This document shows positions 1-64,000 of a stretch of 64,000 nucleotides of DNA, piece after piece. This DNA is from Pelomyxa schiedti (lineage: Eukaryota > Protista > Evosea): contig JAHLWZ010000829.1 of assembly GCA_020536535.1 (NCBI GenBank), positions 1 to 64,000 on the forward strand. Direction: 5' to 3'. Both the position numbers and the translations under genes were made by a program. Under the pieces are notes generated by a model. That model was not told where the DNA came from. It saw only the letters and a program-made list of their open reading frames with translations, and made no database searches. How positions within the stretch are numbered: the stretch's first letter is position 1; each line of letters starts with the position of its first letter.

Positions 1-208
1 AATTCCCGGCTCACAATTTGTGCATGCCTCGGGGTTTCTGGCTTGCAATGCAACACTCGAGGGTGCCATCCAAATGACAGCAACCTCAGTCGAGATGCAG
101 AGAGACTCACTCCCTTAACCTTGACCCAAAAAAGAACCATTCATTGATCAAAATTCTAAATCAGATCTGCCAAATAGAAAAAATAAGCCGCCCACAACAC
201 ACCCAGAG

Positions 209-1230
209 ATGAGCGCCGCTTTCGACGACCCCTTAGACTTGGGAAACGTGTTGTATATCCGCGAGATCGAGGCGGCTTTTCTGGCTCTCGGGTACATCTA
301 AGCTAAGTCCTTCGTTCGATGAATATTACAGCTACGTGACGTTCAGATCAAACGAAGACGCACTCGCCGCACCCAATTTGCGCAGGGTCTTGCTTCGTGG
401 GGTGTCTGTGCGGGTGCGACCGTCGCCCGCGGCGCTGGCGTGGCTGAGATATTGGAAGGAGGAGCAGAGCCGCCCACCCGCAACCGACGCCTCCCCTCGG
501 TACGACCGCCGCCACTCGCAACCGCAGCAGCAGCCGCAGCCGCCTCGCCGTGCCGCCCCCGCACCCGTCCCTCACGATGGTGGCTCTCCTCGCTCCGACC
601 GCAGCCGCAGCCGCCGCAGCCTCAGTCCGCCACGAGAGAGGAGCCGCAGTCCCGTGGGCCCCCGTGGTGCCGCTGCCCGCCGGGCGCCACCCCCGCGTCT
701 TTCCCCCCGTAGCCGCAGTCCCAGCCCCCGACCCCACGTCTCTGGCACACCATCTTCTGCTAGTATCCAGCATGCACATTTGCACCCTCCACCTCCCGCA
801 CAGCAACCCCCTCCCCCACTCAACCAAAGGCTCTGTTTTCCCTGATGTATTCCTAAAACTGAATCAGATAAATATCCTCTCTGGTATGTTTCACTCTCAC
901 ACCCTCTCCTCTCATTGCTAAAAAAAAAAAACAGTTGAAATGAAAAGGGAAACGCTGGAAGAAGGAAGGGCCGACCTTAAGGCTAAGTCAACATTCTTCC
1001 CTATCTGGAACCGTGTCTGGTTTCATCTTGGGATTGCAGCTAACAAAGTATTGAGGTGTGAGCATTTCTGCAACCTGAATTAAAAAGCACATCAAACATA
1101 TTTTATGGACACCTTGCTAACAAGCCACCCAACAGGACTTCACACAAATTGTCATTGCAAGCATCAACATGGTTCACATTGCCAGCTACCTCCACAAGAC
1201 ACATATGATGAAAACTGAAACCATTGACTG
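209..1230 (+). CDS. SR-like protein: short RRM-like N-terminus followed by an Arg/Ser/Pro-rich region; multi-exon, 3' end uncertain
   Basis: ATG at 209; after splicing the translation reads MSAAFDDPLDLGNVLYIREIEAAFLALGYVTFRSNEDALAA (RNP-like GYVTF), then RSRSRRSLSP/RSRSPSP repeats (ORF 336-845). Further exons can be spliced in frame to about 1230, but the last junction is ambiguous. Confidence 0.45.
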
Positions 1231-1638
1231 ACCGGAGTCACGTGTGGTACTCCACATGACACCTCCTCCAGGTGAAATTCAGGTAACCAAAACAACAACT
1301 CCAGAGGATCCCAGCAGGGTTGCCATCCTGCAGATGGTGTACAACAGGCTCTCCTCCCTGCCCTGAAACCCAAATCTGGCATCTGTGTTGCTCATTGGCA
1401 AACTCCTGGTCAGTCATCGCGTGAGTGCCTCCTGTTGTACTGAAGGGGATGACCTCAGTCAAGTGCTCATCAAAAAGGCTGTGAGTGTCAATACCACCTT
1501 GCAGCACCACTACTTCACAATCATTCCAGAAATGAAGCCTGTGTGCAACAACACCCCCACATTGGTACAATGCCAGTTGGTTGTATCCCCCACAACATCA
1601 TCTGTTGGTTCCTCTTCAAGCATCTCCAAATCAGTGGC

Positions 1639-1957
1639 AACAACTGCCGCTGCCCCAATGACAGTCCATGATTCCCCTACCAATACAGCCCCGTTGACTG
1701 TGGTGGCAGCAGCAGACAATTATAACCACAGTGCCATCAAGTGCACATCAACCACCAGCAAAACTGACCTTTTTGTATTCTGCACAGGACCAGGGGCACT
1801 TCGTTTCACCTGCAGTAGGACTTCCTCATCAGTTTTGCTGGTGGTTGATGTGCACTTGATGGCACTGTCGTTATCGTTGTTTGCTGCTGCCACTGTGGTT
1901 GACGGGGCTGTATTGGTAGGGGCATCATCGACTGTCATTGGGACAGCAGCAGTTGTT
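1639..1957. repeat. Long inverted repeat (hairpin): 129-bp arms at 1639-1767 and 1829-1957, 61-nt loop
   Basis: Manual alignment of the left arm to the reverse complement of the right arm is ungapped with about 14 differences in 129 nt. The + and - ORFs translate to near-identical peptides (MTVHDSPTNTAP...AIKCTSTTSKTD and MTVDDAPTNTAP...AIKCTSTTSKTD). Confidence 0.95.
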
Positions 1958-4815
1958 AGGTCTTACATCAGCACAATGCAATGTTTGCTACCCACACAAC
2001 CCGCCTACAGACTTATGACTGTGTTAAAAATCGATTTAATGGTACCACATTTTGGGGATCTGGTATTCGTAATTTCTCAGTCTGTGACTGAGGGTCACCA
2101 TTTAATCCATTTAAAGGAATGTGGCACAAGTATGGGCTCATTACAGATCTAAGTGTGCAATCTCAAGGAAAAAACCTGTGTCCACTTTAGGAAGGAGTAG
2201 AGATTCCTCCAGGCCCTCTGTAGCCAAGGTGTCTGCAAGCAGGAAGAATACAATCATCTGCTGACAGTCCTCACTCACAACCCAGCAAAGAGCAAGAATT
2301 TGGGTACTGAACCCTTTCATATTTCTGCTGGCTGATATCAAAACCCTTGTGCAACTTAATTGTTGTTTAACAGGAGGGTCTCAGTGCTCTGAAGGAGATG
2401 AAACATAGTTATCAAATAACTCCCTTGCAAGAGTCACTATAGGAGCAACCACTCCCCGTTTGAGTGTATTGCACACTCTCGCGATTTCTTTCTCAATCTG
2501 AGCTCAGAATTCCAGGTTGCTGGGCTGCAACCTGGGCAAAAAACAGCTGATGATATCCCCCTGGTTTGGTTGCGTCTGTGTCTGCTGCAAGGGAGAAATG
2601 AATTTTTTACTTGAAAAAGACCCTGGACCCAGAAAAAAAAAGAAAAAAGGTTCCGGTACCGGGTTTTTTCCTTGGAAAACCAGCTGGAAGTGGTGGAGGT
2701 TGCTTGGTTAATGAGGTTGTGGGGGAAGCACAACAGCCTAGTTTGGTTGGCAATAAGGTGTAGACTGGTGCCAGCTATGACATGTGGCATTTGATGTGGT
2801 ATTTTGGGTCAAAAACAAGTGAGTGACTGCTCTTGGGTCACAGTCCACTTGTTCTTGTAAATACAACATTAGTTTTCACCAAGGAGATGTTTTTTCTTGA
2901 TTCTTTGGTCCCAAAAATCAAAATACATCATACAGGACATCAGAACAGCGCACATTGTTGGATTGTGGTCCAGTTCAGCCAAAGTGTCTCTCGGCACTCT
3001 TAGGAAATCAGTGGAGGTGTTTGGAATGGACAACAAAAAGCAGCAGTAACAATCTCCACAGCAAGTGGACATAAGGTTCCTAAGGACACAGTGTTGTTGG
3101 TTTTTTTTTTATGAGGAAGTTGTGAATCATAACAAGGACTTCCTACTTATTCGAAAGACAGGTTGTCCCACTCTGAAAGAGATACAGTAGAATGACTCAT
3201 TCTGATGTATCTTTCTACCATAATTTTTGTTTGCTTTTTTAAACCTTGCTCAGACAATTAATTTACTCAAAGCAATTTGTTGTCCTGTATACAACTGATG
3301 AACTTAGGGAACAACACCCCCTTACTCAACAACATATTCCAAACCATTTCTGCAACTTCCACATCTCCTCACTAACTCCAACAACCAACTTCCACTTCTC
3401 AATCGATGGACTCAGCCCCAACACAACAGCTGTCTCCCACTACTACTTTGCATACTAGTGTTTGGATTACTTTCTTACTTCCTACAGGGAAGAACTCTAC
3501 CACTTCCCATCAATTGAACGGACAATCCCAGCCCCATCTTTCCTTTGTTCACCCAAGAAAAAAATTTTATTTGAATACAATCCCCTAAAGGCTTCACACA
3601 GGTTTAAAGATGATTACAATAAACACCAGTAGACCCAACCAGCAAAAGAGAGATCTTCAGACAAAGTACCAGGCACAACACCCACCAATCACAGCAGACT
3701 CCACCCATCACTCAAAACTCCCCAGACTCAGCCAAATCTGCAGCCAAAACCATTGTAGGGCAAGATAATTTCCACACCAGAATTCACATTCTTGCTGGAG
3801 TTCTGAATTATGTTGGCACCTGTTTAGGATGTGTTTTACTGTCTCTGGTGAATCACATCCATTTTCTCAAGTTGAGAAAATTTCAAAACGGCCTTGGTAT
3901 TGAAGGATTGAGTGGATATTTAAATTATTATTAAATTATTATTATTATGTAGCCAAATGTTGGTGGCTACTTTGTTACTGTCTGTATTGGACACCAGTGA
4001 AGAGTCAGGGCCTCAATAACAGCATGATAACCAGCAAGAAAGGGCATAAGCTTCTGGGCCTTGGAGGTTCAGGGAACCATGTCCCTTAGTGAGCATTGCC
4101 TTAAGGTTATCAAACATATTAGTCAGTTGAAAGTACATGAAACCTCAAACCTTCTGGGGTTGACAAAAGAAATGAGTGTCTGGCCATGGCACTGCATTCC
4201 CATTTCATCAGGGGTTACAGAGGCACTATTGACAATGCATCTGTGAGAAGTTTGTCAGGGAAGGTGGCAGCAGCACCCCTTCTTGCGGAGTTGAAGGGTT
4301 GTGGTGAGGTGACTTCACGTCGCTGTAGTTCTAAGTACGGTTCTAATCACTGATGGCTTTCTGGGAAAACTAACACCAATCTGTTGGGATCCTGATGGAG
4401 ATTCAGGCGACACCTAGAGCTAATCACAACTTGTTTTTGGACCACTGAATGCTCTCCCAAGAACAAGTCTTAACTTAAGTTTCGATGTACCAGTGGTGGT
4501 CTTCCTTCCCACTTTTTCAAGGGGATTACTCACAGAAAAACACTTTCCTGCATAGCGGGATCAACAATTTTGTTCATTTTGTTGGGTTTGGGAAAATTAG
4601 GGTGGGAATCATGGTTGTGTCAGTGTGGCAGAAGCTTGCAATGAACCGGGAAGTGAAAAATTCATGTCTCTTTGCTTATAGGTCATAATAAATAAGAAAA
4701 ATCCCAAACACAAGCAGTTTTTTGTTGGGCTTAGGTTGGATTTGGTTCCTGGTCTCTGTGTGCATGGATTGCTTTTGGGAGGAAAATCAAAAATACAAAG
4801 AAGCAACTGAAGAAT

Positions 4816-6128
4816 TCAGGAGAACAAATCACCAAATTCTTCCCCTTGCTCTCCCTCACCCGCATCACCCCCTGCTGCTCCCTCTCCCTCTTCTTCAGCC
4901 TCGGCTTCAAGGATTTCACCCTCCACAGGTTGTTCCTCTTCCTCACCCACGTCGTTTTCGGCACCTTCGCCCTCACCCTCAGCTCCTTCTTCAGTGTTTT
5001 GCTCCTCGTTTTCTTCGCTGTTGTAATCGTCGTTATTCTCGTCTCCAGCGTCAGGATAATCCCCGGCGCTCCCATCATCCTCTTCCTGCTCCTCGTTGTC
5101 ACCCTCGGCTTCACCTTCTTCCTCGCCTTCACCTGCAACAACATCACCTTCGCCCTCCGGCTCCTCCTCCGCCTCCTGTTGATAAGGTTCAGATGCATCA
5201 GGAGGAATGCTCCCGCTTTCGTATGCCTCATCATCACCCCCATCGTCATCATCGCCAGCAGCAGCAGCGCCCTCGCCCTCGCCATCGCCATCATCGAACA
5301 AGGCGCCGCCAAAGTCGTCGTCGTTCCCCTCCTCCTGCTCCTCCTCATTCACCTCAATGGCCTCAGTGAACCTGCTGCCCCCCGCCACAGACCCCCCCGC
5401 TCCCCTCTGCATGAGAAGCACCGCCGCGCCGCGCCGGCCCGACTCGGACGTCGGGGTCGCAGGGGGCGTGATCCTTGGCGTGGAGCTTGCCGAAGACAGC
5501 CTCGGCGTGGAGGACGGAGTCGACGCCCGCGTGGAAGTCGGCGTGGATGCCCGCGTGGAAGACAGCGACGACAGAGTAGATGGGGTCTGGGTCCGGGACC
5601 GGGGCTGGGACTGGGACTGTGAGCGAGAAGACTGCGATCGGGTCTGCTGTGATGATGTTGATGATTTCGCGGACTGGGACTTGCGGCTCGAGGAGATGGA
5701 GCCTGCGGTCTTGCTGCTGGCTCGACTGCTGCTGCTGACGTGGCTGCGGGAGTCGTAGTCCTCGTCAGAGTAGTCTTCAGAGTCATCAGATTCGGCGGCG
5801 GGCTTGGCTGATGTGCTGTTTTCGAATCGAACCTCTGAGCGCTTGCGGTCCGCCAGAGTCTTTTGTGCGTTGGCGAACATGGTGGCCCCTGCGTTCATCA
5901 CATCGCGGATATCACGACCTGCAGTGGGGGGAAAAAAAAAAGTGTTGATCAATTCCTCGTGTACTACTCGGTAGTGGTCGTATTACCTCGTAATTGTGAG
6001 CAGAGGTTGACAGCCGTTGTGCGATCACAAGAAGCACCAACGGAGGACAGGACCCTCTCCAGGTCGTCCCATGATGGCTCCTTGTTACCGCCCATCACGC
6101 ACAACACGTACGCCGCGAGGTGCCGCAT
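4816..6128 (-). CDS. RPLP2: 60S acidic ribosomal protein P2-like, greatly extended (414 aa); exons 6128-5987 and 5918-4816
   Basis: The spliced N-terminus MRHLAAYVLCVMGGNKEPSWDDLERVLSSVGASCDRTTAVNLCSQLRGRDIRDVMNAGATMFAN aligns without gaps to the canonical P2 N-terminal domain ([31 protein letters not shown]...). The GT-AG intron 5986-5919 keeps frame. It has an acidic tail ending EEFGDLFS. Confidence 0.8.
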
Positions 6129-6364
6129 TCGTGTTTCGCGTTTGGGGGTTTGTTTTTATTTTTGCTTGGCGTTGGGTAGAAATTTTTTTTTTTTTTTGTT
6201 TTTTTTTGCTCTTTGTTTCGAAGCAAAGCTCGCTCCTTTTGATGACATTTTTTTTCCATACAATAATGAGATCCCAAGTAGGAACAAGATGAGCCCGGAT
6301 TCTGGTCTCATAAGACCAAGGCCCAAGCATTCGATGTGGTGCACAAAGGGTTTTTGTTTTACAG

Positions 6365-7453
6365 TTAAGGTTGATCGGTGGGTGGTGTGGAGTTTGGAGC
6401 TGTTGAGGTTTCAGTCACATTCTCTGGTGTCTCGGTGGTTGATGTAGGTACAGGTGCAGGTGTAGGAGAAGCAGGAGAAGCTGGAGTTGTGGTTGTAGCG
6501 GCAGTTGTTGGTGTTGTTGGAGTAGGCTCTGGCTCGGTGGAGACTTGCTCTGATGTGGAGGGAGCTTTCTCTCCTGTTGTTGTGGATGAGGAATTCTCGG
6601 TGATGTCTGCGTCACCCCAAGAGAGGTCCTCATCGTCTGCAGGTATCTCCTTCCCTGTGGGAATATTAGCAAATTGATAAACGACACGTGGTTACCCTTA
6701 GGGTTGGAGGGCACGGGAGTTCCCTTGATCAATTGAAAGAAATGGTTTTGCCAGAAGTCCAGCTCTGACAGCGAACTTGGTACTAGAGTAAGTTACCAGA
6801 GTTAAGCTTTGTATGTGAACTATGTCATAGGAACAAAACCTAGCTCGGAATGGAGCAGACGGAGTTGAGGATCGGATTGAAGTAATTGCATTACTTCGGC
6901 AGCTTTTTCTTCTAGTTTGAAGGTGGCACACCTTGAAGAAATGTTAGTTTGAAATGGTACAAATATAAAAATACCATTGGGCAAACTCTGGGGAGTCCTT
7001 TGGGGTTTGAACAAATTTTGTCTCTTTTTGGCTCTTATCGGGAGTGCTCGTGGGTGTAGGTGCATTAGCAACAGGAGTCACTGTTGCATTAGCGCTGGTA
7101 CCAGAAAATTGGCCAATAACTCCAGATATTCCAGCAGTAACCTTTTCGATTGTTTGTGGGTCTGGTGACGTTAGATAAATCATGGGAGATGGTGAACCGT
7201 TGATCACGCGCGTTGTATCCTCGGTAACTTGTGAAGAAAACTCGGCAAGGTCTTGTTTACAAATTTCAACAGCTCTGTTTGTCTTCGAAAAGTCAAAACG
7301 AAGTCACGTCACATGAGTGGTATGGTGCACACACAGCATTCACTATCGTTTCGCTCCACGACGACGTCCACCCCCACCATCCTCCAGATGACCTGCAACC
7401 AATTGTCACACATTCATATCGGTCAGCAACAACATCAGAGGATACTTGGACAT
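6365..7453 (-). CDS. BSDC1: BSD domain-containing protein (BSDC1-like), multi-exon
   Basis: Spliced segments GWWGWTSSWSETIVNATNRAVEICKQDLAEFSSQVTEDT and FKLEEKAAEVMQLLQSDPQLRLLHSEL resemble the BSDC1 N-terminal helix and BSD core; Thr/Pro-rich tail; TAA at 6365-6367. Confidence 0.7.
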
Positions 7454-7904
7454 TTCTTCTTCTTTGCCGCTCACACGTCTCTCTGTCGGAGATTTTTTTT
7501 TTTTGTTTGTGTTTTTGGATCTGTTGAATACAGAAAACGGACGCAGGGGAATGGTGTCACTACCAAAACTCTGATGAAGGACTGGTGGAGCTTTGATGAA
7601 GTTGGACGCCTCATAACTGAAATGGTTTTTTTTGGATCTTGAGACTATCTGGAAGCAACTGTGTATCTTGTTGATATTCCTTATTTTTCCACTTCGTCTT
7701 TTCTTTTGCTCTTCATCTCCGAAAGTCCCTTTCACACCACACGGTGCGTAACACCGCATTGTCTCCGTAATCAACGCACGTGTCACCACATGCACGACGA
7801 TCTTTGTTGCTGTGTTTTGCGTAACACCGCGCGGTGTTTTTTTTTTCTCCAGCGGGCATTTGCACCAACACCAACCAAAATCTCCAGAAGACGGGACATC
7901 ACCA

Positions 7905-10900
7905 ATGGGGGAACTATGGCGATCCCAGAAAATGCAGTTGGTGCAACTGTTCATTCAAAAAGATGCTGCACACGACACCCTGGAGGAGCTGGGTCGTTTG
8001 GGGAAAATTCAATTCAGAGACGTGAGTCATCGTCTTTATTGCATGCAACCAACACAAATTTAGTTGAACTCCAGTGTCAATTCTTTCCAGCGAAATTTTG
8101 TCAATGAAATCAAACGTTGTGAGGAGATGGAAAGACAGCTGCGGTATCTTGAGGAACAGGTGCTTTTGCACACCTGCGCGTGTTAGTTTCACTTACACTT
8201 CCAACCTTTTTCCCTTCTTTTTAGGTACACCGTGAAAATGCAGAGATAGCACGAAAGGAACCAGAAAAGAAACTCTCTGACTACTCAGGGGTAGATGGCA
8301 AATTTTTTTCTGAAAAGTCGTTCGATTTAAATGCTCTGGAGGTATTGTGAATTTACTTTTCGTTTCCTAATATCTGGCAGGGCCATCTGTACACTTTAGA
8401 GCATGAGCTTCTAGAAATGAACTCACACAGAGAAACTATTGTCCGTGGGTTCAATGAACTTAACGAAATGAATTATGTCCTTGTGAAGGACTCTACTTTC
8501 TTCGATGAGGTTGAAAATTTTCTCTCCCTGTAATTCCAACTCCCCCTGCAGGGTCTTTCAAAACAAGGGCAACAACTGGAAGAAATTGACCACGAACGTG
8601 AAGGTTCCATTTTAGGGTTGGAATGTGTACAAATGACTTCTTTGTGACAACTTCATCAGATTCACCACTGGGGTGGTCCGTAAAGATGCTATTACCCCTT
8701 TTGAGCGTGTCCTTTGGCGCATCTTGAGAGGGAATATGATTTTCAAGGCCGCAGACATCGAAGAATTGATGTTAGATTCCGCAACAGTATGCTATTGGGA
8801 ATGGAATACATGAAACTAAAGTTACTGATGCAGGGAGAATTGGTGGAAAAAGTTGTTTTTATTATTGTGCACCAAGGAGAACAGGCCACCGCCAAAGTGA
8901 GGAAGATTTGCGAGTCCTTTGGGGCTCGATTATACAACTGCCCTGAGTCACCAAAACAGAGGCGGGAGTACAGTGAGCAATTGAAATCACGAATTGATGA
9001 GATTTCTCGCGTAGGCTAAAAGGAACAATCAACTCAATCACTCATTTTTCCAAGGTGCTTGCTCGGTCAAATGAGCATTCAAGACAGTTGTTAGCCGCTA
9101 TTGAAAAGCGAATCGGTGCCTGGGTTCTTCTTGTCAGTAAGGAAAAGGCAGTCTTTCATACAATGAATATGTTCAATTATGATGCTGGTCGGAAACTTCT
9201 TATTGCTGAGGGATGGTGCCCGGTTGTTTCAACAGACGATGTCCTTCAAGCTTTGAACCGTGCATCGGTAGGCTCCCTCTACACTCACACTATGTTTGGC
9301 ACTTAGAGTCTGATAGATTACAAGTGGTGCATCTGTGCCCTCTATCATGGGTGTCGTTAGAACGCGGGATGAGCCACCGACGTTCTATCCCACAAATAAA
9401 TTTACAGCCTGCACCCATGGCATTATTGAAGCTTATGGAGTTCAAAGATATGAAGAAGTAAATCCTGGTAACTAATAAGTTCCTTCGTTTTGGTAGCTCA
9501 CCCTTTTCAAGCTGTATTTTCGATAATCACGTTCCCATTTTTGTTTGCAATCATGTTTGGTGATGCAGGGCACGCATTAATCATGTTGTGTGCAGCCCTT
9601 GCCTTCATCTACTTTGAGAAACCTCTTTCAAAAATGAAACTCAATGACGTATCTACAATTTCTTGCAAGCGTAAACCTAACATTACCACAGATTTTAGAC
9701 ATGCTATTTGGAGGCCGCTATGTACTTCTGCTGATGGCAATATTTTCTATTTTCACTGGCCTCATCTATAATGATGTAAGTTTAACCACTGACTTCCTCC
9801 AGTCCGCTGCTAATGAAGTTAATTTTCTGTTCCTCTGGTTACAGGTTTTTGGTCTTGGAATTGACCTACTTGGGACTGCTTGGCATTATGACGAAGGGGC
9901 AAATTCATGGGTGAGGGGAGAAAGGATATACGAGTTCGGTATCGATCCTGTATGTCATGTGCCTTTGTCAGCAAGTTTAACATGACAAAAACAGTTGTGG
10001 AAGGGTTCCGAAAACGAACTTTATTTCTATAATTCCTTCAAAATGAAACTGTCTGTAATAACTGGTGTGATTCAGGTATATTTTATATCTTCTCTTCACT
10101 TTATAAATAATGCCAAAGATGACTCTCGGCATCATCATGGGGCTATTTAACCACTTGCATTTCAAAAAACCTCTGAATATCATTTGTGAATTTATTCCGC
10201 AAGTAGCCTGCCTCTTTTCCCTTTACGGTGTTTTGATTGTCTTCCAAGATGATTTTCATGTGTGGGTTATTTGGATACCTTGTAATGCTCATCTACCTCA
10301 AATGGGCGACCCCCCTACCGCATGAACCTTATTTGATTAACGTTCTAATTGACATGTTTCTCTCCTTTGGGAACCTACCAGCCGAGGAGAAAATTTACCC
10401 TGGCCAGGTACTCCTGACTTGTCACTGACTTGTTTAAAATCAAAGAAAACAGAACACAGTACAAATGATTTTAGCTGTGGCTGCTGTTATTTCAGTGTTT
10501 GTCATGCTGATACCAAAGCCCATAGTTCTGATGATACAACACAAGCGGGCTGTTGCAAAACTCGCCGCCACACACAAAAACTTAGAAGGCACTTCCCCAC
10601 CTGATCACAGCAGCAGTCACGACCATGAAGAAGAGGTATCCTCCCTCACCAACAACCAAATTCACCAATCATTCCATAGTTTGACTTTGCCGAAGCTGTT
10701 GTCCACCAAAGCATTCATACTATTGAATTTGTTTTGGGATGCATTTCCAACACTGCTTCCTACCTTCGGTTGTGGGCTCTCAGCTTAGCCCATGCAGGTG
10801 ATGACAAACCTTTTGCTCTTTCTTCTAACCACTGTTTAGAGTTGTCACTTGTCTTTTACGAGCAGGTACTACTCAACACCATGAAGTACAACTGGTTTGC

Positions 10901-11198
10901 AGTTTTTGTGGGATTCTCTGTGTGGGGTGGTGCCACCATTGCAGTTTTGTTGATCATGGAGGCACTGTCAGCCTTCCTGCATGCACTGAGGCTTCATTGG
11001 TACTAGTTTCACCTTCTTTCCTTATTGCTTACTTTTACTTTCTCAGGGTGGAGTTCCAGAATAAATTTTACAGTGCGCTTTTCCCTGCTCCTTTATCTTC
11101 ACTCATTTTTCTTCCTAGATGGTGACGGCTATGCCTTTGAGCCATTGGACTTCGGCAAATTAAAGAGCACCCTCCTTGAAGAACAGCTGGGTGATTGA
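7905..11198 (+). CDS. VPH1: V-type H+-ATPase V0 subunit a, many introns
   Basis: Motifs [73 protein letters not shown] and [16 protein letters not shown] are diagnostic of the family. Confidence 0.97.
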
Positions 11199-11261
11199 GA
11201 AGTTATTGTTGTTCAGTGTTGAGCTATTGTGCCCAAAGAAAAAAAAAAACCATTAAAATTT

Positions 11262-14200
11262 TCAATCTTTGTTTTGTTGTAACTGTATCTGCCTTGGTCT
11301 CTTCGGGTTTGGTTGGTTGTATTCTGGTGTTTTTGGTGGAAGGGCCTCGGGTCTGGGTCTGAGCCGGTGTAGGAGAGACGGATGAAGGTGAACTGGAGTT
11401 GATGGTGTTGTAGCTGAAGTAGTGGTGGTGTGGGAAGGGGTGGTACTTGCGGCGGCTGTGTGTGGGGAGGTGGGAAGGGTAGCGTGGGGTGAAAGGGGTA
11501 ACTTGGCCGGTGTGTTCGGTGTGTTTGCGGTTGTAATTGTTGCGGGTTTCTTGGCGAGTGTCAACTTGAGGGCTTGCAAGTCGGTTGAATTCTGACTGGG
11601 AAGGGTCAGTGGGGTGGTGGAATCCTAATTTATACACACATGCGTCGTTCGAGGATAGTAAGGCTTTTTTGATACGCCATTTTGTCGGAAAATGTTTTCA
11701 TGTACTTACTAAGGAGTATTCTAAATTCTTTTTCCTGTTGATGTTACATACTGAGCTGTGACGGGTTTCCCTACCTTCGCGCATCGGAAAATATCAAAAG
11801 TAGAATTTAATTGTTGGCACTGAGCCTTGGTATCCTGCAATTCCCCTTCCATGAGAACCAGCTTTGTTTTTGGACTGTCTCAAACTATCAGGAACAATGA
11901 AAACCTTAAAGAAAAAAGAAGGTACCACGAGTTTGAGGATATCTGTTGAGGAGCTTTATTAAAATTTAACAAAGAAGTTGAACTCAACTCACTTGTGCCA
12001 ACTCTTTTTCCAATTGTGTCACTCGCTCTGAAAGTCCATTTCTGTGCGAAATGAGGTGCTGAGGGTAACATTGGATCTACCTTTCTTCAACTGCTTCAGT
12101 TAATCCCGTGGTTAATGACAACAGTTTATTGTGTGCCGATTCGAGCTCCTTTTTCTGGCTGTCAACACGTTTGTCACTCTCATTAATTTCATTTTGGAGT
12201 AAGGCAGTTAATTCAGTCGCCTCAGAAAGTCTCTGGTCGAGTGACGCATTATTTTCCCTCAAACTATTCAGCTCTTCTTCCGCTCTGAGAGAGTTAAATA
12301 AAAGTAAAAAGAAAGAAGGTGAAGCCTTTGACAGATAGTAAGCTGTTTCCTCAAGGAAAGTGATGTCTCAGCAGCAACTTTCAGCTCTTCCCTTTGTCTT
12401 GCGTTGATCTACTACAATTAGGTAAATTGCGTCACGAGGTTATTACCTCCTCCAGTGAAGTAGCCTTCTTTGTGAGTTGAGTTATGTTGGAGACCAAAGA
12501 ACTGTTGTTGGCCGATTCAGCTTGGAGGCGTTGAAGGAGATCCCCAAGTTCCTTTTCCTTCGTAATAATAGCACTCTTGATTTTGTGAAGTTGTTCAGCT
12601 GCCTATGTTTTTGGTTTTTGATCAACAGAGTGAAGTATTTCATTTTTAATTCCAGGTTACCTCATTTTTCTGATTTTCGTAATTGGCAATTTTTACTTCA
12701 AGTCGCCTGCACTCGCATTCTTTTTCCTCAAACCCCGATTTGACAGATCCCAACATAGAAGACAAACTTTCTTTCTCGTGGATAAGGCTAGAGTTTTGGT
12801 TTTGCCACTCTTCCGCTTCCTGGTTCTTTCTCGCCACTTGTTCTGTGAGCAACTGTATTTGTGAATTAGATTGCTCTAACGCTGTTTCCAGCTCCGAAAT
12901 TCTGTCTTCAAGTCGAGAACCATTGTCTTCCAGGGCTAAATTTTTCTCAGTAGAGTTTCTATATTTCTTCTCCAAGTTCTCTAGTTTCTCTAGGCATGAA
13001 GTGTGATTGCAAGTGAGTAGCTTGAGGTCTTTCTCAGCACTTTCCTTCTGCCTCAGTATGTCAGAGATTTGTATTTCGAGATGTGCTTGGTGCGCTTTCA
13101 GATCCTCTGTGCTGGAAAGGTTCGCACCCTCTCTTTGTTTTGCAGCAGCTAAGTTGGCTTGGTACTGAGTAAGTTCTGCTTGGTACTGAGTAAGTTCGAG
13201 CTGTTGGGCAGACAACTTAGATTCTAACAGCCCCTTGGTTTTTTCACTGCTAATAAGCTCCTTTTCGATCATTGTGAGTCTTTCCTTGACACACTGAAGG
13301 TCATTCGTGGTCTCCCTCAACAATGTATTTTTAGCATTCAGTTCCAGTTTACTTGACTCGGTCAGTTGTGCCAGTCGAGCTTGTGCCTGCTTCAGATGCT
13401 TTTCCAGGGCTTCGCATTTTCGTTTTTCCTCTTCCATGCAATTCCTATTTTCTTCAAGTTGCTTCTTCACTGCCAGGAGCTCTTCTTGGGAAATACAGAG
13501 GTTCTCATTGACAGATACAAGTTGTTCCTGTGCGGACTCCTTCGACAATCTTTCTGAGTTCAATGAGTCCCGAGTTTGACCTAATTGCACTTCCATTTGC
13601 TTCAACTTGGTTTGTAATACGTCGGCCATGCTCTGGAAGAAGGTGAGCTGTTCTATTGTCTGCGTCAACTGTTCTTTGCAGGTATTATAGTCCTTACATT
13701 TGGTGGTGAGAGTATCAACTTGACACTGCATGTCATAAGACTCTTTTTCATGCAAGGCTTTTGACTCTTTGATTTCATTTTCTTTTTCTTGTAGTTTCGT
13801 GGCAAGATGGGAGATGCGGGTTTCCAAATTTGCTATGTGTTGACATAATTCTGTTTTTGTTTGTTCCAATGTTTGTTGAAGGGAAAGTAACTGTGTCATT
13901 TTATCAGCAGAGGCCTGCTTCTCAGATTGCATGTTAACTTCCATTTCTGCAATAGTTGCCTTAAGCTCTTCATTGCTCCTTCTGAGTTTTGAGTTGTCAT
14001 TCTTAATTTCACGCACAGTCGCAACCAAAACTTCGATGTCGTTGCCTGGAGCTAGCACACTGTGAGAGGAAGAACTTTCAATCCCAACACCGATTTTGAT
14101 AGCAGTGTGAAATTCCTGCTGGATTTGACTTTTCATCAAAGTGTTTATAGCAAGCTGTTCAGAATATTTGTTTTCAGTAATTGCCTTCAAGCTCTTTTCT

Positions 14201-17200
14201 TCTTCATAGCGTGAATCGAGAATGGTCAGTTGGTCTTGCAGTTCCTTGTTATGTTGCAAAAGAGTGAGGGTCCGAGCTTCTGTATCATTAAGGTTTTGTT
14301 TCACAATCTGCAAGTTGGCAGCCGACTCCTTGCACAAATTATCTGCCGTCACAAGCCGTTCCTCGAATTCTTGATTTTTTGATTGCAGGAGATGACACCT
14401 TGCCTCAACTTCCCCTAGCTCGGTTTTTTGCATTGATAGCTGCATTTCTTTTTCTTTCAGTTCACTTCCCATGTGAGTAACTTTGTCTTCCAAGGAATTT
14501 AGCTCAGACATGGCCACCTGTAACTGGGCGGTTTTCTCTTCCAATTGGGATTTGACAGGTGTGAGTTCTGATTCATGTGTTGTGATCAAGAGGTCAATGT
14601 TTCTGGTAAGACTCTCAATTTTAGTTTGCAACTGTAACTTTTGATGAGAAGAGAGAGCGAGGGATTTTTCTAACTCGTCAGCTCGTTTCTGCAACGTAGC
14701 CTTTTCTGCATTGGTAGTCTCTAGGGAGCTATGTATGGATTCGTTTGCTCTTTCATACTTCACTAAGTTTTCCGTTGCGACAGCCTCAGCGGATCGAACA
14801 TGATTCAATTTTATCTCTAATTCGTGGATATTTTCTACTAGTGATGCAGTCCTTGAAACGGAGGTGTCAAGTTTCTCATTTGTGTCATGTAATTGTTGTT
14901 GAAGAAGTAAAGATGTATTCATCTGAGTTGCATTTACCTCTGAGAGTCCAGACACCCGTTGCTCCATGCAGGATAATGCTTTCTTTCTCTCTGTCACCAA
15001 CTTCTTCAATTCACACTTCTTTGCTTTCAGTTTCTCCACCTGGTCTTGGAGAATGACTGTTGTTTCTATCTTAGCTTCAATATCCAGTTTTAGAGAGTGC
15101 ACTTCCAGGACCATTTTATCTACTCTACTTTGCAAAGCCTGCTCATTTTCTGAGGAGACCACAATCCTCCTCTCCAAGTTTTTGTTTCGGACTTTTTCTT
15201 GCTCCAATAACCCGATCAAGGAAACTCTCTCCTCTTCCAGAATCGAGGTCTGTTTCTGCAGAGTTTCGAGTGCAACAAGATTGCCTTGTAGTTTACTTAT
15301 CTCATCTCTCTGTTGTGCTATCTCCTTTTCCAAAGTACTCTCACACAACCTTTGCTCTTCAAGGTATTTTTGTAAGTCGCCGATCTGCTTCTGATAGACG
15401 GCAGCAGCATTACTTGATTTATTTTCTAGGTCACGGTACATTTGGTCCTGTAATTCCAGTTGCTTGTTTTTCTCGTTGTTCACTTGGGTTGCCTGAGAAA
15501 GACCAAGGGTAAGTGCTGTATTTTCCTGTAGCAACTGTATTTGCTGTGACTCATAGGATCTAATTTGAGCTTCCATGTTCTGGATCTTGCTCTGTTGTTG
15601 TGTTGAGAGTTCCTGCATGGAGTTTGCATCGGCCTGATAGTTTTCTAATCTTTCCATCCACTGGAGCTTTTGTTTCTCAAAAAGCGTTTCCTTCTCCTTA
15701 ATTGTATCTAGAAGAGTTGTGTTCTCCCGGGAGATTTTTATCTTCTCTTCATTACGTAGGTCAATCTCTTGCTTTCTCTCAAGTTCTCTTTTCTCGTAGT
15801 CTGAAATGGTTCTTTCCAGTTCAACGTTCTTTTGCTTGGCGCAAGCGAGTTGGTCCATGTATTTACCAACAGTATCCTTCAATTCTGATGTCTGCTGTAA
15901 TAAATCAGCAAATAGTTTGCTCTGTTCTTCAGTTGCGCAGTTTTTACTCATTTGGGCAAGTTGGGAATGAAGGATAGTGTTAGATTCCTGTAAGGCTAAA
16001 TTCTTTTCTTCAAGGCTTGTAAGTTTCTCTTGTGCTTGGTTATACCTTTCCTTTAAGGTAGTGAATTCTGATTGCATGAAACCACTTTCCTGCCGGTAGT
16101 TGTTGCACTGATGAGACAACTCTTCTGCTTTTACCTTGCCCTCTTCAACTTGACTTAATAGAACAGTGAGCTGGCTGGATTGCGAGACAATCGTTTGGTG
16201 TTGTTGTTCAATTTCCTGTGAAAACTGTTTTCTTTGCTTTTCATTTTCAGCAGTCATGTTCCCAATGAAAAGTTGAAGATCGCAATTACTTTGCTGTTGT
16301 TGTGTACACTTCTGATGAAGTGCTTGGTGTTGCTGCTCAAATTCCTGGCGCTCTTTATGGAATCTTTTTTCCATATCGGCATTTTCTTTCTTCAGCTCAG
16401 CGCATTGATCTTCCATGGAATGCAAGAGTGAGATACTTTGCTCTCTCTGCTCATCCATCATCTTCACTAGAGAGGCATGCTTCAGTTCGTCGTTAGCGAG
16501 TGACTGCTTCAGTCTTTCAACTTCAGAAACTTGCATTTGGTACCTTTCCTGAGACTCTTTCAGTTGCTGAAGTAAGTCACAGAGCTCCTTATTTTTATTT
16601 TCCTCCAGAGCTTTCAAGTGCTGGCTAAGTTCCAGGAGCTTCTTATCAGAGTACTCTTGTTGTGTGCGCAACTTGTTGGCAATTGTTGTATTCTCTTCCT
16701 TTAATTGGGCTTTCTCGGATTCCAATGTTTCACAGGTCTTACTCAACTGCGAATGTTTTGCCTGCAAGTTTGCATGTTGGGGCAGAAGGATCTCGTACTC
16801 ACTTTGTAGTTTCGAGTACTTTGTGCACTGCAGTTCCGAATCGGCGCACTTTTGTTTGAAGAGATGTAACTTGGATTTTATTTTTTCACAGTGCCTCTGT
16901 TGCATATCTGACTGTGATTTCAATTCAGACACAACTTTCTCACCCTGCTCTTGGATTGCACGAAGTCGTTCCTTGTACTCAAAGGTTTCTTGAGTGTACT
17001 GTGCTGTCAAAGTAGAGAGTTGACTCAGAAGTGATTCCTTTTGCTCTTGGAGAAGTGTGATACTTTCTTGCAGTTTTTGGTTCTGACCTTGCAGATCCTG
17101 AGCTCCAAGAATAAGTCCTTCACACTGTTGTTGAAGTGACGTAATCGAGGTTTTCAGGTTATTTATCTCTTCTTTCAAGAGAGAAATGGTGCTGCATTGC

Positions 17201-19703
17201 GATTCACTATGCTGTTTGGTAGATGTGAGCTCCTCTTTCAGAGTTGCATTTTGTTGTTGGAAGGACTGCAGTTGATTTTGGGTATCTTGCAATTCTGTGA
17301 CTTTTACCGTTGCACCTTCCAGTTCCTTCTGGAGCTGCTCGTTGTGAAGCCTTTCATCAGTCAGTGATTTTTTCATGCGTTCAAGTTCATACTGGCACTC
17401 CTGATGTTGCTGCTTAATATCTGCCAGTTCACTTATTTCAAGTTTCAATTTTGCATTGCCGCCTAACTCCGTTTGCAGTAGCAGCTTCTCTTTCTCTAAA
17501 TTTTTTTTCTCCTGTTGTGTACTTTGGATATCAGCTTCAAGTTCTGCTTTAATCTGTTCTACTGCTGCTAATTGCAGGGTTGCCTTTTCTGCTTCTTCTA
17601 CTAGGTGTTGAATTTCCTTTTGCTGTTCCTCAACTACAGCAGTCTTTTGGGTCAACTCCCTCTGTACTGAAGCAACCTCCTCCCTAGTTGTTTGAAGAAG
17701 TGTAGACAAAGTGGAATTGTCCATTTTAAGAGTAGTATGTAGTTTTTCAGCTTCATGATGTGTTTGTATCTGACGTTGAAGAGAATCCATTTGACTCTCC
17801 AATTCGATGTTTTTTGCTTCAGATTCACGCAGCCGAGTGGTGTGGCCAGAAACAAGAGTTCTCTCACAGTTCAGTTGTTCAGTCAGGTCATTTAATTTCT
17901 GGAGGAGTGCTTGCCTTTCGTTTTCGTGCATTTCTGTGAGAGAAGTAGAGTGTTCACTCATTTTAGATTGGCATGAGACCAAACTATCCTTTGTTTGCTG
18001 AAAACACAGTGCAATGTTTTCCACTTGTGTGAGAGCCTCATTTATGGAAATGCCACTGTTAGTTGCTTCAATCTGCAGATTACACTGTTGCCGGACTACA
18101 TTATATACTGCGTTCACGAGAGTGTCGTATTGTTCTCTCAATTGGGTGTTAGTGGTGTTAGTCACAGTGAGGTCATCAAGTCTGGTCTTCATTTCACAGC
18201 ATTTTCCTTCCAATTCGAGTATCTTCTCTTTCTCTTGTTTAATTTCTAGGTCACTTCGGTCTTTCTCCCTCTGTAACTCCTCAGCTTTCATCAGTGCTGC
18301 CTGTGATAGCTCAGCTAGCTTGGAGTTTTGGTCTTTACACTCGGACAGATCTTTTTTCAACTGCTCAGAGTCACTGTCGTGGGCAGGCATATCATTTTTG
18401 GCAAGCATGAGATTTTTTAGTTCTTTATCTTTGTGTGCAAGCAGTGCTGCTAACCTCAGGCAAGATTCATTTTTACACATGAAGGGTTCGACAGCTTCTG
18501 GTGCCTTGACAACAGTAGGGTCACTGTCCTTCTGGACAAGAGCATCTGTAACTTCCTTTATTCTGTAGTTAGCTGCTGGCTGGCAATGGGCACTTACCAC
18601 AGAAGAGTTGGATTTTGCATCATCCATTTGTTTCATTTTTTTGTCAAGTTGATCCACAATCGAATGAAGCAAGAACTGGAGTGTTATGTAAGTTAAAGAA
18701 CAATGTTTGCAACTAATGTGTATCAAGAAACATTTTCCTCTCTCATCTGTGTGCATAATAAGATTTTTCTTTTTTTAAGTAATTTATCAACCTTGGCGAC
18801 ATCCTGTGCCTCTTTCTCCTGTGCTTCCCTGGGAAAAAAATAAAATTAAATGATTAAGTACTTCCTGGTTCACAGACTCGTAACTAATCGAAATATTAAG
18901 CATCTTACTGTAAAGTTCTCAGCTCCTGTAGTCTGAAGGAAAGAGTGGTATTCAAAGCTGCTATCTCGTCATCTTTTGCTTTTCTGAAGAAATTCAATGA
19001 ACAGTCGAGGGAAAAAACACCTACAATATTTCAAGAGGGTTTTCCATCTGCCACATGCAAAGTTAAAATAGGCGATATAGATGTATGATACCGTGGAATT
19101 TGGCATAGGTTCATCGGTGATAAACGCTGGGGACACATGTGAGCCAATTGTTGCATCAAAGTCAAGAAAGGGTTGCTGAGGCTTGTTTTGTTAAATAGAG
19201 TCATACCAAAAAAAAACAAAAAAAAGTTGGCGTACTGGAGGAAGGAAGGCATCCCTATTTGAGGGAACAACATCAGGAGGTGCCATCACCTACCACCATT
19301 AGATCAGTGCAAAAATCACGAAGCGCCCGACTGGTACCCTTTTGGCGGCCTGCTTTCTAACTGTTGTCATCATGTGCGGAGGTCCTGGGTCGTCCGAGTG
19401 TGTTTTGTGCGACACATGCTGTACAGTAGCAGGCGCGATTGCTATTACAGTCCCCCCCTTTCCCGCTTTCCTCGCCGACGACGTGGTGCTGTCCAGCGCC
19501 CTGAGCGACGACGACGAAGAGCTGCTGCTGCTACTACTTGGATACATCGCCGCACTCGTTGGGTCATGTTGTTGTTGCTGGCGTTGCTTACTGCCACCAT
19601 CTTTCCTTGTTGAGTGTGCCTGAGATCCACTACGACCCCCACCACCACCAGATTTCATTGTCCTGTTCATAGCATCCTCACGTGTCTTCTTGAACCCCTT
19701 CAT
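11262..19703 (-). CDS. Giant coiled-coil protein (over 2,300 aa) with one exon of about 6.1 kb; golgin/centrosomal-type
   Basis: ORF 12646-18756 is 2036 aa of E/Q/K/L heptads. Flanking short exons continue the coiled coil (12077-12262 and 11640-11870) and give an S/T/P-rich tail. Probable start is MKGFKK at 19703; the 5' exon structure was not fully traced. Confidence 0.75.
13157..13197 (-). repeat. 21-bp tandem duplication encoding one duplicated heptad (ELTQYQA x2)
   Basis: gcttggtactgagtaagttc occurs twice with 21-nt period. Confidence 0.9.
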
Positions 19704-19860
19704 CGTGATTTTTTTTTCTTTCTGGTCCAGGTGTCTTGGAAATGAAGGCGGCGTGATGGTACTAATGCCAAACCAATTAAATAGGAAAATAGAAACTGCA
19801 AAATTTCGTTTGACTTGATCGATCAAAATGGTTGTAGGGGGGGGCGTTTGAGTGTGAAGC

Positions 19861-21719
19861 CTATGGATCCACAGTCATCTCTAATTCGCTAAAGAACGTC
19901 CATCCCGAGTTCGACAGCACAATCCTCAGCAGTGTGTTCTGTGAGCCTCCTCCGCCCACAATCCTGAGCTGGTCAAGGTTCCCAAACACATACTCGCTCT
20001 GGGCCTGAGCCGGCAACAGCTTCCAGCTGCCGGCATCCACCCACGTGCTCCCATAATCCCGAGACACCGCCAGTGCCATTTTGGCCGGGAACAGAATCCC
20101 CTCATCTGGCAAGCTCAGCAAGTGAACAGCCACCCAATCAATCCCATAATCAGGCCCCACGTCCACAATAATCTCCGCATCACCTTGCACTGCCACCCAA
20201 TTCTCTGACTGGCTAGTTGTAGGGTCCCCAATAAGGCCGTCGCTCAACTTGGTCAACTCGGTATCCGGGTGATTATCCACCGGCTTCGTGGAATCGCCGT
20301 ATCTGTAAGTGAATGGCAATTGAATGTAGCCATCCTGGATGGAGAACCTGGGGTATTACATTGGTGTGGAGTTTTTGTTGTGGGTTGGAAAAAACACACC
20401 ATGATTTGTAGGCAGATAACATGCGCTTGGATTCATCGCAGTGTGCTGTATCAACTGTGCCGAATTGTGTCTGCTGTATCCAAGTCACGAACTTGGCTGC
20501 ATATCTGATGGATTATTATGTTAGAACTGGAGTTAAAAAGAAGAATTCGTACGGAATAGTTTGTTCAAGTTGCAATTTGAACCTACCAAGGGAAGCGGAT
20601 GCATAGCCACCTCCCTCAAGGTTCAGGCCCCAGTTAAAGGCCTCATTGTCTGACCAGAAGATAGGCAGGACATCAGCAAGAGCAGAGTAGTAGTCAGCCA
20701 ATGTGTAGTCATCACGGTTGAAGACCTTATAAGGATTAAACCAGAGGAATAGGAACGTGGTATACATTGATAGCATCAGCTCCAACACTGTCCTGCCATA
20801 TTTGTATGTCCACTCCTGTTGTGGCAGCAAATAACGCTGCTCGTTCTGCAATTGTAGCAGGTGTGACATTCATAGTCCTGGCACCATTCAAATAGGGAGA
20901 AACAGTAACCGGGATATTGTATCGGGACTTCATCATGGTTGTAACTTGTGTGTAATAGGGAAGCACAACATATTCTTCAGTCCAATAAGGTACCCCAGCT
21001 TCATCAAAGATAACTGCATTCATGTGAACCAGGGTTGTTTTCTCCATATTTTGGTAATCTTACACCATCCAGCAAGGGAGGTGAGGTTTTCATCTGGTAT
21101 CAAATTCAGGACATACTGGATATCTTCTCTCATATTAGTACTAATGCCAGGTTTTCAGGGAGGAAAAGAAAAGTGCCTGTTAGAGTATAGTTCAACTGGG
21201 GTTCCTGATAGAAATTCCAACAAGGGCCTGAAGAACTAGCACCAAGGTCTATAAGAACCTCAGACGACAACAAACAGGGATCAAATAAGCCTACACACGG
21301 ACACTGAGGTTCTCTGAGCGTGATGCAGCAAAGACGCCAGCCATTCCGTGAAAGGCGTGTTGATTATCCACTGGAAGTTATTAGATGGACATTCGTCGCC
21401 TGCGATCTGCCTCACGCCCTGAATTGGGCGGTTAGTTTTAATGTTCCCTTGGGCTTTGCTTGTGTGCAGGATTCGGATGAATCAACTCGCAAAATAAAAA
21501 GAAGACGAGTACCGAAACGACGACGATGTTCATCCCCAGGGATTGGATCTCGTCGAAAAAGTCACTGAGCAGCTGGTCCGAATCCAGTAACGGGGGCCAT
21601 AAAAATGTCCCGTGCAACGCCAGCGGAGACACCGTTTCCTTGCTGGCGCCTGAGGCCAGTCCCAGTCCCACACAAACTCCCGTCACTACGCAAATCAGCA
21701 AACACGCCCGTGCACTCAT
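19861..21719 (-). CDS. Secreted DUF4434-like (TIM-barrel glycoside hydrolase-like) protein with a C-terminal discoidin/F5-8-type beta-sandwich
   Basis: Signal peptide MSARACLLICVVTGVCVGLGLA; motifs HGTFLWP, spliced LAGWFIFDE, IQIWQDSVG and FWSDNEAFNW resemble DUF4434; the C-terminal KLSDGLIG...IIVDVG...WTFFSELE resembles a galactose-binding-like fold. Confidence 0.6.
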
Positions 21720-22074
21720 TCGTCAACGCAAAAAGAAGTTTGATGGTTCAAGACAAGTTCACTCCAGAGTTTTTGATGATGGTGTTCCTGGGACTTACAA
21801 TACTGTTGTTGTTCTGATTCTGAGACTCACACTGCGGGCTAAAAGCTCCAGAAGCTGCGTACTTGTTCTTGTAGCTCTTGGGACAAGCTGGTTTGAAGAG
21901 CTTCCTCATACGGTTGGACACCTTCGACACCACTGAGCTGGGAGTGAGTGTGTTTAGAAGTTCTCTGCGTCAAAGAGATCATAAGGCTTGGTTGTTGTAT
22001 TTGTGTGGTGTGGGCAAAGGATGTTGGTTTGAAGTTTAGAAAAGCTAAGTCCACTGACTGTGCTGTCTGGGCAC

Positions 22075-25000
22075 ATGAAGGGTCGTGGCGCTGTGGGCCG
22101 TGAGAGGTGCAAGGCCATGGGCATTGGTGGCAATCTCGAATACGCCATTGCCCTCAGCAGCGACGAAGGCGACGAGGAGTACCTGGAGGAAGAGGCAGAG
22201 GACGATGAGTGGTGCACGAGGGCTTCACTGTGCGAGGAGGCCGAGTCGCCCCCACGGGGCAGCGGCGACGACGACTACGGCGAGCCGGCGAGGGTGAAGG
22301 AGGAAGAAGACGAAGACGAAGACGAGGACGAGGACGAGGACGAGGAGAGGGAGGGGAATGGAGCCGATGGCGATGTCGCTGCTGCTGATGCTGGCGATGG
22401 TGGGGATCATTACCGCGATTATGGGCGCGAGGCAGACTGTGACCACACAAATCAAGACCAGGGCGAAACTGCTGCTGCTGATGATAATGATGATGCTGAT
22501 GATGATGATAAGGGGGAGAAAGATGGTGGCGATGTTGAGGAGAGGGGGGACGAGGCGAGTGAGTATTATGATTCTGATGAAGATGAAAGCTGTGACGAGG
22601 CCCAGCAAGAGGAAGCGGAAGAAGAAGAATATATTAATGATGATGATGAAGACCAAGTGGAGCACGGTGTTGATGACAACTCTGACATGGAAGAACATTG
22701 TACCGTGGATAGTGATGACGGCTGTGAGACTGCTGAGTACCTGTCTGATGAACTTGAATACCAAAGTGCAGGCAAGAGGCCCACATCAGCCAGCTCCTTT
22801 TTCTTTTTATTGATTGCCATCTTCTTCTTCTTCTTCTTCTTCTTTGCAATTACTCCTCTTCAGCAGAAGAAAGTGAAAACTCAAAGGATTCTCCCCTGCC
22901 CTCTGCACGCAGAGTTTCACCACACAAATGGGCAAAGAGGCCGGATGGCAATGGTCCTGAGGACTATAATATCGGTGAGTGGGTACAGTTTATTCCGGAC
23001 GACGAATATCAGTCTGAGCTCAACTACTTGGCAAGTGTACACAAATACAACTCAGTAGTTATTAACAACAAAACAAAAGCCTGGTCAACCCAATTCAAAA
23101 ATCACATTGTGGATAGGCCAGATTGTAAGAAAAAGTGAGACTGAAGTGAGAACTAGATGGCTTTGGGATCCTGCAGATACCTTTTCCCAGGATGTTGGGG
23201 GCATAGCACACTCTCGTGAGTTGTATTTGGGCCATGTGGATGACTCCAACTCATTCGATTGGAATGAGCAGATCTATGTTCAGAAGAAATGCTTTGTAAG
23301 GCCTCTGCAAGAGTTATTGTTTCCTGACTTAAATGGCAGGTGAAATATTTTTCTTCTTTGGAAGGAGAAGAATTTAAAAACTGGGTGAGGCTAGAGGATC
23401 ATTATTTCTATAGATTCGAGTATAACAGTAAAGAGTATTCTATCGATGAGAAGTCTTTTTTTTATTATTATTTTCACTAGGGTATGTTACACTGACCCAC
23501 GTGACCTTCAGAAGAGAGATATGACCCGTCCACCCCGGATTTTGGATACTTTCTGTGGGTGTGGTGGTCTCAGCTACGGCTTTGAGCAAGTGTGTACCTT
23601 TGTTTGTTTTTTGTTCTTGAAACCTTTCTGAGCTATTTATTGAAGGCAGGCTTTCCTGTGACTTGGGCTATTGAGAGGGATGCCCACGCCCTGAAATCGT
23701 ACATGAGGCAGCATGGTAACGTTATACCCATTCAAGGCTGTGTGAAGGAATTACTCAAATCACTAAAAAATCTGGCATCACTATCAAGCAGAGAAAGTGA
23801 GTATGCGTTTATTTCATTATCTAGTAAAATGTAAATAGAAGCCTGCCATGACAACGATAAGTTCAACACAAAGAACACAAAGGACAGCACAAAACCCGAC
23901 ACAAAAACAAACAATAAGTACAACACAAAACGCGGCACAAAGGACAGTACAAAGGGCAACTGGGAAATTAGCTCGGTTCAGGATATGCATTTCTCAGGGT
24001 CATCATTGTCATTTCTTGTTGAATGGAAAGGGAAGTGGGCCCCTTCATATAATGCCTGGAAAGCACTCGATGAGATAAATGCAGATAGATGCATCTCACA
24101 GTTCCTCCATTCACATTATCCGAACTTTTCCAATCGGAGAATGTTCAGACATACGAACTCCCACAAGGGCTTCCAGTTTTCTTCGGACCTTGCTGCCCTG
24201 CCTTGCGTACCAATCCCTGGAGAAGTTACAATGCTGATAGGAGGGCCACCTTGCCAAGGTGTCAGCAGATGCAATAGACTCAGGGAGCTAAAGCATCCTC
24301 TCAGAAATAAAGACAACCAAATGATGGCTGTTTTCCTGGACTACATTGCATTCCTAAAGCCTGAAATTGTTCTCTTTGAGAATGTTACTGGCGTTTTTGA
24401 TGTGAATGATGCCTTCTTGATGAGAATGCTGATAGCGAAGTTACTTAGTTTGGGTTATCAAGCCAGACTCGGTTTGCTAAATGCTTGTTGTTTTGGCACA
24501 CCACAAAGGAGATGGAGATGTTTTATTTGGGCTGCGAAAAGTGGTGTATTTCTACCCAAATTTCCTCCACCAAAATTCCAGATGCCACAACATGGACTAG
24601 CGTTGCGTAAAAAATTCCATCAGTAAGTGCACTCTCGCAATGAAAAACTTACCAAACTAGGTTTACAGTGATGCCGCACTACCGAAATTTAGCAGACCTT
24701 CCCCCGGCTTTAACTGTGTGGGACGCTATTTCAGGTTCTGATTATTTCTTTGGCACATTGCATTCTTCCACTGTTCCCAGACCTTCCAGAAAAAGTCGTA
24801 ATAAGTGGTGAAATTAAATATGCACACCACTGCTTATCCGCATATCAGAGAAGTCTGAGAATGCAGACTGATTCCACTGTTACGTTGCATTATAGCTTTT
24901 CCCCAAACAACCAGCAGGTTAGCATTCCGTTTTTATTGGTTCCTTCATCATTGTATCTAGAATTCTCTGGATGTAGCACTTGAACGGAATGGGGCACTTC

Positions 25001-25473
25001 CGGCGGGATATCAGAAATTCGAAAGACCACGTAAGAAAAGAAATAAGTATTCCTATAGGCACATTGGCTGGAAAGAACCCTTCTACACCATAACTGGACA
25101 ATACCAAGGTGTTTGTTTACATCCAAGTGTCCACAGAACTTTTTCAGTGAGGGAAGTGTGTACCCGTTTTTTTTTCATTCCTCCCAACTACCAACGAACT
25201 AGCAAACATCCATTCACTCATCCTTTCTTTCTCACTCTTTTATGTTTTTGCAGTGTGCCAGAGCACAAGGATTTCCAGACGATTACTACTTTTTTGGTGC
25301 TAAACGGGAAAAGTACAAGCAAATTGGGGTAACGCCCCTGCTTCGGGGGTTTGAAATTTGGCTTGGTTCTCACAAATCTTCCCTAGAATGCTGTGCCCGT
25401 GCCCTTGGCTCGTGCTTTGGGAGAAATGCTAACACCAGAAAATTTATGTCAGCTACCTGACAACCTATTCTAA
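22075..25473 (+). CDS. DNA (cytosine-5)-methyltransferase of chromomethylase architecture (acidic N-terminus, BAH, MTase with embedded chromodomain)
   Basis: Motif I ILDTFCGCGGLSYGF; motif IV GGPPCQG; motif VI FENV; motif VIII GTPQRRWR; motif IX-X ARAQGFPD and YKQIGNAVPVPLARALG. BAH-like exon 23107-23343 (RWLWDPADT...RELYL). Chromodomain-like WEISSVQD...FLVEWKGKWAPSYNAW lies between motifs I and IV. Confidence 0.9.
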
Positions 25474-25642
25474 ACAAAAAAAAAAAGAGAAGTAATTCCC
25501 CTTGGTATTAACTCAACTCGTTGATACTGGGATTACTTTAATTCCTTATCTTTTGCTTCGACACCTTCATCAGAACGAGATTCTGTAGATCTACAAAAAG
25601 ACGTAATAAATGAGGGCGGCGTCGGTGGGTGGTGATGAGGAC

Positions 25643-27024
25643 ATGGCATCAGATACCGTAGGTACGAGTAAGGCAAAGGCACCCAAGCACACACTCTCGT
25701 CGTGGTGTAGATCTGAGAAATCGCCGCTGGGAAACGCCTCGCTTTCCGTGTGAGTGAGTACCCCTTTTGTGTGACGTGCACAAACCCATTGACCGTTGGT
25801 GCATTTTCCAGGCCGTCCTCGTCTTCTCCTTTGCTTGTGGAGGCGAGCCCGTACGCCGAGAGCTCTGACCTCCTCATTTATGGTGCCTCTTTTTTCGTGC
25901 TCTTTATTGTGCCACCAACTCAAAATGCACAACAGGTGACAGCGAACCCACGGGGAACCTGCACATTCTTCAACAAGTAGATTCCGATGAAACTAATACC
26001 AATTTTACATACGAACACGTATTTCTTGTCAACCGACCGTCCCAGCCAATCTCTCTTTCATGGTCTCCTTTATCAAAGAGCTCCAAAACGGAAGAAAACA
26101 AATTTTGGTGAGGATTTTTTTTCTTCCCAAGCGACTCCACTAATCCCAACAGTTTTGTTACAGCCGCCGCGGATAACTGCATTAGATATTATACCTATAT
26201 CACAGACACAAAGGCATTCCGTTCATTAGAATTCCAAGGTCACACCTCGTTCGTCAACAGTGTGGCCTGCCACCCAAAGGAAAACCTTTTTTCCAGCACA
26301 AGCGGTTTGTGTTACAAACGGTCTCTTTCCCTGCTCATATTTTTTTAGATGACCGCAGTATAAGAGTCTGGGACATAGAGACAAATTCCGCAACTTTTGT
26401 GGCATGGCTGACATATCCAGGGATCACAACATGCTGGAACCACATTTCTCCTTCTTGCGTAAGTTTACCTCCAGTACCTAATGGGAGATGACCCGAATTC
26501 AGGTATTGGTTGGACAAGCAGATGGAACCATCAAATCAATTGACACACGATTGGGTGAGACAGTACAGAAAATGAACAGTGGCGCTCCTTTAAGGAGCCT
26601 TGATTCTTCTCGGGCTAATGTGGTCAACGTTGGTGCCGCAGCAGGGAATCGAATGTAAAATTAACCTCGCATTTAAAACTATCTCATACAAAACTCAGAG
26701 TCCTCTGGGATACACGAATCGTAGGCAACCCAGTGGCTACAAAACACACAACATCACAACCATCCTTATTCAGGTACATACAAACCAAAACCACAAAGTT
26801 CTAAACTTCTTTTATCTTGAAGGTGGTCACTTGCAAGCTCAAATATCTTCGCAACTTGCGCCAACGGGAACTTTTTCATGTGGGATGCGGACCACATTGA
26901 CATTGCACCCCACTCGCACACAATTGAGACTTCCCCCCGCTTTTCCGGCTTGTCCTGGCTGCACGGCCGGCACGTTTGTGTCACTGGTGCCTCAAAGAAT
27001 TTGGTTTTTTGGAAGACAATGTAA
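25643..27024 (+). CDS. NUP37: WD40 protein, nucleoporin Nup37-like
   Basis: Segments VEASPYAESSDLLIYG, GHTSFVNSVACHPKE, DDRSIRVWD, VGQADGTIK, VNVGAAAGNR, LRWSLASSNIFAT and GLSWLHGRHVCVTG are colinear with remembered Nup37 motifs (GHTDFIN...DDHTCRIW...VGAVAGND...FRWS...GLSWH). Confidence 0.65.
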
Positions 27025-27130
27025 TAAGCATAAACGTTTATTGCACAAAACAAAGCTAATGAATGTGCTTATGGCAGTGTTTCAAAAGTGTGTGAAGAAG
27101 ACGGGTTATGACATGGCAAAGTCCATTTCG

Positions 27131-29235
27131 TCAGTCATCCCACTTGAGGGTGCCCACAACAAGAAAACGCGAGGGTAAATCTCCAGGACACGGGGCCAGT
27201 ACTGTGATCGTGCGTCTCTCAAAGTCAATGTCATTGCTGTTGTTTTGTTGTGTGGTTTTAGTGTTGTTGCTTTGTGCTTGTGGTTTTGCTGGATGACAAA
27301 TATGGGTGAAGCAGGCGTGGAGGGAAAGGTACGGTACATACACGTAGAGGAAGCCAGCTACGTTCGATGTTAGAAGTGCAGAAGGGTCGGTACACATCAC
27401 AACTCCAAGTAGGGAGTGCACAAGCTCCGATGTCGGGGTAACTTCGACTAGCCTTACGGGGTCTTGTGAAGGTGCTTGTCCAATGGGGAGTGCAGATGGC
27501 GGTGCTGCTGGCCCTCCTCCAATGCGGAAAAGAGTTACGTCACTAACCGTACCCAAGTGAGGTTAGAAGCAGTCTGGGACATGCAAAAAAAAACCTGAAG
27601 TTGAGGATAGTAGAATGCGGACACAAATCACCATTAACCCCGTAGTAGTATTCTTTGATTCTGTTTCCTCTGGCCTTTCTCCGTTCTGTTGTATTTCTAC
27701 TAACAACCTGAGCACAGCGGTTTGTGATTGGCAAAGGAATGGATGCACTTACCCCACCAGATTTTGGAATTTTCATCACACTGACGGTGCTAGACTGGGG
27801 AGGATATCTAACAGATATATCATGGAAAAGACGCTCATCTTCAATAACGGCAATGATATCTGGTCTGAAAGTATCTGATGTGTGTTGGTGACTGCTGTTC
27901 CGGACGGGAAAGTACCAAAGTCCTGAAATAGTATTGCTTCGCCTTCATCGTCAATCCAACCACAGGTGTTAACAATAATCCCAGAATGGCGAACTAAACG
28001 GAATAAGCGAGCGAAGACTGGATAAGGTTACCGATTGGATCTGCTTTGAATTTTTCATCCACAGCTCTTGCCAAGTTGGTAACACATTGTTTGTATAGAA
28101 CTGGATTCTTTTCTGAGGAAAGATTTCCGTAGTAGTAAGCTATTGGAGGAGTACTGCAACCAGAGCCACTTAGACCTTCAGATGGGTGTGGCGGCTTTTC
28201 GACCCCAACAGCTGCTACAACACCAGGTACCTAAAGGTTCACACCATCAGTTAGATTCCATGAGTGAAAAAACTAACACATACTGTTATTGAACCTTGAC
28301 CGACATCGAGATCAACAAAAATTGGCATGTGGCCTAGTCTTGTAGCATATGCCAGTAGAATTCTAGTTATTGTACTTTTTCCACAGTCCACTGGCCCACA
28401 CAAAAAAATCTGTTTACAATCTTAGAATATGTAAATCAAGAAGGGGGTTAGGAAACAAAATAAAAAGCGCATAAGCTTATAAGATATGCCACTAGACAGA
28501 CACAGCATTTCCAAACACAGATACAGACTCAGCACTCTTTCCACACCGTACCGTTGGGCCGCGAGCACTGCCGCCCTGCGGTTCATCAAACGGCGTTGGG
28601 CGGCCGACCATCGCGCCCGAAATGGCGGCGTCGGCGTCCCTGGCCCTGAGCCTCAGCGCCTCGAGCTTCGAGTGCAGCACCGCGTAGGCCGGCATCGGCG
28701 TGTCGCCCGCGACGTAGGCGTGGCTCGCGGCGCCGCGGAGCTGCAGGCTGCAGCCGCGCCACGTGAAGACCGCGCACTTGGCGCCCGGCGTGAAGTGGTA
28801 CTCGCCGCGCGGCGCCAGCTCCGTGCCGAAGCACTCGCACGAGCCCGACACCACCGTAAGCGTGGCGCCGCCGCCCTCCCAGTCGACTTGGAATCGCAGC
28901 TACATTCAAATGGTTTTTGTGTTTGTGGTGAGATAGTTGTGGTTGGTGGTGGTGGGATGGCTGGCGGTTGGTTTTGTTTTGTTTTGTTTTGTTTTGTTTT
29001 GTTTTGTTTTGTTTGGGTTGCCATGTGGCACTGCATCAGCGTTGCTGTTTGTTTGTTTGTTGGTTGGTTGGTTGGTTGGTTGGTTGGTTGGTTGGTTGGT
29101 TGGTTGGTTGGTTGGTTGGTTGAGTGGTTGTGACCTGGAAGGAGGGGGCGGCAGCACCTCTTTTTCAGCAGCTAGGTCCCAAATCCGTGGCGTGGACGAA
29201 GACGAGGAAGTGGCCGTGGGAGTTGCCGTATCCAT
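27131..29235 (-). CDS. CLP1: Polyribonucleotide 5'-hydroxyl kinase CLP1
   Basis: [31 protein letters not shown]-loop [17 protein letters not shown] and a C-terminal [12 protein letters not shown]. Confidence 0.93.
28971..29121. repeat. Compound microsatellite (GTTTT)n / (GTTT)n / (TTGG)n in CLP1 intron 1
   Basis: Direct reading; it lies inside the 258-nt intron 28900-29157. Confidence 0.95.
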
Positions 29236-29335
29236 CACTACAAACTGCGATCTATTATCTTCTCCGAGGTTCCTTTGATCATCATACTCGACTGAGGACT
29301 CTGTCGAGTCCAGGACGACGTAGGTCAACATCAGG

Positions 29336-32242
29336 CTACCAGCACTTCAAGCCATTGACAGAACACAGGAGTCCCTCTTTTGGAGCACCCAAGCCCTGAT
29401 GGACCAGTATCTCGAACGTTGTATTGTGAATACACCCACAAACCTCCTTCCATCTGGTTTTAAGCCTGGCTCCAAATAAAAAAAAGCAAAAAGTGTTTCC
29501 ATTGTGATTGTTCTGGTGAAAACAAAGAGGATGTGCATTTTCCATAGTGTTGTGGGCAGGATACAAAATTGTACAGTTTTTGGGTTCGTGGGTAAATCAG
29601 TCGTCTATTAGAAGGTATGATAGTATGTTGATAAGATCGTTGTGGAACAGTGCCGCCATGTGTGCACCTGGCAGAAAAAGTACAACATTAGATAATTCGA
29701 AGGCAGTGCCGGGGAAAGTACCTTCTCGTACAAGGTCCACAAGGTTGGAAGGTGTGACACAGGACATCTCTGCTGAGGCGTACTTGAGCTCCGTATCTAC
29801 GCGGAGGTACTTGATTCGGGGGTGAGAGGCAACCTCGGACATTACAAGGGAGGAGGCGTGGCTTGATGCCAGAAGAAGAGCGTTGATAAGAGGCTGAATC
29901 CACTGTACAACTCCCCACTTGTTAACCTTGGTGGATTCGAGTGTATCAGGGGGTGCAGTGCCCGTTCCGAGCGAAAGTACCACGTAGTGAGTAGCCTTGG
30001 GGTACTTCACCTTGGCGGAGCTTTTAAAAACATAATTAACGGGAATTCTAGAAAGTAAGCAACAGACACCTGTATGCAGCAAGCACAGGATTGTTGCATC
30101 CAATTCCACCGTCGATGTGTGTATGGCCAGTTATGGGGTCTTGTTGCGGTTTAAAGTATGTAGGGGCCGATGATGTCATGCGGCACAGTACAAGCTTTTC
30201 CATTTCGGCATCTTCTTCCTCCCAACTTTTCCAAAATTTCATTTGGTTCATAGTCATGTCAAATGAAGTGATAAGAACATTGGTGGTCACGTTTCCAAAC
30301 TTGTGGTGATTCGGTCCCATAAGTTCAAGCATCTTAGTCTCCAAAGGTTGGTGCTTAAACTGTGGTCCAAGTAGTACACTACCTCTAGGAGTAAACACGA
30401 GAGGCCCACAATCCGTGTACAAGGAAAGTGCATCAGCAGCACTGAGGTGTGGATCCGGGTGTGTAAGCATACAGGCAAGCAGTCCTCCCGTACTTGTACC
30501 AGCAATAATGTCAAACAAATCGCTGATGCGTTTCCCTGTGTAATATTCTATCAAGGCCAGAATAATCCCAGGAATAATTCCTCGAATTCCACCTCCGTCA
30601 ATGGAAAGAATGCGAACAGTATTGCGCCGTTCCCAAGGACATGAACCCAAAGTAGGCTTTTGACAACGGGTTAGTGCACAATAAAGGTTACAAATTAGAA
30701 GAGCACCAGAGGATCCCATGTGATGCGAATATGTAATAGTCCTTTCCGCTTATGCTTAAGTAGCAACCATTCATCAACATCAACTCCAGGTTCAGCGGTA
30801 AATTCACACTCTCTGGATTAGGAAAAAAAGTGGGTCAAGATAATAATTTCTGGGATGCAAACCCTTCAAAATCATCCTGGACCCCGAGTGGATAATTTTT
30901 GGTGAGAAGAACAAGGGTAGAACAGAAGGTACCGCGGAAACTGTATCTCGATCCCACACTTTAAATCTCAAGTCCATGGTCTTTGCTGGGTGGCAGAACA
31001 GTTGAAACTCGGTGTTCCATACAGGCTCAAGTGTTTTCGGAATTACGTGAGTCATTAGTCCTCTGTCTGACCGGGATTTCTATCTGGAATTTACATTCTT
31101 AATCTATTTTGAGTGACAATACCTGGAAACTTGGAATAAGAACCTCAGTGTATCTATTAGAAAGATGGTTTTGGTGAATAATTAATAAATTGCAACAAGC
31201 AAAAACTCAACGGGTCGGAAGTTCCTGTTGTGTCCATGGGTACCAGGTCAGATGCTTCCACAATTGTGAGGGTAAATAGGCACGGCTTACGAGGTGTTGG
31301 TGGAAGAAGTACAGGCTCAGGTGTTATGTGGGTCACAGCTGCAGCGACAGAAGCAACAGCCGTTACGGCATCAGTGGAAGCAATGGCCGCTGAAGCCACA
31401 AAAGCGGCCATTGTATCAAACTTCGAGGCTTTTAAATGATCTCTCCTTCTTTTATTGGTTAAAGCCTCTACAGCCGTCGCTGTAGCAGATGCCGTCATTG
31501 AAGACGAGGCACAAGCAGCAAGCAATTCTGCTTCCAAGAGCGATAGTGGTGAATCAGATGGAGGAAGAGATGATTCTGTGGTAGACAACCCGGACGGTTT
31601 CATTTCTGGGGAGCCTGCCTTTTTCTCCCTGCCCAAATTAGGTGAAGACGCAGACCGTTTATCACGCTGCTTGGAAAGATGACTATGAGGAGTTTTGTGT
31701 TTTGTGGGCTCCTCCGGTGTGGGTTGTAGGGTGGAATCATCTTGGGAGCTTCTTTGCTCCGCAGGAATTTTTTCAGTGCCCTCGCCCGCGTTGTCACCCG
31801 GTTCCTTTTCCTTTGTTTCCAGGGCTTGGTCACTTTCTGGCGGTGCGGATTTGTCTCTGTGCTTCTCCTTCCTATCCTTGCTTCTTTTGTGCGAATGCCC
31901 GCGCGACCTTTCACGCCCAGTGCCCTGCGTTTCCTCCGGTTGCGGACTCGCATCAGCGGTTGTACTCGCGGTTGTAGCTGCAGCTGTCGTGGTGGGCGCG
32001 CCGGCGCCGTCAATTTGGGAGCTGCCACCGGTTGCCTTTTCCTTTTCCTCGGTTGGTGCGGCCGACTCGCTCTGGTCCCGTTGCTCTGCGGCAGGTTCGC
32101 CCTCCTTGGCCCGCGAGCGGTGCCTGTGGCGGTGACGTTCGCGCGGGGTATCTGTCGAGGCCTCGCCGGTGGAGGAAGAAGGATCCGCAACAGGTGCGAC
32201 GTTATTCACGGCGACCTTGTTGTCGTTGTCGTCACCGTCCAT
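29336..32242 (-). CDS. C2-domain plus patatin-like phospholipase with a long low-complexity N-terminus
   Basis: C2 motifs [27 protein letters not shown] and FKVWDRD; patatin motifs DGGGIRG, GTSTG (nucleophile) and DGG. Start may be 32242 or a nearby upstream ATG; 3' end approximate. Confidence 0.85.
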
Positions 32243-33505
32243 CGCGAGTCCGTTCGGCCGCAGGTGGTTATTGTTCTTCCTAGGAATTAACGAAAGTTCG
32301 CTTTTTTTCGTACCCCTTTCACATGTTGACATCTCCGGTATCCTTCCAGGGAACACACAACCCGAAAAGGGTTCTTAGTCGATGACGAAAGTCAGCAACA
32401 ACTTTATGGTTTAGTGGTCCATGTTAGGGGTCGTCGTCAACACCAAGAAGCAATAAGAAAAGAATCGTCGAAAGCAAGCAATGTGCCGTGTTCGGCGGTT
32501 CACCAGCCTCCTCCTCCCATACTGGCGTGCTGCCCCGCGCACAAGAGAGAACGACGCACACACGAAACACCGAAACACACCCGTCTTGCCGTAAAGGAAA
32601 AAAAAAGAAATTGGGCACAAGTGAGGGATAAAAAAAAGATTGTTCTCTTCACAATTACATCCCATGTCACCAAGCCCTGCAACAAACAAAAACCAACCCA
32701 GAATTCTCTTGTGAGCCATAGATGGACCAAAACTGTTAGTACCAGGGGTTGGCATCTGTTATAATGGGTGCCAACACACAACACACTCATCTGTTGTTAT
32801 TATTTATTTTGTGTGTGATTGCATCCGTTATAGTGGGTGTAACCATCTTGAATAAATATGGGAAAGAAAAAACAAAGAAAAAAAAGAAAGAAAAAACCTA
32901 CCAGAAGAGCCAAAGCAGGTTCCACGTCGTCCATGGCGGCAGCACCATCCCCATCGTCGTCTAGTTCCCTTTGTTGTTCGTGTATTTTTGGTTGTGGCTT
33001 CTCCGCATCGGACCTGAATGCCTAGGCATTTAGAGGAAGGAAAAATTGACGTGGCGGTTATTTTCCTGCAGTTGCTCCCAAGAATAGACACTGGATATTG
33101 ATCGGTCTGCTCTAGTTTCTTGGTCAGACCAGTGCTCCCAGAGGAGAGTTTTTGGGATTTGCCCAACCTCTGAGAGCCCGTTGGATGAGAAATAGCCCTC
33201 AGGAAGACCTCACCTGAACCAGTCAGATGATCAAATCACATCAATTCTTTGCAGGACATTCTTCATCCTAATCCGTGCGGGAGCCCGCGTCCTATCCTAA
33301 TCTCGAGTAATCTTCCAGCAGAACCATTCAAATTTCATGAAGTCATTATTGAATTGTGATTTATGAAGAAAGAAGGGTTTTTCTCCCCCAAATTCTTTGT
33401 TATTTTTTTATTTTGGTTATCACCAAAAAAAACAACTCAGAGAACACCCCACTATTTCCATACGTTCACAGGTGGCACCACAATACGTTGTCCAAGCAAG
33501 AGTCC

Positions 33506-34819
33506 TTATGATGACTTTTCCTTTGGAACAATGTTCTTGGCTTGGAGTTCCTTGTCGGATGTGTTGACAGCGGCGTGGAGTGTTGGCTTGGCCGAAACTC
33601 TGTAGGCACCGACAACAACAGCGTGATCTCTCTCGTAGGGCTCCAGTGAGATTTGTTCCAGTGGTTTGAATTGCTCTTGTTGGAGTTTCTTCACCTCATT
33701 GGCAAATACCAAATCAGCTGGGGCAGTAGAGTCGATGCAATTGGCCTGGGTGTATGGTCACGTGCAAAGCCAATTAAAACAGGAACACCAACCTTGATGG
33801 AGATGATGAAATGTCCACCGTTCTTCAAGAAGTTGTGGGCGTTAATAGCAAGGATACGAGCTTGGTCGGGTTGGGCTACATCCTCAAAGATGCAATCAAC
33901 CATGTCAACCAACATGCGGTACTAAACACTCTTGAGTTTGAAGAAAAACAACCAAAAAAAAAACCTTGTGTGGATGGCGGGCATCCTCAATGATGGGGAT
34001 AATGTTGGTTCTCTTCTTGGCTACATTGATAAGATCTCGGCCTGATCTGTGAGAGAATTCGACGGCATAAACTACTCCGGTCTAGTATTACGTAAGGCGT
34101 TAAAAGGTAGAGGCAAGGTGTATCATACCGGACCAACAATATCTGACACGTGGCTTACAGTTGTTCCGGAGGCAGCACCAAGGTAAAGTACCTTGGAGCC
34201 GATGGTGACCCATGTATTATCAATACCACCAATAATGGCAGCAGCTAACTTGGATCGGAAGGGATTCCAGACTCTGTATTCCTTCTTCTCTCCATTCTAC
34301 ATAAAGTGAGATTACTGTTTGTACAGAAAGCATAAGACAACACGACACAAAACCCCCGACAAAAACAAAAACAAAAACGAAATCGAAAAGCACCTCCTCG
34401 ACGGCAATACGCTTCTCTCCATAGACTGACTCCCCAGGGACAAGGTTGAGCGTGACGAGGTTGTCTTCCTTCCCCTTGGCGATGTAAATTCCCTCGTGCC
34501 TGTGCTTTACAATCACCACCTTCAAACCGCCGCCGCCCCTCCCTCCCCTGCCCCCGCGGCCACCTCTTCCGCCGCGGCCGCCGCCTCCTCGCCCGCCTCC
34601 GCGTCCTCCCCTCCCTCCGCGGTCACCGCCGCCTCCTCTGCCGCCAAATCCTCCCCTGCCGCCGCCAAATCCTCCTCTGCCGCCGCGAGGTGCTCCGCGT
34701 CCTGTGAAAAAGGGAAAAAAAGGGGGGGAAAAAAACCGACGTAAGTGAGGGCGAACAGCGTGGATGGTGTGTGGGTGTATGCGTGGCTGCAACCCGGAAA
34801 GACGACACTCACCGCTCAT
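33506..34819 (-). CDS. FBL: Fibrillarin (rRNA 2'-O-methyltransferase, Nop1)
   Basis: RGG-rich GAR domain, [52 protein letters not shown] and [13 protein letters not shown]. Confidence 0.97.
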
Positions 34820-35231
34820 CTCTTGCGTGTAGCTTTATCTGATCTGCGTGGGATTGAAAACTTAATGATTATTTCTCGCTTTGCCGAGAGCCCTCAATTT
34901 GCCGCACGTCAGCAACTGCACAATTGCAAAGTAATAGATCTTGCTGGAGTTCTGTGTGGTCTTTCCATCCCAGCAGCTCTGGAAGAGGGTGAGCTGAGAG
35001 GTACATCATGCATCCTGAGGTTCTCTCAAGCAATCGTTCTCAGAGCAGCATCAGTCTCCTTTCATCAGTTACCGAAAACATCATTCCGAAAAACTCTTCT
35101 CGGATACGCTTTGAGAAATCGAGAGTTCGCCTCGCGTTTGGCCAACAATCAACAGGCCAGGGCGAAAAAGAAAGAAAAAAAAAAGAAGTCTCAGTCTCCC
35201 TTTGGCTCCCATTGACTGAGGAGGAAGCACA

Positions 35232-38200
35232 ATGTTCGGACAGGAGGAAGACCCCGTGGGTGAAGTTTGGAGTTGGGGTTCAAACGTGACCTTCTCAACC
35301 GGCCATTTCGAGGTTGACAATGCCGGGGAATTGCTGCCAGAACAGGTTGGTGCCGCCTCACTTGTTTCTAAACAAAAAAAGAGTTTCTAAAGCACAGCCT
35401 GGTTTTGTTTTGGTTTTGCTTTGTTTTTTTAGAGGAAATTATACAGTACACCAAGGTATGTTACCAGTTTGGAAGGGGACTCTATTATAATGGTTGCATG
35501 TGGCCAAGGTAACAGCTCAATTTGATTGTATGATCCCACTTTTAAAACCCAAAAGGCCACACTATGGCACTAACCACTGGTCTTCAACTTTGGGCATGGG
35601 GGAAAAATGATTTTGGGCAACTTGGTCTTGGTGACAAGGCATCCTGCTCTTTGATGTTCTAATTGTAGTTTTAACTTTAACTCAAACACACACAAAAAAA
35701 GAGACTACAAATTGTCCCCAGACGAGTTACATCTCTCACAGAACAAATTTCTATGGCGGCATGTGGCTTGAACCACACAATTGCACTTACCACAACAGGC
35801 AATGTGTATACCTGGGGTGAAGGTCGTTTTGGTCGATTGGGTCATGGACCCACAATGTTGGATGACCTACCATCACCACTTCAGGTAGCTTCCTTGCCAG
35901 CTGCAAAAGGAGTATTTGCTGGAGGCAACCAGACAGCAATTATTACGGAAGATGGAACGCTTTTCACGTGGGGGTGGAATGGAAATGGGTAATGGCCCTT
36001 CACCAGTGTAACCCATCTTAATTTGTATCAGGCAACTAGGATTGGGGTAGGACTCTGTTTCATTTGTTAAAACGTAAACATAACTTTTATGAGAAAGAAT
36101 GCACGTCACCTCATAGATTCACAATTATTTTTTTCTAGGTTTACAAATGACATCCTTTCTGGTGTACCTATACCAACTCAAGTCGGTGAAACAAACCGGC
36201 GTCTAATTGACTACATTGATCGGCACGCTATCCGAGAAGGTGAAGGTATGCAAAAATAGCTTTTAGCATTGAAACCTTTATCACTGACAATAGCAACCCG
36301 CCTTCACTAGTATCTCGAATTGGAAATCAATGGGAACTTCTAATTAGTACTGTTCGCTCTACTCTTTTGGGGCTCCAAGATAGAGCTGCACGGGAGCTCA
36401 GTAGACTTTTTCAAAGGACTGACAATGCAGTAAAGGAAGAACAAATCAAGTTAATTCAAGATGTTGCAAAGAATGGTGGTCGTGACGAGTCAACATCACG
36501 GTTGCTTGAACTTTTGGTTCAGGCTTTCCATGAGCTTGACTTGTACAAACTTGTAGAGAGTGAAGGTCGGGGGACTGATGTATGAGCCTGGGAGTTTTGC
36601 TCTTCCCTAATTTTGCTCAGACAGCATTTGTAAAAATAGCCATTGGTGAAAGACACATGGTTGGTATTACACCAGAGAAAAAATTATACACTTGGGGTGA
36701 GTTGCTCTTTCGCCGTTCTTTACAATGACTTACATGACAAAGGCTGCAACGGCCATGGGCAACTAGGAAGACTTACTGAGGGCAACCGAGATTCATTGAA
36801 ACCAGCCCAAATAGAGAACTTTCCTGAAGTTACTGATGTGCGATTAAATGCTCTTTTGCCAGCAACCCATATGCATTAGGTGTCGTGTGGAATGGCACAC
36901 ACTGTTGCCATTTCTAATGGCGTTGTTTTTTCTTGGGGACACAAAGAAGCTGGTAGGCTTGGGTATGCTCTTCAGGCACTTTCTTTCAGTACTCATGCAA
37001 CCTCAATCAGCTACGATATAACAAGCATAACTGATGAGAGAAAACCTCGGCAAGTCCCTGGGGTTACGGGCGCCGCCATTCAAGTTAGCTGTGGAGAGCA
37101 TCACACAGCTGTTTTATGTGAGGATCATACCGTCATGACGTGGTTGGTCGCTTGTCCCATTCTTTTTTGAAACTAACACCCCAAATTAAGGGGTTTTAAT
37201 AACTCTGGCCAGTGCGGGTATACCATCTTCAAACTATTTTCAACTTTCATTAACATTCACAGGTACACAGTAGCCGCTGAAGAGGAATCAAGACCAGTTG
37301 GCCATCCTCCCACCACAATCGCCAGATTTTCTGGAATATCTTTCTTGAGCTCAGGTTGTGCGCATATCGTGACAATTGTCCACACCTCCGATACCTTCTG
37401 CCAGTTATGCAGAGATGGTGATTTAAAGGTAGCAACTCTGGTCCTTATGGCCTTCATTGAATCTGTTGTCTAGGCAATTAAAGAACGAGTACATAATGGC
37501 ACTCAGCCAGCCCACGAGGTTGACAGAAGAGGAAGAACAGGTTCGAGGGTAGTTCCCTCAGGACCCTTCTAAGTGACTACGTTACCACTAGGGTTCTTCT
37601 ATGCAATTGAATTTGGGAGGATGCCCGTTATCAATTATTTACTTGATGTTGGCTGCCAAGTAGACCCCACTGACAAGGAAGGATTCACCCCACTCCATAT
37701 CGCACTTACTTCTGGGCAAAAAGATTGTGTCAAGTATAATTTCTCATTTTTATCCCTCTGCCTGACTTTTCTCCAAAGGCTTCTTCTATCTCGTAAATGC
37801 AATTTGAAGAAGAAGACTATTCGTGATGGTCATACCCCACTTCACATTGCAGCCATATCTAAGAACGTGGACATGGTTCAGTTACTGGTGATTAATGGAT
37901 CGCCTCTTGACATTGTAGATTCAAGTGGCAAAACTGCTCTTGATTACTTGGATCCAAACACTGCTCAAAATATACGAAGTCTCATAGGGAGGTGCGACAT
38001 TGCCGTACTGTGTGCCCCACAAGAGCAAACCTTTGCTCAAAAGTTGGCGACAAGCATAAGAAACTATGACCTGAGTGTCTGGGCCGATGATACTCCTGCC
38101 AAAGAGGTTATGGGTGGCGAGGATTCTGTCTTGTACACAAGTATTATGCACAGGCTAACCAATTCTCGTGCTGTTGTCTGGGTATTACATGCTCATCAAA

Positions 38201-39320
38201 TATGATACAATTCCAATATAAACTAGATTGTATCAAGAAATTCCTTGAATTCTGAGAGAGCCAAGACTCAACTGTTTCTTGCCAAGCAACTGGAAAAGCC
38301 ACTATTTCCAATCTGGTTTGATGTTGTTACAGACCTCCCTGGTGATGTAGAACAGATTATTTACCGAACACAATTAGTCGATTTCTCACCCGCCGTAAGT
38401 TTCGCTCTCATTCCACTCTTTTTCATAAGTAACAGGCAACCTATCAAGAAAGTGTTGTGAAACTAGTTCATGGTCTTCAATTAGCATTAGAAGGAAGGAG
38501 CGCACTCCAACAGGAATCATCTGACGAACCAACCTTGAGTGAAGCTGAAATGGAGCAACAAAAATCCAAAATGGCTACCTTCATGACTGGTAACAGCCCA
38601 AAAATCCATCATGGCATTTGCAGTTTATTTTTATTTTTTCAAACCAGAATCTCAGAAACGACCGTACCTCTTCGTGTGCTTCCATTGGTCTGATCGACGT
38701 GATGTCAATGAATTGCAAAACGCACTTGAAACACACAACTGGCTTTGCTATCCTGGCTACAACAAAGTTCATACAACACAGGTACCTCTCTCGTGACCTG
38801 GATATATGTGGAACCCACAATTTAAATCATAGGAATCCTCTGATCTCCTACTTAATGCCTCGGCCTGCCTTTTCTGTCTTTCGCAGACGTCCTGCAGTAA
38901 CGCGCTTGTACGAGAACAAACAGGTTTCGCCGAAAACCACGGTGTACCTCTGGTAAGTGTCCCACAATTCACTAGATACTAAGTTCGTTCCGGCAATCTA
39001 AATAGTTTCCTGTCCAACTGGGAACCTCTCTGAGACTTGATCCCGCTATGCAATATTCACTAGCCCGCGCTCCATCATTTTTCTTCAATGGCCCACACAA
39101 AAAAGCGGCAGTGGACCAATTGCTCCACTCACTGAATCTCAGCATGTACGTGCGCAGCAGAGAGCTGGAGGAGGTTTCCCTGAGAAAACAGATAAAAAAG
39201 GTCACAGAGGATACAGCTTCCGAGAAACTGCATTTAGCACAACTGAGAGAAATTTTGGCAGAAATGGAAAGAAAGGCTGCAGAACAAAAGAAAGCTGGTG
39301 GGGGTGGTGGCTCTGTGTAA
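35232..39320 (+). CDS. tirA: RCC1-repeat, ankyrin-repeat, tandem-TIR protein (Dictyostelium TirA-like)
   Basis: RCC1 repeats (ACGLNHTIALTTTGNVYTWGEGRFGRLG; SCGEHHT); ankyrin repeats (GFTPLHIA, GHTPLHIA, GKTALD); two TIR-like units (FAQKLATSIRNYDLSVW...VSRNSLNS and HWSDRRDVNELQNALE...LSQTSCSN). The TirA architecture is recalled, not searched. Confidence 0.75.
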
Positions 39321-39499
39321 AAACAAATTAAAAAAAACCCAAATAAAATGTAACAACATGCCAACATCAAGAATTTTTATTATCCATTTTTGTCAAACGT
39401 TCTTTTTTTTGTTGTTTGTTACACCAATCCCCTGCACTCAGAACGCCAAAGTGTGGAAGGAAAAAAAAATCATAATCCTAAACAAAAAGCAATGGAAAA

Positions 39500-40352
39500 C
39501 GAGATCTCAGAGTTAGACAGAGGAAAGGGTTGGTGGGAGAAGGTCGGGTGCTGGTGCTTTGTGGTCTTGGGTCTGCTTCACGTTTTCTCACCTAGCATTC
39601 GTTTGAGAGCTATTGTAAGAGAAAAGATACAAACTCACCTCTCAATGGATTCGGCACTTACAGCCTGAAAGGTTGCTAATGCTACTTGGCTGGGTAGCCT
39701 GTGTGCAGGTACACTGATTCTCCGGGTTGTGTTTGGAAAGGCCACAGCTAAGGAATCTAGAGTGTGCACCCTTAGCTTTGTGGGAGGGGAAAAAAGGAAT
39801 TACCTTGCTGAGAGTACAAAGCAACTCGACTGGTTTTTCTACGCATACACTCGATCAGCTTTCAGGGTAATGCTGCATGCTTATTCAGCTCCAGCTGGAA
39901 TTCCGACTTGCTTGCTAACTCTGGGGCTGGGCTCCTTTTTCTCTAAGTTCAGCCTGTTGCTTACTGGGCACATGCCAGTGAATGTTTTGTAAAAGGGGTG
40001 CGGTTGTGGTACTTACACCCTTCTAGGTCAATATCTTATTGATGGAATATATTTTCTTGAATATGTTGATGATTGGGTGCGCTTTTACCATACCTGCAAC
40101 ACACTTACTATTGCTTGTGACAGTTCAGGAGGTGACATTTCTATCACATTGAATCTCTTTAATGACCCGCAGTATTTCACCACATTTCGAACTACAATTC
40201 AATGTCTTTTCCATGAGGCTCGACAGAGTCACAACAGCTGGGTCGAGAACTGGTATGTGTGCATTACTGTGTGTAACTGACAACGTAACAAGGCACGGTG
40301 TAGTTCTTTGCTTCCAGCTAGCGTGTGACTGCATAAGCCTCACGGTAAACAT
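39500..40352 (-). CDS. Possible small multi-exon hypothetical protein
   Basis: Protein-like open segments (IPVLDPAVVTLSSLMEKTLNCSSKCGEILRVIKEIQ; RVHTLDSLAVAFPNTT...) with GT/AG flanks; no family recognised and boundaries approximate. Confidence 0.25.
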
Positions 40353-40827
40353 TATTGGGTGCTTTTGGGTGACCAAGGCAACAGTACGCGCGTGATATTC
40401 ACGAGTTAGATCGCTTAATGCTCACTGTGCAGATTGCTCGATTATACGATATGGACGCAATGTTGCTGCTTAGAGATTTCGCAACCATAGGCTGGTTTTT
40501 CTTTCGCGACGCACTGAAGAGCGGAGTAATGTTGAGAGAACGACTACAACCAATACAATTATAGCCGAATGTTCTGAACACAAAAAAACTGGTACTTCGG
40601 CCACATGCGTGCGGTCTCCGAATCAGACCCAGGATACGAACCCAATACGTTATGTGCCATAAATATGCAGTGGTCTGTGAGAGTGAATTGTGGGTGGGCT
40701 CGATCAAGCCCAACGCCGCAGTGTGCGTTCTTACCGTTGATGGAAACGAAAAACAACAGCCCCTTTCGCGAATCGTTCGTTTCCGATCTCCCCTCCTGCT
40801 TGGACAGTCAGCAAAAATCAAACCAAC

Positions 40828-42582
40828 ATGAGTGACGGCGTAATCGTACAGCGCAAGAAGTCCAAGGTAACTCACATCCGAGCCCCCACGTTGTATTCGT
40901 TCTCCACTACTAGCATCAACAAACACACAACACTCACCTTGCGGCGTTACAGAACACGAGCAGCAGCAGCCCGACTACTTCCAAGTCCACTGCTACGACT
41001 TCCAGCACATCGCCGGCGGCTGCCCCGGCCCCTGCGGCGGGGAGCCGGTGGCGCACGTGGTGGGTGCGGACGGCAGCCACGCTCGTGATGCTGGGCGTGT
41101 TCTTCTTGGTGATTTACGTGGGCCACTTTGCGTGCGTGGCGCTGATTTTGCTGTGTGAGGCTCTCGTGTTCCAGGAAATCATGAACTTGGCCAACTGCTT
41201 AAGGAGACAGCACCTGAACTAGCCGGATTATCATCTGGTATGCCTACTTTTCCCCTGAACATATTGTTCATTTTGTGGCCTCCTCAAATGAATGAAGGTA
41301 TGTGTTTTTTGTGGCACAGTATTTCCTCCTTGGACTTGTTCTGAAAAGCTACTTTGAAGAGCAGCTGGTTGTGTATCCCGTAATCAACATCTTGTCACAC
41401 CATCACAATATCATTTGCTTCAGTCTGTACCTTGTTGGCAAGTTTTATGTCATCCTCCTTTCGCCTTGACAATAATTAGCCTTTGTTTCCTTTGTGATGA
41501 GTCTGGAAGCAAAAAAATACAAAGCACAATTTGTCCAGTATGGATGGTCACACCTCGTTGTCTTGGCTATCCTCATTCAAGCAAATTTCTGGGTTTACAA
41601 TGTCTTCCAAGGGCTAATCTGGTAAGCCCATTCATTCCACCCAAGCGTACTTAAAACTAAAGGCTCATATTGCCTGCATCTTTGATAATATGCAATGATA
41701 TCTGGGCTTTCATAACTGGGTTCTTCTTTGGACACACTCCTCTCATTCAGCTCAGCCCAAAGAAAACATGGGAGGGATTTATTGGCGGCTTTGTTGCTAC
41801 TGTTATACTTGGTTACATATTGAGTGCCTTATTTATACATCCATGGATGATCTGTCCGAAGACGGCAAATATACATTCCACAATGTATATCTTCTAAACT
41901 GTGAACAGGATCTATTCACATGGTCAGTTCAGTGTGAAATGTCTCCTATATTCTCATTGCACCATTATGCTCTCCCAGCGTTCTTGATTAAGGCCTTTTC
42001 ATTTGTAAGCCTCTCTTTCTCCTATCCCTAAATTGAAGTACTTCAGGTTGGTCTGAACTGGACTCACTTGGTTTGTTATCCCTTCCAACTACATACGTTC
42101 CTTATGGCAATTTTCGGGTATGAAAATGCCAACACAGAGTGCCTCCATTTAATTAAGTCCCAGGTCCCTTGTTGCTCCCTATGGTGGTTTCTTTGCCAGT
42201 GGCTTCAAACGCGCTTTCAAAATCAAGGTGACTTATTCATGTCTCATGCGATCCCTAATGAGTCTCATTTTTTTTTTGTTTTTTTTAACTCAGGACTTTG
42301 ATGAGAAGATTCCCGGGCACGGCGGTGTTACAGACCGCATGGATTGCATGTTCCTAATGGGAACATTCTCCTATCTGTATCTGACCACCTTCATTCTGAC
42401 TCCAGACACAGTGATGACAGTGTTCTCCAAAGTATTATTCCCGTTCCTGTTACAATTCAGGCACTTCTTTTTCTCACCACCGTGCTTTCCTATTATAGGC
42501 CATGGCACTCGGAGACGTTGAGCAAGTTCAGCTTTACGAAAAACTCCACGGTCTTCTTGTTACAAAGGGGCTCTTGGCGTAA
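40828..42582 (+). CDS. CDS1: Phosphatidate cytidylyltransferase (CDP-diacylglycerol synthase)
   Basis: [76 protein letters not shown]. Confidence 0.95.
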
Positions 42583-42672
42583 TCCTCACCTCCAACTTGG
42601 TACCCCAAGTTAGCATAAGAATGCTTTTAAACAACACGTTCCTTGCTTTTTCGCCACATTGGGGTGCAGGAG

Positions 42673-45600
42673 ATGAAGGGCGCCGCGTCGAACTTCGCGA
42701 ATTTGGCTGCGGCACTTGCGCCCGACAGCGAACGAGGTACAGCACTGCGCGACGCCCTGCGGGTGTTGGGCGGCGACGGTGACGCAACAGCAACTGCGGC
42801 CGCTGCGCCCTGCTTGTCGCTGGCCACAGTGTCGAGGTGCCACGCCGCCGCGACCAAGTTGGCGCAGGTGGTGACGGCGGCGGCCGAGGCGCCGGAGAGG
42901 CCCGTGCCGGTTACCTTAAGCAAGGCGATTGTGGGAGCGGGCACGAGGGCACTGTGCATTGAGGCCGTTGCTAACAGCTTGACCCAGGTCCAATTCATTT
43001 CAAGGAAAAAGGGTGTGTGGAGGCTACTCTCAAACATTTTTTTTTTATTTGCTCATTATGTTGATGTGTGACACATGATTAGAATTCACAGAGGAGGTGC
43101 TGAGAGAAATGATGAGGTGTTTCGTTGTGAAGTGCGAGTACCTGTCAATGCAACTGACAGACTCATGGGATACAATCAAAATCGAGCCCCATGTCTCAGT
43201 GGTAAACTAAACAAGAATTTGCTATTGTCATACTTTGGCGAGGATCGAGACTAACTTGACTCTCATACATACATAAGTGCAGATTCAAAACAAAGCAGAG
43301 CACATCAAAGGACTTGTAAACAGGTCCAAGGGACTTGCCTCTGTCCGAAACAGTGATGGGCACACAGCCCTCCATTTGGCGGCAATAATTGACAGGCCTG
43401 ATTGCGCCAGAATTTTGGCACAGTTCCCAGTGCCTGTTCAGGCCACCCGTGGTTCGTTACTTTGCTTATTTTCTGTTCTAACTGATTTAATTCTCTCGTG
43501 GTCGTTACATATTTTCATTGAATTGTGTTGACAGACAACAACGGGAAGACAGCCGCGATTCTTGCCGCGGAATGTGATTCACTGGAAACATTCTCCACGT
43601 TGATGGAAGAAACGATGACGGAGTCAATGATGAACACTGTGTGACAACTCCCTTATTGCTTATCAAAAAATCCCCTGATCAACGGACCGATCCGAAACAG
43701 CTTCTTTGGACTGTTGTCAAGGACTCGAGCACACGATGTTTCCAGCTCCTGGCCAATGTTCCAAACATCTTTGACACATGGCGAGGAACGCACAATGAAA
43801 CACTTCTTCACGTGGCTGCACTCTTTGGGTGCAGAATGATGGTTGATAAGATCATCTCTGCCGGGTGTGTTCATTTTTGCCAATCCCACCAAATTCTCAC
43901 GCGAACAAACACAGAGTTGACAGGTCAATCTGTGATTCACATGGAAACACAGCACTTCATTACGTGTCCAAATCTGGGAATGCAATGTGCCTTGGGAAGG
44001 TTCATTTCCATTTCTCATTTGGTTTTATAATCATCGTTTCTTTGATGCCGCTGATGACAACAAAACAACAGTTGATTGAACATGGGATCAATAAGGACGC
44101 ACGAAATGACAGTGGAGAGACAGCCATTGTTGTTGCCGTGAAGGAAAACTCTCACATCACGCGCTTGTTCATTGACAGAGAGGTGGACTTGCTCATCCCT
44201 GACAGTGAGTAGTTATAAGTATCCTAATGTAATTATTGTGAATTAATATGCTTCTTCTTTCCCTTTCCCTCATCCCCCCTGTTACACAATGATAGATGAA
44301 GGGAACACACCACTTTCCGTGGCGATTGGGACAAACAACCTTCCCGTGGTTCAAGCACTCGTTGGTACTAACAAGATAGATCCTGAGTCCCTTAGGAAAG
44401 GGCTTAATCTTGCAGTTGGGATGGGAAACCTTCCAACCGTGGAGGCTCTTGTCGCATCCAAGGCAACTGATACCAGTATCCTCAGCAGTGGCCTCCTTTC
44501 AGCTGTGAAATACTGTGCGTGTGTGCTCACGAAGACTCTGCCCTTCCAACACACCCTTTCTGCATCCTCATCTGCCCTTCACTCATTCACACAAACCAAC
44601 CCAAAAAAAAAAAAAAAAACAGGTGGAAGAAGCGATCTGACAACAGGATGCTTCCAAAATGGGATTCAAATCATGAAGTTCCTTTCGGCGAGTGGAGGTG
44701 ATATCAATACAAGGGACCCAGATGGGTTCACTCCCATTTATTTAGCTGCCAGTTCTGCCTATACACCCACCCGGTCAGCCCTTGTTTCAGCTGTTCTTGA
44801 TTTGTATGGCATCCTTCTTCGGTTCTTTCTTTTTCATGATAGAACAAACCCTACAGAGGAGGAAATCCAAATCAAGCAGCACCCACCGTTGCATCCTCAC
44901 CACAAAATGCAGAAACACCTTTTATTGCTGTAATGAAACATTCCGATCTTGTTTGTAGTGAACTGATCTTGGGAAAAGGAGCAAAATTAACCAAGTAACC
45001 AATCATCACTACATTCATCCACCAACACTTTTTCCTCAAAAAATTTCCTCAGATATGAGGCCAACTATGGACTCTTCTCAGCAATCAGATACTGTATGCC
45101 GTCACTGCAATAACTGCTTTTCATAATTGTACAATAGGTACTCAAACTACAAGTGCCACCACACCAGAGTTATTTGAGAAATGGTTTCAAATGATGAAGA
45201 CCATGGTCAACTGTGGTGCAGACATCAATTCAACTGATGACAAAGGGTGTTCTCCAATTGCCTTGGCTCTGTGCTCTTCAGAGCCCAGGATTGTCTCTGC
45301 TGTTCTTGACTTGTATGTCTGTTTTATTCAGTCTTTTTTTTTTTCCTGACCCATCTATTCCGCAAAGTGGTGCGAACCCAAATTTGCCGTCAATTCCAGT
45401 CTCCTCGTTTACGAGTGAGTCTCCTCTTATTATGGCTATTAAGCATAAAAACTCTGTGTTCTGTAATCTGCTCATGGATAAAGGAGCAACACTCAACTCG
45501 TATTTTTCACTTTATTCTTCTTCTTCTAACCGAGGAAGAACTGAAGCAAACTCCTCTGTCTCTGGGGAAACTATGCTACTACAAGCAATTAGATATCTAA

Positions 45601-47973
45601 AAAACCCTCGAGTTGTTGCGGAGTTGATTCGGGCTCAAGCCGATCCAAATACACCTGGGTTTCTACTCTAAGTGTTCATTGTTTGTAGTGATTCATTGTA
45701 GGGGACTGTGTAATGGCCTTCCCCTTATTGAGGCAGTAGACAACTTGGAATCATTGAGAATCCTTCTGTCTTGTCCTTCTATAGACATTGAGAAGACAGA
45801 TAGCAATGGCAACACCGCTTTGTTCAAAGCTCTGGAGATGCAGCAACAAGATTGCGTGGAATTGCTGATATCAAAAGGTTGGCTACATTGATGCAACGGC
45901 TTTCTGATAACAAAAATAGGAGGCAATAAACTTACAGCGGCCCAACAAGCCCTACGCACTCGGTGTGCCAAGGCAATGGCCCTTCTTCTCAAAAAGTTTT
46001 CTTCCTCCCAGGTGAACTTCATTAACACCTCTTCTTAGTGGCTTTGATCCCAACTTTATTCTTCCAACTGGGCAATCTCTACTCAGCACCGCCATTTCTC
46101 AGTACTTCCCTGATGAAATGGTTACAGTGATACTTTCTGCTGGTGCCGATCCAATGCTTCCATCCCTGTGAGCATGTTATGTGTCATACTTTGTATAACT
46201 TTAAAAATTCAGTGATGCAACACTGGCAGCATTGGAACACAATTCCTCTTCTGATATATCTTGGTTGGTGCTTTCGAGAGTGGACAAAGACAAAGCCCTA
46301 AATTTTTGTGTAAAAACACAACAGCACAACTGTATAACGAAGTTGGTTAGCTCCAAGAGTACGCATTCTAGATATTGTTTTTCTTCTAACATAAAATTCT
46401 TTTTTCTTTTGGTTTATTTCTTATGACAGTGTTCACCTATGCAGAGTTGCTGCTTAAAGCCCTTGAAAAAGATGACGTAAATCTTCTGGAACTCTTTTTG
46501 AAATGGTTTGACTATTCTACAAATTGTTTTAACATGTTTTCCAAGTCCACTGTCACCAGATGTCCATTTCCCAGATGGCAGTACACCTCTCATTTATGCT
46601 ATCAACAAACAAAACGAAAATGCGGTAAAACTTCTCTTAAAACATAGTGCCTCTGTTTCTTTTTCTGGAAGGTGTGTAATATATATACGTTTCAAGATTT
46701 TGGCTGAAGTACTTCTAGGGATGGATCAGATCCACACACAAGAGCTGAAGGTGGTACGAATAAATCTATTGCAAGAATGATCGAATCAAGTACGGACATA
46801 ACATCCTTGTGCATTTCTTTTGGTGAATAACTGAACCTTACAGGTATCTTCTTGGAGGAAATAGGACCCATTATTGTTGCAGATACTGGTTCTTGGATGA
46901 CCAGGTCTGGCTGGTGCGGTAGTGGCTCACCAAGAACCACGTTTCCCACTATTGTGGGACGCAAAAAGATTGACAACTTTCCACTGAGGTTCTTTGGTAC
47001 GGTTTCCCTTCCCTCCTGATTTCATTTTCTCTGAAGAACCCGAAACTAATCAATTCCTTCAGTTGGTGAGGAATGTGGGGCGTGCACGAGGCCTGTATCT
47101 TTACGCAGTGTAAACAACTTTGATTGCATGGAGAGGGTGTACGGCCACATCATGGATGAAAGCGGCCGGCATCCCATAGTTCTGGCTCGAGGAGTATCCG
47201 AAGGGAAGCCACAACTCGAGAAGACAACGCAAATCATGTTCGAATCCCTTGATGTGCCGGCGCTTTTCATGGCGTCTCAGCCGACACTGGCACTTTATTC
47301 TACAGGCCGGCTAAATGGCTTGGTACTCGACTGCGGATACCAATTATCAGAAGCGGTGCCAATCTTCGAGGGCTTCCCGCTGCGGCACAACATTCAGAGA
47401 CTCGAGTTTGGCGGATTTGATATCGACAACTTGTTTTTGCACTACATGCCAACGCCGAGATACTTGACTAAAGCAACGGTCATCAAAGAGCGTTATGGGT
47501 ACATAGCCTCCAACCCCGCCACCGAGCACGCGGACGCCCACAATTACGAGCTTCCAGACGGCAGTATGGTGCATATTGGGCAGCAGTCCTTCGAGTTCCC
47601 CGAGGCCCTGTTCTCGCCAATCCTCGCCGGCCTAGGCTCCCCGGGAATTCACGAGATCACACACACGAGCATCCAACAATGTGATGCAGATCTGAGGCCG
47701 GAATTGCTCAGCAACATAGTTCTAGCCGGCGGAACAGCGAAATTCCGCGGACTGGCGTCACGCCTGCAAGAGGAAATATCTGCGCTAGCGACAACACGAC
47801 GAAGAGTGAGTGTGAGAATGGCAACGACGCCCGATAATGATGACTGCTCACTGGCAGCGTGGGTTGGTGGGTCGATTATGGGATCGCTCCCTTCTTTACC
47901 AGAAATGTGGATGAGCAAGGAGGATTACGACGAACGTGGCCCTGCCCTGGTCCACAGGATATTCTTGTTATAA
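42673..47973 (+). CDS. Ankyrin-repeat array fused in frame to a C-terminal divergent actin-fold domain
   Basis: All GT-AG junctions traced by hand give one open frame. Ankyrin motifs (GHTALHLAA, GNTALH, GNTPL, GFTPIYLA, GSTPLIYAI) are followed by IIVADTGSWMTRSGW...PRTTFPTIVGR, QIMFESLDVPA, GLVLDCG, YELPDG, PEALFSP, NIVLAGGT, AWVGGSIM and WMSKEDYDERGPALVHR. Confidence 0.88.
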
Positions 47974-48182
47974 TTAATTAAGGTTCTAAACCAAATGGGT
48001 TCGAACTATGCACTACTACTAAAAACCATGGTTCCCAACTTCGGTTTTTTGTGTTTTACACTTTCGAAGGTTGCAACGAAAATTTTAAATGGCTGAATAA
48101 AAGAAAACACCAGACCGCCGATCCTGAGCGACGGTAACGAAAATGACAGCGTTCCGGTCCGTTGATTATTTTATTCGGCCAA

Positions 48183-50566
48183 ATGGCCACAGCCGAGTGT
48201 GGCGTGGAAACAATTATGAGGGTCGCGCGCCTCGTGTGGGAGTGCGTCGTGGTCCCAGGCTGGCTCACGGCCCCGCCGCACCACCCCGCGCCCCCTCCAG
48301 ACTCGGACGGCGCCCACGACTACGACGGCTCGCCGCAGCGGCGCGACGACCAGGCCCGCGGCGCCGCGCTGTACAGCGTGGGCTCCGGGCTGTTCCCCCT
48401 CGCCGCGCGGGCGTGCGCCGCGGCCGCCGCGCTGTTCCCCCGCTGGTCCACGAGGGTCAGGCTCGCGTGCGCCGCCCGCGCCCGCGCCGTCTCGTGCGTG
48501 GAGTGGATCGCGGGCAGGAGGCGCAGGGAGTGGGCCGCCTCTGACGACGCATGCTGCGCTGCTCTCGCGGCACCAAGGTTATGATTGCACTGTGGGATTT
48601 CTTTTATTTTGTAGGTTTTTTTTCATGTGGAATCTGTAATTTCATTTGCGTATTATACCGTTATTGTTGTTTTCATATTTTTTTCCCTATTTTGACTCAC
48701 TAAATGTAGCATAGAAATCAGAAGATGTGTTTGAGTGTGCTACTTGGCTTTCTCTGTGGTGGTCATGTGGATTTGGCTGAGAAATTGGTCGCGAGTGGTG
48801 GGTTGGGATCCAGTGAAAGGCCGTTGTTCAGGGCGGTGAGGTGGCCAGGGGCACCTGGATCAAACGAGGACATGGACATGAAGGAGAGCATCAGGGCCAG
48901 CGGCATCAGCAGCTTCCACCAGCTTTTTGGGTTCGGGGAAACTGATCCTTTCATGATCCATCTGTGCCGTGACATTGACACCAAAGTTGGGGCAGTGAAG
49001 TGGGTAATTGAGTGGGCTGGAACGAGGGAACCTTGGGAGGTTTTTCAGCTTGTGACAACTGCAATGAGGGCTGGGAATGCTGAGGTCACACAATGGCTGG
49101 TGACAACTTTCAACTTGGAGGAGAAGACGAGGGACCTAAGGATTGGGCTTGGTGGTATCTGTGGTTGCATGGAAATGGGGAGGTGCCCCATGCTGATTAG
49201 ATGGTGGACTGAGACTTTCTCATTTCCTCCAGGAGAAACAAGGGACAGTAATGTACTTGGCTTTACAGTGTCCAACCCACACAGTTCGGTGGAACTATGT
49301 CAATGGGTGATGAGGAACAGGGGCCTAACAGATCTTCAACGATTCTTTTTACAAGAAGCACAGAATCCACATACGTTCAGGTGGGCCATTGAAGAATTCC
49401 ACATTGTGCCAATGGAGGAACACCTCAACAATGCCTGCGAGATGATGGGTGATCTCGAAGTTGCAAAGTGGCTGGTTACTAACCAGTCTGTCAGGCCCAC
49501 TCATGAGACAGTTTTAAATGCACGCTCGTCCAGGAGAGAAAATGTGGAACTCGTGAAATGGCTCTCAACGTTGGTTGCATTGACACCTGCTAATTTGCAA
49601 AAAGCACTTGGGAGATCACTGCACCGCGGCAACACAGCCATTGCGGAGTGGCTTGAAAGCAATTTTCATGTGGTCTCGTTGGTGCAATCCACGCCCGGTT
49701 GTTACGGTGCAACTCTGCTTGAAGCTTGCCAAAGTGGTCGTGAAGAACTTGTGAAGTCATTAAATTGGTTGCTGAAACACATGGGAGAGACACGAGTGGA
49801 GGGGATCACGATTGAACAATGTATCAAAAAAGCAACGAGTGCAAAAGCGCTCCTTCTGCTTCTGCAGAACTTTCCCTGCCATTCACTACAAGAAGACAGG
49901 CGATCAGCTTTACTTATACGCCATGTGCCTGGTGGTCTCCCACTGCAGTACCCCTTACTTATCCATCTCCTTGATTCATTTATACTAAATGGGGATGTTT
50001 CTGACATTCAAGCACTTTACTCTTTGGTGCACTTTACAGTGGATGACGTCTTGATTTGCATCAATCGCCATTCCTCAATTACTGCCTCTTCCAGCAAGGT
50101 TGTCAAGTGGCTTGTGTTGCGTTTTGGGGCAGTGAACTTCAACAACAAGATATCCCCACTGATTCACAACTTGCTTTTTTCTTCTCCTTGTAAGGCACAC
50201 TGTGCAGAGTGGCTAATTGACACCCTTGGGGTCCCCCTGACTGAGGTGAGTTTTTTTAATCACACTGTTTTGCAACTCACTAAGTTCACACAGATTCTGA
50301 AGGTAAAAACACATTCAGTAATAAGTGTCGGCCTATCAACGTGGAAAAGGATAGTGGACAAGAACCCTTCTGTTTTTTGCACTGCAGACACAGTCAGAAA
50401 GCTATGTATGCACATTGTGACATCATCTGCAGCCATTGCACATTGGTCCATGCACAGGTGGTCACTTTCTCACGAGGAGATATGCCAATTGTGGTGCAGG
50501 GAAGCTCCTCTGGGAATTGCGCCCGACATGCAACTATGGGAGAAATTTGGGGGAAACCGTAATTGA
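48183..50566 (+). CDS. Orphan divergent ankyrin-like repeat protein, two exons (1.85-kb second exon)
   Basis: Exon 1 (to 48577) splices in frame to ORF 48725-50566. Recurrent G(N/D/H)xEVAxWL-type helices (GNAEVTQWLV, GDLEVAKWLV, GNTAIAEWLE, ENVELVKWLS). Confidence 0.6.
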
Positions 50567-51168
50567 GGCATTGGTTGGAGATTCCCATTCCACCGGGCAC
50601 TTCACCCAAAACCCATTTTTTGTGCACCTTGTCCCACCACGAGATCTAATCTGTGTTGATGTTTCCCCCCTCCGCAGTTGCGTCACTGCCCTTTCGCTTT
50701 TTTAGCTTTTTTCAAAAAAAAAACCCTGTGGTAGAGTTACTCTTGGTTGGAATGAAGCTAAAAACAAACCCATAGTGACCGGCCAAAAAACATCCCCGAA
50801 AACATTTCACTTCAGAAAAAAAAAAAGAAAAAAAACAACCTTTCGGAAGCAGTGCAGCTTTTTTTTTGCTTCTCCGGAATCGATGGTACCACCAACACAA
50901 CGACAACACACAACCAACAGCAAACACGATGGGGAACAACAACCACTACAGCAACTAAAACACTGCGCCCTCAACTCCACGCAACTTTTTTTTTTTTTCT
51001 TACACACATGCAACAACATGTTTTGTAACTCTCTGCTCTGCTCTCCCTTTGTTATTATCTTTCTTTTTGGTGTTTGGGGTACAATGAGGACAGGCAGCAC
51101 GACGAGCAAGACAAATTGAACGATCAGGGAGCTGGGTTGGTGCCCAGGACTCAGCTGAGGAGAACGAG

Positions 51169-51901
51169 ATGTTGTCTGAGTTCAAGGACGCCTTCGATCA
51201 AATTTTCGATGTTCACCAGCGCCATCACTTGACCAAGGCCGATTTGAGGGACTTGTTCAAAAGACATTGTGTGTCTTCTCCTGATGCTATTCTATTCTCA
51301 ATGCTACTCTTTGAAATGTCTTATAGTTTATCTTTAAGCCCACACAACTAACTGTCATTGGTTCATTTTCGTTTTTTTTTCCCCAAGGAAATAGTAGTGT
51401 TTACTATTGTAGTTTTGCAATTCGTTTGAGTTAACTGTATTGGATTTGCTTCTTACAGACACAAAGGTGTGAGAGTTACTGATGAGCAAATTGAGCAAGC
51501 CTTTACGGAAGCTGATCACACTGGAGATGGTGTGATAGACTTCGCCGAATTTGCTGCTATGATGTCCAGGAGAATGAGGCAAACCAGTACCGAGGAAAAA
51601 CTCATGAACGCCTTCCGTGTATGTCTCTTTTATCACCTGTATTTTTTTTTCTTACATTCTTCTCCCCAAAAAGGTGTTCGATCCTGAGAGCACCGGTTTC
51701 ATTGACACCAAAGTTTTGTCCGAGGCACTTACTACCCTTGGTGACCGACTCAACCCCAAGGAGGTCGTTTTCTTTTGTTTACTTGTGTACCTCACATCAT
51801 TACAGTTGAACGAGCTTCTTGCTGTTGCCGAAAATGCTGAAGGCAAGGTCAAGTATGACCTGTTCGTCAACGAAATGTTCGCCAAGAACAAGAAGTCATA
51901 A
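51169..51901 (+). CDS. Calmodulin-like / myosin light chain-like EF-hand protein
   Basis: EFKDAF, EF-hands DHTGDGVIDFAEF and DPESTGFIDTKVL, LTTLGDRL, GKVKYDLFV; start codon uncertain. Confidence 0.85.
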
Positions 51902-52091
51902 GGGTTCCCAAGAAACACCCTTTTTTCATGTCACAGTGTAGCCGGAAAAATAAACACAATCAAACAAACGAACAAAAAAAACCTATCAATCGGTGGTGTA
52001 TAGCCTTATGTTTTCTTTTTCCCTTTTGTTGTTTTGAAAAATGGAAGAGAGAGACACTTATATTTTTTACATTTACTGGGACCACATAGTT

Positions 52092-55000
52092 TTACATGCT
52101 ACTAGTATTTCTGTTATGTAGAGTATTTGGTAGTTCTGGTGATTTGGAAGGGAGTGGGTGCTGGGAACTTGTAGTGGTTGTGCCTGTGCTTGTCTTGGGG
52201 TTTTTTAGTGTATAGGTGTGCATCATTCCACACCCTTTGATATCTACATCTTGCTCGTCGAACTCAAAGGAGTCGAACACAAGCTCGTAAGTCGCCCTGT
52301 GTAGTGTCATCCCCAGAACAACCAACACAAAAGGAATAAATAACCTGGTCATTTGTATGGTATTGGGGCTGGAACTACTCTCCATGCGGGAGGCTACATT
52401 AACTGTGCTGCCAAAAATATCAAAGGTTGGTTTGACTGACGGGTCTCCAACAATTCCCTGGTAAAATTAGAGGCATCGTGATGAAAGAACAAGATTACAG
52501 CAAAAACAGGGCCAGTGTTAATTCCAACCCGAATCCTAATTTCTGTTTGCTGGAGAGAGGCTATCATGTCAAGAGCAAAGTTGACTACCTATTCACAGGA
52601 ATTTCAAAAAAAAAAAATTGTCTCAACGTGGGGTGTACGTCTTTGGCTCTGGCGGAGTGAGAATTTCTTGCGTCTTTATCAAAGAGGCCTGCTGCACAAA
52701 AATAGCAGTCGCCTATTGTCTACTAAGAGTCAGTAAAACAATCCTATTCCAGTTTAAAGTTTCACCTTGATTTTTTCTATATGAGTGTACTTCTTCTTTA
52801 ATAGATTATCCCTAAAATGGTGTGGGAGAGCAGTCATCTCTAGGTATCATACCATGAAGAAAACATATGGTTCAGTACTTTTATTACATATGATGGTTGT
52901 ACAGAAGCGCTCCAGGGCCTGGAAGGAGTGGTTGGGAACACAATACCACAAAACAGGGGAAAAGTACGTGAACTACAAAGGAGTGTGTAAGAAAAAATGA
53001 GAAAAGGGAAGCAATTACCTGAACCACATCAGCAAACATTACAGTGGCCACAGGAACTGAAGGTGGTGAAAACACTAGGGTTTGATGACTGGAAGAAACC
53101 TGATTCCACGATATCTTGTTCGCCGTTTCTTATTCGATATGCAATCTGCCTCGGTAATACACTGAATAGAAGCTCTTCGTACATTCTTTTTTCATCTTGA
53201 AGCAACTCTTCATGTTTCTGTCCAAGAAAATTAGCTGGAAGGAAAATATTCAATATATTCAACTTGTTCTGGAGTGGTGTCACGCAAAAAAAGTGCACAT
53301 CCAATTTTCCCTCCAACAGTGAATAGGCTCAGTGTAGCGTTGGCAGGAAATGCAGTTCCATCAAGTTTTTTCGCTAGTACTGAGGAAGACCAGCTTGTCT
53401 CATTGCTCCTCTCTCTTCCAATTAACCGGTGGCGCATCTTCTCCACGTTACTTTCCAGAAGAGCACATAATTTTTCAGTATTGTCATCATCCTGCAATAG
53501 AACAGAAAAGTGCTTCCCCACAACTTGAGTTGCTGCATAGCCGGTAATATGCTCCCCACTAGAGTTCATACTCTCGATGGTACCTGTACGTAGATTTCCG
53601 ATTAAGGTTTAACCACATAAGGAATGGAAGACCTGCATCAGTCAACTCCAAAACAGCATCAACTGCGGCCATAATTATTGCACGGGATCTTTCCTATATT
53701 AGAGTTAAAAATGGTTGGAAAGGAACTACATACTTGTGCTTCATGAGAAAAATCTTTATCCATCAACCTCCCTTTCATGACAAAAGAAAGGAGGGATGGA
53801 ACATTCTTTATTATGTGCACTGGTACCATCCCCAGCATCTGGTGTGTTGTATGCAACTCGTTTTCAACTTTTTCTATTAAAAGGTAAGAAAGTACTTGTT
53901 ACAACAAAAAATTAAAAAAAATAAAAAGGAACAGAAGAAGAAGACTAAAGTTTACTCACTCATTGCAGGCTTTATTAGAAGGAAGAACAATACAAAAATG
54001 AGAGGAAGAAAGAAGGCGAAGATGTAGGCAATTTCTGTGAGATTTTAATGAAAAGAAAAAGAGCATGCACTCTGCTACTTCTGTTTGTCTCTTCGATTAT
54101 CATAGGAGCTTCAGCCACATAGATCTTTTTGGAAGTACTCAGCATCGGCATAAGGTAATTGGTTTGAAGATCCTCAAAATTAAGGAAGAGGGACAAATTG
54201 AAGTTTTTCAGAAATCTCTGAACTTTATACAATTCGTGTGCCATCTATCAATGCACTGAGATGGAAGGCAATATGGAAAAAGGAACCTCTAGATATCTTC
54301 CCATGAGTTCATCTAATCCCATGCACTGAGGTTGGTCGTATTGCTCACAAAGACTATCAAACAGCAGGGAGTCTTGCTCCACTGATCTACCTACAGATCC
54401 TGGTTCTATGTTATTTGGTTCGGAGTTGATTTCCTCCACAACCTGGAAGTCCCAGAGTTTTGTTTCCAAACTTTACCCATTCATGGGCGTTACGCAATTG
54501 TGTGATTGTTGAATCGAATTCCTGCATTATTTCGTCTTTACTATGAACTGAGGAATCGTCAACAATTGCGTCTTGGATAAGTGTGAGAAGCCGTAAGCTG
54601 AGTGATCTCCGTGACCCGGCATAATTGACCTCAAGCGCGCGTCCCTTGTGTGGATTAGTTGACATATATCAACTAGCTAGTGTAACCATATAATCATTAT
54701 TGGCTTCAAGTGAAAGAAAAGCAATCAACGCAATCGCAGACAAAATAACTAAAAACACAAGAAGGAATAGCATCCCAAGGGTAAAAATTGGTTTGATTTG
54801 GTGCCAACGCTGATTGGCTTCAACATCAAGGGAGTTCTTTGCTTCTAAAGATCTTGTGTCATAATGAACCTATTAAATGAGATTAGATCTCGCTTAGTCC
54901 CTAGTGATTGCCTTCTTTTGCTCAAGTTTGGCGGTAACTTTTTCACATATCTCTGATACACTGGCTTTGGGGATCTGTAGGAACAATTGATGCACCAACA

Positions 55001-58000
55001 AGCGCTCTCTATTCAATGAATATAGAGACGGTAGCAGTATCAGGGAAAACGCAAGCAGGGGCACAAGTGCACAAGATGAGAGGACACAGAGAGTCATGAC
55101 AAAGGTGCGCGTTGTCTGAGCATGGAACCTCTCTTCATATGCTGTGACCAATCTCCATACTCCACTCCACAATCTGCATGAAGGATTACAACAATAGATT
55201 TGATCGAGGGATTACTGTAAGGCGCCATTTGAATTGACGTAAAGGAATGCTTCTTGACCTTCTTCTGCATTCGTTTCACCATTATAGAAGCCAACAGCAT
55301 CAAATACTTTTGCTTTGTAGGCACTTATGAATAACCAGAGGGTGGTGTTCAACGTCTCTATCTCGTCAATGAGGGGGATGTAGTTTATTGATTGTAAATC
55401 TTGGTTATGCCAGGCCTCAAAAACAGCCTACAGAGTTGAGAAGCCAGCGGTTACTAAGGTACATACATACAGGATATGAGGTGTCATAATGAAAGAAAAG
55501 ATCCTTTGCGGCACTCTCCAGTTCTAGAGTTGAGCTCACCACATCGCTGCCAAAGGTGGTCATATTGAAATTATCCAAGTAACGCATATTGGAATTGACA
55601 AGTTGCATTGTCCTGGTTCCATATGAGCCCTGTTACTTGTTATTCGAGACAAAGGATAAACAGACTCACCTGTAGCTCTGCGCTACGCATTCCGCCTGCT
55701 GTTGCAATAAGGTTAAAATCAGCTTGACGTTGTTTGAAAGCTGTTCTTGCCAAAGCAAAACTGCGTTTAAGAGTAATGTGAGGAAAAAATATAAATGGCT
55801 GCCTCAGATACCTTACGACTAGTACTACGATGGAAATAAAGTTCATAAAGTACACAGAAAAAGAAAAGCGAGAGAATGCGTGGGAGCGAAAGGAAAGCTC
55901 CAATTGATTCCGGATTTTCTCTTGTTGAGCAAGTTCATCTTGCCTAATAGGCATAAGTCTAAGAAGAGAATGAAAAAGACGAACTGAAAAGTATTGGCTT
56001 CATCAAGTGCGTTGTCAAGCATAGCATTCTCTTCTGGATCACCTACCTCAGATATGGCAAACTCTGCCACAATAGGTTGTGCTGTTGGATTGTCTTGCAT
56101 CATTGGCTGATGTCTACCCAGAGTTTGTTTGGCATTATTCTGTTCTTCATGTCTTGTCTCCATGGCTTCAGCCATGGCATGGAGTTGCTGTGCCTGTACA
56201 AAATTTTGTTTCACATCTGCTAAATATTCAGCATATGCTCGAAGAACAGCAGAACTCGGTTTCTTAGGAAGAAGTTAAAAAGTAATCAGAACCAAAGATC
56301 ACACCTTTTGTGCTTTTAACATGCGCTTTTGGTTTGAAATAAAAGATGTCAGAAAGGTTTGATTTAGCACTGTTCTTACTTCAAATAATTCATCACATTG
56401 TTTCTCAGTTTTTTCAAGTTTGATGACAATTCGGGATAGAGGTCGTTGCCCAACGTATTCTCCAAGAAGAAGGGTCCAAAAACTTTTGTTTTCGTGGGCT
56501 GGATGTGAGAAGTGGGTATGGGAAGGGGAACCTGTGTATGTAATACAGAGCTTTTCCATGATACTTGGCTGCAGAAATTAGTTGTCTTATTATTGTTTCT
56601 TCTGTTTGTTGCTCCTGTTCTCTTCTGATTCGATCCAGACCAAAAAGATTAAATTGTGCTGGGATAAACCACTTGGGGATCAGCTACTAACACGTTAGAC
56701 GTAGAACGGTCCAATTCTACTCATTTACTTTGGAAGAGTTCTGGAGACAAAAATTGGCTACTTGCATATCCTTAGACATAATAGCTTCAGCATAGGCAAG
56801 CCACAAAGAAAAACTTTCAGGAAATTTCTTCACCCCCTTTGAAACAATTGAGAGGTGGTACAAAAAAGACTTCCTTACAAAGTGAAGGATGCCCGATTTT
56901 AGACAAGGGTCACTAAGAGAGGATTCCACACACACTGAAGCTAGCAGTACTTGCCATGAGAATGTGTATGAGGATGACTTGGGATCCGCCGTTGTTTTTG
57001 TAATAGCCATACTCCTTATAATTGTTCAGTGGAATACCAATAAATAAAACCCGTACTCCAAGTCACTAGGATCCTCAGCAAATGTAATTTTGCTCATTTT
57101 GCCAACAATGCGCCTTTGTTTTCAAATTAATTACGCTATTCAATCAAAAAATGTCAACTTGTATCTAAAGAGCACTGCAAGAAACCCAAGTGCACAGGCA
57201 ACTGGAATGATGCACATGGAAGCTATAAATAAAGGCAGAACCTTGTTGATTTCAAAGTTGTATAAAATTGAAGCCACCAAAGAAAATAAAGAGCTGGAAA
57301 GGGATGAGGCTACATCAAATTGGAAGAACAAAAATACCATAAACAGCAAGAGAATACTTCTGCAGCAGTTATTTGATTTGCTAGTCTCAGACGATATGGA
57401 AGAAAAAGTAGCACAAAGGAGGAGAGAACGAGAAAGAGCACTGTCTGAGCTACAGCGGGATAAACTATGGACAGTTTAATGAAAATATCAGAGAAAGGTA
57501 AGGACACACTTGGATTTCGTATGCAAGGTAAGGTAGTAATTACAAGTGCTGTGATCTTAACTACAGTAAAAAAGACAGCTGAAATGCCTGTGTACAAGTT
57601 CCAAAAAACCCTGTGAAGATAAGACAGTACAGAAAAACAGGCTAGAACTTACTTCGAAGTACAGCCAAAATTACCAGGGAGAATAAAAAATTTTGATACT
57701 ACGACTACTCCAAGTGAGATCACTCCCAACCAGCAGATTATGGCCATAGACTAATATACTTCCATTAGAATAATCATGGCAAAATATAAGAACTACGCAC
57801 CAGTATAATTTTAACGTTCGCTTCTGGTGCAAATACTCCAAGAGTTCTATGCGTGCATGAGCAATGGAGACAAGTTAAGCTACATAAAAATGTAGAGAGC
57901 ACCTTTTTCCCAATAAGAAGGGCATCCATGAACATAGAGCAGGAAAGATCAATATATCAGCACCACAATGGTAAAAAAAACAGAGAATTTTCTTGGAGTA

Positions 58001-59143
58001 CTTTGGAAGGTGCATCTATTCAAGGTAAAACTGATGCACTTTGCAGTACACATATAACCTGCTTTGCGAAGTGTACGTGCATTGAGAAGCTGAAGAGTAG
58101 AAGTAGAATGAAAACAGAGGCAGTGACTGCTGCAAAGCAATACAGTGTAATAAACTTGATTGTCCCAGGAAGCCAGCGTGTGAAAATACACAAAATTTTC
58201 ATGACAATAAGGAGGTCTCCTAATGATAATGAATTTACATAGAAAGAGTAATCAGAAGGAACCAGAGTTGGTATACAGCGAACTATTTGGCATTGTTGAC
58301 AGGAAAACTAAACCAAGAAGCTGAAGGATTTGCAGAAGGTGGCAGAAGTTCATTACACTAGGGAAAAGGTATCAGAAAAACAATGCAAGAAAAAATATTG
58401 GCATACAGCTTGTGAGGAACATAGGAGTTCAGCTCAAAGCAAAAATTAAATAATTCCTTGACAGCTAAGTATTTAGAACAAAAACGCCCCCATGAGCTCA
58501 ATAAATTAGACACATCAAGAGAAGTGCCCCAAGTTGCTGCAGAGGCAGAAACGGATTTTTCATCACTACTTTCGCTGGTTGATGTAGTTCCCGAAACAGA
58601 TCTTTTTCCTAAGAATGCACTTGATGCTTGAGGTGATGTATGCGAGGGAGTAGGTGATGGGCGTTGTGATGCCACTCTTGATGCATCAGGTGATATTAAT
58701 AAGGCAGGAACCTCCTGCTCTGGGGGTTCCTTTCCCTCAACATTCTGTTCCAGCGACAAAGCCGCCAAATTAGCAGTTATCATAGCAATAGGAATAGTTG
58801 AGGTTGCGGATGGTAAAGAACTGTGCCCATGACTTCCACTGTAACACGTGTCATATGATAAAAAACCAAGAAAAATCAGAAAGGAGAAAGGAAAGTAAAT
58901 AGCAAGGCATACATACCTCCTGTGTCTCGCACTTCTCTGTGGAGAACTTGTTTCAGCAGAGATCCGCACACGGCGTGCAGATCTGAAAGATGGGATCTCC
59001 TCACTCGTGGATGAAACACCACTTCCAGACAATGGAGTGGCAGTTCCCACACACAAAGCATTGGTTTTTGTTGTAGTTGTGGTGGTTGTCGTTGTTGTGG
59101 TTGCGGCCGCTGCAGCAGCGGGAGAGGCCGGTAGATCCGTCAT
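52092..59143 (-). CDS. Large multi-pass membrane protein with a TmcB/C-like N-terminal region, PAS domain and class III adenylyl cyclase domain
   Basis: Spliced cyclase motifs VMFADVV, EKIKTIGDCYFCAAG, RIRVGINTGPV, TFDIFGSTVNVASRMESS and DIKGCGMMHTY; PAS-like ITGYAATQVVGKHFSVLL...KKLDGTAFPA; hydrophobic exons 56700-58400. K in EKIKTIGD and D in FDIFG indicate ATP specificity. Confidence 0.85.
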
Positions 59144-59473
59144 AGCGGTTTTTTGTAATAGTGTGAATTTGTTTCGACGTACAGCCCCTTTTGCAGGCAG
59201 TTCTCAGGGCCGTAGATGTTCCGGTTCCGAATTCGTTTTTATCCATCAACGGCTGATCATTACATCAACCAAGGGTTGTTCTTTGAACAACTTATTCCCC
59301 CCAACTTGTGTTCGTCCATATTGACGTTTTATTTGCTGTTCTTAAAATACTGGAGGAAACGCTTTTGCGTGGGTTGATGGAATGACAGTGGTGCCCTGCG
59401 TGCTATTTTTAAGGGCGCACGGGGAGGGGTTTACATATAATTATTAAAATACAAGTAAGTAAAAAGAGTGAAA

Positions 59474-60193
59474 ATGCACTCTAGCGTATCAAGTGCGGTT
59501 GTTATCTCCCTCGTGTTATCTTCCGCTGTCAATGCTATGTACAGGCTGGAGACGTACTATTCTGAAACAGGTTTGTATGTGCGTTTCGTATGGCTTTGAT
59601 CTGATGTAATCTTACCCAGATTGTGGAGGTGACGTAGTGTACGCATACACAGAATACGAAGACCCATGCACCTGCCCCTGGACATGTCAAGAGACAGCTG
59701 AGATTCCAGGGTACTGGGAGGACTGTGTCTGTGTTGATGATATCGACTTCGATGAGATCTTCCCCACACAACAGTGAGTCCACGTAACAAGATATGATCT
59801 GTCGTTTGACAGTTACAATTAGGTGGGTGGCTCTGGAACTCTTTGGGTCAACGCCCTGCACTGGTGATTATAAACAAGCCATTGGATTGCCAAACGACGT
59901 CTGCACTGAAATAACTGACGGCACATCGCGGAATTACGTTTGCAGTGGGACTGAAGTCGAGCTGTCAGAGTGCACCAGCACCGCATGCGACGAAGACTGC
60001 ACAAATACCACAATGCCCGTTGATTCCTGTGTGGAAGTATCTGCTGGTGTTCACGAGCTCGCTTTATGTAGCACTAGCAGCGCTGCCTATGCTCTCCCCA
60101 CTGTGCTCCTTATGTTCTTAGGCGCTTCGCTTTGGGTATGCCTTCGCTTTTTTTCTGTTTTGATGTTCAGCCAACCCTTTGTTGCAGGTATAA
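59474..60193 (+). CDS. Small Cys-rich acidic secreted protein, probable GPI anchor
   Basis: Signal peptide MHSSVSSAVVISLVLSSAVNA, many spaced Cys, and a C-terminal small-residue site plus hydrophobic tail (SSAAYALPTVLLMFLGASLWV). Confidence 0.65.
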
Positions 60194-60575
60194 CTGAGCT
60201 GCCGTTGACGTTGTTTATAGCTCACTACAACAATAAAATTTTGCATTTTTGCGACTTGTTTTGTTTAGAGCACCGAAGCTACAAGGACAGGTGATTTTGA
60301 TGAAACCCTTGCTCAAAAGGTACTTCGCAAACACATCCCTTTTTCTCTGTGATGGCAGTTGTTTGGGCTTTCTGTGGCTTGTTAGTTAGAGGTATTCGAG
60401 GATTCAGTGAAGAAAAAGAACCCCGTTGCTCTTCAACTTCAAAAAAATGTTTTTTTTTTTAGCTACAAAAAATGGAGTTACTTCCGCTCTGTTTCCTATG
60501 TATCATTCATTCCTTATCTTTCGTAACTCCATTGTTCCTCACGCTTGCCCAAGAGGTTGATTGAGGATAAGGCAC

Positions 60576-63299
60576 TCAGTGACCTCCGGAGGAGCCACTC
60601 CTGGTCTTGTGGTGCCTGCTGGAATCCGACTTGGTGTGAGGCCTCTTCTCCGAGGACGCCGGGGCGTCGTCGGCCGGCTCTGGCGACTTGGTGGACGACG
60701 CTGTCTCAGTGGCCGGGCTCGAGGCTGAACTCTTGGCCTTGCCTCCCTTTGCTTTGCTCGACGACGCCGCCGCGAGCTTCTCCTGAAGGACGTGCGTCAT
60801 TTCCACGTTCTCCTCCTCCAGCCTCTCGCTGAGTACGTTGAGTTGCTCGATGAAGGGAAGCGCCGATATCTTCTCAGCCAGAGCTCCGGCGGCTTCGTTT
60901 AGGACCTCTATATCGGTGGAGCTTCCATCCAAGTACTTTTGCCACCTTTGTGTGCATTTAGTTGGGGGCTACCTTGTTTCACATGCGAGGAGAGAGTTGT
61001 ACCTATGAAGGTCTTCGAGGTGTTGATCCAAGTTTCTTCGCAGCACTGCCAAGCCTCTTGTGTTGACTCTAAATTGCTCCTTGTGCTCATTCAGTTGATT
61101 CTCGGTCTTCTCCTTTTGTACAGTCTCCTTCTTGAGATTTGACTTTAATGACTCTACCTAAAAGGTATTTAGTATCCACTAGCCCCTTTGGTGGAAACGG
61201 CACCTCTGTTTCAACTTCCTGGAGATGCTCTTCCAACAAAGCTTTCTTTTCTACAAGAGATCGCGTCTTCTTTTCCTCAGTAGCGAGTTGTTCCGTCAGC
61301 ACCTTTTCACCACCTTCCTTTGCTTGGACGGCTTCAGTGAGTGAAGCCACCTTGTTTTGAGCTACTATTAACTCTTCCTTGACGGCCTTGAGTTCAGCAG
61401 CGAGTTTCTTGTTTTTGGCTTGTTCAGCATCACATAACTGTTGAATGGCTTCGATCTACAAGTAAGTGTCAGTAAGGTCCTTCAAGATACAGTAGTCGTA
61501 CTTGCTCAGCTAATTGATTATTCCTTTCCTCTAATGTTTGTGTTTTGGCGAGGAGATTATTTCTTTCTGCCTCCACAGCCATCAAGTTTTGCCGAAGGAG
61601 AGCTATTTCTCGTTCCTGAGTTACGAGTCAGCGAGCATCCATTCTTAAGAGCATACCTTCTCTTCCAAGACTCGTTGCTGTGCCAGGAATTGTTCACGGA
61701 GGGCAACTAATTCCTCATGGGTTGTGTCCCATTTCTTCTTCTCCTCTTCGATTTGGATGCTTTAAAGAATTATTTACAAAGTTTGCAGACTGTGAACCAA
61801 ACTTGGCCTGAGCTAAATTAGCCGTAAGGTCATAATTCATCTTCACAAGCTCATCTCTGCTCTTTTTCTCCAGTTCTCCTCTCTCTGTGACCTCATCAAG
61901 TTTATTGGCGATATCGTTCATTTGTTTTTTATTGGTTATGGCCGAGTGAAACAAGCTGGTGTAGAGAGCAAGAGCTCGATCATCAACCTAAACAATATTA
62001 GAAAATCATGGGTACAAGGTTAGCCTTACAGTTCCCTCAAGAATCTCATCAATATCCAACAGTCTTGAAATACCCATTTTTCTTTCTGCATGAGTCATTA
62101 CAAATTCCAACACGTCGCGGGTGTCCATCTGAGAAAGGATTACACGGCAAAGCTCAACCAAGTGATTAGTGTACAGCTAAAAGTTCCTCCCAGGTGTGTC
62201 CCAAAATATCTGGGTCATAATGGTGGCACAAGGCAGCAAAAGCGAGACCGTTTGAGAAGCTAACATAATCTCAGCAAAAGGGAATATAAAATAGGTAACA
62301 GCAAACCTGGTCCTGTAGTTGGTGATAGTAACTCCCGCGTAACTGTAAGTTTGGTGAGAAGGACAAACGCCTGTGAAAACATAAGACAAAGGAATTACCC
62401 AGCTGTTTGAGTCTTGACCCATTCCAACAGCATCTCCTCAGGACCTTAGGGCACAAGTAAGAGTTCATGAACCATCCACATAGACACGGATGCAAACCTG
62501 CTTTACCACTTCCAGTCCTTGTTGTAGAGGTAACAACTACATTCATTCGGAAACGGCGATAAAGAGTCCACAAAAGACCCAGAATGTTTCTCAAATCCTT
62601 ATGAGCATCAACAATGTCTATAAGTAACGGTAAGTTTAAAACAAATGAGACTACAAAAACGCCCAATGACAAGAGCAAAAACGGCACGCTGGAAAGCATA
62701 AAAGCAACTCTAACACCAACAAGAACAAAAGGGAAAATAAACTGTACTTTCAGCAGCATATCCACATTGTGCAGTATTAATCCCGGTCTCCCTCTCCAAG
62801 TGACGGAGAGCCAAATGGCAGTTTGTTACTTTTTGAATCCTTGTTTTTGGGCTGCTATCATAGCGCTCACGCATTTTACTTCCTGTGAGAAGCTCAAAGA
62901 AGTTGATGATGAGGATTCCGTCCTCGAGGTCAGTTCGTAAGTCGGTCACTGTCATTTGACGTTTTGCAAGAGTTTGAGCCATCCATCCAGTGAAGGCCTG
63001 TTTTAATTACGGGATTGAGAATGTACGACAATGAAATATGTTTAAGGCAATGTAACCTTCTCTTGGATGATTTGCCACTACATAGAGTTAGAATGAGTGA
63101 ATTCTTTGGTGTTAAGAGGTAACCTTCTCCTCTTTTCTCGTTTTAGTTGTCGTAGTTGCCTAAAGTGAGGAAACCAGAAAAGAAGAAAATTAAAAAAGTG
63201 AAAACAACCAAAGAGCCAAGAAAAAAATAATTACAAACTAGCTCGAACAGAAAGCAACAAAAAAAAGTGTCTTGAATGAATGAAAGGAAAGGTCACCAT
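60576..63299 (-). CDS. ctxA: Cortexillin (tandem CH actin-binding domain, coiled coil, C-terminal bundling region); ctxA/B/C paralog not resolved
   Basis: WQIIQEKAFTGW, ILGLLWTLYRRFR, LALYTSLFHSA, LEKKSRDELVK and KWQKY...ALPFIEQLNVLSERLEEEN are colinear with remembered Dictyostelium cortexillin I. Confidence 0.88.
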
Positions 63300-63791
63300 C
63301 AATTACGGCTGGGGCTTTGTTCTTCTCTTGGTTTTTTTTGTTTTTTTGTCTTGTTTTCGTTTGTTTTTTGTTTTTCTCGCGAAAAGCAAATTTCTTTTTC
63401 TGGGTCGGTGCCCGGGGTAGTGTGAAAGGAAAAAAGTTACCATAAAAAGTGTTGGATTTTTATGAACTCAATCACCGGCCACACCCAGCCACAGCCACAC
63501 AACCCAACGTTTGAAGTCCCACAGCCGTCTCTTAGTAGTTAAAGCTCACCCGGATGAGCCAATTCAGGTCAGGGAACCATCTGTTCCCCGTACCCTGCTT
63601 CCGCTATGTTCGTGGTGCTACGCAGATAGTTGTGTCTTTCGGCTGCCTCTTCGCTCGAGTTACTTTCTTGGGCAAGACCTCATAAACGTGTAAAGAAAGG
63701 CGAAAGTTAAAAAGCTGAAACAAAAATCAACAGCCGGCCGTGGTTTTGGTGCTGCTGCGTAGTTACACACCGTCGGTGGTCCTTGGACTAA

Positions 63792-64000
63792 ATGGCAGCC
63801 TCATCAGGATCTCTTCCCAACTTGGACGTGGGCTACGTTCTACACACTGCCCTGCGCCTCGAGCTCGAGAAACTTCAGCAGTACACTGACGAGCTGCAGG
63901 AAAAACAGAGGAAGTACCAGGCCAAGTTGGCTCTCCTCACTGCACACCAACTCCAAGTTGCTCCTGTTCTTTCATTTTCCTCAATGCCCGTTTCTTTACG
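63792..64000 (+). CDS. 5' part of a hypothetical coiled-coil protein, truncated by the window edge
   Basis: ATG 63792 gives MAASSGSLPNLDVGYVLHTALRLELEKLQQYTDELQEKQRKYQAKLALL, then an intron-like pyrimidine-rich tract. Confidence 0.5.
   Translation, partial: MAASSGSLPNLDVGYVLHTALRLELEKLQQYTDELQEKQRKYQAKLALLTAHQLQVAPVLSFSSMPVSL

Follow-up and report, generated by a model that had tools for sequence, protein, structure and literature searches.

Our results show that the window, by which we mean the whole stretch of 64,000 nucleotides that was analysed, contains an intact gene for a CMT-like DNA methyltransferase (22075..25473, plus strand), whose architecture is colinear with that of ZMET2/CMT3. 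The encoded protein belongs to a distinct clade made up of proteins from Pelomyxa, Mastigamoeba, Mastigella and some environmental eukaryotes. Judged from its sequence, we consider it likely, at a probability of roughly 70%, that the gene is functional, nuclear and single-copy, that it comes from an archamoebid-type amoebozoan related to Pelomyxa, and that it encodes a C5 methyltransferase of the DNMT1/CMT superfamily with two candidate readers, an N-terminal BAH domain and, in the loop from motif III to motif IV, a chromodomain. Chromomethylases are generally regarded as having arisen in the green lineage. Recent eukaryote-wide surveys of DNMTs present the chromodomain as something added in plant CMTs and list CMT as plant-specific (PMC12344493; PMC10538959). 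Literature searches on CMTs in Archamoebae and Amoebozoa turned up no paper that describes the family; the novelty is lowered by GenBank, where the Pelomyxa orthologue KAH3766369.1 is already labelled 'CMT-type DNA-methyltransferase'.

In the splice-site model the gene has 12 exons, 11 GT-AG introns of 38-98 nt and no internal stop, giving a protein of ~928 aa, and the model is further supported by the intron positions of Pelomyxa schiedti. Exon 1 (22075..22765) holds the start codon and an acidic, low-complexity N-terminus (48% D+E at aa 30-235), and a Pfam search with its 230 aa, RFTS (DNMT1-RFD) included, gave no match. The start codon and the exon 1/2 junction are predicted only, without backing from homology. 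Exon 2 (22864..23036) encodes a linker and the first BAH strands (YNIGEWVQF from 22965), exon 3 (23080..23295) the BAH core and exon 4 (23340..23434) the C-terminal part of the BAH domain (…HYFYRFEYNSKE). By comparison with the Pelomyxa loci the start of exon 3 was revised to 23080, which leaves a 43-nt intron upstream and thereby regains LWIGQIV, the counterpart of ILWVGQII in Pelomyxa; tblastx to locus L001, the alignment and the BAH profile support this exon. The best choice of donor for exon 4 is 23435, giving a 46-nt intron, with 23420 and 23453 as in-frame alternatives. The same comparison led us to discard lengths of 82 nt for intron 2 and 28 nt for intron 4.

Exon 5 (23481..23589) encodes a linker and motif I (ILDTFCGCGGLSYGF, 23539-23583), matching positions 2-19 of Pfam DNA_methylase, and exon 6 (23646..23796) encodes motifs II-III (WAIERD at 23664-23681) and the helix before the insertion loop. 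Exon 7 (23839..24622), supported by Pfam, PDB and AF2, contains a K/T/N-rich linker, the chromodomain, a second linker and motifs IV-VIII. An in-frame splice into the insert had been claimed in the original prediction, and the exon 6/7 junction (GTGAGT...AG, 42 nt) is in frame, with an intron at the same position in both Pelomyxa paralogs. The target recognition domain (TRD) starts in exon 8 (24661..24734, …LTVWDAIS), continues through exon 9 (24781..24917, DLPEKVV…SFSPNNQQ) and ends in exon 10 (24961..25155), which holds what is left of the short TRD as well as the opening half of motif IX (…HRTFSVRE). Exon 11 (25254..25328) runs from the second half of motif IX (CARAQGFPDDYYFFG) to QIG and matches Pfam DNA_methylase 283-307, and exon 12 (25387..25473) encodes motif X (NAVPVPLARALG) and the C-terminus, with the TAA stop ending at 25473.

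A second DNMT, chromodomain or BAH domain was not found elsewhere in the window when profiles were run against its 1595 six-frame ORF fragments, and an Rfam search of the window gave no match. Among the neighbouring genes, an actin-like ORF is ~40% identical to actins across the whole tree, a patatin-like ORF has bacterial proteins as its closest named relatives, and a fibrillarin gene is divided into short exons. The neighbours that were compared thus carry no taxonomic signal and lend no support to the earlier argument from amoebozoan-type housekeeping genes nearby; what speaks for an amoebal origin is the methyltransferase gene itself.

Pfam, the PDB search and the alignment all show that motifs I-X of C5 DNA methyltransferases and the catalytic Cys are intact. 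The match of Pfam DNA_methylase to exon 7 reached 1.5e-21, with more matches on exons 5 and 11. Motif IV (GGPPCQGVS, 24240..24266) carries the catalytic Cys codon TGC at 24252-24254, and its residues G135-Q139 were invariant in the conservation analysis. Motif VI (FENVTG, 24375..24392, with ENV at 24378-24386) and motif VIII (QRRWRCFIWA, 24504..24533, with QRRWRC at 24504-24521) follow, and motif IX (RTFSVRECARAQGFPD, 25135-25280) and motif X (GNAVPVPLARALG, 25326-25422) are each interrupted by an intron, all on the plus strand. Motif I, the insert, the catalytic TGC and motifs VI, VIII, IX and X lie where the original prediction had placed them.

The region downstream of the insert had also been described as a close parallel to CMT3. 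This holds for motifs IV-VIII, where the CMT profile scored ~20 bits above the DNMT1 profile, but not for the N-terminal part, the TRD and motifs IX-X, where DNMT1 or bacterial profiles outscored the CMT profile (for the TRD, 28 bits with CMT, 43 with DNMT1 and 35 with bacterial profiles). In the alignment the TRD falls ~50 aa short of its counterparts in CMT and DNMT1, a TRD of the CMT/DNMT1 type is not present, and the plant segment with KGANFRDL…LVPNYAMSF is missing. The span from motif IV to X is 317 aa, as compared to ~365 in CMTs and 313-325 in bacterial enzymes. A TRD of this length, resembling neither that of CMT nor that of DNMT1, gives no ground for assuming CHG specificity, and the methylated DNA context is not readable from homology, which makes sequence specificity a directly testable question.

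The insert (aa 519-568, 23958..24107, plus strand) aligns to the loop between motifs III and IV, as in plant CMT3/ZMET2, and comprises three strands and a C-terminal helix. Pfam Chromo scored 18.8 bits on it (E 0.0016), below the cut-off of 25.1, and a chromo profile built without the window protein gave 19.2 bits; when this profile was run against all 1595 six-frame ORF fragments the insert was the sole match (E 6.7e-6). AF2 predicted a chromodomain fold with a pLDDT of 86, a prediction biased by input alignments that consisted mostly of known CMT chromodomains, and all of the top 50 Foldseek matches of the model were chromodomains (TM 0.66-0.81). The insert was also colinear with the ZMET2 chromodomain, both in the PDB sequence search and in the fold comparison. 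Among the relatives, Pfam Chromo passed its cut-off in two members of the clade, P0051 and P0004, as well as in P0007, P0008 and P0012, the top-ranked environmental matches, which lie outside the tree sampling. The proposed chromodomain thus fell short of the Pfam threshold and stood up in structure prediction, and by its modelled fold the insert is a chromodomain.

N-terminal to the catalytic domain, profile searches place a single, divergent BAH domain. Profiles built without the window protein, or without all amoebal proteins, scored 27-34 bits at aa 299-392, and only 23059-23340 was matched among all 1595 six-frame ORF fragments (E 2.7e-5), so that both the chromo and the BAH signal exceed chance; profiles and the model agree on one BAH region only. 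Pfam BAH found nothing above cut-off on the separate exons of the window gene and scored 31.5 bits, above cut-off, in the Mastigamoeba orthologue. Single BAH exons gave matches only to streptavidin and PorL in the Pfam/PDB searches, which were rejected as chance. With family-specific profiles the BAH domain scored 19 bits against DNMT1 and 8-9 bits against CMT. The proposed order of BAH, motifs I-III, chromodomain and motifs IV-X was recovered by profiles, Pfam, AF2, Foldseek and the fold comparison.

The closest proteins are from Archamoebae, namely two Pelomyxa schiedti paralogs (KAH3766369.1 and KAH3744754.1, the latter named 'Chromo domain/shadow' in GenBank), Mastigamoeba balamuthi (EP00727_P000925) and Mastigella eilhardi (EP01105_P023328), together with a few environmental eukaryotes. 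Identity to KAH3766369.1 (P0001) is 59% over the catalytic-domain alignment, and over exon 7 it is 56% and 49% to the Pelomyxa proteins, as compared to 37-41% to plant CMTs. At the nucleotide level the catalytic exons are ~70% identical to the P. schiedti genes, with similar G+C, and 8-9 intron positions are in common with these two genes, in line with the amoebozoan origin that had been proposed. A large protein collection queried with the Pelomyxa protein returned mostly bacterial methyltransferases; the window protein is not in that collection.

In the phylogeny the Archamoebae form a group with support of 97/94, within which the window protein and the two Pelomyxa proteins are joined at 100/99. 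The Viridiplantae CMTs form a clade of their own (100/100), and the amoebal clade lies outside it in both the full and the reduced tree. The reduced tree recovers the amoebal clade and CMT as sister groups (82/64), with alternative placements (p 0.34 and 0.41) not rejected, and in the full tree it falls outside CMT+DNMT1, where forcing it together with CMT costs 13.3 lnL (AU p 0.024). The claim of chromomethylase identity is upheld for the architecture and not established for family membership by the catalytic domain, as the protein is outside the Viridiplantae CMT clade and its sister only in the reduced tree.

There are several ways in which the archamoebal enzyme could have come by this architecture. 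It may be, although we hold this only tentatively, that an archamoebal DNMT1-superfamily enzyme with a BAH domain gained its chromodomain independently of plants, in the same permissive surface loop. The conflicting signal of the two trees points in this direction, as do the differences from plant CMTs in TRD, linkers and chromodomain subtype. The content of the loop is also variable within the clade, with a 50-aa loop and no detected chromodomain in the Mastigella protein P0147 and two chromodomains in P0004, and a precedent is found in the diatom DNMT4s, where chromodomains were acquired independently at the N-terminus (PMC9998398). On the other hand, an identical site, the BAH-first order and a core that is most similar to CMT are much to ascribe to chance.

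Somewhat doubtful in our view is that the protein is a true chromomethylase, such that the BAH-chromo-methyltransferase arose once and the archamoebal clade is sister to the Viridiplantae CMTs, whether through vertical inheritance or through a transfer between eukaryotes, ancient in either case. The shared insertion loop and domain order, the preference of motifs IV-VIII for the CMT profile and the sister placement in the reduced tree argue for a single origin. So does the PDB sequence search, in which ZMET2 (125.7 bits) was far ahead of MET1 (83), DNMT1 (68) and DIM-2 (56); in the fold comparison 217-228 columns, covering chromodomain and methyltransferase, were aligned with ZMET2 vs. ~125 with MET1/DNMT1. 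Against it stand the full tree with its AU test and the unrejected alternatives in the reduced tree, the profile scores outside motifs IV-VIII, the higher DNMT1 score of the BAH domain, and the amoebal chromodomains, which are without the plant 'CYGDP…' hairpin. None of the window's 11 intron positions is identical to a position in the grass CMT gene L006, the nearest being 2 nt off and in another phase, a comparison that also counts against a single origin and is uninformative at such a distance.

We find it improbable that a bacterial core was acquired and later fused to eukaryotic BAH and chromo readers. The full tree groups the amoebal clade (99/95) with reader-less methyltransferases, some of them bacterial-named (Paraburkholderia, Oscillochloris and a cyanobacterial MAG), the motif IV-X span is within the bacterial range, and the bacterial profile was the best for the N-terminal part and the second best for motifs IX-X. 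However, the bacterial rows in this tree sit on very long branches (1.1-2.4) and include at least one tandem multi-methyltransferase, and the grouping is therefore probably mainly a result of long-branch attraction; without the bacterial-like rows the amoebal clade returns to its place beside CMT, as in the reduced tree. Furthermore, ZMET2, MET1, DNMT1 and DIM2 exceeded HaeIII and HhaI by 25-95 bits in the PDB search, and a BAH domain just ahead of motif I is a trait of the DNMT1 family.

Both reader domains have residues that could form an aromatic cage. In the chromodomain the candidates are the W of NWEI, the W of VEWKG and the W of KGKW, so that W/W/W in the window protein aligns with F441/W466/Y469 of ZMET2; the positions of W466 and Y469 were checked against the PDB chain numbering. 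In the BAH domain the ZMET2 cage residues Y203 and W224/F226, as reported by Du et al. 2012, have their counterparts in LWIGQIV (23107-23124) and RWLW (23155-23166), again with W/W/W in the window protein. On the basis of these residues, a coupling of the candidate readers to methyl-lysine is plausible. Both P. schiedti paralogs are without an aromatic residue at chromodomain cage positions 1 and 3, which suggests that methyl-lysine reading may vary across the family. This bears on a further reading to which we give little chance, namely that the gene is intact while its readers are degenerate and serve as structural or regulatory spacers, or that the gene is heading for loss as in Entamoeba, a parasitic relative in which only DNMT2 is known to be retained. 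The sub-threshold Pfam scores of Chromo and BAH, the degenerate cage of the paralogs and the Mastigella protein without a detectable chromodomain would fit such decay, but the window protein is aromatic at all cage positions in both domains, its chromodomain model is confident and its catalytic motifs are intact across 12 exons. Finally, plant or green-algal contamination, or a recent transfer from plants, can in practice be set aside, as the only point in favour is that plant CMTs rank next after the archamoebal proteins, whereas the best matches are in Pelomyxa and then Mastigamoeba, the intron positions and sizes of 38-58 nt fit Pelomyxa and not the grass CMT gene, whose 19 introns measure 70-3212 nt and are placed elsewhere, and the Viridiplantae CMT clade firmly excludes the window protein, which bears out the earlier view that the DNA is not plant-derived.

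Returning to the reading of a functional archamoebid-type methyltransferase with its own readers, we propose that the enzyme probably acts like CMT3. The aromatic cages of the chromodomain and the BAH domain would bind methylated lysine on the H3 tail (H3K9me-like), and this binding would anchor the methyltransferase to heterochromatin or transposons and might also activate it there, whereby DNA methylation would follow the histone mark. As a broader and still speculative proposal, a mark of the H3K9me type may, much as in plants, direct DNA methylation in Archamoebae through the chromodomain and BAH domain that the methyltransferase itself carries as readers. Such a design would either predate the split between Amorphea and Diaphoretickes or go back to two separate inventions, both in one and the same loop of the catalytic domain. 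The presence of a BAH-chromo-methyltransferase in Archamoebae implies either that one polypeptide combining the reading of a histone mark with DNA methylation is an older and more widespread arrangement than thought, or that it evolved twice, and either origin would provide a second, independent system for reader-domain control of a DNA methyltransferase. The family predicts genomic 5mC in free-living archamoebae, from which we know of no reported methylome.

Of the known systems, plant CMT3/ZMET2 (and CMT2) is the most similar in layout, with one N-terminal BAH domain, a chromodomain between motifs I-III and IV, intact motifs I-X and aromatic residues in both reader cages; among solved structures ZMET2 comes first in both sequence and fold, and it is colinear with the window protein over chromodomain and methyltransferase. 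CMT3 is characterised by a dual readout of H3K9me2 (PMC11315935). In contrast to the plant enzymes, the window protein falls outside the Viridiplantae CMT clade, has the shorter TRD, is without the chromodomain hairpin insertion, has a linker of 38 aa after the chromodomain vs. ~9 aa in plant CMT, has a BAH domain no closer to that of CMT than to that of DNMT1, and combines a long acidic N-terminus with an anaerobic amoebozoan host. With its relatives in Archamoebae it shares clade and architecture, and with the Pelomyxa genes intron positions as well, while it differs from the Pelomyxa paralogs in its three cage aromatics, longer linker and longer N-terminus. DNMT1/MET1 are members of the same superfamily with BAH adjoining the catalytic domain, and their profiles fit motifs IX-X and the TRD slightly better; they differ in that the window protein has no RFTS or CXXC, one BAH domain instead of two and a much shorter TRD, and the loop that is ~30 aa in DNMT1 here holds the chromodomain. 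Fungal DIM-2 is likewise a BAH-containing enzyme of the DNMT1 superfamily, in which BAH1 reads H3K9me3 in a ZMET2-like manner and couples DNA methylation to H3K9me (PMC11315935), but it has an RFTS and two BAH domains and recruits HP1, where the window protein has a chromodomain of its own. The diatom DNMT4s also join a chromodomain to a C5 methyltransferase outside plants, although theirs is N-terminal and not embedded, there is no BAH domain, and they belong to another DNMT family.

The gene at 22075-25473 (+) belongs to a so far undescribed BAH-chromo-MTase family of Archamoebae whose target-recognition domain (TRD) is not of the CMT type. Three-frame translations and GT/AG sites gave a spliced model of 12 exons with no internal stops. 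Refinement against two Pelomyxa schiedti loci set the start of exon 3 at 23080 (43-nt intron), whereby LWIGQIV, the counterpart of Pelomyxa ILWVGQII, was regained, and an exon 4 donor at 23435 (46-nt intron) gave the best fit to homologue structure and intron size. The final model encodes 928 aa, has introns of 98, 43, 44, 46, 56, 42, 38, 46, 43, 98 and 58 nt, in that order, and ends with its stop codon at 25473; the start codon and the exon 1/2 junction are predicted from the reading frame alone. All coordinates of the original prediction were correct (motif I at 23539, insert at about 23961-24106, catalytic TGC at 24252-24254) and motifs VI, VIII, IX and X were intact, as it had claimed. Exon 1 encodes an acidic tail (48% D+E) in which no domain was found. 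Its part at 22162-22765 (+) comprises about 200 aa (48% Asp+Glu) including GAA/GAC/GAG repeat runs, and the Pelomyxa proteins have no counterpart of such length.

Exon 7, which encodes the insert and motifs IV-VIII, was used to scan 1.84 billion representatives exhaustively with HMMER. The best matches were a pair of P. schiedti proteins, at 56% and 49% identity, and one protein from Mastigamoeba balamuthi, followed by plant CMTs; the window protein itself was absent from the collection scanned. Several metagenomic proteins also belong to the amoebal clade, as does a transcript of Mastigella eilhardi; eukaryotic genes, such as Nic96, a mitochondrial carrier and Sac1-like, were found on the metagenomic contigs. 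The window gene has 8-9 intron positions in common with the Pelomyxa genes, similar intron sizes and similar G+C (0.45 vs. 0.46-0.47), and its catalytic exons are ~70% identical to theirs at the nucleotide level; P. schiedti reportedly has 7.4 introns per gene (PMC8887013). Together, relatives, introns, G+C and nucleotide identity make an archamoebid (Pelomyxa-like) origin very likely and rule out plant contamination, which had been argued against from the start. No independent taxonomic signal came from the genes nearby.

Elsewhere in the window, one uninterrupted ORF at 12646-18756 (-) encodes a glutamine/glutamate/leucine-rich coiled-coil protein of 2036 aa with no Pfam match, which is unusual since other genes of the region have many short introns; a strong AT skew coincides with it. 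A fibrillarin gene at about 33650-34700 (-) has an RGG/GAR N-terminus and at least five short exons with small introns. The closest named relatives of a patatin-like phospholipase at 29597-30719 (-) are bacterial (41-46% identity), and some bear the name CBASS cGAMP-activated phospholipase; no close match from eukaryotes was found, and the gene may have reached the amoeba by transfer from bacteria. Also present are a divergent actin-like ORF at 47128-47973 (+; Pfam Actin 1e-68, at most ~40% identity to actin/Arp in the collection), a low-complexity ORF rich in serine, alanine and lysine at 31157-32356 (-) with an apparent C2 domain start at its end, and three ankyrin-repeat ORFs (37573-38205, 44289-44933 and 48725-50566, all +). 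At locus L002, too, the gene immediately downstream of the P. schiedti paralog encodes ankyrin repeats.

Pfam DNA_methylase matched exon 7 (1.5e-21) as well as exons 5 and 11. On the insert, Pfam Chromo scored 18.8 bits (E 0.0016), under the curated cut-off of 25.1 bits. A chromodomain profile built from relatives, with the window protein left out, scored 19.2 bits at aa 521-568, and against all 1595 six-frame fragments of the window the insert fragment was its sole match (E 6.7e-6). AlphaFold2 predicted three strands and a helix for the insert, at pLDDT 81-92 with exon 7 plus 38 homologue segments and at pLDDT 86 for the insert alone, from input alignments consisting mostly of known CMT chromodomains, a bias towards this fold. 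When the model of the insert alone was compared with PDB folds, chromodomains made up 50/50 of the top matches (TM 0.66-0.81; rmsd 0.8-3.8 Å, most near 1 Å), including CBX1/2/3/4/5/6/7/8, HP1, Polycomb, MPP8, SUV39H1, Rhino and CDYL2. Two relatives within the clade (P0051, P0004) and three environmental matches (P0007, P0008, P0012) scored above the cut-off of Pfam Chromo. The local profile and the predicted structure agree with the original assignment of the insert as a chromodomain. The loop content differs within the amoebal clade, as P0004 (L005 1331-3472, Logan SRR24962750 contig), an environmental homologue from a eukaryote, without introns, has a tandem pair of chromodomains there and Mastigella P0147 has a loop of only 50 aa with no detectable chromodomain.

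Pfam BAH did not match any single exon of the window gene, and local BAH profiles made without the window protein, or without all amoebal proteins, scored 27-34 bits at aa 299-392. The window BAH is nearer the DNMT1 than the CMT BAH profile. The Mastigamoeba orthologue scored 31.5 bits with Pfam BAH, above the cut-off. Exon 4 of the window gene encodes the C-terminal part of BAH, and a stretch called as intron in KAH3766369.1 (L001 10806-10901, P. schiedti JAHLWZ010000151.1) is 72% identical to it by tblastx. The GenBank model probably misses an exon here, judging by this similarity, which would account for the undetected BAH in that protein.

Phylogeny was based on the catalytic domain with the insert removed (89 sequences, 412 columns, LG+C20+F+G4). 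In the full tree the amoebal clade was not part of a CMT+DNMT1 grouping (98/88) and fell (99/95) with long-branch MTases, including bacterial ones, that lack reader domains; a forced amoebal+CMT grouping cost 13.3 lnL (AU p 0.024), and a core-motif-only tree showed the same picture with weak support. With nine long-branch rows left out, at least one of them a tandem multi-MTase, amoebal (97/94), CMT (100/100), DNMT1 (100/100) and bacterial outgroup (99/98) groups were each recovered with strong support and the amoebal clade was sister to CMT (82/64), with amoebal+DNMT1 (p 0.34) and CMT+DNMT1 (p 0.41) not rejected. In the CMT clade, the sequences that carry a name come from green plants and algae (Bryopsis, Ostreobium, Picocystis, Haematococcus, Sanguina, Chlorokybus, angiosperms), the sole exception being a sequence labelled Diacronema lutheri (haptophyte) in the same 90% cluster as the Picocystis protein. 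The mixed labels of this cluster (P0044, Picocystis salinarum and Diacronema lutheri), which lies inside the green CMT clade, may reflect contamination or else the 'CMT-like haptophyte' signal of the literature. The amoebal gene was not acquired recently from any of the green lineages sampled. The data are compatible with one origin as well as with two for the architecture in common with CMT, and intron positions, of which 0/11 coincide exactly with one in a grass CMT gene, do not separate the two.

Recent surveys treat CMTs and their chromodomain as specific to plants; beyond these, they mention only 'CMT-like' enzymes of haptophytes, which lack a chromodomain (PMC12344493, PMC10538959, PMC9998398). 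No mention of Pelomyxa or Mastigamoeba DNMTs was found in the papers retrieved. In GenBank the Pelomyxa proteins go under 'CMT-type DNA-methyltransferase' and 'Chromo domain/shadow'; the Pelomyxa orthologue was already flagged 'CMT-type' by an automatic product name. The family is of real interest for how histone-guided DNA methylation evolved. The window protein combines an intact catalytic apparatus with two reader-type domains placed as in CMT3/ZMET2. In the plant enzymes, contact of the chromodomain with H3K9me2 gives chromatin targeting and BAH-H3K9me2 contact gives activation (PMC11315935). By analogy, the amoebal enzyme would probably be tethered to nucleosomes with methylated H3 lysine and methylate nearby DNA, most plausibly on repeats. 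A reservation on such tethering comes from the aligned cage residues, as the aromatics at positions 1 and 3 are kept in the window protein and Mastigamoeba but lost in the two Pelomyxa paralogs. CHG specificity is not to be inferred, because the TRD is divergent.

Of solved enzymes, ZMET2 was the best sequence relative of exon 7 (125.7 bits), ahead of Arabidopsis MET1 (83), animal DNMT1 (68), DIM2 (56) and HaeIII (32 bits), and it also led in comparisons with the predicted fold (217-228 aligned columns over chromodomain and MTase vs. ~125 for MET1/DNMT1). HMMER aligned the ZMET2 chromodomain to the insert, directly upstream of motif IV, and the insertion loop, between the helix after motif III and the PCQ-bearing strand, is common to the window protein and CMT. 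The chromodomain cage positions are aromatic: W of NWEI, W of VEWKG (ZMET2 W466) and, with a one-residue insertion in the alignment, W of KGKW (ZMET2 Y469). Those of BAH (LWIGQI, RWLW) are also aromatic and align to ZMET2 Y203, W224 and F226. The plant-specific hairpin insertion is missing from the window chromodomain, after which comes a linker of 38 aa. The region between motifs IV and X, both included, is 317 aa long, as compared to ~365 in CMTs, ~345 in DNMT1/MET1 and, among small bacterial enzymes, 313-325, and the CMT/DNMT1 TRD segment is absent. In profile scoring by segment, the close parallel to CMT3 proposed originally holds for motifs IV-VIII, which alone prefer CMT (151 bits vs. 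130 for DNMT1), but not for the N part, the TRD and motifs IX-X, where DNMT1 or bacterial profiles score higher than CMT.

What the first reader, a model, noticed from the sequence alone, without database searches (positions are those of the whole stretch)
42673..47973. Ankyrin-array plus actin fusion protein (POTE-like architecture, independently evolved)
Seen: intron 46790-46843 joins ...ARMIES to SIFLEEIGPIIVADTGSW, and intron 46997-47062 joins ...FPLRFF to VGEECG...MERVYGH. Both keep frame, so the 281-aa actin-like ORF at 47128 is really the end of a protein of well over 1,000 aa with a long ankyrin array. The actin part is divergent: phosphate loops DTGSWMTRSG and DCGYQLSE, a shortened DNase-I loop and a deletion in subdomain 4. 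Established: ankyrin-actin fusions are known as primate POTE-actins. Inference: a non-polymerising actin-fold adaptor or cytoskeletal regulator, probably undescribed in amoebae.
Basis: partly seen in the sequence, partly recalled or inferred. Interest (0 to 1): 0.85.

Follow-up and report, generated by a model that had tools for sequence, protein, structure and literature searches.

The report
Ankyrin-array protein ending in divergent actin
In the anaerobic amoeba Pelomyxa schiedti, one gene most likely encodes a long ankyrin-repeat scaffold joined to a degenerate actin-fold domain; this resembles primate POTE-actin but arose separately, is already in GenBank as 'actin 2', and is undescribed in every paper my searches reached.

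Summary
The window is Pelomyxa schiedti contig JAHLWZ010000829.1.

The public annotation already has the fused model: KAH3756240.1, 'actin 2', 1188 aa, 22 exons, 43165-47973. The ankyrin array covers aa 1-806, a linker and helix cover 807-841, and the actin fold covers 845-1188.

The actin domain folds confidently (pLDDT 92.7; TM 0.85 to solved actins). It is only about 40% identical to any actin. It carries G15W, D157Y, G158Q and H161E, a D-loop shortened by 5 residues, and 27 residues deleted from subdomains 2 and 4. Subdomains 1 and 3 are better kept.

Neither module has a close relative in about 5.8 billion proteins. The only other ankyrin+actin proteins found were primate POTE and one marine-metagenome ORF.

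No transcript evidence was reachable. An actin-only isoform starting at ATG 46777 cannot be excluded.

The function (a non-polymerising actin mimic tethered to an ankyrin scaffold) is inferred, not shown. This is a lineage-specific domain fusion of moderate interest.

The parts
42673..43012 (+). It is Ala-rich and GC-rich, and is not part of the public gene model.
   Evidence: Open frame with GC by codon position 0.62/0.59/0.75. Donor at 43013 scores 8.2, above all 21 leave-one-out donor scores. No Pfam hit. Only 90 nt downstream of the stop of the preceding gene at 42582. Unconfirmed.
43092..43201 (+). Candidate second exon of the extended model. The public model instead starts inside it, at ATG 43165, in another frame.
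   Evidence: Acceptor 43091 scores 6.1. GC by codon position is 0.47/0.31/0.64 in the extended frame. The downstream acceptor 43282 scores 7.8 against 3.5 for the annotated 43277.
43165..46671 (+). Exons 1-19 of the public model (aa 1-810): the ankyrin-repeat array.
   Evidence: Exact spliced mapping of P0121. Pfam Ank_2 E=5.8e-68 with 8 stretches, and Ank E=5.4e-44. 14 repeats score at or above the 18-point listing cut-off against the consensus, 10 of them above the 95% null value of 26. About 21 helical hairpins in the AlphaFold model, aa 71-804.
46672..46718 (+). 47-nt intron that shifts the last ankyrin exon into the actin frame. If it is retained, the ankyrin frame ends at TGA 46778-80.
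   Evidence: GTGTGT donor, the best-scoring donor in the gene (7.9; no decoy as good). The acceptor is weak (leave-one-out score -3.0). GC 0.32, like the other introns. CTGAA motif 15 nt from the 3' end.
46719..46789 (+). Exon 20 (aa 811-834): flexible linker and the start of a helix. It contains ATG 46777-79 (Met831), the only possible start for an actin-only product.
   Evidence: AlphaFold gives low confidence for 804-823 and a helix for 824-841. GC3 is 0.21, like the neighbouring ankyrin exons.
46790..46843 (+).
   Evidence: GTACGG...CTGAAC...TTACAG. Donor 4.7 and acceptor 5.4, typical for this gene.
46844..46996 (+). Exon 21 (aa 835-885): end of the helix, strand 1, first phosphate loop (DTGSW) and the shortened DNase-I loop.
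   Evidence: Pfam Actin E=1.3e-5, matching profile positions 6-40. There is no in-frame ATG before the loop; the open frame begins at 46831 and its first Met lies after GSW.
46997..47062 (+).
   Evidence: GTACGG...CTAATC...CTTCAG. Donor 4.5 and acceptor 4.8.
47063..47973 (+). Exon 22 (aa 886-1188 plus TAA 47971-73): the rest of the actin fold in one 911-nt exon.
   Evidence: Pfam Actin 1e-68. GC3 is 0.60 against 0.42 in the ankyrin part. AlphaFold pLDDT 92.7. Foldseek TM 0.85 to solved actins.

Best explanation
One Pelomyxa schiedti gene (43165-47973, possibly starting at 42673) encodes a single polypeptide of about 1,190-1,320 residues. It has three parts:
- an N-terminal solenoid of about 20 ankyrin repeats;
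- a linker of about 20 residues predicted with low confidence (so probably flexible), followed by an 18-residue helix;
- a C-terminal actin-fold domain.

Shown here: the domain order, the spliceable frame, the actin fold, and the pattern of divergence.

Inferred, function. The actin module keeps the overall fold and the better-conserved barbed-end half (subdomains 1 and 3, including the hydrophobic target-binding cleft). Several residues that hold and hydrolyse ATP are replaced (G15W, D157Y, G158Q, H161E, K336S). The pointed-end half is trimmed (D-loop and subdomains 2 and 4). It is therefore unlikely to be a normal self-polymerising ATPase. It more likely serves as an actin mimic. Through its barbed-end face it could dock onto actin-binding proteins or onto the pointed end of a filament. 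The ankyrin solenoid would bind other partners, so the protein would act as a tether or regulator.

Inferred, origin. An actin-derived gene copy was joined to the 3' end of an ankyrin gene. The sharp change in exon size (911 nt against 37-219 nt) and in GC3 (0.60 against 0.42) at the junction fits a composite origin. This happened independently of primate POTE-actin.
For: Gene model:
- The public model KAH3756240.1 is 100% identical to the window and fuses the modules.
- It came from Augustus refined with PASA/EVM and single-cell transcriptomes (PMC8887013).
- All 21 introns are GT-AG, 39-108 nt, with GC 0.37. The three junction introns score like the others.

Against a separate actin gene:
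- The exon with the first phosphate loop has no start codon of its own.
- The only candidate ATG (46777) overlaps the stop that the ankyrin frame would use (TGA 46778-80). That leaves no intergenic space, whereas neighbouring genes in the window are 213-1508 nt apart.

Structure:
- The actin domain alone gives pLDDT 92.7 and pTM 0.89, and TM 0.85 to solved actins.
- The full-length model shows helical hairpins up to residue 804, a low-confidence linker, a helix at 824-841, then the actin fold.

Divergence pattern:
- Key-residue table.
- Subdomains 1 and 3 are 42% and 49% identical to the actin consensus, with no deletion in subdomain 3. Subdomains 2 and 4 are 29% and 32% identical, with 27 residues deleted.
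- Cleft residues Y143, G146, G168, I345, L349 and M355 are kept.
- The intact 354-codon frame and conserved core argue against a pseudogene.
Against: - No transcript, peptide or orthologue supports the junction. Searches found no P. schiedti fragment or relative above 45% identity.
- More than one stop-free splice path exists, and gene predictors often merge neighbouring genes.
- Met831 lies 17 residues before the D11 equivalent, within the family's range (median 11). An actin-only product of about 358 aa is therefore plausible.
- GC3 and exon structure differ sharply between the modules. Two genes would show this too.
- Substitutions such as G15Y/F and D157Y also occur in other divergent actin-like proteins whose nucleotide binding is unknown, so loss of ATP binding is not proven.
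- The acceptor of the 47-nt intron is weak.
Confidence: 0.55

Rival explanations
1. Two products from one locus. The ankyrin protein either ends at TGA 46778-80 (47-nt intron retained) or is made as the fusion. In addition, an internal promoter drives an actin-only protein of about 358 aa, starting at ATG 46777 (M-I-E-S, then the 54-nt intron, then S-I-F-L-E-E...). In the extreme form, the fused model is just a merge of two adjacent genes by the predictor.
For: - ATG 46777 is in frame and has A at -3.
- It sits 17 residues before the D11 equivalent, inside the range seen in 57 family members.
- GC3 and exon size change abruptly between the modules.
- The top database hits include several obvious mis-merged tandem actins, which shows that such prediction errors are common.
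- The acceptor of the 47-nt intron is weak.
Against: - Stop and start would overlap (ATGA), leaving no room for a 3' end and a promoter. Other intergenic gaps in the window are 213-1508 nt.
- The 46672 donor is the best-scoring donor in the gene.
- Exon 20 has the composition of the ankyrin exons.
- The deposited annotation was refined with transcript assemblies.
Confidence: 0.2
2. The fusion is real, but the actin domain is still a working actin. It binds nucleotide and co-polymerises into filaments, carrying the ankyrin array along as a filament-attached scaffold. This would be closer to what is said of filactin, whose actin domain is near-conventional.
For: - D11, S14, Q137, D154, G156, K213, E214 and G301-G302-T303 are kept.
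- The fold is predicted with high confidence and superposes on G-actin.
- Longitudinal-contact residues E241, P243, D244, G245, D286, D288 and R290 are kept.
Against: - G15W, D157Y, G158Q, H161E, R210T, M305K and K336S change residues around the phosphates and the adenine.
- The D-loop is 5 residues shorter, and 202-205 plus other parts of subdomains 2 and 4 are deleted.
- Identity to actin is only about 40%, whereas filament-forming actins are far more conserved.
Confidence: 0.15
3. Artefact or dead gene: a chimeric join from single-cell whole-genome amplification, or a decaying actin pseudogene swept into the model.
For: The assembly comes from amplified single-cell DNA. Composition shifts near 47060.
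Against: - The two exons on either side of the composition shift encode consecutive parts of one actin fold, in frame.
- A chimeric join would have to create a working intron by chance.
- A pseudogene at 40% identity would not keep 354 codons open, nor fold at pLDDT 92.7.
Confidence: 0.04

Closest known systems
Primate POTE-actin proteins (POTEE, POTEF and relatives)
   Same: Same domain order: ankyrin repeats at the N-terminus and a complete actin domain at the C-terminus of one polypeptide. These are the only named proteins with Ank and Actin Pfam hits among the long actin-domain proteins found.
   Different: - POTE has about 5-7 ankyrin repeats, Cys-rich N-terminal repeats and a CCDC144C-like coiled coil (PF14915). 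Pelomyxa has about 20 repeats and no PF14915.
- The POTE actin is a retrotransposed, near-identical beta-actin (PMC8292509). The Pelomyxa domain is about 40% identical to actin, carries two introns and has altered nucleotide loops.
- The ankyrin parts share only repeat-level similarity.
- This is convergence, not membership.
Marine-metagenome Ank-coiled-coil-actin protein P0318 (Tara Oceans contig, locus L002 273-2426)
   Same: Ankyrin repeats followed by an actin domain in a single uninterrupted 717-aa ORF. The architecture therefore recurs outside primates.
   Different: It has only 2-3 ankyrin repeats and a long Ala/Glu-rich spacer. Its actin domain is much more conventional (Pfam 7e-107) and has insertions rather than deletions. 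There is no specific similarity to the Pelomyxa ankyrin part and only 36% identity in the actin part.
Other actin-domain fusions in Amoebozoa: Dictyostelium filactin; Sec23/24-trunk/vWA+actin proteins (e.g. Balamuthia P0298)
   Same: A complete actin domain embedded in a much larger protein from an amoebozoan (PMC2441452).
   Different: The partner domains differ and include no ankyrin array. In filactin the actin domain is described as highly homologous to conventional actin. In Balamuthia P0298 the actin domain lies ahead of the Sec23/24-like region rather than at the C-terminus.
Orphan actin-like proteins of protists (e.g. Blepharisma P0254, foraminiferan P0186)
   Same: Stand-alone divergent actin-fold proteins with an aromatic residue at G15 and Tyr at D157, and shortened D-loops.
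   Different: They are not fused to other domains, are only 31-38% identical to the Pelomyxa domain (less than conventional actin is), and have no known function.

Membership tests
Actin family (Pfam PF00022, actin/ASKHA fold) | Profile match above the curated threshold across the whole domain | tested here: met
   PF00022 E=7.4e-78, 262 bits against a cut-off of 27, on P0121. E=1e-68 on the last exon alone.
Actin family (Pfam PF00022, actin/ASKHA fold) | Four-subdomain actin fold | tested here: met
   AlphaFold pLDDT 92.7 and pTM 0.89. The top 50 Foldseek PDB matches have TM 0.81-0.86 and rmsd 2.0-3.3 A; almost all are actin chains or actin complexes.
Conventional (filament-forming) actin | Very high sequence conservation | tested here: not met
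   Best identity to any actin is 40-43%.
Conventional (filament-forming) actin | Canonical phosphate-binding loops (DNGSG, DSGDGVTH) and catalytic H161 | tested here: not met
   The loops read DTGSW and DCGYQLSE, i.e. G15W, D157Y, G158Q and H161E. Q137 and D154 are kept.
Conventional (filament-forming) actin | Full-length DNase-I loop and intact subdomains 2 and 4 for longitudinal contacts | tested here: not met
   The D-loop is 5 residues shorter. 13 residues are deleted in subdomain 2 and 14 in subdomain 4, including 203-205.
Conserved actin-related protein classes (Arp1-Arp11) | Orthology to one Arp class in a phylogeny with reference Arps | not tested
   No named Arp reference sequences could be obtained. 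Indirectly, the 60 best PDB sequence matches are all actins and none is an Arp.
POTE family | CCDC144C-like coiled coil (PF14915) between the ankyrin repeats and actin | tested here: not met
   PF14915 is on record for every POTE hit but not for P0121, and is absent from the Pfam scan.
POTE family | Actin module derived from a retrotransposed beta-actin (near-identical, intronless) | tested here: not met
   36-38% identity to the POTE actin domain. Two introns lie within the actin module. The origin of the POTE actin is taken from PMC8292509.
Ankyrin-repeat proteins | Multiple tandem 33-residue ankyrin repeats | tested here: met
   Ank_2 E=5.8e-68 with 8 stretches; Ank E=5.4e-44. 14 consensus-scoring repeats. 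About 21 helical hairpins in the model.
Filactin | Long N-terminal extension without ankyrin repeats, plus a near-conventional actin domain | tested here: not met
   The Pelomyxa N-terminal part is an ankyrin array and its actin domain is about 40% identical to actin. The description of filactin is from PMC2441452.

The most novel reading that the evidence does not exclude
A true single-chain ankyrin-solenoid/actin-fold protein that arose in the Pelomyxa lineage independently of POTE. Its actin module has lost ATPase and self-assembly, but keeps its barbed-end face. It would work as a built-in actin mimic, for example capping or anchoring filament pointed ends, or presenting an 'actin surface' to actin-binding proteins at sites chosen by the ankyrin array. 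That would be a natural case of convergent reuse of actin as a protein-interaction module.
Probability: 0.3. Interest if true: 0.6.

Novelty: new variant of a known kind. Interest (0 to 1): 0.4.

Why it matters
If the fusion is expressed as one protein, it would be one of very few independent inventions of an ankyrin-actin chimera. The others seen here are primate POTE-actin and one marine protist ORF.

It would also be the only one of these in which the actin module is strongly remodelled. It would then be a convenient natural test of which parts of actin are needed for functions other than polymerisation.

It also bears on the cytoskeleton of Archamoebae, a little-studied anaerobic lineage.

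On the practical side, the GenBank name 'actin 2' is misleading. The annotated N-terminus may also be about 136 residues too short.

Tried and rejected
1. Transcript evidence. I looked for P. schiedti protein fragments from run-level assemblies by searching with the actin part (candidate lengths 166-528 aa), with the full protein (653-2079 aa) and against all representatives. Only the deposited genome protein was found, so nothing bears on splicing.

2. Orthologues or paralogues that would show the fusion conserved or split. None was found for either module. The high-scoring 'relatives' P0122-P0126 are tandem-actin merges that score twice.

3. Exon 20 as a C-terminal ankyrin capping repeat, which would have tied it to the ankyrin gene. 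My hand-aligned consensus score is about 9-10, below the chance level of 14-26. AlphaFold shows residues 804-823 as low-confidence coil. Rejected.

4. GC-rich islands as promoter marks, to argue that the actin module lacks its own promoter. Dropped, because one such island is simply the RGG-repeat coding region of a fibrillarin-like gene, and some genes have no island.

5. A naive longest-open-path gene model. It retained introns and picked a wrong frame for exon 18-19. It was useful only to show that alternative open paths exist.

6. Names for divergent actin-like hits, to place the domain in an Arp class. The hits were mostly unnamed or generically named, so no Arp phylogeny was possible.

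7. Intramolecular docking of the 824-841 helix.


Full report
**What the window is.** A search with the 302-residue open actin piece (47065-47970) against 1.84 billion representative proteins returned one 100% identical protein, P0121. It is 1188 aa, with the match at residues 887-1188. The source names it KAH3756240.1, 'actin 2 [Pelomyxa schiedti]'. It lies on contig JAHLWZ010000829.1 of assembly GCA_020536535.1, at record positions 43165-47973. These equal the window coordinates. The organism is an anaerobic archamoeba. Its genome paper reports 7.43 introns per gene, 98.4% of them GT-AG, and gene models from Augustus refined by PASA/EVM with single-cell transcriptomes (PMC8887013).

**Check of the observation.**
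- Pfam finds ankyrin repeats on most open pieces from 43277 to 46777.
- It finds Actin at 1e-68 on the 281-aa ORF, and at 1.3e-5 on the small exon that carries the first phosphate loop.
They must be removed for the frame to continue.
- A third intron, 46672-46718 (47 nt), is also required.
- P0121 maps exactly onto 22 exons and 21 GT-AG introns of 39-108 nt with mean GC 0.37.
- In a leave-one-out weight-matrix test, the three junction introns score within the range of the other 18. The 46672 donor is the best in the gene, although its acceptor is weak.

**Anatomy of the protein.**
- Pfam gives Ank_2 at 5.8e-68 in eight stretches and Actin at 7.4e-78.
- A crude consensus scan finds 14 repeats at or above its 18-point listing cut-off, 10 of them above the 95% value of 26 from shuffled sequence.
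- A full-length AlphaFold model (mean pLDDT 72.6) shows about 21 helix-turn-helix hairpins from residue 71 to 804. A low-confidence stretch follows at 804-823, then a helix at 824-841, then the actin fold from 845.
- Modelled alone, with 59 homologues, the actin domain reaches pLDDT 92.7 and pTM 0.89. It superposes on solved actins at TM 0.81-0.86.
- By sequence, the 60 best PDB matches are all conventional actins at about 1e-73 to 1e-70. None is an Arp.

**How the actin module differs from actin.** It is 40-43% identical to the best of thousands of actins.
- Substitutions, in actin numbering: G15W, K18R, D157Y, G158Q, H161E, R210T, M305K, K336S.
- Kept: D11, G13, S14, Q137, D154, G156, K213, E214 and G301-G302-T303.
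- Deletions: the D-loop lacks 5 residues; subdomain 2 loses 13 in all; subdomain 4 loses 14, including residues 203-205.
- Subdomains 1 and 3 are 42% and 49% identical to the conventional consensus, with no deletion in subdomain 3. Subdomains 2 and 4 are 29% and 32% identical.
- The residues lining the barbed-end hydrophobic cleft are largely kept.
- An aromatic residue at position 15 and Tyr at 157 also occur in orphan actin-like proteins of ciliates and foraminifera. Those are less similar to the Pelomyxa domain than conventional actin is.

**Is the fusion real?** In favour:
- The deposited, transcript-refined model fuses the modules.
- The phosphate-loop exon (46844-46996) has no start codon. 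Its open frame begins at 46831, and the first Met comes after the loop.
- If the ankyrin gene ended separately, it would stop either at TGA 46778-80 or at TAA 46828-30. The only candidate actin start, ATG 46777, overlaps the first of these. That leaves no intergenic space, whereas the neighbouring genes are 213-1508 nt apart.
- A chimeric assembly join or a pseudogene is unlikely, because consecutive exons encode consecutive parts of a confidently folding domain.

Against:
- I could reach no RNA or peptide evidence.
- No relative of either module exceeds about 43% (actin part) or 25% (ankyrin part) identity, so there is no comparative test.
- More than one open splice path exists.
- The modules differ sharply in GC3 (0.42 against 0.58) and in exon size (37-219 nt against 911 nt).
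- Met831 at 46777 would give an actin-sized protein of about 358 aa, with an N-terminal length inside the family's range.

I put the single-polypeptide reading at roughly 0.8. An additional or alternative actin-only product stands at about 0.2.

**The N-terminus.** The donor at 43013 (score 8.2) and the acceptors at 43091 (6.1) and 43282 (7.8) outscore the annotated acceptor at 43277 (3.5). GC is highest at third codon positions in both upstream exons. That model gives 1324 aa. Against it, the start would lie only 90 nt after the preceding gene's stop, and the added 150 residues have no Pfam match.

**Mechanism (inferred).** The ankyrin solenoid is a generic protein-binding scaffold. Its nearest matches are only PP6-regulatory ANKRD52-type arrays and bacterial ankyrin proteins at 21-26% identity over most of the query. 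The actin module keeps the fold and the barbed-end half, but has altered nucleotide loops and a trimmed pointed-end half. The most economical reading is an actin mimic that no longer polymerises by itself. It could still be recognised through its barbed-end face by actin-binding proteins, or by the pointed end of a filament, and would so tether whatever the ankyrin array binds. The alternative, that it still binds nucleotide and co-polymerises, is not excluded.

**Comparison with known proteins.** Among long proteins with an actin domain, Ank plus Actin occurs only in primate POTE proteins and in one Tara Oceans ORF, P0318.
- POTE differs in its coiled coil (PF14915), its short ankyrin block and its retrotransposed, near-identical beta-actin (PMC8292509). 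Similarity between the ankyrin parts is at repeat level only. This is convergence, not membership.
- Actin fusions as a class are already known in Amoebozoa: filactin (PMC2441452) and Sec23/24-trunk or vWA plus actin proteins in Balamuthia and many environmental contigs.
- None of the P. schiedti papers I opened mentions this protein.

**Verdict.** This is a lineage-specific variant of a known kind of domain fusion. It is already deposited but undescribed, and is of moderate interest.

Noticed in passing
window 42673-43282: The public gene model may be truncated at its 5' end. Two upstream exons (42673-43012 and 43092-43201) with strong splice signals and coding-like GC3 would add about 136 residues. 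They use acceptor 43282 instead of the annotated 43277.
   Followed up: partly
window 46777-46780: ATGA overlap. The only possible start codon for an actin-only product shares bases with the stop codon that the ankyrin frame would reach if the 47-nt intron were retained.
   Followed up: partly
window 281-880, 5041-5920, 22041-22480, 28461-28980, 31781-32300, 34381-34840, 40861-41220, 42601-43040, 48101-48640, 60521-60920: Sharp GC-rich islands (GC 0.66-0.81, 360-880 nt, CpG not depleted) in a 45% GC background, several at or near the 5' ends of annotated genes. At least one (34381-34840) is simply coding sequence for an RGG repeat. The rest are unexplained.
   Followed up: partly
window 33506-34819 (-): The gene begins with a long Gly/Arg (RGG) repeat, followed by sequence that I recognise from memory as fibrillarin-like. 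The record lists no Pfam hit for it.
   Followed up: no
window 48551-50566 (+): The next gene downstream (622 aa, mostly one 1.8-kb exon) has only a faint Ank_4 hit. It shows a recurring motif of the type x-x-W-L-x-x-x-F about every 35-45 residues. It may be a divergent repeat protein distantly related to ankyrin arrays.
   Followed up: no
window 44605-44621: A run of 17 A inside intron 44515-44622, the longest intron of the gene (108 nt).
   Followed up: no
L002 273-2426 (Tara Oceans contig, ERZ908167): An uninterrupted 717-aa ORF with ankyrin repeats, an Ala/Glu-rich spacer and a fairly conventional actin domain that has insertions. This is another independent ankyrin-actin fusion, in an unidentified GC-rich marine organism (cluster of 6 sequences).
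   Followed up: partly
proteins P0298, P0155, P0301, P0306, P0308, P0311-P0314, P0321, P0322: A recurrent family of 950-1340-aa proteins combines an actin domain with Sec23/24-trunk and/or von Willebrand A domains. It occurs in Balamuthia mandrillaris, Anaeramoeba and many environmental contigs. I do not know of a description of it.
   Followed up: no
proteins P0122-P0126: The best-scoring 'relatives' of the actin part are gene models that contain two tandem or partly duplicated actin copies (fungi, a firefly, Aduncisulcus). They are most likely merged neighbouring genes, and their scores are inflated by double matches.
   Followed up: yes
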